A stretch of 64,000 nucleotides of DNA from Macrostomum lignano. Lineage: Eukaryota. The first letter of the stretch is position 1. The number at the start of each line of letters is the position of its first letter. The translations under genes were made by a program, and so were the position numbers. Positions 1 to 64,000 of the stretch are shown here, one piece after another. The notes under the pieces were generated by a model. It saw nothing but the letters and a program-made list of their open reading frames with translations, did no database searches and was not told the origin of the DNA. The stretch lies in the NCBI GenBank assembly GCA_002269645.1, contig NIVC01000387.1, forward strand, positions 439,392 to 503,391, read 5' to 3'.

Positions 1-49
1 GGTCATTGGGGTTGGGAATATGATTGGGGTTATGGTTGCTATGGTTTGG

Positions 50-1770
50 GGTCATTGGGATTGGTAGCATCACGATTTGGCTATGGTTTGAGGGCATTAG
101 GGTTGGTAGCATCATGATTAGGGCCATGGCTGGGGTCATTGGGATTGGTAGCATCATGATTAGGCCTATCACTTGGGTCATTGGGGTTGGTAGCATCATG
201 ATTAGGGCTATCACTGGGGTCATTGAGATTGGTAGCATCATGATTAGGGCTATCACTGGGGTCATTGAGATTGGTAGCATCATGATTAGGGCTATCACTT
301 GGGTCATTGGGATTGGTAGCATCATGATTAGGCTATCACTTGGGTCATTGGGGTTGGTAGCATCATGATTAGGCTATCACTTGGGTCATTGGGGTTGGTA
401 GCATCATGATTAGGCTATCACTGGGGTCATTGGGGTTGGTAGCATCATGATTAGGGCTATCACTGGGGTCATTGAGATTGGTAGCATCATGATTAGGCTA
501 TCACTTGGGTCATTGGGGTTGGTAGCATCATGATTAGGCTATCACTTGGGTCATTGGGGTTGGTAGCATCATGATTAGGGCTATCACTTGGGTCATTGGG
601 GTTGGTAGCATCATGATTAGGCTATCACTTGGGTCATTGGGATTGGTAGCATCATGATTAGGCTATCACTTGGGTCATTGGGGTTGGTAGCATCATGATT
701 AGGGCTATCACTTGGGTCATTGGGGTTGGTAGCATCATGATTAGGCTATCACTTGGGTCATTGGGGTTGGTAGCATCATGATTAGGGCTATCACTGGGGT
801 CATTGAGATTGGTAGCATCATGATTAGGGCTATCACTTGGGTCATTGGGATTGGTAGCATCATGATTAGGCTATCACTTGGGTCATTGGGTTGGTAGCAT
901 CATGATTAGGCTATCACTTGGGTCATTGGGGTTGGTAGCATCATGATTAGGCTATCACTGGGGTCATTGGGGTTGGTAGCATCATGATTAGGGCTATCAC
1001 TGGGGTCATTGAGATTGGTAGCATCATGATTAGGCTATCACTTGGGTCATTGGGGTTGGTAGCATCATGATTAGGCTATCACTTGGGTCATTGGGGTTGG
1101 TAGCATCATGATTAGGGCTATCACTTGGGTCATTGGGGTTGGTAGCATCATGATTAGGCTATCACTTGGGTCATTGGGATTGGTAGCATCATGATTAGGC
1201 TATCACTTGGGTCATTGGGGTTGGTAGCATCATGATTAGGGCTATCACTTGGGTCATTGGGGTTGGTAGCATCATGATTAGGCTATCACTTGGGTCATTG
1301 GGGTTGGTAGCATCATGATTAGGGCTATCACTTGGGTCATTGGGGTTGGTAGCATCATGATTAGGCTATCACTTGGGTCATTGGGGTTGGTAGCATCATG
1401 ATTAGGCTATCACTTGGGTCATTGGGGTTGGTAGCATCATGATTAGGGCTATCACTTGGGTCATTGGGTTGGTAGCATCATGATTAGGCTATCACTTGGG
1501 TCATTGGGATTGGTAGCATCATGATTAGGCTATCACTTGGGTCATTGGGGTTGGTAGCATCATGATTAGGCTATCACTTGGGTCATTGGGATTGGTAGCA
1601 TCATGATTAGGCTATCACTTGGGTCATTGGGGTTGGTAGCATCATGATTAGGGCTATCACTGGGGTCATTGGGGTTGGTAGCATCATGATTAGGGCAATG
1701 GTTGGGGTCATCGGGATTGGGCATATGACTATGGTTATGGCTGCTATGGTTGGGGTCAACAATCATACCT
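50..1770. repeat. 41/42-bp minisatellite (GGGTCATTGGGGTTGGTAGCATCATGATTAGG(G)CTATCACTT), about 40 copies, degenerate at both ends
   Basis: Direct tandem periodicity. Intronic, ending about 10 bp from the RhoGEF donor at 1778-1779. Confidence 0.95.
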
Positions 1771-1779
1771 TTCACTTAC

Positions 1780-1862
1780 CTTCTTCGGCGGCTTCTTGAC
1801 CTTGGTGAGCAGGAGAATGTCGTCAAACAGGAAGCAGTAGATTTCCACACTCCTGTTGGCTT
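1780..1862 (-). CDS. PLEKHG7: PLEKHG7-like RhoGEF exon (start of PH domain: EANRSVEIYCFLFDDILLLTKVKKPPKK); gene continues beyond window start
   Basis: cccgcag acceptor, GTAAGT donor, phase 1 in / phase 0 out. The Y-x-FLF-x-D-x-LL-x-TK motif is typical of DH-PH GEFs. Confidence 0.85.
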
Positions 1863-1935
1863 CTGCGGGCAAAATGGTTGGCTCAGTGATGCCTCAATCA
1901 TTGACTAAGAATGCAACTGGTGCAGCTCAACTGAC

Positions 1936-2145
1936 CAACAAGACTGAGGAATCCCTCGTGAATCAGCTGCCTCTTCGGGTTGGCGATGAGCTTCTCGCAC
2001 GGCTGACTGCTCAGGCTGCTCTTGAGGAACTCGGGAATGAACACCCGAGTCTCCAGTTCCGTTATTGGCGGCCAGATCAGCTGCTGCTGAATTGTCTGCA
2101 GGCGCTCGAAGTTTCTCAACCACTTGAGCTTGTCCTCCAGACTCT
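1936..2145 (-). CDS. PLEKHG7: PLEKHG7-like RhoGEF exon (SLEDKLKWLRNFERLQTIQQQLIWPPITELETRVFIPEFLKSSLSSQPCEKLIANPKRQLIHEGFLSLV)
   Basis: Resembles the PLEKHG7 DH-PH linker as recalled (LEGKVKWLDNF...IVWPP...FIPE.LK...RHLLYEG.LTL). AG/GT boundaries; 210 nt with phases closing on both neighbours. Confidence 0.88.
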
Positions 2146-2213
2146 CTGTTGAGTTGGTTCGGGCGACTTTGTGATACCCTCTGTGCACTTCCAGTTTATA
2201 AACCCTGCATTAG

Positions 2214-5200
2214 AGGGCTTTAGCCAAGGGGGGTTGTAGCCTAGTGGGGTTGTAGCCAAGGGGGGTTGTAGCCAAGGGGGGTTGTAGCCTAGGGGGGTTG
2301 TAGCCTAGGGGGGTTGTAGCCTAGGGGGGTTGTAGCCTAGGGGGGTTGTAGCCTAGGGGGTTGTAGCCAAGGGGGGTTGTAGCCAAGGGGGGTTGTAGCC
2401 TAGGGGGGTTGTAGCCTAGGGGGGTTGTAGCCTAGGGGGTTGTAGCCAAGGGAGGTTGTAGCCTAGGGGGGTTGTAGCCTAGGGGGGTTGTAGCCTAGGG
2501 GGGTTGTAGCCTAGGGGGGTTGTAGCCTAGTGGGGGTTGTAGCCAAGGGGGGTTGTAGCCAAGGGGGGTTGTAGCCAAGGGGGGTTGTAGCCAAGGGGGT
2601 TGTAGCCAAGGGGGTTGTAGCCAAGGGGGGTTGTAGCCTAGGGGGTTGTAGCCTAGGGGGGTTGTAGCCTAGGGGGGTTGTAGCCTAGGGGGGTTGTAGC
2701 CAAGGGGGGTTGTAGCCAAGGGGGGTTGTAGCCTAGGGGGGTTGTAGCCAAGGGGGTTGTAGCCTAGGGGGGTTGTAGCCTAGTGGGGGTTGTAGCCTAG
2801 GGGGGTTGTAGCCTAGGGGGTTGTAGCCAAGGGGGTTGTAGCCTAGGGGGTTGTAGCCTAGGGGGTTGTAGCCTAGGGGGGTTGTAGCCTAGGGGGTTGT
2901 AGCCTAGGGGGGTTGTAGCCTAGGGGGTTGTAGCCTAGGGGGGTTGTAGCCTAGGGGGGTTGTAGCCTAGGGGGGTTGTAGCCTAGGGGGTTGTAGCCTA
3001 GGGGGGTTGTAGCCAAGGGGGGTTGTAGCCTAGGGGGGTTGTAGCCTAGGGGGGTTGTAGCCTAGGGGGGTTGTAGCCTAGGGGGTTGTAGCCTAGGGGG
3101 GTTGTAGCCTAGGGGGGTTGTAGCCTAGGGGGGTTGTAGCCTAGGGGGGTTGTAGCCAAGGGGGTTGTAGCCTAGGGGGGTTGTAGCCAAGGGGGGTTGT
3201 AGCCTAGGGGGTTGTAGCCTAGGGGGGTTGTAGCCAAGGGGGGTTGTAGCCAAGGGGGGTTGTAGCCTAGGGGGGTTGTAGCCTAGGGGGGTTGTAGCCT
3301 AGGGGGGTTGTAGCCAAGGGGGGTTGTAGCCTAGGGGGGTTGTAGCCTAGGGGGTTGTAGCCTAGGGGGGTTGTAGCCTAGGGGGGTTGTAGCCTAGGGG
3401 GGTTGTAGCCTAGGGGGTTGTAGCCTAGTGGGCGGTTGTAGCCTAGTGGGGGTTGTAGCCAAGGGGGGTTGTAGCCTAGTGGGGGTTGTAGCCTAGTGGG
3501 GGTTGTAGCCTAGTGGGCGGTTGTAGCCTAGTGGGCGGTTGTAGCCTAGTTGGGGTTGTAGCCTAGTTGGGGTTGTAGCCTAGTGGGGGTTGTAGCCTAG
3601 TGGGGGTTGTAGCCTAGTGGGGGTTGTAGCCTAGTGGGGGTTGTAGCCAAGGGGGTTGTAGCCTAGGGGGGTTGTAGCCTAGGGGGGTTGTAGCCTAGGG
3701 GGGTTGTAGCCTAGGGGGGTTGTAGCCTAGTGGGGGTTGTAGCCTAGTGGGCGGTTGTAGCCTAGTGGGGGTTGTAGCCTAGTGGGGGGTTGTAGCCTAG
3801 TGGGGGTTGTAGCCTAGTGGGGGTTGTAGCCTAGTGGGCGGTTGTAGCCTAGTGGGCGGTTGTAGCCTAGTTGGGGTTGTAGCCTAGTTGGGGTTGTAGC
3901 CTAGTGGGGGTTGTAGCCTAGTGGGGGTTGTAGCCTAGTGGGGGTTGTAGCCTAGTGGGGTTGTAGCCAAGGGGGGTTGTAGCCTAGTGGGGGTTGTAGC
4001 CTAGTGGGGGTTGTAGCCTAGTGGGGGTTGTAGCCTAGTGGGGGTTGTAGCCTAGTGGGGGTTGTAGCCTAGTGGGGGTTGTAGCCTAGTGGGGGTTGTA
4101 GCCTAGTGGGGGTTGTAGCCTAGTGGGGGTTGTAGCCTAGTGGGGGTTCTAGCCTAGTGGGGGTTGTAGCCTAGTGGGGGTTGTAGCCTAGTGGGGGTTG
4201 TAGCCTAGTGGGGGTTGTAGCCTAGTGGGGGTTGTAGCCTAGTGGGGGTTGTAGCCTAGGGGGTTGTAGCCTAGGGGGGTTGTAGCCTAGTGGGGGTTGT
4301 AGCCTAGTGGGGGTTGTAGCCTAGTGGGGGTTGTAGCCTAGTGGGGGTTGTAGCCTAGTGGGGGTTGTAGCCTAGTGGGGGTTGTAGCCTAGTGGGGGTT
4401 GTAGCCTAGTGGGGGTTGTAGCCTAGTGGGGGTTGTAGCCTAGTGGGGGTTGTAGCCTAGTGGGGGTTGTAGCCTAGTGGGGGTTGTAGCCTAGTGGGGG
4501 TTGTAGCCTAGTGGGGGTTGTAGCCTAGTGGGGGTTGTAGCCTAGTGGGGGTTGTAGCCTAGTGGGGGTTGTAGCCAAGGGGGGTTGTAGCCTAGTGGGG
4601 GTTGTAGCCTAGTGGGGGTTGTAGCCTAGTGGGCGGTTGTAGCCTAGTGGGCGGTTGTAGCCTAGTTGGGGTTGTAGCCTAGTTGGGGTTGTAGCCTAGT
4701 GGGGGTTGTAGCCTAGTGGGGGTTGTAGCCTAGTGGGGGTTGTAGCCTAGTGGGGGTTGTAGCCTAGTGGGGTTGTAGCCTAGTGGGGGTTGTAGCCTAG
4801 TGGGGGTTGTAGCCTAGTGGGCGGTTGTAGCCTAGTGGGGGTTGTAGCCAAGGGGGGTTGTAGCCTAGTGGGGGTTGTAGCCTAGTGGGGGTTGTAGCCT
4901 AGTGGGGTTGTAGCCTAGGGGGGTTGTAGCCTAGGGGGGTTGTAGCCTAGTGGGGGTTGTAGCCTAGTGGGGGTTGTAGCCTAGTGGGGGTTGTAGCCTA
5001 GTGGGGGTTGTAGCCTAGTGGGGGTTGTAGCCTAGTGGGGGTTGTAGCCTAGTGGGGGTTGTAGCCTAGTGGGGGTTGTAGCCTAGTGGGGGTTGTAGCC
5101 TAGTGGGGGTTGTAGCCTAGTGGGGGTTGTAGCCTAGTGGGGGTTGTAGCCTAGTGGGGGTTGTAGCCTAGTGGGGGTTGTAGCCTAGTGGGGGTTGTAG

Positions 5201-5767
5201 CCTAGTGGGGGTTGTAGCCTAGTGGGCGGTTGTAGCCTAGTGGGGGTTGTAGCCAAGGGGGGTTGTAGCCTAGTGGGGGTTGTAGCCTAGTGGGGGTTGT
5301 AGCCTAGTGGGCGGTTGTAGCCTAGTGGGCGGTTGTAGCCTAGTGGGCGGTTGTAGCCTAGTTGGGGTTGTAGCCTAGTTGGGGTTGTAGCCTAGTGGGG
5401 GTTGTAGCCTAGTGGGCGGTTGTAGCCTAGTGGGGGTTGTAGCCTAGTTGGGGTTGTAGCCTAGTGGGGGTTGTAGCCTAGTGGGGGTTGTAGCCTAGTG
5501 GGGGTTGTAGCCTAGTGGGCGGTTGTAGCCTAGTTGGGGTTGTAGCCTAGTTGGGGTTGTAGCCTAGTTGGGGTTGTAGCCTAGTGGGCGGTTGTAGCCT
5601 AGTGGGGGTTGTAGCCTAGTGGGCGGTTGTAGCCTAGTTGGGGTTGTAGCCTAGTTGGGGTTGTAGCCTAGTGGGGGTTGTAGCCTAGTGGGTTGTAGCC
5701 TAGTGGGGGTTGTAGCCTAGTGGGGTTGTAGCCTAGTGGGGGTTGTAGCCTAGTGGGGTTGTAGCCT
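2214..5767. repeat. 16/17-bp G-rich minisatellite (GGGGGGTTGTAGCCTA / GTGGGGGTTGTAGCCTA), about 215 copies
   Basis: Direct periodicity. The unit contains TAGCCTAGTGG, which matches the Pol III A-box consensus. Confidence 0.95.
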
Positions 5768-6052
5768 GTAGCCTACTCAGCCTACTTGAAGGTCGGGGGA
5801 CTTGAAGGTCGGGGTTCGATTCTCAGTCCCACTGGAATAATTTGTGTCCTTGAGCAAGACTCCTAACTCTGCTTTGCTTCAGTTCACTCAGCTGTAAAAT
5901 GGGTTCCAGCATTAGCTGGGGTAATTGAGGTGTGTGTGGGTGGCCCCCAGTCCTTGGACTGAACAGCCGTACGGAGCCTTTAGATGCGCCGCGCAATAGC
6001 CGCGGCTGCACAACTGCCCATGAATCAATAATGTAATCAATTGTTATCATTA
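5750..6052 (+). mobile_element. tRNA-derived CORE-type SINE
   Basis: B-box GGTTCGATTC at 5813-5822, followed by GTGTCCTTGAGCAAGAC...CTTCAGTTCACTCAGCTGTAAAATGGG, which resembles the MIR/CORE domain (GTGACCTTGGGCAAGT...CCTCAGTTTCCTCATCTGTAAAATGGG). AT-rich ATT/ATC tail. 3' boundary approximate. Confidence 0.72.
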
Positions 6053-6165
6053 TCAGAGGGTACACGATAGAGGTCAGAAGCACCCCCACGCCCTACTAAT
6101 TGCGCAATACCGGCCCTAACAGATCAGGATTCGGCTAACCGAACAAAGCAGCAGCTGGGACTCAC

Positions 6166-6340
6166 TCAGCGAGTTCTCAACCCGTCTCAGATTCTCGGTG
6201 AGAAGCGCCCGGCTGCTGTCCTCAGCCGTGTAGCGCCGGATGCTGGCCAGGAGCAGCGGCATTTTCGTGCAGTGCTGCATCGGCGCCACCAGCAGGTCGG
6301 CGATCTTCAGCCGATGGCAGCGGGGGTCCTGCTCGCACCA
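6166..6340 (-). CDS. PLEKHG7: PLEKHG7-like RhoGEF exon, DH domain (WCEQDPRCHRLKIADLLVAPMQHCTKMPLLLASIRRYT...VENSL)
   Basis: DH CR3-type motif (L..LL..P.Q...K.PLLL). ctgcag acceptor, GTGAGT donor, 175 nt. Confidence 0.9.
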
Positions 6341-6689
6341 CTGCAGCGGGGTAATATGCTAGAGATATGCTGACTCAACCTACTCTTAGTGTACGCTCGT
6401 AGTAGTATAAACGCAAAAAAGTCTAGGGCGAGCAACTTCCTAAATTTATTCGTAAAAAGGCAATTCTGACAAAACATAACTAAGAATGGCATTCTTTTTT
6501 ATTTCCTCAACGTGTGTAAAATATCGTAGCAGATAGCAAAATTCATACGGTAGAATGACGTCATATGTGCACTTTTTACTGGAGGCCGGTTATCGCTGCG
6601 AAATGCATTTGCTAGGTAGGACGTTGTAGATCAGACTTTTTACCTCAAGGGCCGGAAAAAGAATCTGGATAATTGCTACGGGCCGGATG

Positions 6690-6892
6690 AGAGAGGAAAG
6701 GAGAGGGAGCAGAGGAGAGAGAAGAGGAAAGGATATGAGAGATGGGAGATGAGAGAGAAGAATGGAGAGATGAGAGTGGAGAAGAAAGGAGAGGAGAGGA
6801 AAAAAGAAAGGAGAGAGATGAGAGATGAGAGGAGAGAGAAGATAAGAGGAGAGAACAGAAGAGAGAGAGGAGAAGAGAGAGGAGAGAAGAGA
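6690..6892. repeat. GA-rich low-complexity tract
   Basis: Almost pure purine on the + strand. Confidence 0.8.
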
Positions 6893-7220
6893 ATTTATGT
6901 GTTTATTCAGAAGCTGATACTTATAATTTGAAAAAATGAAGATCAGAGAGAGAGACGCATCAATATGGTTGCGTTATCTTAGATGGATTTCGTAAAGATT
7001 CTCTGTTTGCCTGCCGTGACTTTGGGGTTTTGCCATAGACAAAACTTGGTCGGAGAAAACTGCACTAAAGAGATAGGAACAGCTGAACTTTCTAAGAAAC
7101 AGCTGGGAAAATAGCTTTCTATCTCGCTGATGATTTTGCGAGCGCGGTATCCTTTTACGTTGTTCCTGCATACCGAGAGGCAGCCAAGGACCCTGGAAGC
7201 AACATCATTAGAACTCGCAC

Positions 7221-7337
7221 CTTTTCAAACTCGGCAAACTGCTCATGCCGGCGCAGAATGTCCAGGTAGGTGACGGCGCAGTGATAATTGAGGCAGTAGC
7301 TGTGAAACACTTCTCCGTCTTTGGAGGTCAGAGTCCA
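7221..7337 (-). CDS. PLEKHG7: PLEKHG7-like exon, DH domain (WTLTSKDGEVFHSYCLNYHCAVTYLDILRRHEQFAEFEK)
   Basis: YCLNY motif; 117 nt, phase 0/0, canonical splice sites. Confidence 0.88.
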
Positions 7338-7423
7338 CTGCAGGAGGGTCCGAGTGGGTGCGAGAATGGTGAGAATTCAGCGAGCTAATACGTTTGAGAT
7401 TTGTTTTGAGTAAATTAAGTTAC

Positions 7424-7525
7424 CCTCTTGAAGGCCTTCAGCAGACCGGCCGTCGTGCCGAACTGGCGCTTGCGAGCCTCCTTGGTGAGGATGGAGATGA
7501 GGTCCCGGGAGAAGGTGTAGCTCAC
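7424..7525 (-). CDS. PLEKHG7: PLEKHG7-like exon, DH domain (VSYTFSRDLISILTKEARKRQFGTTAGLLKAFKR)
   Basis: 102 nt, phase 0/0, ctag acceptor and GTAACT donor. Confidence 0.82.
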
Positions 7526-7605
7526 CTAGCAACCAGAGGCGCAGGTGTATTCATTAGTTACTACCTATGATTCTATAGCGATTGACCAACTAACGAGCTG
7601 CTTAC

Positions 7606-7701
7606 ATAGCAGAGTTCGTCGATGTTGCCGAACAGGTCCTCGGGCTCCACGAACATCAGATGGCCGTCCACCTGCAGCTTCTTTAACGGCTCGAAAAAGC
7701 A
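7606..7701 (-). CDS. PLEKHG7: PLEKHG7-like exon, DH domain (CFFEPLKKLQVDGHLMFVEPEDLFGNIDELCY)
   Basis: LFGNIDEL DH motif; 96 nt, phase 0/0, GTAAG donor. Confidence 0.88.
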
Positions 7702-8187
7702 CTGCAAGTTATAGAGGGCCCCGTCTTCGGTTACGCTGGGTCAGGTTGGGTCAGTGTTTCGGGGTTGGTTCGGGTACACAAAACTGAAATTAAATTTTCC
7801 CAACTAATTTAAGAGTTACATGCCACGAAATCACCAAGCAATTCTATCGGGTGATATATCATATTGGCTGGCCAATCAGTCGCAGGTGCATGCTGGTCCA
7901 GCTACACGGGAGAACCAATACCGGTACCTTTTTGTCGGCGAGAGCCAACAATATTTCTAAAGTCTCCTCTAGAAGAAGAAGAACAAAAAAATCGGATAGA
8001 CTTGCAAAAAGAAGTTTGGCCAGACCAGAAGCTCAAAACGTGCCTTAGGCAGAAGTTTTAAATTTCTCTCAGGGCCTGAAATATTTATCAGCTGCTGGCG
8101 GCTGAGGAAAAAAGTCAAGCGAGGCTTCGCGGCGAGATTTGAAATGAAGCCGCCAGAGGCGGGCGGGAGGCCGGTGCTTCGACTTTA

Positions 8188-8300
<113 letters not shown>

Positions 8301-8324
8301 AGAGGCCGCAGCTGGGGACAGGCG

Positions 8325-8476
8325 CATTGTGGCTCAGCTGATCCCTGAGAGCTCTGACACCCTGTGCTGGCACTGTGGCTCAGCTGATCCCTGAGAGCTC
8401 TGACACCCTGTGCTGGCACTGTGGCTCAGCTGATCCCTGAGAGCTCTGACACCCTGTGCTGGCACTGTGGCTCAGT
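8325..8476. repeat. 46-bp tandem repeat, about 3.3 copies
   Basis: CACTGTGGCTCAGCTGATCCCTGAGAGCTCTGACACCCTGTGCTGG repeated. Confidence 0.9.
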
Positions 8477-8539
8477 CTAAATCTGAGATAAATTGACCCT
8501 CTACTCACTGTCAGCCAAAACCCAGCCGCTTAAACTCAC

Positions 8540-8776
8540 GTGCTTCAGCACCATTAGGTAGTCAATAAGGAAGTTCAGCTCAGACTTGAACAGCTCCCAG
8601 ACGGCTTCCCGCCGCAGCCGCTCCGTGTCCTCCAGCTCTGCCGGCTGCGTTGATGCCCCGGCCGAGGCCCCGGCGGATGCTGCGGCAGTCGAGGACGACG
8701 ACGAGGAGGACATGGAGGAGGAGGGCCTCGCGGCCGAGCCGGACTCGCGCTCGACCAGCTCTCGCCAGTGGGTGTT
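8540..8776 (-). CDS. PLEKHG7: PLEKHG7-like exon, start of DH domain (NTHWRELVERE...RLRREAVWELFKSELNFLIDYLMVLKH)
   Basis: EA(V/I)WELF.SE DH CR1 motif of the PLEKHG5/6/7 type; 237 nt, phase 0/0. Confidence 0.9.
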
Positions 8777-8852
8777 CTGTGGAGTGAGTCAGAAATGCAG
8801 CTGGGATTCTACCAGGCCTCTGCTCAAAGTGCTGCCCAAGCACTGCTCTTAC

Positions 8853-8960
8853 CTTAAAGGACATCAGATAGGTATCGCGGAACTCTGAGCTCTTCAGCGA
8901 GCTAAGCACATCCTGCAGATCCGCCAGGCCCTCCCGACCCTTGCTGCGCTTCTTTTCAAT
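8853..8960 (-). CDS. PLEKHG7: PLEKHG7-like exon (IEKKRSKGREGLADLQDVLSSLKSSEFRDTYLMSFK)
   Basis: 108 nt, phase 0/0, ccag acceptor and GTAAG donor, coding-like composition. Confidence 0.75.
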
Positions 8961-8994
8961 CTGGATTAGCGTGGTAGTGGTTATAGAGAGATAA

Positions 8995-9280
<286 letters not shown>

Positions 9281-9664
9281 AGCTGCTCAATTGCAGCGCC
9301 AGTGCAATGGGAAGCCAGCAGCAGATGGCCAACACAGAGTTACCCGAACATCTGTCTTCCGTATACCCAGAGGCTCTGCCGCACCCTCCATCTTCTGTTC
9401 CCGGTTATGTGTTGATTTCAGAGCCGCCCGTCCCTATCCCGGAAACACGCAAATGATGATAAAGAGAAGCAGAGTCGCCCAGTTCCGATCTGTTTACTTC
9501 TCTCTGTCCGTCATGCGCTGTTATTCATGCAGCGCGTGATCACGAGAGCGAGAGTGCGGTGCCCGCCCTGCGCTTTAAAATATTCTTATGGATAGGCAAA
9601 TACACTCTGCCATGATCTGATTTTTCTTTATTAGTCGCAGTATAATATTTCTAGGCCTGGCTTT

Positions 9665-11380
9665 CCTTTGAGCGTCAAGTCCCCTGACCTACGTGCTCTC
9701 CCCTGCAGCTTTGAGTCCCCTGACCTACGTGCTCTCCCCTGCAGCTTTGAGTCCCCTGACCTACTTGCTCTCCCCTGCAGCTTTGAGTCCCCTGACCTAC
9801 GTGCTCTCCCCTGCAGCTTTGAGTCCCCTGACCTACGTGCTCTCCCCTGCAGCTTTGAGTCCCCTGACCTACGTGCTCTCCCCTGCAGCTTTGAGTCCCC
9901 TGACCCACCTGCTCTCCCCTGCAGCTCTGAGTCCCCTGACCTACCTGCTCTCCCCTGCAGCTTTGAGTCCCCTGACCTACTTGCTCTCCCCTGCAGCTTT
10001 GAGTCCCCTGACCTACCTGCTCTCCCCTGCAGCTTTGAGTCCCCTGACCCACCTGCTCTCCCCTGCAGCTCTGAGTCCCCTGACCCACCTGCTCTCCCCT
10101 GCAGCTTTGAGTCCCCTGACCCACCTGCTCTCCCCTGCAGCTCTGAGTCCCCTGACCCACCTGCTCTCCCCTGCAGCTTTGAGTCCCCTGACCCACCTGC
10201 TCTCCCCTGCAGCTTTGAATCCCCTGACCCACCTGCTCTCCCCTGCAGCTTTGAATCCCCTGACCCACCTGCTCTCCCCTGCAGCTTTGAATCCCCTGAC
10301 CCACCTGCTCTCCCCTGCAGCTCTGAGTCCCCTGACCTACCTGCTCTCCCCTGCAGCTTTGAGTCCCCTGACCCACCTGCTCTCCCCTGCAGCTCTGAGT
10401 CCCCTGACCCACCTGCTCTCCCCTGCAGCTTTGAGTCCCCTGACCCACCTGCTCTCCCCTGCAGCTTTGAATCCCCTGACCCACCTGCTCTCCCCTGCAG
10501 CTTTGAATCCCCTGACATACCTGCTCTCCCCTGCAGCTTTGAATCCCCTGACCCACCTGCTCTCCCCTGCAGCTTTGAGTCCCCTGACCTACCTGCTCTC
10601 CCCTGCAGCTTTGAGTCCCCTGACCTACCTGCTCTCCCCTGCAGCTTTGAGTCCCCTGACCTACTTGCTCTCCCCTGCAGCTTTGAGTCCCCTGACCTAC
10701 TTGCTCTCCCCTGCAGCTTTGAGTCCCCTGACCTACCTGCTCTCCCCTGAAGCTTTGAGTCCCCTGACCTACCTGCTCTCCCCTGCAGCTTTGAGTCCCC
10801 TGACCTACCTGCTCTCCCCTGCAGCTTTGAGTCCCCTGACCTACTTGCTCTCCCCTGCAGCTTTGAGTCCCCTGACCTACTTGCTCTCCCCTGCAGCTTT
10901 GAATCCCCTGACCTACTTGCTCTCCCCTGCAGCTTTGAGTCCCCTGACCTACTTGCTCTCCCCTGCAGCTTTGAGTCCCCTGACCTACTTGCTCTCCCCT
11001 GCAGCTTTGAATCCCCCTGACCCATCTGCTCTCCCCTGCAGCTTTGAGTCCCCTGACCTACTTGCTCTCCCCTGCAGCTTTGAGTCCCCTGACCTACTTG
11101 CTCTCCCCTGCAGCTTTGAGTCCCCTGACCTACCTGCTCTCCCCTGCAGCTTTGAATCCCCTGACCTACTTGCTCTCCCCTGCAGCTTTGAATCCCCTGA
11201 CCTACTTGCTCCCCCCTGCAGCTTTGAATCCCCCTGACCTACTTGCTCTCCCCTGCAGCTTTGAGTCCCCTGACCTACTTGCTCTCCCCTGCAGCTTTGA
11301 GTCCCCTGACCTACCTGCTCTCCCCTGCAGCTTTGAGTCCCCTGACCTACCTGCTCTCCCCTGCAGCTTTGAGTCGCCTG
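9665..11380. repeat. 36-bp minisatellite (GTCCCCTGACCTACCTGCTCTCCCCTGCAGCTTTGA), about 47 copies
   Basis: Direct periodicity. Source of the repetitive ORFs at 9631-11470. Confidence 0.95.
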
Positions 11381-11452
11381 AAATGCTACTCCATCAGCCT
11401 CAAGATCTATAAATTTTAGAAAGTCAGTCAAGCAGCCAGTCGCAGAACTCAC

Positions 11453-11490
11453 CAGCTTCAGGAAGGACATGCCGCGGCGCTTTGAGGTTT
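11453..11490 (-). CDS. PLEKHG7: PLEKHG7-like micro-exon (ETSKRRGMSFLKL)
   Basis: 38 nt, phase 1 in / 0 out, acacag acceptor and GTGAGT donor; phases close with both neighbours. Confidence 0.68.
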
Positions 11491-11572
11491 CTGTGTGGGA
11501 GGAGAAGAGAGTCGGTGAAGCTCGGAAAGCTTGTTCGAATTAGACAGGAAAAATTTATGAATCGCCGCTCAC

Positions 11573-11730
11573 CATCGTTTGGCGAAAATGACTGCAGAGT
11601 CTTCTGGGTGAGGTCGGCGATGGTGTTTTGCTTCTTGAGAATCTTCTTGCTCTTCTCCTTGAGCATGTCCACCCGCGGCAGCACCTCCACGTTGAGCTCC
11701 AGCGAGCTGCGGCGCCTTTTTGGCTCCTCG
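11573..11730 (-). CDS. PLEKHG7: PLEKHG7-like N-terminal exon (EEPKRRRSSLELNVEVLPRVDMLKEKSKKILKKQNTIADLTQKTLQSFSPND)
   Basis: 158 nt, phase 2 in / 1 out, canonical sites. Confidence 0.7.
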
Positions 11731-11849
11731 CTGCAGTTTCAAAATTTTGAAATTATATTTTTAAAATATGAGTCAACACGGGTTGAAGCCCGGAAACAGT
11801 TTTACTGAGCAAAACTAACGAATTCGGAAAGCGCTGCACACAGACTTAC

Positions 11850-11914
11850 CCATTGTCCTCATTTCCAGACTCGTTGGGGCTCCTGTCCGGACTCCTCGCC
11901 TCGCCGGTCAGATT
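11850..11914 (-). CDS. PLEKHG7: PLEKHG7-like N-terminal exon (NLTGEARSPDRSPNESGNEDNG)
   Basis: 65 nt, phase 0 in / 2 out, GTAAGT donor. Confidence 0.65.
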
Positions 11915-11965
11915 CTGTCACGATTCGAAACTCGACAGATTTAACTTAAAAAACCTAAAACCTTT

Positions 11966-12380
11966 TAACCTAAAAGACGGGAGTTCTCACACCTAAAAGA
12001 CAAAAGTTCGCACACCTAAAAGACAGGAGTTCCCACACCTAAAAGACGGGAGTTCCCACACCTAAAAGACAGGAGTTCCCACACCTAAAAGACGGGAGTT
12101 CCCACACCTAAAAGACGGGAGTTCGCACACCTTAAAGACGGGAGTTCGCACACCTAAAAGACGGGAGTTCCCACACCTAAAAGACGGGAGTTCCCACACC
12201 TAAAAGACGGGAGTTCCCACACCTAAAAGACGGGAGTTCGCACACCTAAAAGACGGGAGTTCGCACACCTAAAGGACAGGAGTTCCCACACCTAAAAGAC
12301 GGGAGTTCGCACACCTTAAAGACGGGAGTTCGCACACCTAAAAGACGGGAGTTCGCACACCTATAAGACTCGAGTTCCCA
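11966..12380. repeat. 23-bp minisatellite (GAGTTC(C/G)CACACCTAAAAGACGG), about 18 copies
   Basis: Direct periodicity. Confidence 0.93.
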
Positions 12381-12949
12381 GCCTGATACCCAAATCAGAA
12401 ACACCTGACGGGATCAGCAGCTGTCAGCCTTGATCCGCCAGGAGGATCCGCAACGCTGATTTTCAGTTTCAGAAAGACAGATGAATATGCCACGCCGCCC
12501 GGCTGAGCAGCGCCTTTGTCCGACTGCAGCTTAGCGGGGCTAATCAGGCCGCTACAAGTCCGCGTGTCCCATCTCGCCTCATCTTCCGCTTGCAGCCTCC
12601 GCCTCATTAACTGAGGCCCCCGCCTGTCCTGCCCGGCCGCCGCCCGCCCTGCTCCAGGCGAGTTGAGTTCGACTTGTCACGGACCCCCCACCGACCCCCC
12701 CCCCGCCAGGCGAGGCGCATGGGACGTGTTAAGCAAAATGCGAATCATGGATGACTGCATCAGTCACACATCCAAATATTCCTCAATCCCACATGACAGT
12801 TGACAGCGACACATTCAGATGCCATGGCAGATGCGGCAGGAAAATGCTTGAGTGAAATCATGCAAAACGTTTCAAAAGAGACGGATTGAAACAAAGTTTC
12901 ACTTCTGACATCACCTGTCCGATTGTATCAAGGATGAGGAAGAACTGTA

Positions 12950-13404
12950 GCTCCATGGCCTACCGGTCATAGCAGGGTCCAGCTTCATGGCCTACCGGTC
13001 ATAGCAGGGTCCAGCTCCATGGCCTACCGGTCATAGCAGGGTCCAGCTTCATGGCCTACCGGTCATAGCAGGGTCCAGCTTCATGGCCTACCGGTCATAG
13101 CAGGGTCCAGCTTCATGGCCTACCGGTCATAGCAGGGTCCAGCTTCATGGCCTACCGGTCATAGCAGGGTCCAGCTTCATGGCCTACCGGTCATAGCAGG
13201 GTCCAGCTTCATGGCCTACCGGTCATAGCAGGGTCCAGCTTCATGGCCTACCGGTCATAGCAGGGTCCAGCTTCATGGCCTACCGGTCATAGCAGGGTCC
13301 AGCTTCATGGCCTACCGGTCATAGCAGGGTCCAGCTTCATGGCCTACCGGTCATAGCAGGGTCCAGCTCCATGGCCTACCGGTCATAGCAGGGTCCAGCT
13401 CCAT
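12950..13404. repeat. 32-bp minisatellite (CATGGCCTACCGGTCATAGCAGGGTCCAGCTT), about 14 copies
   Basis: Direct periodicity. Confidence 0.95.
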
Positions 13405-13448
13405 GCAGGTAACCCTAGCGGCTCAGCAGTGTCACAAGTCCCACTCAC

Positions 13449-13568
13449 CTTGGAATTGTAAATGGCTGCCCGACGGCCTCTCCGCCGCAGGTTCTCTTTG
13501 CTGGGCTCAGTCTCCGGCTCTTCATCATTGTCGCTGGTGAGGCTGGCGGTGCTGCCGTGTCGCTTGAT
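13449..13568 (-). CDS. PLEKHG7: PLEKHG7-like N-terminal exon (IKRHGSTASLTSDNDEEPETEPSKENLRRRGRRAAIYNSK)
   Basis: 120 nt, phase 0/0, ccccag acceptor and GTGAGT donor. Confidence 0.68.
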
Positions 13569-13705
13569 CTGGGGCGCAGTGGGTGGGAGCGGAAATTCTG
13601 TATACTGAAGCAAGCAAATCATTTTCGAATGTTGACTGTTTGAAAAATCAAAAGCATTAAATAACAGTGTTTTTTCTGCTGAAAAGGTTGTCCATTCGGT
13701 TAAAT

Positions 13706-14360
13706 AATCCCTATTCCATTGCAATCCCATATTGATAATCCCTATTCCATTGCAATCTCATATTGATAATCCCTATTCCATTGCAATCCCATATCGCTAA
13801 TCCCTATTCCATTGCAATCCCATATTGATAATCCCTATTCCATTGCAATCCCATATTGATAATCCCTATTCCATTGCAACCCCATATTGATAATCCCTAT
13901 TCCATTGCAATCCCATATTGATAATCCCTATTTCATTGCAATCTCATATCGCTAATCCCTATTCCATTGCAATCCCATATTGATAATCCCTATTCCATTG
14001 CAATCCCATATTGATAATCCCTATTCCATTGCAACCCCATATTGATAATCCCTATTCCATTGCAATCCCATATTGATAATCCCTATTCCATTGCAACCGC
14101 ATATTGATAATCCCTATTCCATTGCAATCCCATATTGATAATCCCTATTCCATTGCAATCCCATATTGATAATCCCTATTCCATTGCAACCCCATATTGA
14201 TAATCCCTATTCCATTGCAATCCCATATTGATAATCCCTATTCCATTGCAATCTCATATCGCTAATCCCTATTCCATTGCAACCGCATATTGATAATCCC
14301 TATTTCATTGCAATTTCATATCGCTAATCCCTATTCCATTGCAATCTCATATCGCTAATC
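13706..14360. repeat. 31-bp minisatellite (CCCTATTCCATTGCAATCCCATATTGATAAT), about 21 copies
   Basis: Direct periodicity. Confidence 0.95.
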
Positions 14361-14375
14361 CAAATCCGGCTGTAC

Positions 14376-14458
14376 CAGCAGGGACTGCGCGGCCCTCTGC
14401 GCGAAGGCCTTTGCACTGTAGGTGTTGGTCCTCTTCAGGCCGGCCGTGCGCCGTCTAC
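14376..14458 (-). CDS. Probable N-terminal exon (RRRTAGLKRTNTYSAKAFAQRAAQSLL)
   Basis: 83 nt, cacag acceptor and GTACAG donor, phase 0 out matches the next exon. An in-frame ATG lies just upstream (MLSRTG...). Confidence 0.55.
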
Positions 14459-14877
14459 CTGTGCGGCTCAGCATGGGTTGGATGAGTCGGTGTGTGCAAG
14501 CGCAAATTCGTTGCCGACAGCAAAACGGGAGCCGCTTTGCTCCAGCCCGGATTTAAAATATTCCCGCGCTAGAGGGACGAGGCAGCAGCCGCGCCAGCAC
14601 TGATTGGATGAGGCCGGGATCGGGGACAGATCGGGCAAATCCTCGCCAGGAGGGGCTGCCGCCTGCACTTTGCCACATTGTCTAAATGGATGAGGCACTG
14701 CAGGTATTCAATTTAATTATAATTGCAGCTTAGGATTAGCAGAAAGGCTGAGAAGCTGCTCAGAATTCGGCTTGCACTCGGATCATCCGATACCGCGCGC
14801 CCCGCCCCGCCCTCCTCCCCGACAGCCAGCATTGCTACTTGCAGTAGGCAAGTTCGCGCAGGCGCACAGCAACTCAC

Positions 14878-15008
14878 CGGCAGGCGGACGCTGGGCACCT
14901 GCAGAGTGACGCACTGACGGCCGGAGTTCACCTGCAGCGGCACCGTGGACTCGGCCTGGTTGATGGCTGCGGTGCGAGTTGAGGGTTGGCTGGAAATCAT
15001 GCGATGCC
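14878..15008 (-). CDS. Tentative exon of the RhoGEF 5' region
   Basis: ttcag acceptor, GTGAGT donor, GC-rich, but its phases cannot close with both neighbours in a single frame. Confidence 0.3.
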
Positions 15009-15054
15009 CTGAATGCGGACAGGTCATTCTTGCTACCCCAGTTTCCCTATCGCT

Positions 15055-15510
15055 CCTGAATCCAGTTCTGAATCCCTGTCACTCCAGTCCTGAATCCCTG
15101 TCACTCCAGTCCTGAATCCCTGTCACTCCAGTCCTGAATTCCTGTCACTCCAGTCCTGAATTCCTGTCACTCCAGTCCTGAATCCCTGTCACTCCAGTCC
15201 TGAATCCCTGTCACTCCAGTCCTGAATCCCTGTCACTCCAGTCCTGAATCCCTGTCACTCCAGTCCTGAATTCCTGTCACTCCAGTCCTGAATCCCTGTC
15301 ACTCCAGTCCTGAATCCCTGTCACTCCAGTCCTGAATTCCTGTCACTCCAGTCCTGAATTCTTATCACTCCAGTCCTGAATTCTTGTCACTCCAGTCATA
15401 AATTCTTATCACTCCAGTCCTGAATTCTTGTCACTCCAGTCCTAAATTCTTATCACTCCAGTCCTGAATTCCTGTCACTCAAGAACCGAATTCCTGTCAC
15501 TCCTGTGCTC
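15055..15510. repeat. 22-bp minisatellite (TCCTGAATCCCTGTCACTCCAG), about 20 copies
   Basis: Direct periodicity; abuts the donor at 15511-15512. Confidence 0.93.
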
Positions 15511-15512
15511 AC

Positions 15513-15967
15513 CCGTACGCCTGGTGGCCACGGCAGAGGGCATCTCCTTGGCCCAGGGCACCGGCGAAATTGCGGGCGACACCAAAACGTCGTCCCTGTC
15601 GCGCGGATTCTCCGCGGAATCCTCGTCGTCGCCTGCGCCGTCTCTGCGGCCGCGGGTCGCGCCCCGCTCGTAGGCGTAGAGCTCGTCCATCACGGTCGCC
15701 GAGTCCTCGTCCGCCTCCAGCTGCAGCACCAGGTGCGGCCGGCGCAGCTCGCTGAGCTCACCGGGTGGCGACTCCGTCTCCCCTCCGGTGGCGGCTGCGG
15801 CTGCGGCGTCGGTGGCGGCGGCTGCGGCCTCAGCCTCCGACTTTGCCGCCTGCTCAGCCTCGGCCTCGGTCTCCTCCGCTTCGGTCTCAGTTGCCGACTC
15901 AACCGAAGCCACGGGCGCCAGCGACAGGGGCGACGGCGGAGTCTGGGCAGCTGCCCAGTCCGCTGTG
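15513..15967 (-). CDS. Probable acidic, Ala-rich low-complexity exon (ASVESATETEAEE...LVLQLEADEDSATVMDELYAYERG...), possibly the RhoGEF N-terminus
   Basis: 455-nt open frame, high GC3, ctgcag acceptor and GTGAG donor. No recognisable domain. Confidence 0.5.
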
Positions 15968-15989
15968 CTGCAGTGGGAGGCAGGAGGGG

Positions 15990-16113
15990 TGCGAGTGTGG
16001 CGAGTGTGGCGAGTGTGGCGAGTGTGGCGAGTGTGGCGAGTGTGGCGAGTGTGGCGAGTGTGGCGAGTGTGGCGAGTGTGGCGAGTGTGGCGAGTGTGGC
16101 GAGTGTGGCGAGT
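15990..16113. repeat. 9-bp repeat (GCGAGTGTG)n
   Basis: Direct. Confidence 0.95.
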
Positions 16114-16544
16114 AAGGCGAACGAATGGCGGTCCGTGTCAGACGACACGCCGCCTCATCCGATGACTCTGGAAGGCGGGGGGACGGTTTGTACTTGAAGT
16201 GTCTGCTCGATCGAGACCGAGATCCCGGACTCAGTCTCCAGCCGCGCTCATATTTTGGTGCGGCCTTAGTTCACGCCACTGTAGATCCCAGGCACAGGAG
16301 CTGCTTAATGAAAACTGGTTGAGTTAAAAGCCGGAAATGCCCGGCACGGTGATCGATGACCGTTCCATGGCAGGTGATGCACAGCGATTTTAAATGTGCC
16401 TTGGCGTTCAGTGCTAAGAGGCAGAGTTTCGGGCTAGAGGGGCCGCACAAAGGATGACCAGCCATTGATGGGACCTGCTAGGGGATGCGCTGCGCGTACA
16501 GACAGCACAAAGCATTCGCTCCTCTGAGCGCCTTTCTCTTCTCA

Positions 16545-16880
16545 GCCGTCTCAATGGCGCCTCTCTCTTCCCTCTCAATGGCGCCTCTCTCTTCCCTCTC
16601 AATGGCGCCTCTCTCTTCCCTCTCAATGGCGCCTCTCTCTTCCCTCTTAATGGCGCCTTTCTCTTCCCTCTCAATGGCGCCTCTCTCTTCCTTCTCAATG
16701 GCGCCTCTCTCTTCCTTCTCAATGGCGCCACTCTCTTCCCTCTCAATGGCGCCTCTCTTCCCTCTCAATGGCGCCTCTCTCTTCCCTCTCAATGGCGCCT
16801 CTCCCTCCCTTCTCAATAGCGCCTCTCTCTTCCCTCTTAATGGCGCCTTTCTCTTTCCTCTCAATGGCGCCTCTCTCTTC
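16545..16880. repeat. About 24-bp minisatellite (TCTCAATGGCGCCTCTCTCTTCCC), about 14 copies
   Basis: Direct periodicity with short variants. Confidence 0.92.
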
Positions 16881-17344
16881 TTTTCATTTCAGCAGAGAAG
16901 GCGACAGCTGCTGCTGCAGGCGGCCCTCGGCTTTGATTAGAAAGCGAGTGCGAGCTGCAGCAAAGCGTGGGCTGTCGGATCGGCAGAGGGCGAGGGCGGC
17001 CCCGCCATGGCCCGGGCGGGGACAGACGCCTAATTTGAGAGAGTCACGCGATGGTGGTTGATATTCCAGCGGGCTCGACTCGAGCTCGAGCCCTTGGTGG
17101 ATTGCGCATCTGCAGGCTGATGAGCCGACTGTGCTATTCTTGGCCTGAGGAGACTCGGCTGACTTCTGCCTTTAAATGCCTCGGTCTTTTTGGCTTGGAA
17201 AAGGCGGATTCTATGTGTGTGCCCGGCTCAGAACAAACCTCGATGCAAAGGTTTGCGAATAACTAATTAGGTAAATTTCATTGTTCTGCCCTTATGACGC
17301 ATACTTAATGCGGGTGCGGTGCTGGCGACTGAGGCGCAGCTCGA

Positions 17345-17850
17345 GGTTTGTGTAATTTGTGTAGGTTTGTGTAATTTGTGTAGGTTTGTGTAATTTGTGT
17401 AGGTTTGTGTAATTTGTGTAGGTTTGTGTAATTTGTGTAGGTTTGTGTAATTTGTGTAGGTTTGTGTAATTTGTGTAGGTTTGTGTAATTTATGTAGGTT
17501 TGTGTAATTTGTGTAGGTTTGTGTAATTTATGTAGGTTTGTGTAATTTGTGTAGGTTTGTGTAATTTATGTAGGTTTGTGTAATTTGTGTAGGTTTGTGT
17601 AATTTGTGTAGGTTTGTGTAATTTGTGTAGGTTTGTGTAATTTATGTAGGTTTGGGTAATTTGTATAGGTTTGTGTAATTTGTGTAGGTTTGTGTAATTT
17701 GTGTAGGTTTGTGTAATTTGTGTAATTTGTGTAGGTTTGTGTAATTTGTGTAGGTTTGTGTAATTTGTGTAGGTTTGTGTAATTTGTGTAATTTATGTAG
17801 GTTTGTGTAATTTGTGTAGGTTTGTGTAATTTGTGTAGGTTTGTGTAATT
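17345..17850. repeat. 19-bp minisatellite (GTTTGTGTAATTTGTGTAG), about 26 copies
   Basis: Direct periodicity. Confidence 0.95.
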
Positions 17851-19992
17851 TCTGTCCTGAGTCCTGAGTCCGATGACTCCTGAGAACATGTGCGCCAATA
17901 TGTCCGAGGACTCGTACGCATGCTCACTCAAGGTGTACTGCTCACTGAAGCATGGATAGTTAATCCTATACATTTCGCTAATCCTTGAGATTTAAATAAT
18001 ACAAACTGGATTAAACTATGAACTAAGAGAATAGAATAGTGGGGTACGGGATGAGCGGGCTCGGAGCAAGCTGAGCAAATTAACTCAATAGCCAACACCG
18101 CCAGCAGAGCCATTCATCGTGTTGAACGCCCTGAAGACCAACCTGCAGATCTCTGAGGGCCATCCTGCCAGGCATCAGCTGGGGATTATTACCTACGGAA
18201 AATGAATTCTGAGCCAGCCTGTCCCTGCTGACCTCTGACAGTGGAGAAAAATCTAATGAAACTGCAGTTCCCCAGGTGCCAGTCCGCAGCTTGGCACTCG
18301 CATTGCCGCCTCACTTAGAGGCGCTCCGGCAGCCGGGTAGCAGGGAAGAGCGGGACGAGCGCCCCGTCCGGGACTCCTAATTAGTCTGGGGGGGGGGGTC
18401 CGAGTTGCGCCGGGGATGCGGCGGAGAAATAGGAAGAGGGAGAGAGGCGAGATGAGGAGCCCGGAGAGCAGCCAGAGGATAAAGGAAGCCGCGGGCTTGA
18501 AGCGACGGCAGGTGCCTGATGCGGCTCGAAAATGCGCACACACGCTCCGGGAGGCACGGGAATGGCGAGTGACAGTGGAGAGTAGGGGAGACGATGAGGC
18601 GGATTCTGCAAGGAGGCGGGGCGGGGGTCTCCGCGCGGGAAAAGCAGGTCGCGGCAGCTGCAACCAGGCCAGTTGCAGCGGCTCTCGTGTGCCCGCTTGA
18701 AGGCAGGAGGGTCCCTACTTGAAATCCAAATTCATTTTTTGCCATTTCAAGTCTACGGAAATACCGACTGGGGACGTTGGAGCAGCCATGGTAAATTTTA
18801 GACAATCAAAAATAGCAAAACCGGACAGGCAGGCGGACTGCGGGTCCCTGGCTGACTGTGCAGGCGATTCCGGAATGCTGGATGACGCAGTAGGCAAAAG
18901 GGCAAGAATTCAACAAAGCGCTTCACTGAGCACCTACCAGCAGCAGCAGTCCTGTCCGTCATCCATTGTCTCAGCCAGCAGAGGCTCTTCAGTTCATCTG
19001 GCAGCCGAGCACCGGACTTAATGGCATTAGAGGCCACTCTTGGAATCTGAATCGATCTTTGTCCGTCGCTGCTCGCTCGCTCTGTCCTCCTTTCTTCTGT
19101 CTCTCGCCGCCTCTTCTCAGCCGTCAGGCTCTGCAAATTTCTGCCTCGGCTTCCCCCAACCCCCTGTCCTACTGCCGGCCTACCTGCCCGGCATTCGTTG
19201 GGGCAAAGCGGGGGAGAAAACGAATAGGGAAGAGACAGGGGGAACAGAGTCCGCCCTTGATGGGGTCCCTGCATGACCCCTCTCAATCCATCCAGTGAAA
19301 TTCCGGGTTCCTCAGCCGGCTATTCTCAAAACTGCCTGCTGCCTTCTTCATCTCATTTTCACCTCCCGACCTCCCCAGCCTCCGCTTCCCATTAACTCGG
19401 ACCCCCCTTTCTCTCGCAGTACGTTTTTGCGTTTGCGAAGGGGAGTTTTGCAGGAGAGACATCCAGCAGAACGCAAGACAGTGAAAGAGGGACAAGAATG
19501 AATGGATAGGCACACAATGCAGGCCGGCCCTGTGATTAGCAGGCGGCTGAGGCAGAGGGAGGGCAGCTCGAGCCGGCAACAGCTTTTCCCGCTAAGAAGC
19601 GAGCGGAGAAAGCAGAGCCACTCGGCTGCTTTTGTGTAGCGGATACGCCGCCGCCCTTCTTAGCAGCATAAATTTGCCTCTGCGCCTGACAAAGGGCGCA
19701 CGCGAGCACAAGTCATCGATGCTCAAAGTCAAACTTGTGACTGCACGGAACTGATCGGCACTGACTGTGCTTCTCCGATAATCTGACCGATTCGCTCTTA
19801 TGTAGAAATGAAAGTGAAAGCGATATCCATGGATGCAAAATAAAATGACTCGTAAAGGGTGCCGGCTCAACAGATTCATTCGATGACTCGAATTTTGAAA
19901 ATCAAAGTCTGCCACTCTCAAGAAATAATAATTGCATGCAGCTCAGGGCACCCAAATCCAGCGGCTGCACCCCATTTTGCGTTACGTTTTGT

Positions 19993-20470
19993 AATTGCAG
20001 TCAATCCGCATCCGAGTTGCAGTCAATCCAGTCCCATTGCAGCCTGAAATCAGTCCTACTGCAGCCTGAAATCAAAATCGAATTGCAGTCAATCCGCATT
20101 TGAGTTGCAGTCAATCCGCATTCGAACTGCAGTCAAACCACATTCGAGTTGCAGTCAAACCGCATTCGAGTTGCAGTCAATCCGCATTGGAGTTGCAGTC
20201 AATCCGCATTGGAGTTGCAGTCAATCCGCATTGGAGTTGCAGTCAATCCGCATTTGAGTTGCAGTCAATCCGCATTGGAGTTGCAGTCAATCCGCATTGG
20301 AGTTGCAGTCAATCCGCATTCGAGTTGCAGTCAATCCGCATTCGAGTTGCAGTCAAACCGCATTCGAGTTGCAGTCAATCCGCATTGGAGTTGCAGTCAA
20401 TCCGCATTCGAACTGCAGTCAATCCGCATTCGAGTTGCAGTCAATCCGCATTCGAGTTGCAGTCAATCCG
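19993..20470. repeat. 22-bp minisatellite (GAGTTGCAGTCAATCCGCATT(C/G))
   Basis: Direct periodicity. Confidence 0.92.
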
Positions 20471-21070
20471 CTTTCTGAACTTCTTGAACTCCTCTCATGA
20501 CTTGTACACTGTATTGCAGATATCACAGGCCGAACAAGTCAAAAATGCAGAACACTGCAGAATTGCCTTCTTACGGGTCGGATCAAATCATTCAAGAGCC
20601 GCCCGCCACGGTCTCGCAGTTAACCACTGCATCGATTGCGCCGGCAAAAATTGCCAAACGGGAACAGATCTCTGCGATCAGCGGACAGAGAAGAGACAGA
20701 GATCTGCAATTCGATCCAAAGCAAGAGTCAAGAGAATCAAATGCGATCTGTGCGGCCCGGCCGTTGCCTCGGATCGCAATAAAATTATCAAAACAAAAAC
20801 GCCTTTAGGGCACAGGATGATATTTCCTGTACCGCGGCCTCGAAGCAGCGGACACTGCAGTGCTCGTAGGTTGGCAGAAAAACTCAATTACACCTGGGGA
20901 AGCTCGGTTGCAATCAGAATCCCAAACACAGCGTATTGCCGCAACTCCAGCAGCCTGGCTATACAGTTGCGAACAGGCCGATAGGAGACTCCGCGCTACA
21001 AAGTCTGCGCCCCATGGCAACTGCTTCATGCCGACTGTTTGGTTCAGAATTGCAAGTTAAAGCGGCTGCC

Positions 21071-21390
21071 CGAAATCCAGTCCCACTGCAGCCTGAAATC
21101 CAGTCCCACTGCAGCCTGAAATCCAGTCCCACTGCAGCCTGAAATCCAGTCCCACTGCAGCCCGAAATCCAGTCCCACTGCAGCCTGAAATCCAGTCCCA
21201 CTGCAGCCTGAAATCCAGTCCCACTGCAGCCTGAAATCCAGTCCCACTGCAGCCTGAAATCCAGTCCCACTGCAGCCTGAAATCCAGTCCCACTGCAGCC
21301 TGAAATCCAGTCCCACTGCAGCCTGAAATCCAGTCCCACTGCAGCCTGAAATCCAGTCCCACTGCAGCCTGAAATCCAGTCCCACTGCAG
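21071..21390. repeat. 23-bp minisatellite (CAGTCCCACTGCAGCCTGAAATC), about 14 copies
   Basis: Direct periodicity. Confidence 0.95.
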
Positions 21391-21764
21391 CAAATGATTG
21401 AAAATAAAAAGCTAAGCAAGCATATTACAATGCTGCAGATTTTAAAAGTACAAATAAAGAATGAAAAGCAGCAGCGGCGGAGAATTTACTTGATGACACA
21501 AATGAAAACCTGGTTCCAGATGAAAAATGAACGAACACGTGTCAGAAAATAACAATAATTCAAAGCTTGAAGCGAAAAATTCAAATCAAACTGCAGGTTT
21601 AAATAAATGCTAAGAGATGTCCGGCAGTGCTGCTTCACTCTGATTGGCTATGCGAGAGGCGATTCACCGCCATCTGATTGGCTGGCCGGCTTCACTAATC
21701 AAGCCGAGTCAGATAGAAAACCTGGGGAAAATAAAAATGCGAATGTACGGCCGGCCAGGGCCAA

Positions 21765-21979
21765 TCAGATCAGAGCGCAGCAGAACTGGCAGTGGTCGCA
21801 GGACACAATCAGGCTGTCGCCTCCTTGACCGTCATCAACAACCAGCACTGCGGTGTCCTCGGTGCACAGGGAGGCGTGCGCGCTGGCGCAATCAAGGAGA
21901 GACTCGCGCAGGTCACCGAGGGTCAGCCCGGGATCTGGAGTTGATGGGCCGGAAATCCTGCTTAGCTTTCCTTCTGAAG
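21765..21979 (-). CDS. RPAIN: RPAIN exon 2 (...LTLGDLRESLLDCASAHASLCTEDTAVLVVDDGQGGDSLIVSCDHCQFCCALI*)
   Basis: Completes the C-terminal Zn-finger region (H..C...C..C). The acceptor could be at 21979 or 21973; both are phase 1 and match the donor at 22469-22470. Confidence 0.75.
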
Positions 21980-22012
21980 CTGGTCAGTCACTGCGAAACT
22001 GGTGCAGGCTAA

Positions 22013-22430
22013 TGGCATGGAACTGGTGCACCTCTGCTCACTAATGGCATGGAACTGGGCCACCTCTGCTCACTAATGGTATGGAACTGGTGCACCTCTG
22101 CTCACTAATGGCATGGAAGTGGTGCCCTTCTGCTCACTAATGGCATGGAACTGGTGCACCTCTGCTCACTAATGGCATGGAACTGGTGCCCTTCTGCTCA
22201 CTAATGGCATGGAACTGGGCCACCTCTGCTCACTAATGGTATGGAACTGGTGCACCTCTGCTCACTAATGGCATGGAACTGGTGCCCTTCTGCTCACTAA
22301 TGGCATGGAACTGGTGCACCTCTGCTCACTAATGGCATGGAACTGGTGCCCTTCTGCTCACTAATGGCATGGAACTGGTGCACCTCTGCTCACTAATGGC
22401 ATGGAACTGGGCCACCTCTGCTCACTAATG
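22013..22430. repeat. 32-bp minisatellite (CTAATGGCATGGAACTGGTGCACCTCTGCTCA), 13 copies, fills most of the RPAIN intron
   Basis: Direct periodicity. Confidence 0.95.
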
Positions 22431-22470
22431 CAGGTAGCTAGTCACTATTATCGCTGATAAAAAGTCGCAC

Positions 22471-22954
22471 CTGATCCGATTCCGTCACCGCAGCAGCTGG
22501 CCGGCAGGCGGACAAGGAGGCCGCAGTCGCAGACGAGCCGGCGGCCCGCGGCGGTGCTGAGAATCCGCAGCTGGCCACAGCGGCAGGCGGGGCAGACGCA
22601 GCCGCACTGGCTGAGCTCGCGCCGCATCGCCGCCTCGATCTCTAAGAGTTCGTCGCTGTCCATCCACTCAAAGCCGCCGCCGCCGCCGCCGATCTCGGCG
22701 TCAAGGAGCTGCTCGAGCTCGCGGCGAACGTCGTAATCATCAGAGGCCGCAGCGGCGCCGTCCTCGTCAGCCTGGCGGACGCGCATAAGAAAATCGGAGC
22801 GGCGCCGGCGCATCTCCTCCAGGCAGCGCCGGCGGAAGCCGCTCTTCCAGGGACTCCGGTGCCGCGCTCGGTCGTACAGCTGCTGGTGCTGTCGGCCCAG
22901 AGGGCTGCCGGGCGCCGGGGCTGGGCTGCGCGGAGAGGTGCCGGACATCTGCAT
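22471..22954 (-). CDS. RPAIN: RPA-interacting protein (RIP/RPAIN) exon 1
   Basis: LY...SPWK..FRRRCLEEMRRRR..FL.R.RQ N-terminal motif and CPAC...L...C.CG Zn-finger. Donor CAG/GTGCG. Confidence 0.85.
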
Positions 22955-23214
22955 GGCTGTGGGTTGAGAGCAGCCTCCATGGTGAACGAGGATGCCCTAC
23001 ATGAATAGACTTGGCAATTTCTCCCCGTTTTCCGTGCATTTCCTGCTCTGCTATCTAATTTCCTCAGTCTCTTCTGGATCCTTCTAAATTTCCCAAACAA
23101 CTCGGATCTCTCCCAGATCTTCTCTTATATAGTCTCTTGGACCAACCTCAGAATGCAGACCGTTCGAAATCCGCCTAACCCGTTTCAGATTCTCTTCCAT
23201 ACCCTCCAATATTT

Positions 23215-23910
23215 TTTAGACACTCCTCATCTCTCCCAGACACTCCTACTTCTTCCCAGACACTCCTAATCTCTTCCAGACACTCCTAATCCCTCTCAAA
23301 CACTCCTAATCTCTCCTAGACACTCCTAATCTCTCCAGACACTCCTAATCTCTCCTAGACACTCCTAATCTCTCCAGACACTCCTAATCTCTCCTAGACA
23401 CTCCTAATCTCTCCCAGATACACCCAATCTCTTCCAGACACACCCAATCTCTCCCAGACACACCCAATCTCTCCCAGACACACCCAATCTCTCCCAGACA
23501 CATCCAATCTCTCCCAGAGACTCCTAAATTATCCCAGACTCTCCGTATCTCTCCCAGACACTCCTACTTCTTCCCAGACACTCCTAATCTCTTCCAGACA
23601 CTCCTAATCCCTCTCAAACACTCCCAATCTCTCCTAGACACTCCTAATCTCTCCTAGACACTCCTAATCTCTCCCAGACACACCCAATCTCTCCCAGACA
23701 CATCAATCTCTCCCAAAGACTCCTAAATTATCCCAGACTCTCCGTATCTCTCCCAGACACTCCTAATCCCTCTCAAACACTCCTAATATCTCCCAGACAC
23801 TCCTAATCCCTCTCAAACACTCCTAATATCTCCCAGACACTCCTAATCCCTCTCAAACACTCCTAATATCTCCCAGACACTCCTAATCCCTCCCGGATAC
23901 TCCTAATGTC
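23215..23910. repeat. Degenerate about 20-bp repeat (CAGACACTCCTAATCTCTCC)
   Basis: Direct, imperfect periodicity. Confidence 0.88.
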
Positions 23911-24834
23911 TTTAGAGCCTTCTAATCTTCCTCAAACTTCTTTTAGATTTGCGAAGTCAAGCAGGCTATTACAATGGCATAAACCAGGGAAATGAGAGAC
24001 CAAAGCCATCCGGTTGGGATTCAGCATGCGCTAAGGCTGCGCCAAGAATCTATACTTTGGAGTGTCAAATGTCAAAAAGCGACGAGGACGAGAATCAAAT
24101 AAAATCGAGTCATTGCAAGGAACAGCAAATTAGTTTGGGATAGGGAAATTTAAAATTTCATAGAGGAATATTTGATTAAGTCTTCCAGGTGCGATTTTAC
24201 TGCAAATTCATTGCATTTACTGGTAGAGTGAAAACAGTCACAGTGGCTCATAATTATTAATAATTCAATTATGCATAATTAGCGCTAGTAGGAACAGCAA
24301 AGTAAAAGGTAAATTTCCCACTGGTTTCGGGGCCAGGCCTCACCCAGATTTCATTACTACAACAGCGACGCACTGCTGCAAGTAGCATGTGCTGCATCTG
24401 TCATCAAAGCGCTGATAGCGATGGAAGTTTGGCAAGTCCAGAGGACGCATCGCGAGGTGATTCTTCGTGGCCAGAATTCCATAGAGACCGTCGGAAAACA
24501 CTTAATAACGGCTTGGCTAATTACTGTGAGTGAGGGCAGAACTTGAGTTGCAAACAGAAATAAATAAACAATCTGAGATGGTTAGGCAGAGAAGCCTCAT
24601 GACAGGAGTAGCAAAAATTCACCATTGGGTACGCTAGATTAAGAGAGCTGATCTACAAAATAAACAAGCACGGACCGCAAGGATACTAATGAGTTAGTGA
24701 ATAAATCTGCTTATTTGGGGCAACCACTGAGATAGGGGCTGCCGCATATACTTGGACTTTTCCTTGTCACTTGAAGGATCTAAATTAAAATTCAAAAAAT
24801 TCCATGGCCCCATGATTTGAAGAGTCCACGGCCC

Positions 24835-25905
24835 ATAATTGGAGCAGTCCATGACCCAATCATTGGAGCAGCGCATGACCCAATCATTGGAGCAGTCCAT
24901 GACCCAATCATTGGACCAGTCCATGACCCAATCATTGGACCAGTCCATGACCCAATCATTGGACCAGTCCATGACCCAATCATTGGACCAGTCCATGACC
25001 CAATCATTGGACCAGTCCATGACCCAATCATTGGACCAGTCCATGACCCAATCATTGGACCAGTCCATGACCCAATCATTGGACCAGTCCATGACCCAAT
25101 CATTGGAGCAGTCCGTCACCCAATCATTGGACCAGTCCATGACTCAATCATTGGACCAGTCCATGACCCAATCATTGGACCAGTCCATGACCCAATCATT
25201 GGACCAGTCCATGACCCAATCATTGGAGCAGTCCGTCACCCAATCATTGGACCAGTCCATGACTCAATCATTGGACCAGTCCATGACCCAATCATTGGAC
25301 CAGTCCATGACCCAATCATTGGACCAGTCCATGACCCAATCATTGGACCAGTCCATGACCCAATCATTGGACCAGTCCATGACCCAATCATTGGACCAGT
25401 CCATGACCCAATCATTGGACCAGTCCATGACCCAATCATTGGACCAGTCCATGACCCAATCATTGGACCAGTCCATGACCCAATCATTGGACCAGTCCAT
25501 GACCCAATCATTGGACCAGTCCATGACCCAATCATTGGACCAGTCCATGACCCAATCATTGGACCAGTCCATGACCCAATCATTGGACCAGTCCATGACC
25601 CAATCATTGGACCAGTCCATGACCCAATCATTGGAGCAGTCCGTCACCCAATCATTGGACCAGTCCATGACTCAATCATTGGACCAGTCCATGACCCAAT
25701 CATTGGACCAGTCCATGACCCAATCATTGGACCAGTCCATGACCCAATCATTGAAGCAGTCCATGACCCAATCATTGGACCAGTCCATGACCCAATCATT
25801 GGAGCAGCGCATGACCAAATCATTGGAGCAGCGCATGACCAAATCATTGGAGCAGTCCATGATCCAATCATTGGACCAGTCCATGACCCAATCATTGGAC
25901 CAGTC
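24835..25905. repeat. 24-bp minisatellite (CATGACCCAATCATTGGACCAGTC), about 45 copies
   Basis: Direct periodicity; source of the HDPIIGPV and QSLDQSMT ORFs. Confidence 0.96.
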
Positions 25906-26438
25906 CCTGATTCAAGGACTTAATAAGTGTTGGAAACAGCGCGCCCAAAAGGACCCAAGCTACAACAATGCTGTCAAAGCCAGCAAACTGACTAAATAAC
26001 AGCAATAAAACAGAGAAAATTAACTTGCTGAAAAGTACACGACTCAGTAGTGATCACAGTTCTATTGAAAGCAACAATATGCGAGAAGATTAGGACAGTA
26101 GACATCATGTTAAGCTAAAGAGTACATCATAAACACATTCATATGGCGCATGCTACAGCAATTCTCTCTGCAGATGCGCAAGTGGAGGCATGGCGGGATA
26201 AAGGGGCTAATTGGACAAGACAGAATACTGAGCGCCCAAGAAGGGCAGCACTGTGGGCCGGGCTTTACTGAATATTAGCATATATTGTGTGACTTCAGCC
26301 AATAGAAGCATATTTGTTCATGGCATCAATTCTATCATAGCTAAGTTGCTTATCGCGCCACAGAAATAGGCATTTCTCGTGGGGTGCATCGGAATAAAGG
26401 CGGTACCGCGGCAAACATCAGGATTCTGTCCGAGCAGT

Positions 26439-26482
26439 TCACTTGGACTTGCTGTGCTGGATCAGCCACTGCAGTGTTATGT
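26439..26482 (-). CDS. ARL8: ARL8 last exon ((D)ITLQWLIQHSKSK*)
   Basis: Matches the ARL8 C-terminus; tttcag acceptor, phase 1, TGA at 26439-26441. Confidence 0.92.
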
Positions 26483-26809
26483 CTGAAAGTTTGTAGCAGA
26501 GTTAAAGCGGTAAATCAGGAGCGCGGGAAGTAGATTGAGAGGGAGAGTGGGAAGCAGGGCGAGAGGGAGAGCTGGGAGTAGAGTGGGAGGGAGAGTGGGG
26601 AGTAGAGTGAGAAGGAGACTGGGGAGTAGAGTGAGAGGGAGAGTGAGAAGTAGAGTGAGGTGAGAGGGAGAGTGAGGAGTAGAGTGAGAGGGAAAGTGGG
26701 GAGGATTGAGAGAGAGGGAGTGGGGAGTAGGGTGAGGGGGAGTGAGGAGTAGATTGAGAGGGAGAGTGGGGAGTAGAGTGGGAGGGAGAGTGGGGAGAAA
26801 GCTGGAGAT

Positions 26810-27625
26810 CCCCTGTCTAACAGGTGACACTATCCCCTGTCTAACAGGTGACACTATCTCCTGTCTAACAGGTGACACTATCCCTTGTCTAACAGGTGAC
26901 ACTATCCCCTGTCTAACAGGTGACACTATCCCTTGTCTAACAGGTGACACTATCCCTTGTCTAACAGGTGACACTATCCCTTGTCTAACAGGTGACACTA
27001 TCCCCTGTCTAACAGGTGACACTATCCCTTGTCTAACAGGTGACACTATCCCCTGTCTAACAGGTGACACTATCCCTTGTCTAACAGGTGACACTATCCC
27101 CTGTCTAACAGGTGACACTATCCCTTGTCTAACAGGTGACACTATCTCCTGTCTAACAGGTGACACTATCCCTTGTCTAACAGGTGACACTATCCCTTGT
27201 CTAACAGGTGACACTATCCCTTGTCTAACAGGTGACACTATCCCTTGTCTAACAGGTGACACTATCCCTTGTCTAACAGGTGACACTATCCCTTGTCTAA
27301 CAGGTGACACTATCCCTTGTCTAACAGGTGACACTATCTCCTGTCTAGCAGGTGACACTATCCCTTGTCTAACAGGTGACACTATCCCCTGTCTAACAGG
27401 TGACACTATCCCCTGTCTAACAGGTGACACTATCTCCTGTCTAACAGGTGACACTATCCCTTGTCTAACAGGTGACACTATCCCCTGTCTAACAGGTGAC
27501 ACTATCCCTTGTCTAACAGGTGACACTATCTCCTGTCTAACAGGTGACACTATCCCTTGTCTAACAGGTGACACTATCCCTCTCTAACAGGTGACACTAT
27601 CCCCTCTCTAACAGGTGACATTGTC
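26810..27625. repeat. 24-bp minisatellite (ATCCCTTGTCTAACAGGTGACACT), about 34 copies, embedded in a purine-rich tract (26520-26800 and 27645-27770)
   Basis: Direct periodicity; lies in ARL8 intron 2. Confidence 0.95.
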
Positions 27626-27784
27626 TAGACAGACTATTCTGTCTAGGGAAAGTGGGGAGTAGAGTGAGAGAGAGTGGGGAGAAGAGAGGATGAGAAGTAG
27701 AAAGGAGAGAATACGAGCTATCAGAACGGGGAGTTGTGTGGAAAGTGGTAGGAGGGCATGTGAGGGAGAAGGGGCGGCACTGAC

Positions 27785-28172
27785 CGATATTCTCCTTCTC
27801 CTTGCAGCTGATGGAGTAGCAGCAGATCTCTCTGTCGGTGATGCCGTCAAGGCTGAGCCGCTCGATAAGCTGCCTCTCGTTGAGGGAGCCCTGCAGGTCT
27901 CGCTTGTTGCCCAGCACGAGCACCGGGATGCCCTGCAGCTGCGGCTTGTCGAGCAGGTTGTGCAGCTCGTTCCTGGCCGCCTCCAGCTTGTCGGCGTCGG
28001 CCGCGTCCACCATGTAGACGATGGCGTTGACACCGCGGCAGTAGCGCTCCCACATGCTGCGGAAGCGGGGCTGGCCGCCAATGTCCCATAGCTTGATGGT
28101 GACGCTGCCCTTGGTGATCTTTCGCATGTTGAAGCCCACGGTGGGGATCATGTCCTCTGTGAACTGGCCGGA
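27785..28172 (-). CDS. ARL8: ARL8 (ADP-ribosylation factor-like 8) exon 2
   Basis: [22 protein letters not shown]...[20 protein letters not shown]...LGNKRDL...[14 protein letters not shown]; 388 nt, phase 0 in / 1 out. Confidence 0.96.
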
Positions 28173-29026
28173 CTGGGAGTGGGTTGGGGAAACACAAAGT
28201 TATTTTCAATATCTTCATCAAAATGCAATAGGAGATAAGGACAACGCTCATTGAAGGTGTAAACTGAGATACAAGATTAAAATGTCACTTCTTGTGACCG
28301 TAACACATTTCTTCCTATGCCAAACCCATGCTAAAAGCAACTGCAATCAGTCAGATGTCAGTCAGATTTTCAACTATATTGTAAGTGAACAAAGTCTATT
28401 ATAACAAAGTTTATTTGTGTATGTTGACAATTTTATATCAATAAATACTTAATGAATTTAAAAAATAATCCTAAGGAAAAATTAGGAAGTGAGCTTATAC
28501 ATAGATTGAAGGATAAAAAATATATTATATGGCTTATAAAATTGATACAGATAATTTTATAAATCAATACATTAAAAAAGTTAGTTTAAAAAGTACTTTA
28601 ATAAGTTATCTATTATTTATAGTTTAATTAGATCATTTATATTTAAAGGCTTAGATTATAAGTTATTATATGGTAAGTTTTTTCTACATAAGATGTAAAG
28701 CAAATATCATAGATAATAGATGCCAGCTAGCATCCTAGTTTTTAATTTGGATCTTAAAAATGGCACAGTAATACCAATACTTAAAAACTTAGCTTTTATG
28801 TATGATTTATATGAGAATGACTTATGCAAGTTTTAATAAGTGTTTTATATAGCTTTGTATAGGGACTTCAGTGAGGATCTCATGATTTACCAATATTTAT
28901 ACGAAGGGAAAAGTTAAAAAATATATTTTTGCAAATATATAACTTTAGAATAAATCTTTTTATAAAGAAAAATATTTTATAAATGTATATGGCTTCCATT
29001 AGAATGAAAATAAACTATACCCCATT

Positions 29027-29312
29027 GGGAAATAATTGTCCCTTAGTTATGCCAAATGACATACAAAAATGGATAAGATAAAAAAAATCAATATAGTAAC
29101 AATTATTAATAATTAGTGCACAATTGTAGCAATCATAATTGTTTTACAACTGATATCATTACTCCTATTTGGCACAATAATATACTAATTTATATTATAT
29201 TATAACTATGCCAACTATGCCAAAAGGATATTTGAGGGCAATTAAATGTGCTAATTGGCATAGTCTGGCATATTTGGCAAAATTATAGATTATGTTAGGG
29301 TAATTATTTCCC
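29027..29312. mobile_element. Putative PIF/Harbinger-type MITE (286 bp)
   Basis: 11-bp perfect TIRs GGGAAATAATT / AATTATTTCCC, flanked by ATT on both sides (3-bp TSD). Internal ATGCCAA/TTGGCA motifs. Confidence 0.5.
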
Positions 29313-30111
29313 ATTAAGTCTAGGACCTATATTTGAGACATTACAAAATAGGTGCTTTTGTACTAAGCCAATATAATAAATATATTTTTTAATTTTTAAT
29401 TAATCTTCAAGTATAGTTATATATATATATATATTATATAATATTTCAATATATAATATTTCAATAAAGTTCTCACTATTTTTATATTTTTAATAGGTTA
29501 GGCTTAGCTTTATTGTCTTAGGTCAAGAAACAAATTTTAATATGCTGTTTATTATAGGAGGAAAATAGAACCAAAGTTATAATTGTACAGACATTTGCAG
29601 GGTTTTCTTTTTTGCGAGAGAAAGGGTGCAAAATTGCACCCTATGCTCACTTTCATGGTGCAATTTTAAGGCTCAAAGTGCAATTTCTCTTTTTTCTTAT
29701 TTTAAGGCAGTGCAAATAAGGCTTTAATAGAAAAATAGGTTATGAGACCGCACCTAAACTGCATCTATGTTTTAATTGTGCTAGGGGTATTCCCGTACGA
29801 TACAAAATCCTACTGCTGTAACCAAAGTTGTAACAAGGCTTTTTCTTCTGTCCTCCAACTAACTTTACTAACTGCCACCAAGTTGTTACAGGGGTTATTC
29901 CTGTTTGCCAACTACAGTTATCCTGATTATACTTGTTTTCACTCCCTAACTATTTCTCAGAATTTCATTTAAATACCTTTGGGTAGCGTTCTTAGTAGCG
30001 TTTTTGGTAGCATTCTCATACATGCGCAACTTCTGAAATTATGCTGGCCGTGCGACTTAGTTTTCGATAAAAAATGCGACTTACCTATGAAAGAGCCAAG
30101 CAAAAACTTTA

Positions 30112-30175
30112 GGTAAACGGCAGGAGTAACTATGACCATATTTTTAAAGCTTAATGCCTCGCCAGCTAATTAGTG
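30112..30175 (+). pseudogene. Diverged 28S rRNA fragment (LSU helix 69-71 region)
   Basis: GGTAAACGGCAGGAGTAACTATGAC...AATGCCTCGCCAGCTAATTAGTG versus the conserved 28S GGTAAACGGCGGGAGTAACTATGACTCTCTTAAGGTAGCCAAATGCCTCGTCATCTAATTAGTG. Confidence 0.8.
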
Positions 30176-30629
30176 CTGCGTGCAGATTTCGCGTTTTTAT
30201 AACAGCTAATCAGTATGTCATCTAGTGGCGGCATGAAGCAATTAGTAAATTGTCAGTACAGTGTAGTGAGCATACTACAAAAGTCATGATTCATGAATGT
30301 CCAGAAGTAAGTGAAGTGAATACAGTGTGACCTATAGCTCAAGAACGATTTGCTAGACGATTTGGCATGGAAGATGAGAGCCCTGATTCAGATGGCTCAT
30401 CAGATGCAGAATACGAATCCAGTAGAGATACAAGCTGTGAAAACCCACAGATTTTTAAACCACTGAATTCTAATTCCCGGAACTATTTTTGCATAGATTC
30501 TAAATTTGAAGTCATGCTCAAACAAAAACTTGTTAACAGTTAGGAAAAAGGCAAAGATGGGAGTAAATGCATGTTAAACTAAGATTTGAGGCCTTTGCAA
30601 ATTCTCTCCATTCCTCAATCTTCTCATCC

Positions 30630-31260
30630 TCTTTTTCTTTTCTCTCTCATCCCTTATCCCTTCTCTCTTTCCTCTCCTCTCCTATCTCTTCTGTCTCCTC
30701 TCTACATTCTTATTTCTCCTCTCGTCTCTCTCCATTCCACTCTACTCTTTCATCTTATCTTCCCTCTCGTGTCTCTCCACTCTACTCTCTCATCTTATCT
30801 CTCCTCTCTTTTCTACTCTCTCATCTCTCCTCTCTTCACTCTCCTCTCATCTCCTCTTTATCCTCTCTTCTCTCATCTACTCTCTCCTCTTTCCTCTTTC
30901 CTCTCTTCTGATCTCATCCATCATCTTTTCTTTCCTCTTTCCTCTCATCTCCTCTTCTCTCTCATCTCTTTTTCCTCCCTCAGCTTTTCTCTCCTCTTCT
31001 ATCTTTTTCCCATCGCATCGCTCGCCTCTCCTCTGTTTGCTTATCTCTAATCTTCTATTCCCTCTACTTTGAAGTAAGAAAATATGCACATATTTTTGCT
31101 GAAGATAAGAGGAGAGAAGAGGGCATTGAGGAGAAAGGGTAGAGAGAAAGGGGAGAAGAGAGGAGAGTAAAAATGAGAGGAGAGAGAAGAGGGAAAAGGG
31201 GGAGAGAGAGAAGAGGGGAGGCAAGGTAGAGAAGAAGAGAGAGATGAGAGTTGAAGAGAC
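30630..31260. repeat. TC-rich tract (30630-31050) followed by GA-rich tract (31105-31260)
   Basis: Low-complexity pyrimidine then purine tracts inside the transposon. Confidence 0.8.
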
Positions 31261-31299
31261 ACCAACCTTTCTACTCGTAGTTAGGAAGTTTCAAAGAAC

Positions 31300-31355
31300 C
31301 CGAGGGGCGAGGGCCAGATAGAGGGGCTTCGCGAGCCGGAGTTTGCCGACCCCTG
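31300..31355 (-). mobile_element. Orphan hAT/MITE-like terminus (reverse complement CAGGGGTCGGCAAACTCCGGCTCGCGA)
   Basis: Resembles common hAT MITE ends; partner end and TSD not found. Confidence 0.4.
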
Positions 31356-33233
31356 CTCCAGAGTTTAAGAAATCAATGGGAAACTGTTGACGCAGGCTTC
31401 TGATTTCAAAGATCTTGTCTGTTGTTGAAGGCTTCTATTCTGTTTTTGCTCTCCTGCCACACTTGCACCTACTACCCCCTGATTGCCTCTGATTGTGACT
31501 TACTTCCCTCTTATTGTGACTTAGCTGATCCTTTTTGCGACTTACCTAATCCTTTTTGCGACTTACCTAACCCTTTTTGCGACTTACCTAATCCTGTTGC
31601 AACTTACCTGATCCTTTTTGCGACTTGCCTAATCCTGTTGCAACTTACCTGATCCTTTTTGCGACTTGCCTGATTATTTTTACAACTTAGTTTGCTTCTT
31701 TTGCGAATTGTTTTTCTTTTGCTTCACCATTTTCCCTGAACTGCTCTTTCTTTCGCTTTCCTCTTGCCTTTTTTGGTTCTTGTGTTTTTCTGTTTTTGGT
31801 TGACTCAATTTTGCGACTTACCCCTGGTCAGCCACGATTTATGGTGGCCAGATCGGCCAGGTCGGCCAGCAGTTGCGCATGTATGAGCATTCTGGTAGCT
31901 TATGGCTAGCTTTCTGGTAGCTTATGGCTAGCTTTCTGGTAGCATTCTGGTAGCTTATGGCCTGAGCGGTCTAATACTGGTATATGTATTAGTGAATAGT
32001 CCTAATCGGGCGTTACTGAGACTAGAGGGTCATGGCACCTCTCGTAATACTTCTACAAATTGTTCCCCGATTCTCTTTTCTTAGCAAATCTCTTGGAATC
32101 GTTTCTCAGACTTTGCAAATGAATAAGTCGCTATTCAACTCGAAAGACTTTGAAAGGTTTAGATTGAACTGCTTATTTTGTTCGCAATATTGCTCACAGG
32201 TAAAAGACAGTTGGTTTATTTGCTACAAAACCGCTCTTATATACAGTGGTTTCCCCCCCTATACGATTAAAACAAAAAATAATTCCCCAATTTATTTTGC
32301 ACAGTAAAACAAAATATTCAGTATGGTAAAACAAAATATTTATCTAGTATTTCACACGAGTTTGGTTTCTAAGAAAACATACCTTTATTGCTCAAAATTC
32401 GTACAGTATTGGAGCACTACTATATAATTTCAGGGTGCAATTTTAAAATGTAAGGTCCATATGCACACTCTATGCACAAAAAATAAACCTAGGACATTTG
32501 TTATAGCAAAAAAATAATTTTCATAGTCTTCCAATGTAGTGTTTTAGGCTAAAGGCTAATGTTTTAAAATATGGTTATTAAGGTTTTACATATCCATATG
32601 CTAAAAATTCTAGATATATTAGATTTATTCTTATTAAGACAATATACATATATTATATAATATATAATATATATTAATGTGAGAAAACTATTTTATCACT
32701 AGACCAATTTTTAAAAAGTGTCTTGCTGTTTAAAAAAATGAGATTTATCAATTAGAAATATAAAAATATTTTTAAAAATAACTAACTTTATTTTAATAAA
32801 ATCCTTTCTAATCAATAATATAATATATATAGCTCATTAATTTCAAATTGATTTGAAAATAATAGTCCATTGTTTCATTTTTTGCTAGAACATATTCTTA
32901 TAAAAGATAATGCCATGATCTAAAATGATAAAGCTTAGTCTATAGATGTCTTTCTTTTAAAGTTTTGTTTTGTTCTTAATTCTGACAATATTAATTGATA
33001 ATAATAACCAATACTAATGAGCCAGTAATACATATATAAAACATATACATATAGTTTAAATGAAGCATGTTATTTAAGATTGTTGTCAATAAGTGAAAAG
33101 AGAAAACTCAATTTGAATAGGTCTATTCTATATATGAATTGACTTCATACAAATACAAGCCACAGTTTTTGTTGACATGCTTTGTATCAGATTCAATCTG
33201 AATTTAATGTGGTCTAAGATGCAGAAAACTTAC

Positions 33234-33356
33234 AGCGATCACATTGACGAACGTTGTCTTTCCTGAATTTTGAAGACCAACTAGTGTCAACTCCATTTCT
33301 TCCTTCCAAAAAAGGCTCTTAACCCAATCCAAGATTCGCTGGACAAGGGCAAACAT
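33234..33356 (-). CDS. ARL8: ARL8 exon 1 ([41 protein letters not shown])
   Basis: Typical ARL8 amphipathic N-terminus plus P-loop; 123 nt, GTAAGT donor, phase 0. Confidence 0.95.
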
Positions 33357-36225
33357 TTTGAGAGAAACGGTTCTAATATAATAGTACGATTACAACTGAC
33401 TTTACAAAATTAGTAACCAGCTGCAAAACTGCCGAAGTTAAATTAGAAAGTTAAATTCAGACACAATGTTAATTAAGAGTAGGATTAAATAAATGAATAA
33501 GTATAGGTGACTATGACACTATTTAAATAATGTGATTTAACTAGCCTGTGTTTTTACCGACTTTAAATTATCGCATACAAGATAAAAAATTTTTTTACCG
33601 ACACTTACTTTAATTTATTTAACTGCCTAAACATATTTAGAAGCAAAAGCTTTAATAGTTAGCACTTAGCTTTTGTCTCTGGTTTTACTTATATTTGTTT
33701 AGCATAGAGTCGTGAATACCGGCAATTTAAGTTCTTAATATAAAAAGAGCGACGTTAAATCGACGAAGTGAAAGTCTTTACCGTAAAAAGATCTATAATC
33801 CTCTTTGATAAGAAAATTATATCTAATAATCCAGAATACAAATTTTGCTCATTAATTTTAACTTTTACGATAAATATTGTGCATATATTGTGACTGAAAT
33901 GTCACGAAAAAAATAGTATTGACAATTGCATGGGCATAAAGTAATCCTCAAAATAACACATATCTCAACATATATTCAAATTATTTTTCATTATTTTTTA
34001 ACTGCTTTCCCAAGAATTACAAGGAACTAATTCAAAGGCATCGACTATTTGATCGACATCGACTGCAAAAAATGGGCGCAAAGCGAAGTATATTAAAGTT
34101 ATAAATGAGTTTAAAGTCTGAGTTTAAATTCAAGTTTAACTATCAACAGTACTCCTCTAATATGTACTGCGTGGCAACCGTAATTTCAAAAAAGAAATTG
34201 TTCTATCTACAAGTGTTTTTGTTGTGGCACCTATTTTTCATTGATTGGCGTCGGTGCTTAAGAAATGCTGGCGAAAATTCGCCCGTGAAAAAATTTTGCT
34301 GAAGCTTATAAAATTGATGCAAAACACAACAATTATACTAGTTGATATTCTTATATGCGTTTTAAATGAGAAAAAGCGGAAAAAAACTTCCCCACACTTT
34401 CGCCAGCCAGCCAGCATTTTGCCGGCTTTTCGCCAACACTGCAACTGTTTTCTCAGGGTTTTTCGCCTTTTTTTCTCAATAGGGCAAAAACTTAACCGGA
34501 AAATCCACTATAGAAAACGCTCTCAGAAAAAGATACTAAAGAAATACATGTACGCATACATGCATGTACATGAATATACAACACATAGGAAAAAAAGAAA
34601 TTAGTATAGCAATGAGACAGCAACAGCAACTGTATAATTTTAATGCATGCGCTTCTGATACAATTAAGCATTCAGTAAGCAAACCGGTAATTTTAATTTG
34701 ATGCAAGAGGAGGTGCGTTTAGTTCTAGCTGAGGAAGTTAGCAGCAAGAAGACGTGCTTTTTAATCAATTTGATTTTGCGGATGGATGCCCCAGTGTGTA
34801 CGTGCGCATGTTGCCTCAATTTTTCACTAATAGCTGAAGCTTGCTCAGCTGTATACAAAGCTCAGAAAAACAAATCCTGCTTACTATATAAGGCCATGAG
34901 CTGCCGGCGTGCATGGTCTAAGAATTTAATCTCTTTATTCTGTTTTTATGCCCAGTCAAGCTGCGGCAGTTCTCTCGCCCGATCCTCAGCTTGAGCCGGC
35001 TTCCGTCCCCGATCTCTTTTTTTGCCGCGGTTCACCCAACGCCCGTGTGTCGACAAACAGGAATATGAAAACTGAATGCTGATGACTGAAAGAGGAAGGA
35101 ACAGAGGAGACCAACGAATGAGGTCGGAGAAAGAAGAGGAGGAGAGGAGACAGATAGGCCGGGAGCGCATGCACTAGTCGCTCGATTCCCTGTCCCCATC
35201 CGTCAGGACTGGGGGAGGAGGCTGGCTGGACGTGAGCTGGGCCTCGGGGAGGTTTCAGAGTCCAGTGGGCGGCTGTCGGCTCCAGATAGTCGGAAGGTGC
35301 GGGAAAGGGAGAGAGATATTGGGGCAGAGAAATCGGACTCGAAGGCAGCGCGCTTTCTCCCATCCTGCTCCCGACCGGCATTCCATTCGCCCTCCCCCAG
35401 AGCCTACACCCTCCCGACCGACCTCACCTGCAGCGCACAGATGAGCCCATAAGCTCGTCTCAGCCATCCGTGGCCTCTCCTGCAGCCCAGTTTCCTCCGC
35501 AGCTCGCCTGCGCAAGCTTCCAAAATCTCAGAGCCCGTGTTGCTCTCTCAAACATCGTGACAGTTGCACCGCACAGCAATCATGGAGCGCTCCAGCGTGA
35601 CAACAACACCAGAAACAGTGAGAGCAAGCCCTGATCTTACTGAGCAAACCTGAGCTCTGAGTTCGCTAATCTTTTGTCGCAAATCCTAATTTTATTCTGT
35701 TCTTCACTTTTGAGTCAAAAATGTTTGTGCTCAGACGGGAGTGCATCAGATTTCAAATGGTTCAGCTCAGCCTTGCCAAGAGCTAATTTTAACAGAAATA
35801 TAAAGCTGTTCAAGGCAGGGCTAAAGCCTGCCTGCTTCGGTCGCTACATCTTGCATCTGAGAACAAGCACGCTGTCCTCCCGCCCCCCCCCTCCCTCCTC
35901 CGAGGCTGAAGGGATTCGATTCCCTAAAGGATTTGGATCTCTCGCAATGCAGACATTGGCATCAAATTTTAATCGCAAAGGACCTCCCTCCCTAGCTCGC
36001 CGTGGCTATCTCTGATGACAGCCTCTCTGTTCCTCATCACTGTTGCTGCCCGCCTGATCTTATCCCCAGCTCTTAATCCCAGTATATTCCCCTTTAGAAT
36101 AATCTAGTTACACATGACTTGCCTAATTTTCCCATTTCCGATGCAGCCGCTCTTGAGCTGTGAAAGCGGCTGAATTCGGATTTCGGTGCACCGAAAATTG
36201 TTGAATGGAAATCCAGCTGGCCCGC

Positions 36226-39200
36226 TCGCAATGATCAGCATAAACAGATTGATGAGCTGTAGGAAACCGAGACTCAATTCCGCTTGCAATGATCAGCATA
36301 AACAGATTGATGAGCTGTAGGAAACCGAGACTCAATTCCGCTCGCAATGATCAGCATAAACAGATTGATGAGCTGTAGGAAACCGAGACTCAATTCCGCT
36401 TGCAATGATCAGCATAAACAGATTGATGAGCTGTAGGAAACCGAGACTCAATTCCGCTTGCAATGATCAGCATAAACAGATTGATGAGCTGTAGGAAACC
36501 GAGACTCAATTCCGCTTGCAATGATCAGCATAAACAGATTGATGAGCTGTAGGAAACCGAGACTCAATTCCGCTCGCAATGATCAGCATAAACAGATTGA
36601 TGAGCTGTAGGAAACTGAGACTCAATTCCGCTTGCAATGATCAGCATAAACAGATTGATGAGCTGTAGGAAACCGAGACTCAATTCCGCTTGCAATGATC
36701 AGCATAAACAGATTGATGAGCTGTAGGAAACCGAGACTCAATTCCGCTTGCAATGATCAGCATAAACAGATTGATGAGCTGTAGGAAACCGAGACTCAAT
36801 TCCGCTCGCAATGATCAGCATAAACAGATTGATGAGCTGTAGGAAACTGAGACTCAATTCCGCTTGCAATGATCAGCATAAACAGATTGATGAGCTGTAG
36901 GAAACTGAGACTCAATTCCGCTCGCAATGATCAGCATAAACAGATTGATGAGCTGTAGGAAACCGAGACTCAATTCCGCTTGCAATGATCAGCATAAACA
37001 GATTGATGAGCTGTAGGAAACTGAGACTCAATTCCGCTTGCAATGATCAGCATAAACAGATTGATGAGCTGTAGGAAACTGAGACTCAATTCCGCTCGCA
37101 ATGATCAGCATAAACAGATTGATGAGCTGTAGGAAACCGAGACTCAATTCCGCTTGCAATGATCAGCATAAACAGATTGATGAGCTGTAGGAAACCGAGA
37201 CTCAATTCCGCTCGCAATGATCAGCATAAACAGATTGATGAGCTGTAGGAAACCGAGACTCAATTCCGCTCGCAATGATCAGCATAAACAGATTGATGAG
37301 CTGTAGGAAACTGAGACTCAATTCCGCTTGCAATGATCAGCATAAACAGATTGATGAGCTGTAGGAAACCGAGACTCAATTCCGCTTGCAATGATCAGCA
37401 TAAACAGATTGATGAGCTGTAGGAAACCGAGACTCAATTCCGCTTGCAATGATCAGCATAAACAGATTGATGAGCTGTAGGAAACCGAGACTCAATTCCG
37501 CTTGCAATGATCAGCATAAACAGATTGATGAGCTGTAGGAAACTGAGACTCAATTCCGCTTGCAATGATCAGCATAAACAGATTGATGAGCTGTAGGAAA
37601 CCGAGACTCAATTCCGCTTGCAATGATCAGCATAAACAGATTGATGAGCTGTAGGAAACCGAGACTCAAATCCGCTCGCAATGATCAGCATAAACAGATT
37701 GATGAGCTGTAGGAAACCGAGACTCAATTCCGCTCGCAATGATCAGCATAAACAGATTGATGAGCTGTAGGAAACCGAGACTCAAATCCGCTCGCAATGA
37801 TCAGCATAAACAGATTGATGAGCTGTAGGAAACTGAGACTCAATTCCGCTCGCAATGATCAGCATAAACAGATTGATGAGCTGTAGGAAACCGAGACTCA
37901 ATTCCGCTCGCAATGATCAGCATAAACAGATTGATGAGCTGTAGGAAACCGAGACTCAATTCCGCTCGCAATGATCAGCATAAACAGATTGATGAGCTGT
38001 AGGAAACCGAGACTCAATTCCGCTCGCAATGATCAGCATAAACAGATTGATGAGCTGTAGGAAACCGAGACTCAAATCCGCTCGCAATGATCAGCATAAA
38101 CAGATTGATGAGCTGTAGGAAACTGAGACTCAATTCCGCTCGCAATGATCAGCATAAACAGATTGATGAGCTGTAGGAAACCGAGACTCAATTCCGCTCG
38201 CAATGATCAGCATAAACAGATTGATGAGCTGTAGGAAACCGAGACTCAATTCCGCTCGCAATGATCAGCATAAACAGATTGATGAGCTGTAGGAAACCGA
38301 GACTCAATTCCGCTCGCAATGATCAGCATAAACAGATTGATGAGCTGTAGGAAACCGAGACTCAATTCCGCTCGCAATGATCAGCATAAACAGATTGATG
38401 AGCTGTAGGAAACCGAGACTCAATTCCGCTCGCAATGATCAGCATAAACAGATTGATGAGCTGTAGGAAACCGAGACTCAATTCCGCTCGCAATGATCAG
38501 CATAAACAGATTGATGAGCTGTAGGAAACCGAGACTCAATTCCGCTCGCAATGATCAGCATAAACAGATTGATGAGCTGTAGGAAACCGAGACTCAAATC
38601 CGCTCGCAATGATCAGCATAAACAGATTGATGAGCTGTAGGAAACTGAGACTCAATTCCGCTCGCAATGATCAGCATAAACAGATTGATGAGCTGTAGGA
38701 AACTGAGACTCAATTCCGCTTGCAATGATCAGCATAAACAGATTGATGAGCTGTAGGAAACCGAGACTCAATTCCGCTTGCAATGATCAGCATAAACAGA
38801 TTGATGAGCTGTAGGAAACTGAGACTCAATTCCGCTCGCAATGATCAGCATAAACAGATTGATGAGCTGTAGGAAACTGAGACTCAATTCCGCTCGCAAT
38901 GATCAGCATAAACAGATTGATGAGCTGTAGGAAACCGAGACTCAATTCCGCTTGCAATGATCAGCATAAACAGATTGATGAGCTGTAGGAAACCGAGACT
39001 CAATTCCGCTCGCAATGATCAGCATAAACAGATTGATGAGCTGTAGGAAACTGAGACTCAATTCCGCTTGCAATGATCAGCATAAACAGATTGATGAGCT
39101 GTAGGAAACCGAGACTCAATTCCGCTCGCAATGATCAGCATAAACAGATTGATGAGCTGTAGGAAACCGAGACTCAATTCCGCTTGCAATGATCAGCATA

Positions 39201-39411
39201 AACAGATTGATGAGCTGTAGGAAACCGAGACTCAATTCCGCTCGCAATGATCAGCATAAACAGATTGATGAGCTGTAGGAAACCGAGACTCAATTCCGCT
39301 CGCAATGATCAGCATAAACAGATTGATGAGCTGTAGGAAACTGAGACTCAATTCCGCTCGCAATGATCAGCATAAACAGATTGATGAGCTGTAGGAAACC
39401 GAGACTCAATT
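36226..39411. repeat. 58-bp minisatellite (GCTCGCAATGATCAGCATAAACAGATTGATGAGCTGTAGGAAACCGAGACTCAATTCC), about 55 copies
   Basis: Direct periodicity with three recurring variant sites. Confidence 0.97.
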
Positions 39412-39556
39412 CAGAGTCAGGTTGAAACCAATACGAATTCTCGTAAATTCTAAAAAAGCTGGAAACAATTATTTCAAGGGGTCATTTCTCTGTCACAAGC
39501 ACTTCATTTCCCTTCATGCGTCTCAGAAAATCACGCTGGACGCCAATGGGGACGGC

Positions 39557-40048
39557 ATGTCCGTGTTCCAAAATCCTCGCTTCCGCCTGTGCGCTCACCA
39601 CTTGAATGCCGGCAGCCAGGCGGCCGAAGCCATGCCAATGTACAACTTCTTCGTGTGCCTCAACGACTCGCGCTATACGAAGATCTTCAGCGACATGGAG
39701 CGGGGCATCAGCGACCGGCGCGACCGCGGCCTGCCGATCCTGGCCGCCATCATCGGAGTCTACTGTTTATTCATCCTGTTCGGTGCGTTCGGAAATGGCC
39801 TCGTCATGCTGACTGTGTGCCGCAACCGGGCCATGCGCACCGCCCGGAACCTCTTCATATTCAACCTGGCCCTGTCCGACTTCATTCTGTGCCTCTTCAC
39901 GCAGCCGCTCAACCTGCTGCGCCTGTTCCCCGACTACATCAGCTGGGAATTTGGCGAGCTTCTCTGCAAAGTGGTCAACACTCTCACCGGTCTCAATATG
40001 TTTGTGTCCACGTTTTCGATTACAGCCATCGCACTGGACCGCTTCCAG
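39557..40048 (+). CDS. NPY/NPF-receptor-like class A GPCR exon 1 (N-terminus, TM1-TM3)
   Basis: GN..V, MRTARNLFIFNLALSD, LCK, DRF motifs; CAG/GTGAGT donor, phase 0. Start codon is the first in-frame ATG and is tentative. Confidence 0.9.
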
Positions 40049-40728
40049 GTGAGTAGATGATGGAGTGGCTGTTTAGACTGTCTGATTGAGGGTTGGCCAA
40101 CGCCAACTTGTATTGAGCCTTGGTGAATTCTGCGCCACTATGTTCTCAAAGGCAACCAGTTAGGTTCTCCATTGGTGGATGCATGCAGAGGATTGAGTGT
40201 CCCAAAGGTCCTTCGAACTCAAGAGCAGCCTCTATCCCTCAGTCTCCATGCTCATGCGATCAAAGCCAGCCAGTTCTTGAGTGGCACTTTAACTTCAATA
40301 CAAAGAGAATAGTTTGAGGTTGGAAATGAGAGGTCAGCTTCTACGAGCATTGTAACGAGACTTTTAGGACATTAGGACCTTATGAACTAAAAGTAGCAAA
40401 GAGCCTAAGCTATTATTGCTGCATGCTCATATGCTAGTGACGATTCGAGTCCAAGAAAGTTCGATAGCAGAAAACAGTGAGTCAGTCAGTTCATATTTCG
40501 TTGTCCAGTGCGAGATTCCTTGCCATCAACGGGAAAGGCTGTTCATTTTACAATGCGTTCGCACGGCCTTTCTCATTATTTGTGACTGATACGATGACAG
40601 CGTATTGTGGATGGTGGGCAGGGAAATTCTTATTCTTAGACTAAGAAAAAATCCGAGAAAAACTGTCCAACTAAAAACCCTATATACTACTACCGAGATA
40701 TCTGGATTTGAAACAAGTATATGTTTAA

Positions 40729-43487
40729 CAGCAGAAAGACCATGGGGGTGTATTTCAAGTACACACATTTTTCCTTTGTCTGTATCTCCGAAAATATTCA
40801 ACCAATTGCCATGAAAATCCAGAACACGGGCTAAAATTTTCCACTCTATTCAATGGAGCAACTTTGAGAATCACAAAAAATCGGCATCGTCGAGATATTC
40901 AACGATTCTCCTCGGGGTGTCTGGTGACAAAAAAACACCAACATTAGCAATTTTTTCTGCTCACAAAATCTCACAAAACCGTCGGGACCTTCGATTCAAC
41001 AAAAGCACCCGATCGGCATCTCAGAGGCGGCTGCGTTCCCAAAACTGAAATGGAATAATCCTCTTCTGCATCCAGCATTCAGTCAGTAGACACAATCGGT
41101 GAATGAAATGGACGATGGCTACTCTCTAGGCTGACCTTTAGACATACAGGCGACCTTCAGGACCTTCAACGGAGTGCCACCTTGCGGCCCCGACGAGCTG
41201 GCACCCCCAACATCGTGATTTTTCTATCAAGGCACCAAACCAGACATGTCTGCATATTATACAATGGTCCTGCACCATGTTCAGCATTCAGCTCTGTCTG
41301 GACGACCTTCAGGACCTTCAACGGGGTGCCACCACGCGGCCCCGATGAGGTGGCACCCCCAACATCGTTTTTATATTAAGACACCAGACCAGGCATGTCT
41401 GCATATTATACAATGGTCCTGCACCTTGTTAAATTGGAGAGTTACAGATTTAACTCGCGACTGAAAAATATAAAATATATTATTTGTAAAAAATGATATT
41501 ACAGCATGTCAAAAATGATATTACAGCATGTCAAAAATGATGGTACAGCAAATTCAAAGCAGAAGGATCTGAACACCGACACGTAGACACAAAAGCGGAG
41601 TCAATTTTCATCGCAGTGTGTCTTCGGCAAATTCCTTCGTCACACATGCAACACTTCCTTGTTGTCGCACTCAAAGCTTCTCGTCCTTTGACTTTTGTCT
41701 CGCGCGTGTTGCACAGCGCTTTCTGCCACCAACTGACACCACAGCCGCCGCTTCGCGTGCCTGTTCCTTCATTTGCTCGTCGTTGAGTCGACAACCTGCG
41801 AGCTGGAACATCAGCCTGTGATGATTGGACAGATTTTGAAGAAGAGCGGCCGATTGCGAGCGCTCCTCGATCAGAGGTTGCAGAAGTTGCGCAGCTGCCT
41901 TGCGCTGGAACTCGTTGCGATAGTTCGGCGAGGGGCAGAGCTCCGGGTGCGCCAGTCTCCAGATAGCAGCGGCATTCACAGCTGCTATGTTGAGTATGCC
42001 GCCGGAGAAGATTGCCTTCTCGCATGATGAGTCGGAATTTCGCTTGCAGTCGGATGTGCGGAAAATCCTGTTACAGGTGTCCGTGCCACTCTTGGTAGAA
42101 TTGTAGAACGTGCCTATTTCTACAGGCTTGCCATTGGGAAGCAATTTTCTGTCGTGATGCATGGTGGACAGCAACATCACGTTTCGGCCCGCCTTGGGGC
42201 AGTTGGACACACACGTGAGTTCCTCAGAAAACCGGAATTCGCTCGTGTGTGGAGCCATGGTTTTAGTTGTATTCTTGAGATCGGCTGGCAGGCCACCACA
42301 AGTGCGCATCACTGTTCCAAGAAACGAGAATCCCATTTCTCGGTACAAGTGATTGACCAGCGCAGGACTCGAGAAGAATCTGTCACATGTGATGTTGTAC
42401 CAGTGTCCTTTGAATGGATCAGCCAAGCGGCAAACAACTTGCTCATCACTCCACACCTCGGAGCCCTTGGCCAGCCGAGAATCAAATCCCTGTGATGCAA
42501 AAGTAGTGGACAGCAGTGTCCTTTGCCAGTGCATATTTCCGCATTGAACACATAGCGGATGTCCATGTCATCCTGAATCTCTGGATTCCCAGCCGATGTC
42601 AGCAGGAACAGCTTGGCACCATTGCGACGGGCTTCTCCTTCAGAAAGACCGTGAAGTCACAATCCACACCCCAGTAGACAACCAGAGTTTCGTCGACGCA
42701 GAGGTAGGCCCGAAAAGGACAGGATGGCTCAGCTGGCTGACAAAGGTGTCGGATGCCGTAGAATTTGTCCGTTGTGGCAGTCCGCTGACGATGTTCGGCA
42801 GTTTCGAATTTAACATGGTGCTGGACCATTGTATAATATGCAGACATGCCTGGTTTGGTGTCTAGATAGAAAAATCACAATGTGGGGGGTGCCAGCTCGT
42901 CGGGGCCGCAAGGTGGCACTCCGTTGAAGGTCCCGAAGGTCGCCGTATGTCTACAGGTCAGCCTAGAGAGTCGCCATCGTCCATTTCATTCACCGATTAT
43001 GTCTAATGACTGAATGCTGCATGCAGAAGAGGATTATTCCATTTCAGTTTTGGGAACGCAGCCGTCTCTGAGATGCCGATCGGGTGCTTTTGTTGAAGCT
43101 TGAAGGTCCCGACGGTCACCGCCGATGCTCCAGACGGAGATGAAGGGGACCCTGGTGCCTAGGATGCTGAGAACAAAGGCTTCTGCGACAGATGGACCCA
43201 GATTACTGAGCCAATATGGATATACCATAAAGGTTTATACAGTGTAGTGTTGGTTGTCCTTGCCACCAGTGTCTTAGACAAGAATCGTTGAATATCTCGA
43301 CGATGCTGACGTCGGATGACTTTGAAAGTTAGTTCGTCGGAAAGGGCGGAAAATTTTGATCTATATGGTGGACTTTTACGAAAATCGGTAATTCGGTTTG
43401 CGAGATATCGTGAAATGGGTCGTGTGTATTTGTAATACACCCCCGTGGTCTTTCCCCATGGGGAAAAATAGCGTGGTCTTTCTACTG
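40729..43487 (-). mobile_element. Decayed piggyBac-family transposon with about 700-bp inverted arms, in GPCR intron 1
   Basis: TTAA at 40725-40728 and 43488-43491. Terminal 16-mers CAGCAGAAAGACCATG and CAGTAGAAAGACCACG (2 mismatches). Arms about 40729-41435 and 42807-43487 are inverted homologues. Confidence 0.88.
41535..42847 (-). pseudogene. piggyBac (PGBD, DDE_Tnp_1_7) transposase pseudogene, frameshifted
   Basis: DKF..IR.L...LCVDETL...G..C.F......KP; ITCDRFFSS..L; LGTV; VMLLSTMH; KP...FYNSTKSGTD; LNIAAVNA; C-terminal KCCMCDEGICRRH in another frame. Split over three reading frames. Confidence 0.9.
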
Positions 43488-43628
43488 TTAAGGGAAGTCA
43501 TCCAAGAACTGAGCATCGAACACACTACAAAGAGAAGGGAAAATTTAGGTGCCCAAAGCTTGGATTATACAGCATGACAGTTCATACTCTATCAGCCACA
43601 ACTTTACATGCCTCATCTTAACCTGCAG

Positions 43629-44105
43629 GTGATCGTGTACCCAACTCGCACCAGGATGGAGCGGCGCACCATGGCTCTGTGCCTGCTGGCCATCTGGGGC
43701 GCCGCTGGCATGATGGCCAGCCCGCTGTTTCTGTTCGCCACCATCGAGCAGAACCGGCTGCAAAATCAAAAGCCGCTGAACATCTGCAGCGAGACAACTT
43801 CGCGAATTTTCATCCGATATGCTAAGCTAGCTTACGGCAGCGGTGTGATGGTGGTGCAGTACCTGGTACCTCTGGGCATTGTGGTGGCTGCCTATGCCAG
43901 AATCTGCGTCCGCCTGCAGCACCGGATGCGCAGCCTGAAGCAGCGGGGCGACCACCGGTCCGCCTACCAGGCCAACCGAGAAGCCGCCGAGGCCGTGCGG
44001 CAGCGCCGGGCCAACCTGCTGCTGGTCACCATCGCGGTGGTGTTCAGCCTGTCCTGGCTGCCCCTGACCATCATCAACATTGTGCACGACGTTCGCGTCC
44101 TGAAA
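43629..44105 (+). CDS. NPY/NPF-receptor-like GPCR exon 2 (TM4-TM6)
   Basis: VIVYP continues DRFQ; IW....ASPLF, C.E, VVQYLVPL.IV...Y.RI, FSLSWLPL; 477 nt, phase 0/0. Confidence 0.92.
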
Positions 44106-44176
44106 GTGAGTAGAAGACCCTTGATCTTGGCTGACTCGGTTCTGCGACAATTGACAACCACAAATTGACTGCTGAC

Positions 44177-44254
44177 CTTAACCCTAACCTAAATCTAAAC
44201 CCTAAACCTAACCTAAACCCGGCCTAAATCCCAACTCTAACCTAAACCCTAACC
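44177..44254. repeat. Degenerate CCCTAA/CCTAAA telomere-like tract
   Basis: Direct; short and imperfect. Confidence 0.6.
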
Positions 44255-45187
44255 GTAGACTACGAGTAAATCGGCAGTCAAATGATGGTATCCAGGCTGA
44301 CTCACTCATGGACAACTAAAGTAGATGGGCGGCTACAATACCAAATAATATCAAGTTCACTAAGACAAGAAGCCGGTTTCGATGCAAAATGCATTTGTGA
44401 GACTGTGATTTCTTAAACTACAGTGAGAACGGAAACTGACAAACAAGCAAATTTTTTTTATTAGAGGCAGGGGGTTGTGTGCACCCTGGCGCACTTTAAG
44501 CGACATAGGCACACAACCGGCGAGAGGCACTACTGCCCATTCCGCCGACTCTCCTGAGCAGGCATACAAGCGCGCGGATACGTACGCAGGCACACACTCA
44601 CACAGAAGTGTACAGCGGCCCTAACTTTATATTATCGTTAGGCATGTACACTTCACTGCGCCTTGGGGGGTTGGCTCTCAAGGCCGTTAATTGCACGAGC
44701 AGAGCCAAGCCGAGATTCAATTCAGCCCCAAATTAATGTGACTGCACTTGGAATCGAGACTGGGTCGCTGGCACACCTGAGCCTGCGCTAGACCGCTGGG
44801 CTACGGCCCCACATGACAAACAAGCAAAAGTTCCACAAGAAAGTTTTACTGTTCGAATCTCTTTAGCGCTTCTTTCCAAGCAGACTTTTACTGGCTGGTT
44901 CTGTCTTGGGTAAAACCCTTCTTGTATTGTTTGAGGAAACATCTTTACGTGTAGTTTTAGAGAAAGCGGAGTTGCCAGACTAAAATAATATTTGGAGATG
45001 AAATCTGAAAGCTTTATATCAGGTTAATACATTTTGCAGTGGACACTGGCCTTCAGTGCACGATCTGCGAGCGAAGCGTCCTTCCTATTTTTCTGTTAAA
45101 ATCCTGTCACTCACTTTCCCGCAGTCTAAAGTCTAACACAGTTTTTATGCGTTTTTAATTTTCGACAAGATCAAGGAACGCAACCAG

Positions 45188-45601
45188 GTGGCCAGGAGCT
45201 CCGATCGTGACGATCCGTTCGGCCTTGAGAACGCCGGCTCGAATTTGAACGACAGCACCCTGGTCATTGCGGTGTCGCAGAGCATCCCGCTGCTCCTGGT
45301 CCTGGTGTCGGCCTGCCTCAACCCCGTCTTCTACGGCTGGTTTAACGAGAATTTCCAGAGGGAGTTCCACCGCCTGCTGTGCCTCAACCGGCTGGCCAGG
45401 GCTGGCCCCAAATTTCGCGCCCGGGTTGGCGCCAGCAGTGGCGCCGGTGGCGGGGCCGGCGCCGGGAGCAGAGCCGGAGCCGGCGGCTCAGCTGTCGAGA
45501 AGTCGGGAGACGGCGGCGAGGCGATCCCGCTGAACGCGCTCGAGTCCGCCAGCAGAGCTGCTGCAGCGTCTCCGGCCGATGCAGAAGACCCGGAGGCCTA
45601 G
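45188..45601 (+). CDS. NPY/NPF-receptor-like GPCR exon 3 (ECL3, TM7, C-tail)
   Basis: SACLNPVFYGWFNENFQREF motif; ccag acceptor, phase 0, TAG stop. Confidence 0.9.
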   Translation: MARSSDRDDPFGLENAGSNLNDSTLVIAVSQSIPLLLVLVSACLNPVFYGWFNENFQREFHRLLCLNRLARAGPKFRARVGASSGAGGGAGAGSRAGAGGSAVEKSGDGGEAIPLNALESASRAAAASPADAEDPEA

Positions 45602-46737
45602 CCTGTTGAGCCATTCTTCATCTCGTTCGCCATTTTGCTCTGCTGTACTCGAAGTAAAGGAAGCAAACTTTTGAGCTGAATTTTTTAAAGACAACTAATT
45701 AATAAGAACATTGCGACCAAAATCCACTCCTCATCGACCACCTGGTTCGCTGCTTGAGGGGCTTGACTACTCGTATCTGGATTCAATGTGAAAGTTGAGA
45801 CGGACCCTCTGTCTCGCGAATTCGTATTTTATCGGAATTTTTCCCGCGTCAAATGCACCACAATGTTACGCACAGAGCACGCGTATTATTATTACTGTAG
45901 TGTACTTTTTCCGAAGCAACGTCCTGGCAAGACACATCATTGACTCATACTCCTTAACTCCATCACGATATTTATCTTGACATACTCGATGTCTACCATA
46001 AATCTCGCTTTTAGTGTTGTCATGTCTGTTGGTTAAACTGCTTCATGTGTTCCTCCCCTTGTAATACAGCCACCTTCTTCAGTCCTTTACTGAAAAAAAT
46101 TACTAATTTCGTTGTGAACTGTTCTCAACAGAATTTGTTGTGCAATCGGCAGTGGCACTTAACCTACGTTGCACCTGTCTGTAACCTGAAATTAATTTTG
46201 TCCCCCGTCCGTTTCGACTGAGCCCGGGGGCCTCAGCAGGTAGGAAATTCCCTTTTTCATTTTTCCTGCTTTTCCTAACTGACAAGCTTAAAAACTGCGA
46301 AAATGGAAATGGCGAGAAATTAAGCGGTGTGACTCGAAACAGCATTGATGGTCACAGTTTATCAATTCTCGACCATCAATTTTCAGCAAATGGTTCAAGA
46401 GTACATTGCCTGCGCGCAATACCTTAAAAGATATTTGCGTACGAGCTATCAGGCGTCTCCTGATATGCAACACACTCGCTTACTCAGTATCTGCTCCCTG
46501 TTTTATATGCCCTATACTAATTTTTGCGTACAAGACGCGCGTAAATTTTCATTACATGTATTAAGTTTGTGTTATGCATGCATTGTCATGTCTATGTGCT
46601 TGACTTGAGTGTTTTTAATAAGCCGCGACCTAAAAGAGCAAGAATGAGCGAGTCGCGGCTGCGGGATAAAATATAAAGTGCGGTCATCACTCGCTTCAAT
46701 TGAGCATTAGGGACTTCGCCTTTGATGCTGACGATCT

Positions 46738-49700
46738 AGAAGAGTCTATCGAGACTGGAATCATCATAGAAGAGTCTATCGAGACTGGAATCATCATAGA
46801 AGAGTCTATCGAGACTGAATCATAGTCATAGAAGAGTCTATCGAGACTGGAATCATAGTCATAGAAGAGTCTATCGAGACTGAAATCATCATAGAAGAGT
46901 CTATCGAGACTGGAATCTTAGTCATAGAAGAGTCTATCGAGACTGAAATCATCATAGAAGAGTCTATCGAGACTGGAATCATAGTCATAGAAGAGTCTAT
47001 CGAGACTGGAATCATAGTCATAGAAGAGTCTATCGAGACTGAAATCATAGTCATAGAAGAGTCTATCGAGACTGGAATCATAGTCATAGAAGAGTCTATC
47101 GAGACTGGAATCATAGTCATAGAAGAGTCTATCGAGACTGGAATCTTAGTCATAGAAGAGTCTATCGAGACTGAAATCATCATAGAAGAGTCTATCGAGA
47201 CTGAATCATAGTCATAGAAGAGTCTATCGAGACTGGAATCATAGTCATAGAAGAGTCTATCGAGACTGGAATCTTAGTCATAGAAGAGTCTATCGAGACT
47301 GAAATCATCATAGAAGAGTCTATCGAGACTGGAATCATCATAGAAGAGTCTATCGAGACTGAAATCATCATAGAAGAGTCTATCGAGACTGGAATCATAG
47401 TCATAGAAGAGTCTATCGAGACTGGAATCATAGTCATAGAAGAGTCTATCGAGACTGAAATCATCATAGAAGAGTCTATCGAGACTGGAATCATAGTCAT
47501 AGAAGAGTCTATCGAGACTGGAATCATAGTCATAGAAGAGTCTATCGAGACTGGAATCATAGTCATAGAAGAGTCTATCGAGACTGGAATCATAGTCATA
47601 GAAGAGTCTATCGAGACTGGAATCATAGTCATAGAAGAGTCTATCGAGACTGAATCATCATAGAAGAGTCTATCGAGACTGGAATCATAGTCATAGAAGA
47701 GTCTATCGAGACTGAATCATCATAGAAGAGTCTATCGAGACTGGAATCTAGTCATAGAAGAGTCTATCGAGACTGGAATCTAGTCATAGAAGAGTCTATC
47801 GAGACTGGAATCATCATAGAAGAGTCTATCGAGACTGGAATCTAGTCATAGAAGAGTCTATCGAGACTGGAATCATAGTCATAGAAGAGTCTATCGAGAC
47901 TGGAATCATCATAGAAGAGTCTATCGAGACTGAATCATCATAGAAGAGTCTATCGAGACTGGAATCATAGTCATAGAAGAGTCTATCGAGACTGGAATCA
48001 TCATAGAAGAGTCTATCGAGACTGGAATCATAGTCATAGAAGAGTCTATCGAGACTGGAATCATAGTCATAGAAGAGTCTATCGAGACTGGAATCATCAT
48101 AGAAGAGTCTATCGAGACTGAATCATCATAGAAGAGTCTATCGAGACTGGAATCATAGTCATAGAAGAGTCTATCGAGACTGGAATCATCATAGAAGAGT
48201 CTATCGAGACTGGAATCATAGTCATAGAAGAGTCTATCGAGACTGGAATCATAGTCATAGAAGAGTCTATCGAGACTGGAATCATCATAGAAGAGTCTAT
48301 CGAGACTGGAATCATAGTCATAGAAGAGTCTATCGAGACTGGAATCATAGTCATAGAAGAGTCTATCGAGACTGGAATCATAGTCATAGAAGAGTCTATC
48401 GAGACTGGAATCATAGTCATAGAAGAGTCTATCGAGACTGGAATCATAGTCATAGAAGAGTCTATCGAGACTGGAATCATCATAGAAGAGTCTATCGAGA
48501 CTGGAATCATCATAGAAGAGTCTATCGAGACTGGAATCATAGTCATAGAAGAGTCTATCGAGACTGGAATCATAGTCATAGAAGAGTCTATCGAGACTGG
48601 AATCAGTCATAGAAGAGTCTATCGAGACTGGAATCATCATAGAAGAGTCTATCGAGACTGGAATCATCATAGAAGAGTCTATCGAGACTGGAATCATCAT
48701 AGAAGAGTCTATCGAGACTGGAATCATAGTCATAGAAGAGTCTATCGAGACTGGAATCATAGTCATAGAAGAGTCTATCGAGACTGGAATCATAGTCATA
48801 GAAGAGTCTATCGAGACTGGAATCATAGTCATAGAAGAGTCTATCGAGACTGGAATCATAGTCATAGAAGAGTCTATCGAGACTGGAATCATAGTCATAG
48901 AAGAGTCTATCGAGACTGGAATCATAGTCATAGAAGAGTCTATCGAGACTGGAATCATAGTCATAGAAGAGTCTATCGAGACTGAATCATCATAGAAGAG
49001 TCTATCGAGACTGGAATCATAGTCATAGAAGAGTCTATCGAGACTGGAATCAGTCATAGAAGAGTCTATCGAGACTGGAATCATAGTCATAGAAGAGTCT
49101 ATCGAGACTGGAATCATAGTCATAGAAGAGTCTATCGAGACTGGAATCAGTCATAGAAGAGTCTATCGAGACTGGAATCATAGTCATAGAAGAGTCTATC
49201 GAGACTGGAATCATAGTCATAGAAGAGTCTATCGAGACTGAATCATCATAGAAGAGTCTATCGAGACTGGAATCATAGTCATAGAAGAGTCTATCGAGAC
49301 TGGAATCATAGTCATAGAAGAGTCTATCGAGACTGGAATCATCATAGAAGAGTCTATCGAGACTGGAATCATAGTCATAGAAGAGTCTATCGAGACTGGA
49401 ATCATAGTCATAGAAGAGTCTATCGAGACTGGAATCATAGTCATAGAAGAGTCTATCGAGACTGGAATCATAGTCATAGAAGAGTCTATCGAGACTGGAA
49501 TCATCATAGAAGAGTCTATCGAGACTGGAATCATCATAGAAGAGTCTATCGAGACTGGAATCATAGTCATAGAAGAGTCTATCGAGACTGGAATCATAGT
49601 CATAGAAGAGTCTATCGAGACTGGAATCATAGTCATAGAAGAGTCTATCGAGACTGGAATCATAGTCATAGAAGAGTCTATCGAGACTGGAATCATCATA

Positions 49701-52700
49701 GAAGAGTCTATCGAGACTGGAATCATAGTCATAGAAGAGTCTATCGAGACTGGAATCATAGTCATAGAAGAGTCTATCGAGACTGGAATCATAGTCATAG
49801 AAGAGTCTATCGAGACTGGAATCATAGTCATAGAAGAGTCTATCGAGACTGGAATCATAGTCATAGAAGAGTCTATCGAGACTGGAATCATAGTCATAGA
49901 AGAGTCTATCGAGACTGGAATCATAGTCATAGAAGAGTCTATCGAGACTGGAATCATCATAGAAGAGTCTATCGAGACTGGAATCAGTCATAGAAGAGTC
50001 TATCGAGACTGGAATCATAGTCATAGAAGAGTCTATCGAGACTGGAATCATAGTCATAGAAGAGTCTATCGAGACTGGAATCATAGTCATAGAAGAGTCT
50101 ATCGAGACTGGAATCATAGTCATAGAAGAGTCTATCGAGACTGGAATCATAGTCATAGAAGAGTCTATCGAGACTGGAATCATAGTCATAGAAGAGTCTA
50201 TCGAGACTGGAATCATAGTCATAGAAGAGTCTATCGAGACTGGAATCATAGTCATAGAAGAGTCTATCGAGACTGGAATCATCATAGAAGAGTCTATCGA
50301 GACTGGAATCATAGTCATAGAAGAGTCTATCGAGACTGGAATCATCATAGAAGAGTCTATCGAGACTGGAATCTTAGTCATAGAAGAGTCTATCGAGACT
50401 GGAATCATAGTCATAGAAGAGTCTATCGAGACTGGAATCATCATAGAAGAGTCTATCGAGACTGGAATCATAGTCATAGAAGAGTCTATCGAGACTGGAA
50501 TCATAGTCATAGAAGAGTCTATCGAGACTGGAATCATCATAGAAGAGTCTATCGAGACTGGAATCATCATAGAAGAGTCTATCGAGACTGGAATCATAGT
50601 CATAGAAGAGTCTATCGAGACTGGAATCATCATAGAAGAGTCTATCGAGACTGGAATCATAGTCATAGAAGAGTCTATCGAGACTGGAATCATAGTCATA
50701 GAAGAGTCTATCGAGACTGGAATCATCATAGAAGAGTCTATCGAGACTGGAATCATCATAGAAGAGTCTATCGAGACTGGAATCATAGTCATAGAAGAGT
50801 CTATCGAGACTGGAATCAGTCATAGAAGAGTCTATCGAGACTGGAATCATCATAGAAGAGTCTATCGAGACTGGAATCATAGTCATAGAAGAGTCTATCG
50901 AGACTGGAATCATAGTCATAGAAGAGTCTATCGAGACTGGAATCATCATAGAAGAGTCTATCGAGACTGGAATCATAGTCATAGAAGAGTCTATCGAGAC
51001 TGGAATCATAGTCATAGAAGAGTCTATCGAGACTGGAATCATAGTCATAGAAGAGTCTATCGAGACTGGAATCATAGTCATAGAAGAGTCTATCGAGACT
51101 GGAATCATAGTCATAGAAGAGTCTATCGAGACTGGAATCATAGTCATAGAAGAGTCTATCGAGACTGGAATCATCATAGAAGAGTCTATCGAGACTGGAA
51201 TCATAGTCATAGAAGAGTCTATCGAGACTGGAATCATAGTCATAGAAGAGTCTATCGAGACTGGAATCATAGTCATAGAAGAGTCTATCGAGACTGGAAT
51301 CATCATAGAAGAGTCTATCGAGACTGGAATCATCATAGAAGAGTCTATCGAGACTGGAATCATCATAGAAGAGTCTATCGAGACTGGAATCATAGTCATA
51401 GAAGAGTCTATCGAGACTGGAATCATCATAGAAGAGTCTATCGAGACTGGAATCATAGTCATAGAAGAGTCTATCGAGACTGGAATCATAGTCATAGAAG
51501 AGTCTATCGAGACTGGAATCATAGTCATAGAAGAGTCTATCGAGACTGGAATCATAGTCATAGAAGAGTCTATCGAGACTGGAATCATAGTCATAGAAGA
51601 GTCTATCGAGACTGGAATCATCATAGAAGAGTCTATCGAGACTGGAATCATAGTCATAGAAGAGTCTATCGAGACTGGAATCATCATAGAAGAGTCTATC
51701 GAGACTGGAATCATAGTCATAGAAGAGTCTATCGAGACTGGAATCATAGTCATAGAAGAGTCTATCGAGACTGGAATCATAGTCATAGAAGAGTCTATCG
51801 AGACTGGAATCATAGTCATAGAAGAGTCTATCGAGACTGGAATCATAGTCATAGAAGAGTCTATCGAGACTGGAATCATCATAGAAGAGTCTATCGAGAC
51901 TGGAATCATAGTCATAGAAGAGTCTATCGAGACTGGAATCATAGTCATAGAAGAGTCTATCGAGACTGGAATCATAGTCATAGAAGAGTCTATCGAGACT
52001 GGAATCATCATAGAAGAGTCTATCGAGACTGGAATCATAGTCATAGAAGAGTCTATCGAGACTGGAATCATAGTCATAGAAGAGTCTATCGAGACTGGAA
52101 TCATAGTCATAGAAGAGTCTATCGAGACTGGAATCATCATAGAAGAGTCTATCGAGACTGGAATCATCATAGAAGAGTCTATCGAGACTGGAATCATAGT
52201 CATAGAAGAGTCTATCGAGACTGGAATCATCATAGAAGAGTCTATCGAGACTGGAATCATAGTCATAGAAGAGTCTATCGAGACTGGAATCATAGTCATA
52301 GAAGAGTCTATCGAGACTGGAATCATAGTCATAGAAGAGTCTATCGAGACTGGAATCATCATAGAAGAGTCTATCGAGACTGGAATCATAGTCATAGAAG
52401 AGTCTATCGAGACTGGAATCATAGTCATAGAAGAGTCTATCGAGACTGGAATCATCATAGAAGAGTCTATCGAGACTGGAATCATAGTCATAGAAGAGTC
52501 TATCGAGACTGGAATCATAGTCATAGAAGAGTCTATCGAGACTGGAATCATAGTCATAGAAGAGTCTATCGAGACTGGAATCATAGTCATAGAAGAGTCT
52601 ATCGAGACTGGAATCATAGTCATAGAAGAGTCTATCGAGACTGGAATCATAGTCATAGAAGAGTCTATCGAGACTGGAATCATAGTCATAGAAGAGTCTA

Positions 52701-55700
52701 TCGAGACTGGAATCATAGTCATAGAAGAGTCTATCGAGACTGGAATCATCATAGAAGAGTCTATCGAGACTGGAATCATAGTCATAGAAGAGTCTATCGA
52801 GACTGGAATCATAGTCATAGAAGAGTCTATCGAGACTGGAATCATAGTCATAGAAGAGTCTATCGAGACTGGAATCATAGTCATAGAAGAGTCTATCGAG
52901 ACTGGAATCATCATAGAAGAGTCTATCGAGACTGGAATCATAGTCATAGAAGAGTCTATCGAGACTGGAATCATAGTCATAGAAGAGTCTATCGAGACTG
53001 GAATCATAGTCATAGAAGAGTCTATCGAGACTGGAATCATAGTCATAGAAGAGTCTATCGAGACTGGAATCATCATAGAAGAGTCTATCGAGACTGGAAT
53101 CATAGTCATAGAAGAGTCTATCGAGACTGGAATCATAGTCATAGAAGAGTCTATCGAGACTGGAATCATCATAGAAGAGTCTATCGAGACTGGAATCATA
53201 GTCATAGAAGAGTCTATCGAGACTGGAATCATAGTCATAGAAGAGTCTATCGAGACTGGAATCATAGTCATAGAAGAGTCTATCGAGACTGGAATCATAG
53301 TCATAGAAGAGTCTATCGAGACTGGAATCATAGTCATAGAAGAGTCTATCGAGACTGGAATCATCATAGAAGAGTCTATCGAGACTGGAATCATAGTCAT
53401 AGAAGAGTCTATCGAGACTGGAATCATAGTCATAGAAGAGTCTATCGAGACTGGAATCATAGTCATAGAAGAGTCTATCGAGACTGGAATCATCATAGAA
53501 GAGTCTATCGAGACTGGAATCATAGTCATAGAAGAGTCTATCGAGACTGGAATCATAGTCATAGAAGAGTCTATCGAGACTGGAATCATAGTCATAGAAG
53601 AGTCTATCGAGACTGGAATCATAGTCATAGAAGAGTCTATCGAGACTGGAATCATAGTCATAGAAGAGTCTATCGAGACTGGAATCATAGTCATAGAAGA
53701 GTCTATCGAGACTGGAATCATAGTCATAGAAGAGTCTATCGAGACTGGAATCATAGTCATAGAAGAGTCTATCGAGACTGGAATCATAGTCATAGAAGAG
53801 TCTATCGAGACTGGAATCATAGTCATAGAAGAGTCTATCGAGACTGGAATCATAGTCATAGAAGAGTCTATCGAGACTGGAATCATAGTCATAGAAGAGT
53901 CTATCGAGACTGGAATCATAGTCATAGAAGAGTCTATCGAGACTGGAATCATAGTCATAGAAGAGTCTATCGAGACTGGAATCATAGTCATAGAAGAGTC
54001 TATCGAGACTGGAATCATAGTCATAGAAGAGTCTATCGAGACTGGAATCATAGTCATAGAAGAGTCTATCGAGACTGGAATCATAGTCATAGAAGAGTCT
54101 ATCGAGACTGGAATCATAGTCATAGAAGAGTCTATCGAGACTGGAATCATAGTCATAGAAGAGTCTATCGAGACTGGAATCATAGTCATAGAAGAGTCTA
54201 TCGAGACTGGAATCATAGTCATAGAAGAGTCTATCGAGACTGGAATCATAGTCATAGAAGAGTCTATCGAGACTGGAATCATAGTCATAGAAGAGTCTAT
54301 CGAGACTGGAATCATCATAGAAGAGTCTATCGAGACTGGAATCATAGTCATAGAAGAGTCTATCGAGACTGGAATCATAGTCATAGAAGAGTCTATCGAG
54401 ACTGGAATCATAGTCATAGAAGAGTCTATCGAGACTGGAATCATAGTCATAGAAGAGTCTATCGAGACTGGAATCATAGTCATAGAAGAGTCTATCGAGA
54501 CTGGAATCATAGTCATAGAAGAGTCTATCGAGACTGGAATCATAGTCATAGAAGAGTCTATCGAGACTGGAATCATAGTCATAGAAGAGTCTATCGAGAC
54601 TGGAATCATAGTCATAGAAGAGTCTATCGAGACTGGAATCATAGTCATAGAAGAGTCTATCGAGACTGGAATCATAGTCATAGAAGAGTCTATCGAGACT
54701 GGAATCATAGTCATAGAAGAGTCTATCGAGACTGGAATCATAGTCATAGAAGAGTCTATCGAGACTGGAATCATAGTCATAGAAGAGTCTATCGAGACTG
54801 GAATCATCATAGAAGAGTCTATCGAGACTGGAATCATAGTCATAGAAGAGTCTATCGAGACTGGAATCATAGTCATAGAAGAGTCTATCGAGACTGGAAT
54901 CATAGTCATAGAAGAGTCTATCGAGACTGGAATCATAGTCATAGAAGAGTCTATCGAGACTGGAATCATAGTCATAGAAGAGTCTATCGAGACTGGAATC
55001 ATAGTCATAGAAGAGTCTATCGAGACTGGAATCATAGTCATAGAAGAGTCTATCGAGACTGGAATCATAGTCATAGAAGAGTCTATCGAGACTGGAATCA
55101 TAGTCATAGAAGAGTCTATCGAGACTGGAATCATAGTCATAGAAGAGTCTATCGAGACTGGAATCATAGTCATAGAAGAGTCTATCGAGACTGGAATCAT
55201 AGTCATAGAAGAGTCTATCGAGACTGGAATCATAGTCATAGAAGAGTCTATCGAGACTGGAATCATAGTCATAGAAGAGTCTATCGAGACTGGAATCATA
55301 GTCATAGAAGAGTCTATCGAGACTGGAATCATAGTCATAGAAGAGTCTATCGAGACTGGAATCATCATAGAAGAGTCTATCGAGACTGGAATCATAGTCA
55401 TAGAAGAGTCTATCGAGACTGGAATCATAGTCATAGAAGAGTCTATCGAGACTGGAATCATAGTCATAGAAGAGTCTATCGAGACTGGAATCATAGTCAT
55501 AGAAGAGTCTATCGAGACTGGAATCATAGTCATAGAAGAGTCTATCGAGACTGGAATCATAGTCATAGAAGAGTCTATCGAGACTGGAATCATAGTCATA
55601 GAAGAGTCTATCGAGACTGGAATCATAGTCATAGAAGAGTCTATCGAGACTGGAATCATAGTCATAGAAGAGTCTATCGAGACTGGAATCATAGTCATAG

Positions 55701-58700
55701 AAGAGTCTATCGAGACTGGAATCATAGTCATAGAAGAGTCTATCGAGACTGGAATCATAGTCATAGAAGAGTCTATCGAGACTGGAATCATAGTCATAGA
55801 AGAGTCTATCGAGACTGGAATCATAGTCATAGAAGAGTCTATCGAGACTGGAATCATCATAGAAGAGTCTATCGAGACTGGAATCATAGTCATAGAAGAG
55901 TCTATCGAGACTGGAATCAGTCATAGAAGAGTCTATCGAGACTGGAATCATAGTCATAGAAGAGTCTATCGAGACTGGAATCATAGTCATAGAAGAGTCT
56001 ATCGAGACTGGAATCATAGTCATAGAAGAGTCTATCGAGACTGGAATCATCATAGAAGAGTCTATCGAGACTGGAATCATAGTCATAGAAGAGTCTATCG
56101 AGACTGGAATCATAGTCATAGAAGAGTCTATCGAGACTGGAATCATAGTCATAGAAGAGTCTATCGAGACTGGAATCATAGTCATAGAAGAGTCTATCGA
56201 GACTGGAATCATAGTCATAGAAGAGTCTATCGAGACTGGAATCATAGTCATAGAAGAGTCTATCGAGACTGGAATCATAGTCATAGAAGAGTCTATCGAG
56301 ACTGGAATCATAGTCATAGAAGAGTCTATCGAGACTGGAATCATAGTCATAGAAGAGTCTATCGAGACTGGAATCATAGTCATAGAAGAGTCTATCGAGA
56401 CTGGAATCATAGTCATAGAAGAGTCTATCGAGACTGGAATCATAGTCATAGAAGAGTCTATCGAGACTGGAATCATAGTCATAGAAGAGTCTATCGAGAC
56501 TGGAATCATAGTCATAGAAGAGTCTATCGAGACTGGAATCATAGTCATAGAAGAGTCTATCGAGACTGGAATCATAGTCATAGAAGAGTCTATCGAGACT
56601 GGAATCATCATAGAAGAGTCTATCGAGACTGGAATCATAGTCATAGAAGAGTCTATCGAGACTGGAATCATAGTCATAGAAGAGTCTATCGAGACTGGAA
56701 TCATAGTCATAGAAGAGTCTATCGAGACTGGAATCATAGTCATAGAAGAGTCTATCGAGACTGGAATCATAGTCATAGAAGAGTCTATCGAGACTGGAAT
56801 CATAGTCATAGAAGAGTCTATCGAGACTGGAATCATAGTCATAGAAGAGTCTATCGAGACTGGAATCATAGTCATAGAAGAGTCTATCGAGACTGGAATC
56901 ATAGTCATAGAAGAGTCTATCGAGACTGGAATCATAGTCATAGAAGAGTCTATCGAGACTGGAATCATAGTCATAGAAGAGTCTATCGAGACTGGAATCA
57001 TAGTCATAGAAGAGTCTATCGAGACTGGAATCATAGTCATAGAAGAGTCTATCGAGACTGGAATCATAGTCATAGAAGAGTCTATCGAGACTGGAATCAT
57101 AGTCATAGAAGAGTCTATCGAGACTGGAATCATAGTCATAGAAGAGTCTATCGAGACTGGAATCATAGTCATAGAAGAGTCTATCGAGACTGGAATCATA
57201 GTCATAGAAGAGTCTATCGAGACTGGAATCATAGTCATAGAAGAGTCTATCGAGACTGGAATCATAGTCATAGAAGAGTCTATCGAGACTGGAATCATAG
57301 TCATAGAAGAGTCTATCGAGACTGGAATCATAGTCATAGAAGAGTCTATCGAGACTGGAATCATAGTCATAGAAGAGTCTATCGAGACTGGAATCATAGT
57401 CATAGAAGAGTCTATCGAGACTGGAATCATAGTCATAGAAGAGTCTATCGAGACTGGAATCATAGTCATAGAAGAGTCTATCGAGACTGGAATCATAGTC
57501 ATAGAAGAGTCTATCGAGACTGGAATCATCATAGAAGAGTCTATCGAGACTGGAATCATAGTCATAGAAGAGTCTATCGAGACTGGAATCATAGTCATAG
57601 AAGAGTCTATCGAGACTGGAATCATAGTCATAGAAGAGTCTATCGAGACTGGAATCATAGTCATAGAAGAGTCTATCGAGACTGGAATCATAGTCATAGA
57701 AGAGTCTATCGAGACTGGAATCATAGTCATAGAAGAGTCTATCGAGACTGGAATCATAGTCATAGAAGAGTCTATCGAGACTGGAATCATAGTCATAGAA
57801 GAGTCTATCGAGACTGGAATCATAGTCATAGAAGAGTCTATCGAGACTGGAATCATAGTCATAGAAGAGTCTATCGAGACTGGAATCATCATAGAAGAGT
57901 CTATCGAGACTGGAATCATAGTCATAGAAGAGTCTATCGAGACTGGAATCATAGTCATAGAAGAGTCTATCGAGACTGGAATCATAGTCATAGAAGAGTC
58001 TATCGAGACTGGAATCATCATAGAAGAGTCTATCGAGACTGGAATCATAGTCATAGAAGAGTCTATCGAGACTGGAATCATCATAGAAGAGTCTATCGAG
58101 ACTGGAATCATAGTCATAGAAGAGTCTATCGAGACTGGAATCATAGTCATAGAAGAGTCTATCGAGACTGGAATCATAGTCATAGAAGAGTCTATCGAGA
58201 CTGGAATCATAGTCATAGAAGAGTCTATCGAGACTGGAATCATAGTCATAGAAGAGTCTATCGAGACTGGAATCATAGTCATAGAAGAGTCTATCGAGAC
58301 TGGAATCATCATAGAAGAGTCTATCGAGACTGGAATCATAGTCATAGAAGAGTCTATCGAGACTGGAATCATCATAGAAGAGTCTATCGAGACTGGAATC
58401 ATAGTCATAGAAGAGTCTATCGAGACTGGAATCATAGTCATAGAAGAGTCTATCGAGACTGGAATCATCATAGAAGAGTCTATCGAGACTGGAATCATAG
58501 TCATAGAAGAGTCTATCGAGACTGGAATCATAGTCATAGAAGAGTCTATCGAGACTGGAATCATCATAGAAGAGTCTATCGAGACTGGAATCATCATAGA
58601 AGAGTCTATCGAGACTGGAATCATAGTCATAGAAGAGTCTATCGAGACTGGAATCATAGTCATAGAAGAGTCTATCGAGACTGGAATCATCATAGAAGAG

Positions 58701-61700
58701 TCTATCGAGACTGGAATCATCATAGAAGAGTCTATCGAGACTGGAATCATAGTCATAGAAGAGTCTATCGAGACTGGAATCATCATAGAAGAGTCTATCG
58801 AGACTGGAATCATAGTCATAGAAGAGTCTATCGAGACTGGAATCAGTCATAGAAGAGTCTATCGAGACTGGAATCATAGTCATAGAAGAGTCTATCGAGA
58901 CTGGAATCATAGTCATAGAAGAGTCTATCGAGACTGGAATCATAGTCATAGAAGAGTCTATCGAGACTGGAATCATAGTCATAGAAGAGTCTATCGAGAC
59001 TGGAATCATAGTCATAGAAGAGTCTATCGAGACTGGAATCATAGTCATAGAAGAGTCTATCGAGACTGGAATCATAGTCATAGAAGAGTCTATCGAGACT
59101 GGAATCATAGTCATAGAAGAGTCTATCGAGACTGGAATCATAGTCATAGAAGAGTCTATCGAGACTGGAATCATAGTCATAGAAGAGTCTATCGAGACTG
59201 GAATCATAGTCATAGAAGAGTCTATCGAGACTGGAATCATCATAGAAGAGTCTATCGAGACTGGAATCATAGTCATAGAAGAGTCTATCGAGACTGGAAT
59301 CATAGTCATAGAAGAGTCTATCGAGACTGGAATCATAGTCATAGAAGAGTCTATCGAGACTGGAATCATAGTCATAGAAGAGTCTATCGAGACTGGAATC
59401 ATAGTCATAGAAGAGTCTATCGAGACTGGAATCATAGTCATAGAAGAGTCTATCGAGACTGGAATCATAGTCATAGAAGAGTCTATCGAGACTGGAATCA
59501 TAGTCATAGAAGAGTCTATCGAGACTGGAATCATAGTCATAGAAGAGTCTATCGAGACTGGAATCATAGTCATAGAAGAGTCTATCGAGACTGGAATCAT
59601 AGTCATAGAAGAGTCTATCGAGACTGGAATCATAGTCATAGAAGAGTCTATCGAGACTGGAATCATAGTCATAGAAGAGTCTATCGAGACTGGAATCATA
59701 GTCATAGAAGAGTCTATCGAGACTGGAATCATAGTCATAGAAGAGTCTATCGAGACTGGAATCATAGTCATAGAAGAGTCTATCGAGACTGGAATCATAG
59801 TCATAGAAGAGTCTATCGAGACTGGAATCATAGTCATAGAAGAGTCTATCGAGACTGGAATCATAGTCATAGAAGAGTCTATCGAGACTGGAATCATAGT
59901 CATAGAAGAGTCTATCGAGACTGGAATCATAGTCATAGAAGAGTCTATCGAGACTGGAATCATAGTCATAGAAGAGTCTATCGAGACTGGAATCATAGTC
60001 ATAGAAGAGTCTATCGAGACTGGAATCATAGTCATAGAAGAGTCTATCGAGACTGGAATCATAGTCATAGAAGAGTCTATCGAGACTGGAATCATAGTCA
60101 TAGAAGAGTCTATCGAGACTGGAATCATAGTCATAGAAGAGTCTATCGAGACTGGAATCATAGTCATAGAAGAGTCTATCGAGACTGGAATCATAGTCAT
60201 AGAAGAGTCTATCGAGACTGGAATCATAGTCATAGAAGAGTCTATCGAGACTGGAATCATAGTCATAGAAGAGTCTATCGAGACTGGAATCATAGTCATA
60301 GAAGAGTCTATCGAGACTGGAATCATAGTCATAGAAGAGTCTATCGAGACTGGAATCATAGTCATAGAAGAGTCTATCGAGACTGGAATCATAGTCATAG
60401 AAGAGTCTATCGAGACTGGAATCATAGTCATAGAAGAGTCTATCGAGACTGGAATCATAGTCATAGAAGAGTCTATCGAGACTGGAATCATAGTCATAGA
60501 AGAGTCTATCGAGACTGGAATCATAGTCATAGAAGAGTCTATCGAGACTGGAATCATAGTCATAGAAGAGTCTATCGAGACTGGAATCATAGTCATAGAA
60601 GAGTCTATCGAGACTGGAATCATAGTCATAGAAGAGTCTATCGAGACTGGAATCATAGTCATAGAAGAGTCTATCGAGACTGGAATCATAGTCATAGAAG
60701 AGTCTATCGAGACTGGAATCATAGTCATAGAAGAGTCTATCGAGACTGGAATCATCATAGAAGAGTCTATCGAGACTGGAATCATAGTCATAGAAGAGTC
60801 TATCGAGACTGGAATCATCATAGAAGAGTCTATCGAGACTGGAATCATAGTCATAGAAGAGTCTATCGAGACTGGAATCATAGTCATAGAAGAGTCTATC
60901 GAGACTGGAATCATAGTCATAGAAGAGTCTATCGAGACTGGAATCATAGTCATAGAAGAGTCTATCGAGACTGGAATCATAGTCATAGAAGAGTCTATCG
61001 AGACTGGAATCATCATAGAAGAGTCTATCGAGACTGGAATCATAGTCATAGAAGAGTCTATCGAGACTGGAATCATAGTCATAGAAGAGTCTATCGAGAC
61101 TGGAATCATAGTCATAGAAGAGTCTATCGAGACTGGAATCATAGTCATAGAAGAGTCTATCGAGACTGGAATCATAGTCATAGAAGAGTCTATCGAGACT
61201 GGAATCATAGTCATAGAAGAGTCTATCGAGACTGGAATCATAGTCATAGAAGAGTCTATCGAGACTGGAATCATAGTCATAGAAGAGTCTATCGAGACTG
61301 GAATCATAGTCATAGAAGAGTCTATCGAGACTGGAATCATAGTCATAGAAGAGTCTATCGAGACTGGAATCATAGTCATAGAAGAGTCTATCGAGACTGG
61401 AATCATCATAGAAGAGTCTATCGAGACTGGAATCATAGTCATAGAAGAGTCTATCGAGACTGGAATCATAGTCATAGAAGAGTCTATCGAGACTGGAATC
61501 ATAGTCATAGAAGAGTCTATCGAGACTGGAATCATAGTCATAGAAGAGTCTATCGAGACTGGAATCATAGTCATAGAAGAGTCTATCGAGACTGGAATCA
61601 TAGTCATAGAAGAGTCTATCGAGACTGGAATCATAGTCATAGAAGAGTCTATCGAGACTGGAATCATAGTCATAGAAGAGTCTATCGAGACTGGAATCAT

Positions 61701-64000
61701 AGTCATAGAAGAGTCTATCGAGACTGGAATCAGTCATAGAAGAGTCTATCGAGACTGGAATCATAGTCATAGAAGAGTCTATCGAGACTGGAATCAGTCA
61801 TAGAAGAGTCTATCGAGACTGGAATCATAGTCATAGAAGAGTCTATCGAGACTGGAATCATAGTCATAGAAGAGTCTATCGAGACTGGAATCATAGTCAT
61901 AGAAGAGTCTATCGAGACTGGAATCATAGTCATAGAAGAGTCTATCGAGACTGGAATCATAGTCATAGAAGAGTCTATCGAGACTGGAATCATAGTCATA
62001 GAAGAGTCTATCGAGACTGGAATCATAGTCATAGAAGAGTCTATCGAGACTGGAATCATCATAGAAGAGTCTATCGAGACTGGAATCATAGTCATAGAAG
62101 AGTCTATCGAGACTGGAATCATAGTCATAGAAGAGTCTATCGAGACTGGAATCATAGTCATAGAAGAGTCTATCGAGACTGGAATCAGTCATAGAAGAGT
62201 CTATCGAGACTGGAATCATCATAGAAGAGTCTATCGAGACTGGAATCATCATAGAAGAGTCTATCGAGACTGGAATCATAGTCATAGAAGAGTCTATCGA
62301 GACTGGAATCATCATAGAAGAGTCTATCGAGACTGGAATCATAGTCATAGAAGAGTCTATCGAGACTGGAATCATAGTCATAGAAGAGTCTATCGAGACT
62401 GGAATCATAGTCATAGAAGAGTCTATCGAGACTGGAATCATAGTCATAGAAGAGTCTATCGAGACTGGAATCATAGTCATAGAAGAGTCTATCGAGACTG
62501 GAATCATAGTCATAGAAGAGTCTATCGAGACTGGAATCATAGTCATAGAAGAGTCTATCGAGACTGGAATCATAGTCATAGAAGAGTCTATCGAGACTGG
62601 AATCATCATAGAAGAGTCTATCGAGACTGGAATCATAGTCATAGAAGAGTCTATCGAGACTGGAATCATCATAGAAGAGTCTATCGAGACTGGAATCATA
62701 GTCATAGAAGAGTCTATCGAGACTGGAATCATAGTCATAGAAGAGTCTATCGAGACTGGAATCATAGTCATAGAAGAGTCTATCGAGACTGGAATCTCAT
62801 AGAAGAGTCTATCGAGACTGGAATCATAGTCATAGAAGAGTCTATCGAGACTGGAATCATCATAGAAGAGTCTATCGAGACTGGAATCATAGTCATAGAA
62901 GAGTCTATCGAGACTGAATCATCATAGAAGAGTCTATCGAGACTGGAATCATAGTCATAGAAGAGTCTATCGAGACTGGAATCATAGTCATAGAAGAGTC
63001 TATCGAGACTGGAATCATAGTCATAGAAGAGTCTATCGAGACTGGAATCATTATAGAAGAGTCTATCGAGACTGGAATCTTAGTCATAGAAGAGTCTATC
63101 GAGACTGGAATCATAGTCATAGAAGAGTCTATCGAGACTGGAATCATAGTCATAGAAGAGTCTATCGAGACTGGAATCATCATAGAAGAGTCTATCGAGA
63201 CTGGAATCATAGTCATAGAAGAGTCTATCGAGACTGGAATCATAGTCATAGAAGAGTCTATCGAGACTGGAATCATAGTCATAGAAGAGTCTATCGAGAC
63301 TGGAATCATAGTCATAGAAGAGTCTATCGAGACTGGAATCATAGTCATAGAAGAGTCTATCGAGACTGGAATCATAGTCATAGAAGAGTCTATCGAGACT
63401 GGAATCATAGTCATAGAAGAGTCTATCGAGACTGGAATCATAGTCATAGAAGAGTCTATCGAGACTGGAATCATAGTCATAGAAGAGTCTATCGAGACTG
63501 GAATCATAGTCATAGAAGAGTCTATCGAGACTGGAATCATAGTCATAGAAGAGTCTATCGAGACTGGAATCATCATAGAAGAGTCTATCGAGACTGGAAT
63601 CATAGTCATAGAAGAGTCTATCGAGACTGGAATCATAGTCATAGAAGAGTCTATCGAGACTGGAATCATAGAAGAGTCTATCGAGACTGGAATCTAGTCA
63701 TAGAAGAGTCTATCGAGACTGGAATCATAGTCATAGAAGAGTCTATCGAGACTGAATCATAGTCATAGAAGAGTCTATCGAGACTGGAATCATAGTCATA
63801 GAAGAGTCTATCGAGACTGGAATCATAGTCATAGAAGAGTCTATCGAGACTGGAATCATAGTCATAGAAGAGTCTATCGAGACTGGAATCATCATAGAAG
63901 AGTCTATCGAGACTGGAATCATAGTCATAGAAGAGTCTATCGAGACTGGAATCATAGTCATAGAAGAGTCTATCGAGACTGGAATCATAGTCATAGAAGA
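46738..64000. repeat. 33-bp satellite (GAAGAGTCTATCGAGACTGGAATCATAGTCATA) with a 30-bp variant; over 17 kb, more than 500 copies, runs off the window end
   Basis: Direct periodicity; source of the MTMIPVSIDSS and DSSLDRLFYDY ORFs. Confidence 0.98.

Follow-up and report, generated by a model that had tools for sequence, protein, structure and literature searches.

An intronic minisatellite of Macrostomum lignano whose repeat unit matches the 5' end of the adjoining CORE-SINE

The DNA analysed here, which we call the window, is the final 64 kb of the Macrostomum lignano contig NIVC01000387.1. Tandem repeats make up 15% of the genome of this flatworm (PMC5730564) and 56.5% of the window. One of them, a G-rich minisatellite, lies in an intron of a PLEKHG7-like RhoGEF gene, at ~441,500-445,600 of the contig, and leads into the remains of a SINE (Table 1). 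We set the borders of the intron by tblastn with the homologues of Capitella, Paragonimus and Helobdella, and the gene has a match to the Pfam RhoGEF family. The splice signals are GT at 6165-6164 and AG at 2147-2146, and the product spliced across the intron (..RRVENSLKSLEDKLKWLRNF..) agrees with the Capitella protein (..LETSLKNLEAKMRWLKNF..). With these borders, some 70 nt lie between the 3' splice site and the start of the array. We also considered an acceptor at 2208, with which the SINE would have come between the branch point and the splice site; the homologue alignment leads to 2146/2147 and rules it out. The array takes up 88% of the intron, and about 175-180 nt of the latter are neither array nor SINE. 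Both elements are antisense to the gene, and the homologue alignment thus bears out the placement, antisense in a RhoGEF intron, given in a preliminary description made from the sequence. M. lignano also has a paralogue of this gene (UniProt A0A1I8G2K6). The GenBank annotation, which left out transcripts overlapping repeats, appears to lack the gene of the window. The locus illustrates what the load of repeats in M. lignano does to gene models.

Table 1. Features of the RhoGEF intron and its flanks, in window coordinates
Feature	Position	Strand	Basis or remark
Downstream RhoGEF exon (end of DH domain and start of PH domain)	1937..2145	-	Homologue alignment
Host intron of the PLEKHG7-like RhoGEF	2146..6165	-	4,020 nt; tblastn with homologues
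Candidate 5' target-site duplication AGAGGG	2212..2217	+	Immediately precedes the first array unit, which is degenerate
Minisatellite, ~213 units of 15-18 nt, modal unit TTGTAGCCTAGTGGGGG	2218..5767	+	TRF, unit census, box A count
Rearranged D-arm/anticodon-arm remnant of the SINE head, TGTAGCCTACTCAGCCT	5767..5783	+	Alignment to the head of the intact copy (L039), sequence reading
16-nt tandem duplication ACTTGAAGGTCGGGG(G) x2, variable loop and T-stem	5784..5815	+	TRF row 5784-5814
Pol III box B, GGTTCGATTCT	5813..5823	+	1 mismatch to GGTTCGANNCC
SINE body	5824..6054	+	Alignments to MIR and to L039
Candidate 3' target-site duplication AGAGGG	6055..6060	+	Directly after the SINE tail; similarity to L039 ends here
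Upstream RhoGEF exon (DH domain)	6166..6340	-	Homologue alignment and Pfam RhoGEF

Splitting the array at TTGTAGCC yields 213 anchors. TRF, which places it at 2221-5767, reports a period of 17, 214.4 copies with 95% matches and the consensus TAGCCTAGTGGGGGTTG. These values agree with the figure of about 200 copies of a 16/17-nt unit in the preliminary description. The modal unit occurs 86 times and is followed by ..CCTAGGGGGG (45 units), ..CCAAGGGGGG (20), ..TAGTGGGCGG (17) and ..TAGTTGGGG (14), together with variants in the length of the G run, which may include PacBio homopolymer errors. The array, with the formula (GGGGTTGTAGCCTAGT)n, has the features of a minisatellite: 213 units over 3.55 kb, 12 unit variants and 47% G. 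Minisatellites have units of about 10-100 bp in arrays of 0.5-30 kb. It is made of two compositional halves. The 5' part, of about 75 units, consists mostly of TAGGGGGG or CAAGGGGGG, and the 3' part, of about 137 units, of TAGTGGGGG; the units with a canonical box A adjoin the SINE body and the derived variants are distal. A block of 12 units is present twice and a block of 9 units three times, which points to unequal exchange. The G residues are concentrated on one strand (GC skew 0.52), where 214 runs of G3 or more are regularly spaced. The loops between these runs have 12 nt, which excludes a canonical G-quadruplex (loops of 7 nt or less); (GGGGGTTGTAGCCTAGT)4 may be a candidate for a long-loop one.

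Directly behind the array, and on its strand, lies a decayed tRNA-type CORE-SINE. From box B to CORE it shares 71 of 97 positions (E 1e-11) with an uncurated MIR consensus. The CORE domain extends from ~5843 to 5903 (TGTGTCCTTGAGCAAG...CTGTAAAATGGG) and is followed by a conserved 3' region (..GATGCGCCGCGCAATAGCCGCGGCTG..) and then by an AT-rich tail ending with TTATCATTATC at ~6054. Judging from this alignment, the CORE-like domain, already recognised together with the tail in the preliminary description, is genuine. The same description had the array run with no spacer into GACTTGAAGGTCGGGGTTCGATTC. That segment is present, but some 45 nt of remodelled and duplicated head separate the array from box B. 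The remnant at 5767-5783 holds small duplications of TGTAGCC (x2) and AGCCTACTN (x2), and the duplicated ACTTGAAGGTCGGGG(G) segment next to it is single-copy in the intact member of the family presented below. The tRNA-clan models no longer recognise the window head, for which Rfam gives no match even at E<=10, and ARAGORN finds no match in it either. There is no oligo-T terminator before 6262. Array and SINE are together bracketed by AGAGGG motifs, which make a weak target-site duplication: they have 6 nt, a random chance of ~7%, and a second 6-mer match exists.

The origin of the repeat unit is best seen in a metagenomic sequence (L039) that contains an independent and intact copy of the SINE family, at positions 308 to ~636 of its reverse complement and 88% identical to the window copy over 212 nt (window 5799-6008). 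The preliminary description had suggested that other copies of the SINE should begin with a single unit, and this one does: it starts with exactly one GGGGTTGTAGCCTAGTGG, and the array unit is identical to its first 18 nt at 18 of 18 positions. The unit is thus homologous to a part of the SINE, namely positions 1-18 of its head. The intact copy reads GGGGTTGTAGCCTAGTGG-TTAGAGCGTCGGACTCACG-ACTTGAAGGTCGGGGGTTCGATTCC.. and, after its first unit, passes through remnants of the D and anticodon arms, box B and CORE. When its head was compared with the tRNA clan, it matched the tmRNA model with 21 bits (E 2e-6), below the gathering threshold, and ARAGORN gave no match. The alignment of the unit to the SINE has a score of 18, which was reached by none of 300 shuffles, and 18 other array units of the window gave scores at noise level. 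These comparisons support the view that the array unit is what the tRNA-type CORE-SINE beside it has at its 5' end, namely the acceptor-stem strand with box A.

The family is known from the window copy, from this one intact member, and from one translated fragment, a piece of 24 aa in the M. lignano protein model A0A1I8IW39. Self-BLAST of the 64-kb window revealed no second copy of the SINE body, and pattern scans gave 0 matches in genome contigs and, with SINE and unit patterns, 0 in viral contigs. In metagenomes, the box B...CORE pattern matched 37 loci, none of which belongs to this family; they are SINEs of fish-type and other families with a similarity of 65-75%. The pseudo-ORF of the window SINE had no match in other assemblies, no record was found for the paralogous RhoGEF, and literature searches with sequence strings returned irrelevant matches only. 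We also asked whether other arrays of the window derive from the SINE. The 41-mer array (49-1694), the 23-mer arrays (20029, 21068) and the 58-mer array (36222) were rejected, as their alignments were poor or at noise level.

The preliminary description had also noted that the unit fits a Pol III box A. The consensus TRGCNNAGTGG has 113 exact matches in the window, for a chance expectation of 0.84 in 64 kb, and all of them are inside the array and on the + strand. The motif TAGCCTAGTGG is the box A of these 113 units and occupies positions 8-18 of the intact copy. The non-exact units include 86 that read TAGCC.AGGGG and 14 that read TAGCCTAGTTGG. Every exact match shares its strand with the sole box B and the CORE and lies 5' of them. 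Within the array (2218-5767) there is no box B-like match; the only one of the region is at 5813, and its 3' T-stem is mutated relative to the intact copy. The last three box A motifs are 67, 84 and 100 nt upstream of this near-consensus box B. In tRNA-derived SINEs, box B follows box A at about 30-60 nt. Counted from the first base of box A, the box B of the intact copy (GGTTCGATTCC) begins after 43 nt, and we attribute the distance of 67 nt in the window to the local duplications. The array had been regarded as nascent, a minisatellite "being born." Its 213 units, its two compositional halves and its repeated blocks of 9-12 units are instead those of a mature array, and the adjoining SINE has diverged by ~12% from the intact copy and has a scrambled mid-head.

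How did the head of a SINE become a minisatellite? We consider it highly probable that a CORE-SINE inserted at this locus and that its head was then amplified in place by slippage and unequal exchange, probably in a neutral manner. A tRNA-derived CORE-type SINE would have inserted, antisense, into an intron of the PLEKHG7-like RhoGEF that then had ~175 nt. Its first 16-17 nt, made of the 5' acceptor-stem strand and the Pol III box A (GGGGTTGTAGCCTAGTG), would have been duplicated in place after the insertion. The most likely trigger is replication slippage between short G-rich direct repeats within the head. This contains GG/GGTT at positions 1-6 and 17-20, and the imperfect repeats GGTTGTAGC / GGTTAGAGC, 14 nt apart. 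Such an imperfect direct repeat fits the Haber-Louis model in the form in which PMC3389668 and PMC6947457 cite it. As a counterpoint, slippage between the GGTT repeats predicts a unit of 14 nt with GG, whereas the observed runs have 4-6 G. Further slippage and the unequal exchange of multi-unit blocks could have expanded the array to ~213 units, and smaller slippage events may have scrambled the mid-head over the same period. The outcome would be an intronic minisatellite, rich in G, to which the remainder of the SINE is still attached as an "extended terminal unit" and which swells this intron of a conserved RhoGEF to 4 kb. Assuming neutrality, the array is most probably a by-product of a genome unusually prone to the growth of tandem repeats.

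The timing of the first duplication could have been different. The head repeats might have been seeded during retroposition, by template switching or re-priming of the reverse transcriptase at the 5' end of the SINE RNA or from a source RNA that had a few head repeats, and slippage would have expanded them only later. This would be in line with an array that starts right at the candidate 5' target-site duplication, and among TE-derived tandem repeats, Alu insertions with a partly duplicated 5' end are recognised as a subclass, with 136 cases (PMC3389668). Yet the intact copy has a single head, and the block structure argues that most of the growth was DNA-level exchange. In type-2 Pol III promoters, transcription starts just upstream of the box A that is paired with box B. 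The transcript would therefore lack the upstream units, which would not be carried by retroposition. We find a seed of this type unlikely, and nothing tells it from slippage after insertion. The structure of the array might also owe something to the data. The long-read assembly of a low-complexity repeat could have distorted the length and the variant map of an otherwise real array: Mlig_3_7 (GCA_002269645.1) is such an assembly, with known redundancy, many unit variants differ in the length of the G run alone, and the contig ends in another array. However, the substitution variants (T deletion, T>A, GGGCGG, TAGTTGG) are arranged in ordered blocks and higher-order motifs, unlike random errors, and both flanks are unique exon sequences in the correct order. 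Such a distortion is improbable.

The stack of box A motifs invites the hypothesis that it is kept by selection because it recruits TFIIIC and Pol III, acts as an insulator or provides staggered Pol III starts, all of which were raised in the preliminary description. The motifs are numerous (113 exact and ~100 near-consensus) and on one strand, and the distances of the last three to box B are within or near the spacing that TFIIIC tolerates. But box B is the high-affinity site of TFIIIC and is needed for such binding. A TFIIIC-bound ETC site or insulator would be expected to have one in the repeated unit, which includes none, and the single box B behind the array is imperfect. Furthermore, the head no longer scores as tRNA-like, a terminator is lacking before the position given above, and the array resembles many other minisatellites of the locus. 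We thus regard these functions as speculation, and as very improbable. Chance is a weaker explanation still. More than 20 unrelated minisatellites spread over 56% of the window, which makes an adjoining one likely a priori, and the mid-head is missing or rearranged, as if a 5'-truncated SINE had come to lie beside an older minisatellite with a unit that merely resembles a tRNA 5' end. This coincidence is effectively refuted: the unit matches the first bases of the independent intact copy perfectly, orientation and order included, and no other array in the window has a box A.

Amplification in place, our preferred reading, makes the locus a clean example of an ordinary process, in which a mobile element gives rise to a tandem repeat, and the array shows no sign of function. 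Its interest is that it is still legible: the tandem repeat is physically joined to its progenitor, and the unit, its source and the microhomology of the head are all visible. This is a good textbook-style case of the slippage-seeded origin of a minisatellite. With it, the range of tandem arrays derived from SINEs comes to include a flatworm and a unit of 16-17 nt; it opens no new mechanism and answers no open question. One may wonder whether amplification of SINE heads, driven by the GGGGTT/GGTT direct repeats in the tRNA-like head of this family, is a recurrent route to minisatellites in M. lignano, which we consider unlikely. If it were, a measurable part of the tandem repeats that make up 15% of the genome would come from the 5' ends of SINEs, and "SINE-derived satellites," so far known from squamates only, would extend to invertebrates and to the scale of minisatellites. 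Arrays of box A before a single box B could then also shift or multiply the start sites of Pol III.

Tandem repeats derived from SINEs are already a described class (PMC10702118, PMC6947457, PMC3389668). The sSat1-3 of squamates (Vassetzky, Kosushkin & Ryskov 2023, Mob DNA; PMC10702118) are, like the flatworm array, tandem repeats from a portion of a tRNA-related SINE. In both, a longer terminal unit reaches the SINE terminus (here 5767-6054), and the arrays can comprise hundreds of units, among which there are subvariants specific to a locus and blocks that alternate. The start proposed for the sSats, a local duplication followed by amplification (PMC10702118), is also the one proposed here. 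The units of sSats have 70-290 nt, often with box B or the SINE body, and are found at tens to thousands of loci, with a preference for subtelomeres (PMC10702118). In contrast, the flatworm unit has 15-18 nt, consists of the 5' terminus with box A only, and is known from one locus, which is intronic. The array is thus sSat-like yet minisatellite-sized. The authors of the squamate study did not know whether sSats occur outside squamates (PMC10702118).

Short units derived from SINEs are among the examples listed in PMC6947457, namely the Alu-derived (CGGGAGGC)n (Jurka & Gentles 2006) and the B1-derived unstable mouse VNTR (GGCAGA)n (Bois et al. 1998). Of the human minisatellites and satellites, 23% derive from TEs and grew by local duplication (Ahmed & Liang 2012, PMC3389668). 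The Alu and B1 minisatellites resemble our proposal for the flatworm array in that a short, G-rich SINE segment between short direct repeats was amplified in place. Their units are internal segments of 7SL-derived SINEs, whereas the flatworm unit, with its box A, is the 5' terminus of a CORE-SINE derived from a tRNA, and its ~213 copies are many for a single TE-derived locus when set against these cases.

In CORE-SINEs (MIR/Ther-1 and relatives), reportedly described by Gilbert and Labuda in 1999, a CORE of ~65 nt follows a tRNA-like head that contains box A and box B. The flatworm SINE has its CORE in the same register behind the head as MIR, with the identities to the uncurated consensus reported above, and its box A, TAGCCTAGTGG, differs at one position from that of MIR, TAGCATAGTGG. 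The two elements differ in their 3' region, and the window copy has no recognisable tRNA fold. The human minisatellites CEB1 and CEB25, which are prone to form G-quadruplexes, share with the flatworm array a strong strand asymmetry and regularly spaced G runs, the latter being separated in the flatworm by the loops of 12 nt. Finally, the Xenopus satellite 1/OAX, the newt PolIII/TAN and the Hydromantes Hy/PolIII families of amphibians are also tandem repeats with tRNA-like or Pol III promoter sequences (PMC10702118; PMC6947457). Their units of 200-750 nt include a whole tRNA-like gene, and their link to real SINEs is unproven (PMC10702118), whereas in the flatworm array the progenitor SINE is physically attached.

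TRF, run on the whole window, places the array at 2221-5767 (period 17, 214.4 copies, 95% matches). Split at TTGTAGCC, it resolves into 213 anchors, and its units, 15-18 nt long, fall into 12 types; five of these are tabulated below, and the remaining variants differ in G-run length only. The first unit is degenerate (CTTTAGCCAAGGGGGG) and puts the start at 2218. The box A consensus TRGCNNAGTGG has 113 matches in the 64-kb window against 0.84 expected by chance, all on the + strand and within the array, which together with the TRF count confirms the array and its fit to box A. Another 86 units carry TAGCC.AGGGG and 14 carry TAGCCTAGTTGG. In the variant map, the 5' ~75 units are nearly all T-less (TAGGGGGG or CAAGGGGGG) and the ~137 on the 3', SINE-body side are canonical (TAGTGGGGG). 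In our letter code for unit types, a 12-unit block, ACAADDFFAAAA, is present twice and the block AADDFFAAA three times. The preliminary description saw a minisatellite "being born"; with 213 units, two compositional regimes and repeated multi-unit blocks, the array is instead mature. Its G content is 47% (GC skew ~0.52); on the G-rich strand, runs of at least three G, 214 in all, stand at 12-nt spacing. A canonical G4 (loops up to 7 nt) is absent from this strand; a long-loop G4 would be energetically competitive according to a rough ViennaRNA calculation.

Array units, SINE parts and other features of the window
Feature	Sequence	Position	Strand	Copies	Remarks
Modal array unit	TTGTAGCCTAGTGGGGG			86	unit census
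Array unit type	..CCTAGGGGGG			45	unit census
Array unit type	..CCAAGGGGGG			20	unit census
Array unit type	..TAGTGGGCGG			17	unit census
Array unit type	..TAGTTGGGG			14	unit census
Scrambled head remnant	TGTAGCCTACTCAGCCT	5767-5783	+		own 7-nt and 9-nt duplications
16-nt tandem duplication	ACTTGAAGGTCGGGG(G)	5784-5815	+		TRF and reading
Box B	GGTTCGATTCT	5813-5823	+		1 mismatch to GGTTCGANNCC
41-mer array		49-1694		~40	~60 nt from donor of next RhoGEF intron
PLEKHG7-like RhoGEF (DH-PH) gene		1700-8713	-		unrepresented in GenBank protein set
RPA-interacting protein-like ORF		22451-22954	-		Pfam RPA_interact_N; between RhoGEF and receptor genes
ARL8 gene		26439-33356	-		3 exons, 184 aa; between RhoGEF and receptor genes
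58-mer array		36222-39412		55	98% identical
Neuropeptide F/Y-type receptor gene		exons around 39422-40060, 43608-44168, 45188-45601			
piggyBac-type transposase remnant		41674-42534	-		receptor gene intron; Pfam DDE_Tnp_1_7, E 2e-12
Degenerate short telomere-like repeat	AACCCTAACCTAAATCTA	44180-44246		3.8	receptor gene region
33-mer satellite	TAGAAGAGTCTATCGAGACTGGAATCATAGTCA	46737-64000		>530	96% identity; reaches contig end

On the 3' side of the array, the proposed layout of box B, CORE domain and AT-rich tail stands, but not the claim that no spacer separates it from the array, since the remnant and the duplication intervene. From box B through the CORE domain, the element aligns in register with the MIR consensus (71/97 identities, E 1e-11), and on this alignment we class it as a putative CORE-SINE. 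The AT-rich tail ..TTATCATTATC closes the SINE at 6054. Neither ARAGORN nor Rfam, even at E<=10, recognised a tRNA in the SINE head of the window. The motif AGAGGG flanks the composite of array and SINE (2212-2217 and 6055-6060); the pair would fit a target-site duplication that encloses array and SINE together, but a 6-mer match here has a chance of ~7%, and a second one exists.

Where does the unit come from? There is no second SINE copy in the 64-kb window, and pattern scans of viral, prokaryotic-genome and metagenome contigs gave no match or other SINE families only. A minus-strand pseudo-ORF through the SINE (5826-6089), searched against 1.84 billion protein cluster representatives, had seven matches, one of which, P0135 (60 aa), is clearly translated SINE. 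On the strand opposite to this match, its contig, L039 (861 bp; ENA metagenome ERZ28655790 scaffold_137897), has an intact SINE of this family, 88% identical to 5799-6008, with flanks unrelated to those in the window. The head of this SINE, GGGGTTGTAGCCTAGTGG TTAGAGCGTCGGACTCACG ACTTGAAGGTCGGGGGTTCGATTCCCGACTCCACTGG, starts with exactly one array unit (18/18 identical) and goes on, through the segment whose counterpart in the window is scrambled, to a box B free of mismatches and to the CORE. This one intact, independent copy thus supports the origin of the unit from the SINE 5' end, by the proposed test of whether other copies begin with a single unit. Against the tRNA clan, the L039 head has a below-threshold match to the tmRNA model (21 bits, E 2e-6) and none with ARAGORN. 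When 19 array units of the window were compared with the intact SINE as a control, the 17-mer alone stood out (score 18, reached by 0/300 shuffles). A SINE origin was also considered, and rejected, for the 41-mer array in the next RhoGEF intron, where GGGGTTGGTAGC resembles the SINE head but the score of 12 is not significant (p ~0.13), and for the 58-mer array, which scores better but in a poor and gappy alignment.

Another protein, P0137 (A0A1I8IW39) of M. lignano, has a stretch of 24 residues (324-347) with 92% identity to the L039 SINE in translation and 64% to the translated window copy. This segment places the family elsewhere in M. lignano too, and the likeness suggests that the sample of L039 contained flatworm DNA. 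In P0137, modelled as a "Ras-associating domain" protein of 1,452 aa, the SINE piece is either an exonised SINE or an annotation artefact.

From type-2 Pol III promoters, transcription begins a short way 5' of the box A that works together with box B, and the SINE RNA would therefore lack any units further upstream. By this logic we infer that the array expanded in place, rather than being carried in as a repeated head, in keeping with the single head in L039. An imperfect direct repeat is present in the intact head, formed by GGTTGTAGC (positions 3-11) and GGTTAGAGC (positions 17-25), and the later unit is bounded on either side by GG/GGGG. Slippage between these short repeats probably started the duplication of the unit. 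Repeats of this kind are what the model of Haber and Louis, which combines slippage and unequal exchange, needs as substrate; two papers cite the model for TE-derived repeats (PMC3389668, PMC6947457). The repeated blocks indicate that growth included multi-unit unequal exchange in addition to single-unit slippage. The remaining head sequence, with its 7-, 9- and 16-nt duplications, probably records the same local instability, to which, we conjecture, G4 structures may contribute.

The exons flanking the array encode a DH-PH RhoGEF (Pfam RhoGEF match; best matches Capitella, 56%, and Paragonimus "PLEKHG7," 61%). The intron, 4,020 nt long, runs from a donor GT at 6165 to an acceptor AG at 2147-2146; splicing it out gives the product ..RRVENSLKSLEDKLKWLRNF.., in agreement with Capitella ..LETSLKNLEAKMRWLKNF... 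An acceptor at 2208, 13 nt from the array, is ruled out by the protein alignment with Capitella, Helobdella, and Paragonimus. The gene is on the - strand, opposite to array and SINE (+); with the homologue alignment, this upholds the antisense intronic placement. The array makes up 88% of the intron, starts ~70 nt from the 3' splice site and leaves ~175-180 nt that are neither SINE nor array. Its effect on the gene is likely a 20-fold longer intron and nothing more. The antisense array puts ~190 CUAG|G motifs, each preceded by a C-run, into the pre-mRNA, and these could serve as cryptic acceptors. The genome of M. lignano is 15% simple and tandem repeats, and repeat-overlapping transcripts were removed from its GenBank annotation (Wudarski et al. 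2017, PMC5730564), which may be why this gene is missing from the protein set. The UniProt model of a paralogue (A0A1I8G2K6, 75% identical) breaks off exactly where the exon before the array-bearing intron ends.

The window makes up the final 64 kb of the 503,391-bp M. lignano contig NIVC01000387.1 (GCA_002269645.1), to which the receptor gene gave the first pointer; the contig, reached through protein match P0011, is 100% identical to 25582-55601. Of the window, 56.5% lies in TRF arrays, which include more than 20 unrelated minisatellite families. These families have 9-58-nt units, ~13-55 copies each, and 91-99% identity. The 58-mer array ends 10 nt before the ORF with the first coding exon of the receptor and hence occupies the promoter or 5' region of that gene. 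Several arrays lie within introns of the RPA-interacting protein-like and ARL8 loci or between genes. The assembly evidently broke within the 33-mer satellite, through which spurious ORFs as long as 2,667 aa are predicted by ORF finders.

We found no signs of function for the array. Box B is the high-affinity determinant of TFIIIC; the array has none, and the sole one in the region is that of the SINE; the last three box A motifs precede it by 67, 84, and 100 nt. The array is, besides, one among the more than 20 unrelated minisatellites of the window. The first oligo-T run 3' of the SINE is at 6262. At most, the two or three box A motifs nearest to box B could compete as promoter elements, provided that this copy is transcribed at all. 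Roles in TFIIIC binding, insulation or staggered Pol III starts, proposed earlier, find no support in an array without box B and a head that is not tRNA-like to the models.

SINE-derived tandem repeats have already been described. In the human genome, a TE origin holds for 23% of minisatellites and satellites (PMC3389668), and minisatellites with short units that arose from Alu and B1 have long been known (PMC6947457). Closest to the array among described systems are the SINE-derived satellites of squamates, in which, as in our array, a portion of the SINE is tandemly repeated and the terminal unit extends to the SINE end; they have up to ~1000 units, with locus-specific alternating subvariants, and their authors could not say whether any occur beyond squamates (PMC10702118). 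Squamate units are 70-290 nt long and found at many loci (PMC10702118), whereas those in M. lignano are 16-17 nt. The array is thus a further example of such repeats, with its own particulars: a 16-17-nt unit that is the 5'-terminal box A segment only, a CORE-SINE as probable progenitor, and a flatworm host.

Follow-up and report, generated by a model that had tools for sequence, protein, structure and literature searches.

Two-tier inverted arms of a piggyBac-type transposon relic in a GPCR intron of Macrostomum lignano

A decayed piggyBac-type element in the genome of the flatworm Macrostomum lignano raises the question of how long inverted arms came to bound a transposon of a superfamily with far shorter canonical terminal inverted repeats (TIRs). 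An earlier note on this DNA explained the arms by a single event: the element would have lost its 3' end and gained in its place an inverted ~700-bp copy of the 5' end, the first part of the transposase gene included. The follow-up analysis favors, at about even odds (a probability of roughly 0.5), a dead non-autonomous piggyBac-like element in which native imperfect sub-terminal repeats were supplemented with a younger inverted duplication originating from faulty repair.

The element and its setting

The analyzed window (64,000 nucleotides of the record NIVC01000387.1) belongs to the single PacBio-based assembly GCA_002269645.1 and provided the one copy studied. The element spans positions 40729–43487 (2,759 bp) and, as had been noticed earlier, is directly abutted on both sides by TTAA, read in the sequence at 40725–40728 and 43488–43491. 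This target-site duplication, together with the piggyBac-like tips and a remnant of the DDE_Tnp_1_7 transposase, bears out the assignment to the piggyBac superfamily.

The element lies in antisense orientation within a 3,580-nt intron (40049–43628, plus strand; GT at 40049, AG at 43628) of a gene coding for an NPF/NPY-receptor-like GPCR, where the earlier reading had placed it. The exon encoding TM1–3 (39659–40048, plus strand) ends with ALDRFQ, and the exon encoding TM4–6 (plus strand) starts at 43629 with VIVYPTRT; the intron separates the TM3 exon from the TM4 exon. The paralog P0006 aligns to both exons with 65–69% identity, which supports the exon pair. With the element removed, the intron sequence at the insertion site would read AAGTATATGT-TTAA-GGGAAGTCATCC.

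No other copy of the element was found within the 64-kb window, and the Rfam scan of the 39–45 kb region revealed no RNA family. Exact-motif scans of metagenome and prokaryote-genome collections (with an arm 25-mer, the tip motif, and the 26-nt island described below) yielded 0 matches; neither the 287-aa transposase frame nor the GPCR exon-2 frame was recorded upon exact look-up in public assemblies. In the literature searched, neither a fold-back piggyBac nor any endogenous piggyBac-like element of M. lignano is described; with the present element, a previously undescribed piggyBac-like lineage comes to light in this species.

Two-tier arms and the truncated transposase gene

The inverted homology of the arms runs over 550–700 bp (total arm length 553–710 bp) around a 1.37-kb unique core (1,378 bp), confirming that the arms are far longer than the canonical piggyBac TIRs. 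They were also correctly perceived as close in the inner part and diverged in the outer part: the inverted match of the inner arms (40978–41281 vs. 42812–43116) amounts to 94.4% over 306 nt (E = 5e-134), and that of the outer arms (40734–40909 vs. 43281–43454) to 69% over 178 nt (E = 2e-12). Considered as tiers, the inner one (~305 bp) is 95.4% identical (289/303; 3 gap columns) and the outer one 65.4% identical (161/246; 128 gap columns). The step between the tiers is sharp (Fisher p = 1.5e-20), the arm divergence differing ~ten-fold between the outer and the inner part.

The left outer arm (40729–40977) is composed of the compact tip CAGCA-GAAAGACCATG-GGGGTGTATTTCAAGTACACAC and an imperfect sub-terminal inverted repeat, and the right outer arm (43117–43487) carries, on the minus strand, the extended tip CAGTA-GAAAGACCACG-17 nt-GAAAGACCACG-GGGGTGTATTAC...; the alignment of the two (65% identity) is interrupted by gaps of 58, 39 and 28 nt. 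Substitutions in the outer tier are represented by transitions and transversions in a 50:35 ratio, and this tier holds a perfect 26-nt island (0.0014 expected); the tips form a 33-nt inverted repeat with 91% identity. The comparison shows the outer-tier homology to be real but old; the conserved island and tip fit a constrained end sequence better than uniform decay.

The left inner arm (40978–41281, comprising units 1 and 2) begins inside the 22-nt motif CGGYGACCKTCRGGACCTTCAA, and its inverted counterpart occupies 42812–43116 on the right. This boundary motif, repeated 2–3 times in the arms, is complete in the right arm only. Besides it, there is one 152-bp duplication, whereas TRF detected no tandem arrays over the arms. 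The duplication is the tandem one proposed before for the left arm (41151–41281 and 41303–41430, 152-nt spacing, 89% identity). The second copy of unit 2 (41303–41438) carries the inner junction GTTAAATT and shares 89% identity with the first copy and 87% with the right arm. The window contains the 26-mer CATGTCTGCATATTATACAATGGTCC, quoted earlier as an example of the similarity, exactly three times (41245 and 41394 on the plus strand, 42823 on the minus strand; 0 expected). The copies are separated by a 21-nt filler (41282–41302, CAGCATTCAGCTCTGTCTGGA), which, judging from the alignment, looks like a condensed piece of unit 1.

The core harbors a transposase pseudogene of the DDE_Tnp_1_7 (piggyBac) type (41580–42847, minus strand), which corresponds to residues 177–568 of its closest relative, the 580-aa protein P0126. 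The identity to the latter is 40%, and no protein was found above that; a word-indexed protein search with the stitched transposase retrieved five relatives, all at most 33% identical and none from M. lignano. The stitched frames match Pfam PF13843 with E = 1.3e-18 over profile positions 88–348 of 349, and a 22-member family HMM scores them at 193.7 and 31.6 bits, starting at state 199. Three or more frameshifts disrupt the remnant, the longest open stretch of which comprises 287 codons (41671–42534), and the Cys-rich C-terminal motif is found in a different frame at ~41618–41660. The first ~175–198 positions of the transposase are missing; the homology sets in at the right arm's inner edge, with the BLAST and HMM matches reaching 42835–42847. 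A complete ORF with the N-terminal DNA-binding/dimerization region is absent; hence, the element is not autonomous. Downstream of the remnant, a 3'UTR-like stretch contains three tandem 22-nt repeats (41485–41550); a relic of the original 3' terminus sought in 41425–41600 was not found. The contig of P0126, which may be a transcript, contains neither terminal repeats nor arms and gives no information on the ends of the family.

According to the earlier note, the transposase gene had its decayed 5' part in the right arm and an antisense copy of this part in the left arm. The analysis gives this proposal no support: N-terminal homology (HMM states 1–198, i.e., the missing ~175–198 positions) was undetectable in any frame of 39900–44000, and within the arms all four tests (Pfam, the family HMM, tblastn with P0126, and a frameshift-tolerant profile alignment) were negative. 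The last of them scored the arms at 14.9 against a null of 15.6 ± 2.0; its positive control reached 56.8 against 22.1 ± 3.4, ~10 s.d. above the shuffle mean. The MSAYYTMVQHHV stretch, on which the coding reading had relied, adds 3.8 bits only, which is matched by 5% of random extensions (p = 0.05), so the right inner arm displays no detectable coding homology save for the marginal 8–12 codons at its inner end. With the first recognizable coding sequence appearing only at the right arm's inner edge, both arms are, as far as can be read from the sequence, essentially non-coding.

Several candidate N-terminal pieces were discarded. The eyeballed right-arm motifs FSALSDEL...RRDIQRF, W..VAEAF..ILG, and VWSIGGDR gave no gain over shuffled controls. 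A putative ~260-nt intron (GGTGAC...CTATCTAG) joining these motifs in frame to MSAYY was negative by HMM, tblastn, and profile alignment. A plus-strand match to residues 85–122 of P0126 over the right TTAA (43440–43553, E = 0.014) was taken as chance, because the family profile gives it no support.

Differentiated tips and the age of the tiers

The element resembles the canonical piggyBac of Trichoplusia ni in the TTAA duplication, the DDE_Tnp_1_7 transposase with a C-terminal Cys-rich motif, and the tip, CAGTAGAAAGACC here and CCCTAGAAAGATA in T. ni. Unlike the latter, whose inverted repeats measure 13 + 19 bp, it features 550–700 bp of inverted homology and a truncated and frameshifted transposase. 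The extended end of the T. ni piggyBac is located downstream of the gene; here it is upstream.

The right tip corresponds to the left one enlarged by an 11-nt duplication and a 17-nt spacer: GAAAGACCACG occurs twice, 17 nt apart, in the right tip and once in the left one, and the spacer includes the palindrome TTTCCCCATGGGGAAA. A comparable design is known from the piggyBac ends LE35 and RE63, where likewise one end represents the other with a ~17-nt insertion and a short duplication, and only the asymmetric pair is active with the native transposase (PMC7351741). By this analogy, the two tips are best read as a differentiated left/right pair of piggyBac ends. Both tips (CAGCAG on the left, CAGTAG on the right) start with C, as does the published piggyBac tip motif C[C/A/T][C/A/T][T/G/A][T/A/G][T/G/A] (PMC5381638). 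The G at position 3 and, on the left, the C at position 4 fall outside this motif, which counts against the preferred reading.

The differentiated tips oppose the notion of two 5' ends: differing by a 28-nt duplication-plus-spacer, they are not copies of one end. Replacement of the 3' end by a 5' copy in one event is further contradicted by the ~ten-fold divergence gap between the tiers (65% vs. 95% identity), where a single event predicts even divergence. The outer divergence corresponds to 0.23 substitutions per site per arm and the inner one to 0.024; the probability that a 287-codon frame stays free of stops is 0.003 at the former level and 0.43 at the latter. The outer divergence predates the death of the copy; the frame would not have survived at that level, which speaks against a single-event origin as well. 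The one-event scenario does account for the homology of the arms over their whole length, for its termination 8–12 codons within possible coding sequence (MSAYYTMVQHHVKF), and for the 22-nt motif being whole in the right arm only, as if the left arm were the copy. However, support for reading the last 12 codons as coding is marginal (p = 0.05), and no N-terminal homology shows in the arms, even though the remainder of the gene is readily recognized; overall, this scenario appears improbable.

A fold-back chimeric PacBio read is another conceivable source of inverted arms, the window being taken from a single PacBio-based assembly. Such chimeras give near-identical arms with little or no spacer, whereas the arms here differ by 5% and 35%, with 28–58-nt indels, a tandem duplication, and the 1.37-kb unique core, and a clean TTAA duplication bounds the whole structure. 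An assembly artefact is, accordingly, a far-fetched explanation.

Sub-terminal repeats, proposed repair, and possible composite insertion

The statement that piggyBac repeats are only 13–19 bp long holds for typical TIRs and is incomplete: in one structural group, SG2, the TIR is accompanied by imperfect sub-terminal inverted repeats of 11–400 bp (Bouallegue et al. 2017, PMC5381638). The outer arms described here (249 and 371 bp, 65.4% identity) fit a TIR running into such repeats. At the same time, the arms as a whole (553–710 bp) exceed the published maximum, possess a second tier of 95% identity, and belong to a non-autonomous element.

In the preferred explanation, the element would have inserted at TTAA, antisense, into the GPCR intron, and the old sub-terminal inverted repeats (~250 bp on the left and 370 bp on the right, 65%) would already have been present in the active family. 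The younger ~305-bp inverted duplication (95%), situated just inside the old repeats, would have been made, most likely, by error-prone, template-switching repair of the element, either as abortive gap repair after excision or as repair templated by the other arm; we infer this mechanism and the order of events from the anatomy. The distinction between features native to the family and those private to this copy is likewise drawn by inference, from one copy in one assembly.

Abortive gap repair is the route by which rearranged non-autonomous Ds derivatives arise from Ac. They share with the present element an internal coding deletion, filler, duplicated or inverted breakpoint pieces, and retained termini. 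Compared with Ds, the mechanism is suggested here by the anatomy; derivatives of this kind are not known from piggyBac-type elements, whose excision is precise. The hints on the direction of copying also conflict: the complete 22-nt motif in the right arm suggests right-to-left copying, and the loss of the N-terminus in one step would be explained only by left-to-right copying.

Alternatively, the whole 550–700-bp arms could be native long inverted repeats, their inner part being homogenized by gene conversion and the N-terminal coding sequence deleted in the present copy. The imperfect sub-terminal repeats of up to 400 bp known in piggyBac-like elements (PMC5381638) agree with this possibility, as do 11 occurrences of the RGACCWY motif, all in the arms, which would be expected of ends rich in binding sites. 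The triplet comparison of the tandem copy and the two arms (unique changes 2/10/5, p = 0.04–0.06) points in the same direction: it suggests that the tandem copy arose before the arms diverged from each other, which requires a later exchange between the arms and counts against the repair reading. On the other hand, the endpoint of the deletion would have to coincide exactly with the repeat's inner edge, the 8–14 codon-like bases next to the truncated gene on the right are found in the left arm as well, and the arms are longer than the published maximum. Judged from one copy, the native-arm reading is unlikely.

The inner edges of the arms deserve separate consideration. Both of them sit at TTAA (41429–41432 on the left; 42811–42814 on the right, where the transposase remnant reads GTT AAA, codons V K), the junction sequences being …CACCTTGTTAAATTGGAGAG and …CACCATGTTAAATTCGAAAC. 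Each arm starts with C and finishes with G beside TTAA, and the inner GGACCAT, 9 nt from TTAA, mirrors the terminal AGACCAT, 8 nt from the outer TTAA. An internal TTAA junction had been named beforehand as a sign of two independent opposite insertions; it is present at both inner edges, its significance being ambiguous. Under the repair reading, the inner-edge TTAAs, the C...G ends, and the mirrored GACCAT are coincidences and count against it.

They are expected if two inverted ~680-bp non-autonomous piggyBac-type units, each with the outer tip at one end and CAAGGTGCAGGACCAT at the other, entered two TTAAs of an older transposase relic (one in the V–K codons, one in the 3'UTR), after which the outer tips carried the entire block to the GPCR intron. 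All four arm edges do abut TTAA (40725, 41429, 42811, 43488) in the form TTAA-C...G-TTAA, and the inner tips, CATGGT and CAAGGT, match the published tip motif. The transposase homology starts, within statistical resolution, at the inner TTAA, the MSAYY... stretch of the arm being no better than 5% of random sequences or than the outside flank joined at TTAA. The loss of the N-terminus and of the relic's own ends would be explained in one step. A precedent is provided by the coral CMITE and CMITE-IN elements, TTAA-bounded piggyBac-related non-autonomous units which insert into each other's TTAA, form arrays and compound mobile elements, and show, as here, uneven conservation along the unit (Wang et al. 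2010, PMC2872659). The coral units are, however, short, direct or nested, and present in many copies, unlike the two inverted ~680-bp arms around a transposase fragment in one copy.

Several observations make such a composite doubtful. The outer and the inner ends of an arm pair poorly (~7/16), whereas the outer tips pair at 91% over 33 nt. Two independent copies should diverge evenly, in contrast to the 65% and 95% identity of the tiers. Moving the block takes two ends of the same type, and the native piggyBac transposase fails on such pairs (PMC7351741), although the outer tips here do differ. A TTAA at the edge is expected by chance in 2–3% of cases, and the one at the right arm is a part of the conserved L-[RK]-F codons. 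Finally, no solo unit was found within the 64-kb window searched.

Two further origins were rejected. The inner 305 bp are not regarded as a nested foreign transposon, its outer edges being devoid of TTAA or a target-site duplication. Insertion of the 1,378-bp core into a palindromic MITE (TTAA on both sides, ends matching 7/10) is improbable in our assessment, as the core consists of a gene fragment truncated at its 5' end and its ends are A...T rather than the C...G of piggyBac.

Hairpin potential and significance

The ability of the arms to form a hairpin, anticipated in the earlier note, was upheld by folding: the arms pair along their whole length in the predicted structure of the element RNA (MFE of −1324 kcal/mol, 446 arm–arm pairs), with perfect helices of 77, 49, 41, 29 and 26 bp. 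The inner-arm duplex alone accounts for −576 kcal/mol vs. −144 ± 9 kcal/mol for shuffles. By this prediction, any transcript passing through the element, GPCR pre-mRNA included, can form a long imperfect hairpin; it would loop out 2.76 kb of the intron, with perfect stems of up to 77 bp.

Hairpin RNA (hpRNA) and other inverted-repeat loci are sources of endogenous siRNAs in plants, flies, worms, and mouse oocytes, and both RNAi and PIWI pathways are active in M. lignano. The present locus shares with hpRNA loci a predicted extended dsRNA, known here from folding; in comparison with them, its stems are interrupted and their outer third is only 65% complementary. Very long inverted repeats are the hallmark of foldback transposons such as Drosophila FB and Galileo (the latter of the P superfamily), which, like this element, combine arms of hundreds of bp with a short unique core, internal repetition, variation in arm length, and the fold-back capacity. 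They belong to another superfamily, and their arms, unlike those described here, consist of tandem sub-repeats. It would be quite a long shot to regard the two-tier long-armed form as a mobile fold-back piggyBac lineage of the flatworm, still movable in trans, with intronic copies serving as hairpin-RNA genes and giving off small RNAs that would repress the family or modulate the host gene.

Under the repair reading, the locus would exemplify stepwise growth of arms on a short-TIR transposon, from old sub-terminal repeats to a young inverted duplication. M. lignano is the one flatworm with stable transgenesis, and the insect piggyBac serves as a vector in this species (PMC8717057); for the stability of such vectors, the piggyBac-type ends native to the genome and any transposase that survives are relevant. 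If other copies share the structure, the known end architecture of piggyBac would extend beyond 400 bp, and the intronic hairpin could be used to probe how a flatworm processes dsRNA. Being a single decayed copy, the element is a curious, if largely ordinary, transposon relic of interest chiefly for annotation: it calls for masking as a transposon and for correction of the GPCR model, which at present skips the TM1–3 exon.

Architecture of the arms and tips

The piggyBac-like insert at 40729-43487 (2,759 bp; hereafter the element) is decayed and represents a new member of the piggyBac superfamily, with two-tier inverted arms of unusual length; the earlier note was right to report a long-armed element here. 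TTAA immediately adjoins both ends (40725-40728 and 43488-43491), as had been claimed, and the arms are indeed alike inside and diverged outward: inverted alignment pairs 40978-41281 with 42812-43116 (306 nt, 94.4% identity, E=5e-134) and 40734-40909 with 43281-43454 (178 nt, 69% identity, E=2e-12). A 26-mer quoted by the note as common to the arms occurs three times (0 expected), and the tandem duplication that it placed in the left arm was recovered at 41151-41281 and 41303-41430 (spacing 152 nt, identity 89%). No further copy of any part of the element was found in the 64-kb window.

The per-window comparison of the arms that had been proposed as a check (a 50-column identity profile) revealed an abrupt step at 40977/40978. 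The outer tier (249 bp left, 371 bp right) is identical at 161 of 246 positions (65.4%), with 128 gap columns stemming from three indels of 28, 58 and 39 nt; in the inner tier (~305 bp), the figures are 289/303 (95.4%) and 3 gap columns (p=1.5e-20, Fisher's exact test). The respective Jukes-Cantor divergences are 0.46 and 0.048 substitutions per site. The outer-arm homology, with a transition:transversion count of 50:35, is real but old. Identity is uneven inside the outer tier, which includes a 33-nt tip at 91% and a perfect 26-nt island, GCATCGTCGAGATATTCAACGATTCT (0.0014 such runs expected).

Read inward from TTAA, the left tip is CAGCA-GAAAGACCATG-GGGGTGTATTTC... and the right tip CAGTA-GAAAGACCACG-CTATTTTTCCCCATGGG-GAAAGACCACG-GGGGTGTATTAC..., the right one differing from the left by an added 17-nt spacer and 11-nt duplication. 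With this difference, the tips are not copies of one end, contrary to the suggested “two 5' ends”. In the T. ni piggyBac, an insertion of 17 bp and a duplication set RE63 apart from LE35, and the native enzyme transposes only the asymmetric end pair (PMC7351741); the tips of the element are asymmetric in the same manner. Its outer arms fit a described structural group of piggyBac-like elements whose sub-terminal inverted repeats are long (11-400 bp) and imperfect (PMC5381638). At 43443-43482 in the right tip, a perfect 16-nt palindrome, TTTCCCCATGGGGAAA, falls within the 17-nt spacer that separates the GAAAGACCACG copies; it could serve for protein binding or could have been left by the process that made the duplication. 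Its left-tip counterpart is CCATGG only. RGACCWY heptamers number 11 in the element, always in the arms and never in the 1.37-kb core (2.7 expected), and GACCTTC occurs 8 times against 0.4 expected (40729-41438 and 42812-43487), both counts being inflated by the fact that each arm duplicates the other. The heptamers face inward in each arm, save for an inverted innermost copy, and could be sub-terminal binding motifs.

Transposase remnant and coding content of the arms

A piggyBac-type transposase remnant lies on the minus strand, from ~42847 to 41580, in three shifted frames. Its Pfam DDE_Tnp_1_7 match (E=1.3e-18) spans only positions 88-348 of the 349-position profile. Among 1.84 billion representative proteins, searched exhaustively, 1,652 relatives were found, the closest being P0126 (580 aa, 40% identical); tblastn with it covers its residues 177-568, the Cys-rich motif of the C-terminus lying in another frame. 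A family HMM built from 22 full-length relatives matches the remnant at states 199-270 and 303-546 only; hence, the first ~175-198 transposase positions are missing, including the conserved block LFF..E...IV..TN...W...E..AFIG.L...G....LW. P0126 is encoded in an intact frame on contig L002 (Logan SRR31628394, 3,624 bp), in which no terminal repeats or element ends were found; it could come from a related animal in which a piggyBac-type gene is expressed or has been domesticated. Exact look-ups of the window proteins in public records and motif scans of public collections gave no matches, a word-indexed protein search with the transposase returned no sister copies, and the literature searched gave no account of endogenous piggyBac-like elements in M. 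lignano or of fold-back piggyBac. Directly downstream of the remnant, an AT-rich stretch (33% GC) contains three tandem 22-nt repeats (TGTCAAAAATGATATTACAGCA; 41485-41550) without counterpart elsewhere in the window.

The earlier note placed the 5' part of the transposase in the right arm. It was detected there neither by Pfam in all frames nor by tblastn with P0126 (both arms), and an N-terminal HMM found no match in six frames of 39900-44000. In a frameshift-tolerant profile alignment, the right arm scored 14.9 (dinucleotide shuffles 15.6±2.0) and the left arm 14.8; the internal coding region, as positive control, scored 56.8 versus 22.1±3.4. Alignments do reach 8-12 codons into the right arm (YTMVQHHV, or MSAY-YTMVQHHV), but this extension gains only 3.8 bits, is equalled by 5% of random extensions and is matched by the outside flank joined at TTAA. 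Therefore, coding sequence in the arms is not supported beyond two or three codons overlapping the junction GTTAAATT, and neither is a fold-back made of two transposase-bearing 5' ends. One further tblastn hit, of P0126 residues 85-122 (where the conserved N-terminal block begins) to 43440-43553 on the plus strand (29% identity, E=0.014), spans the right tip, TTAA and flanking intron; backed by neither the family HMM nor the profile alignment, it is probably due to chance.

Origin and relative ages of the two tiers

The arm homology stops on both sides at GTTAAATT, and an internal TTAA junction, named in the earlier note as a sign against its own reading, is present at both inner edges (41429-41432 and 42811-42814). 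Both arms thus read TTAA-C...G-TTAA, with GGACCAT 9 nt from the inner TTAA mirroring AGACCAT 8 nt from the outer one. The main rival explanation, a composite of two TTAA-bounded units, would predict this arrangement and would also account in one step for the gene starting at TTAA. It is nevertheless rather improbable: within one arm, the match between outer and inner end is poor, whereas the outer tips pair as a normal TIR; two identity tiers are unexpected for two independent copies; the right-arm TTAA simply falls within the conserved L-[RK]-F codons; and a TTAA within a few bases of where a homology block ends arises by chance in a few per cent of cases. An assembly artefact is unlikely, given the diverged arms with indels, the unique 1.37-kb core and the clean target duplication. 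This clean TTAA duplication shows that transposition brought in the structure or a precursor of it.

Under the preferred reading, a single rearranged element, the ancestor would have been an active flatworm piggyBac-like family whose ends were differentiated and whose imperfect sub-terminal repeats measured ~250-370 bp. A single copy may have been rearranged through faulty, template-switching repair: ~305 bp beside one end would have been copied inverted beside the other, the N-terminal third of the gene lost, and the left copy partly tandem-duplicated with a 21-nt filler. The 22-nt motif CGGYGACCKTCRGGACCTTCAA opens the inner arm and each duplicated unit, a placement that fits short-homology-guided switching. 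The right side alone has this boundary motif in full, favouring right-to-left copying; copying from left to right, with the left sub-terminal copy replacing the N-terminus, would explain truncation and duplication in one event.

Had the outer divergence (0.23 substitutions per site per arm) arisen in this dead copy, the 287-codon open piece of its pseudogene would be stop-free with a probability of 0.003, compared with 0.43 at the inner-arm level (0.024 per site). The outer dissimilarity therefore predates the death of this copy; by this estimate, it belongs to the active lineage, and the inner duplication is approximately as old as the gene decay. In a three-way comparison of the two left tandem units and the right unit, the closest pair is the first left unit and the right one (unique changes 2, 10 and 5), suggesting a later exchange between the arms, albeit on small counts (p about 0.04-0.06).

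Host intron, RNA folding and genomic setting

The host gene is a plus-strand rhodopsin-type receptor, nearest to neuropeptide F/Y receptors and 65-67% identical to two M. lignano paralogues. Its TM1-3 exon (39659-40048, ending ...ALDRFQ) is supported by the paralogue P0006 at 69% identity; the intron (3,580 bases, 2,763 of them taken up by the structure described here) begins with GT at 40049 and ends with AG at 43628, and the following exon begins at 43629 with VIVYPTRT. The transposase remnant is antisense to the receptor.

Folded as RNA in the receptor-gene sense, the element has an MFE of -1324 kcal/mol, with 446 predicted arm-arm pairs from 40729:43487 to 41438:42804 and perfect helices of 77, 49, 41, 29 and 26 bp. 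The inner-arm duplex reaches -576 kcal/mol, versus -144±9 with shuffled partners. A long hairpin is physically expected if the intron is transcribed, and it would loop out the insert, bringing the splice sites within about 820 nt. Small RNAs, editing or a splicing effect might follow from such a predicted hairpin; Rfam gave no family match in the element region. Interest in the element would be modest unless genome-wide copies show the long-armed form to be a mobile family or a small-RNA source.

The annotated model BOX15_Mlig003365g1 (P0008, 35582-45601) has a first exon of 12 codons at 35582 (MERSSVTTTPET) and splices directly to 43629. It skips the TM1-3 exon, so the deposited protein lacks three transmembrane helices; this suggests an annotation error or else use of an alternative 5' exon. 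The 30-kb P0008 locus is 100% identical to window 25582-55601, being from the same assembly and hence not an independent check.

The window is the final 64 kb of contig NIVC01000387.1 (Macrostomum lignano, GCA_002269645.1). More than 15 unrelated minisatellite arrays (periods 17-58 nt) crowd 1-27620 and 36222-64000, e.g., a 17-nt unit ×214 (2221-5767), a 36-nt unit ×47 (9678-11381) and, closely upstream of the TM1-3 exon, a 58-nt unit ×55 (36222-39412). A 33-nt satellite (×533, 46737-64000) reaches the contig end and probably caused the assembly to stop there.
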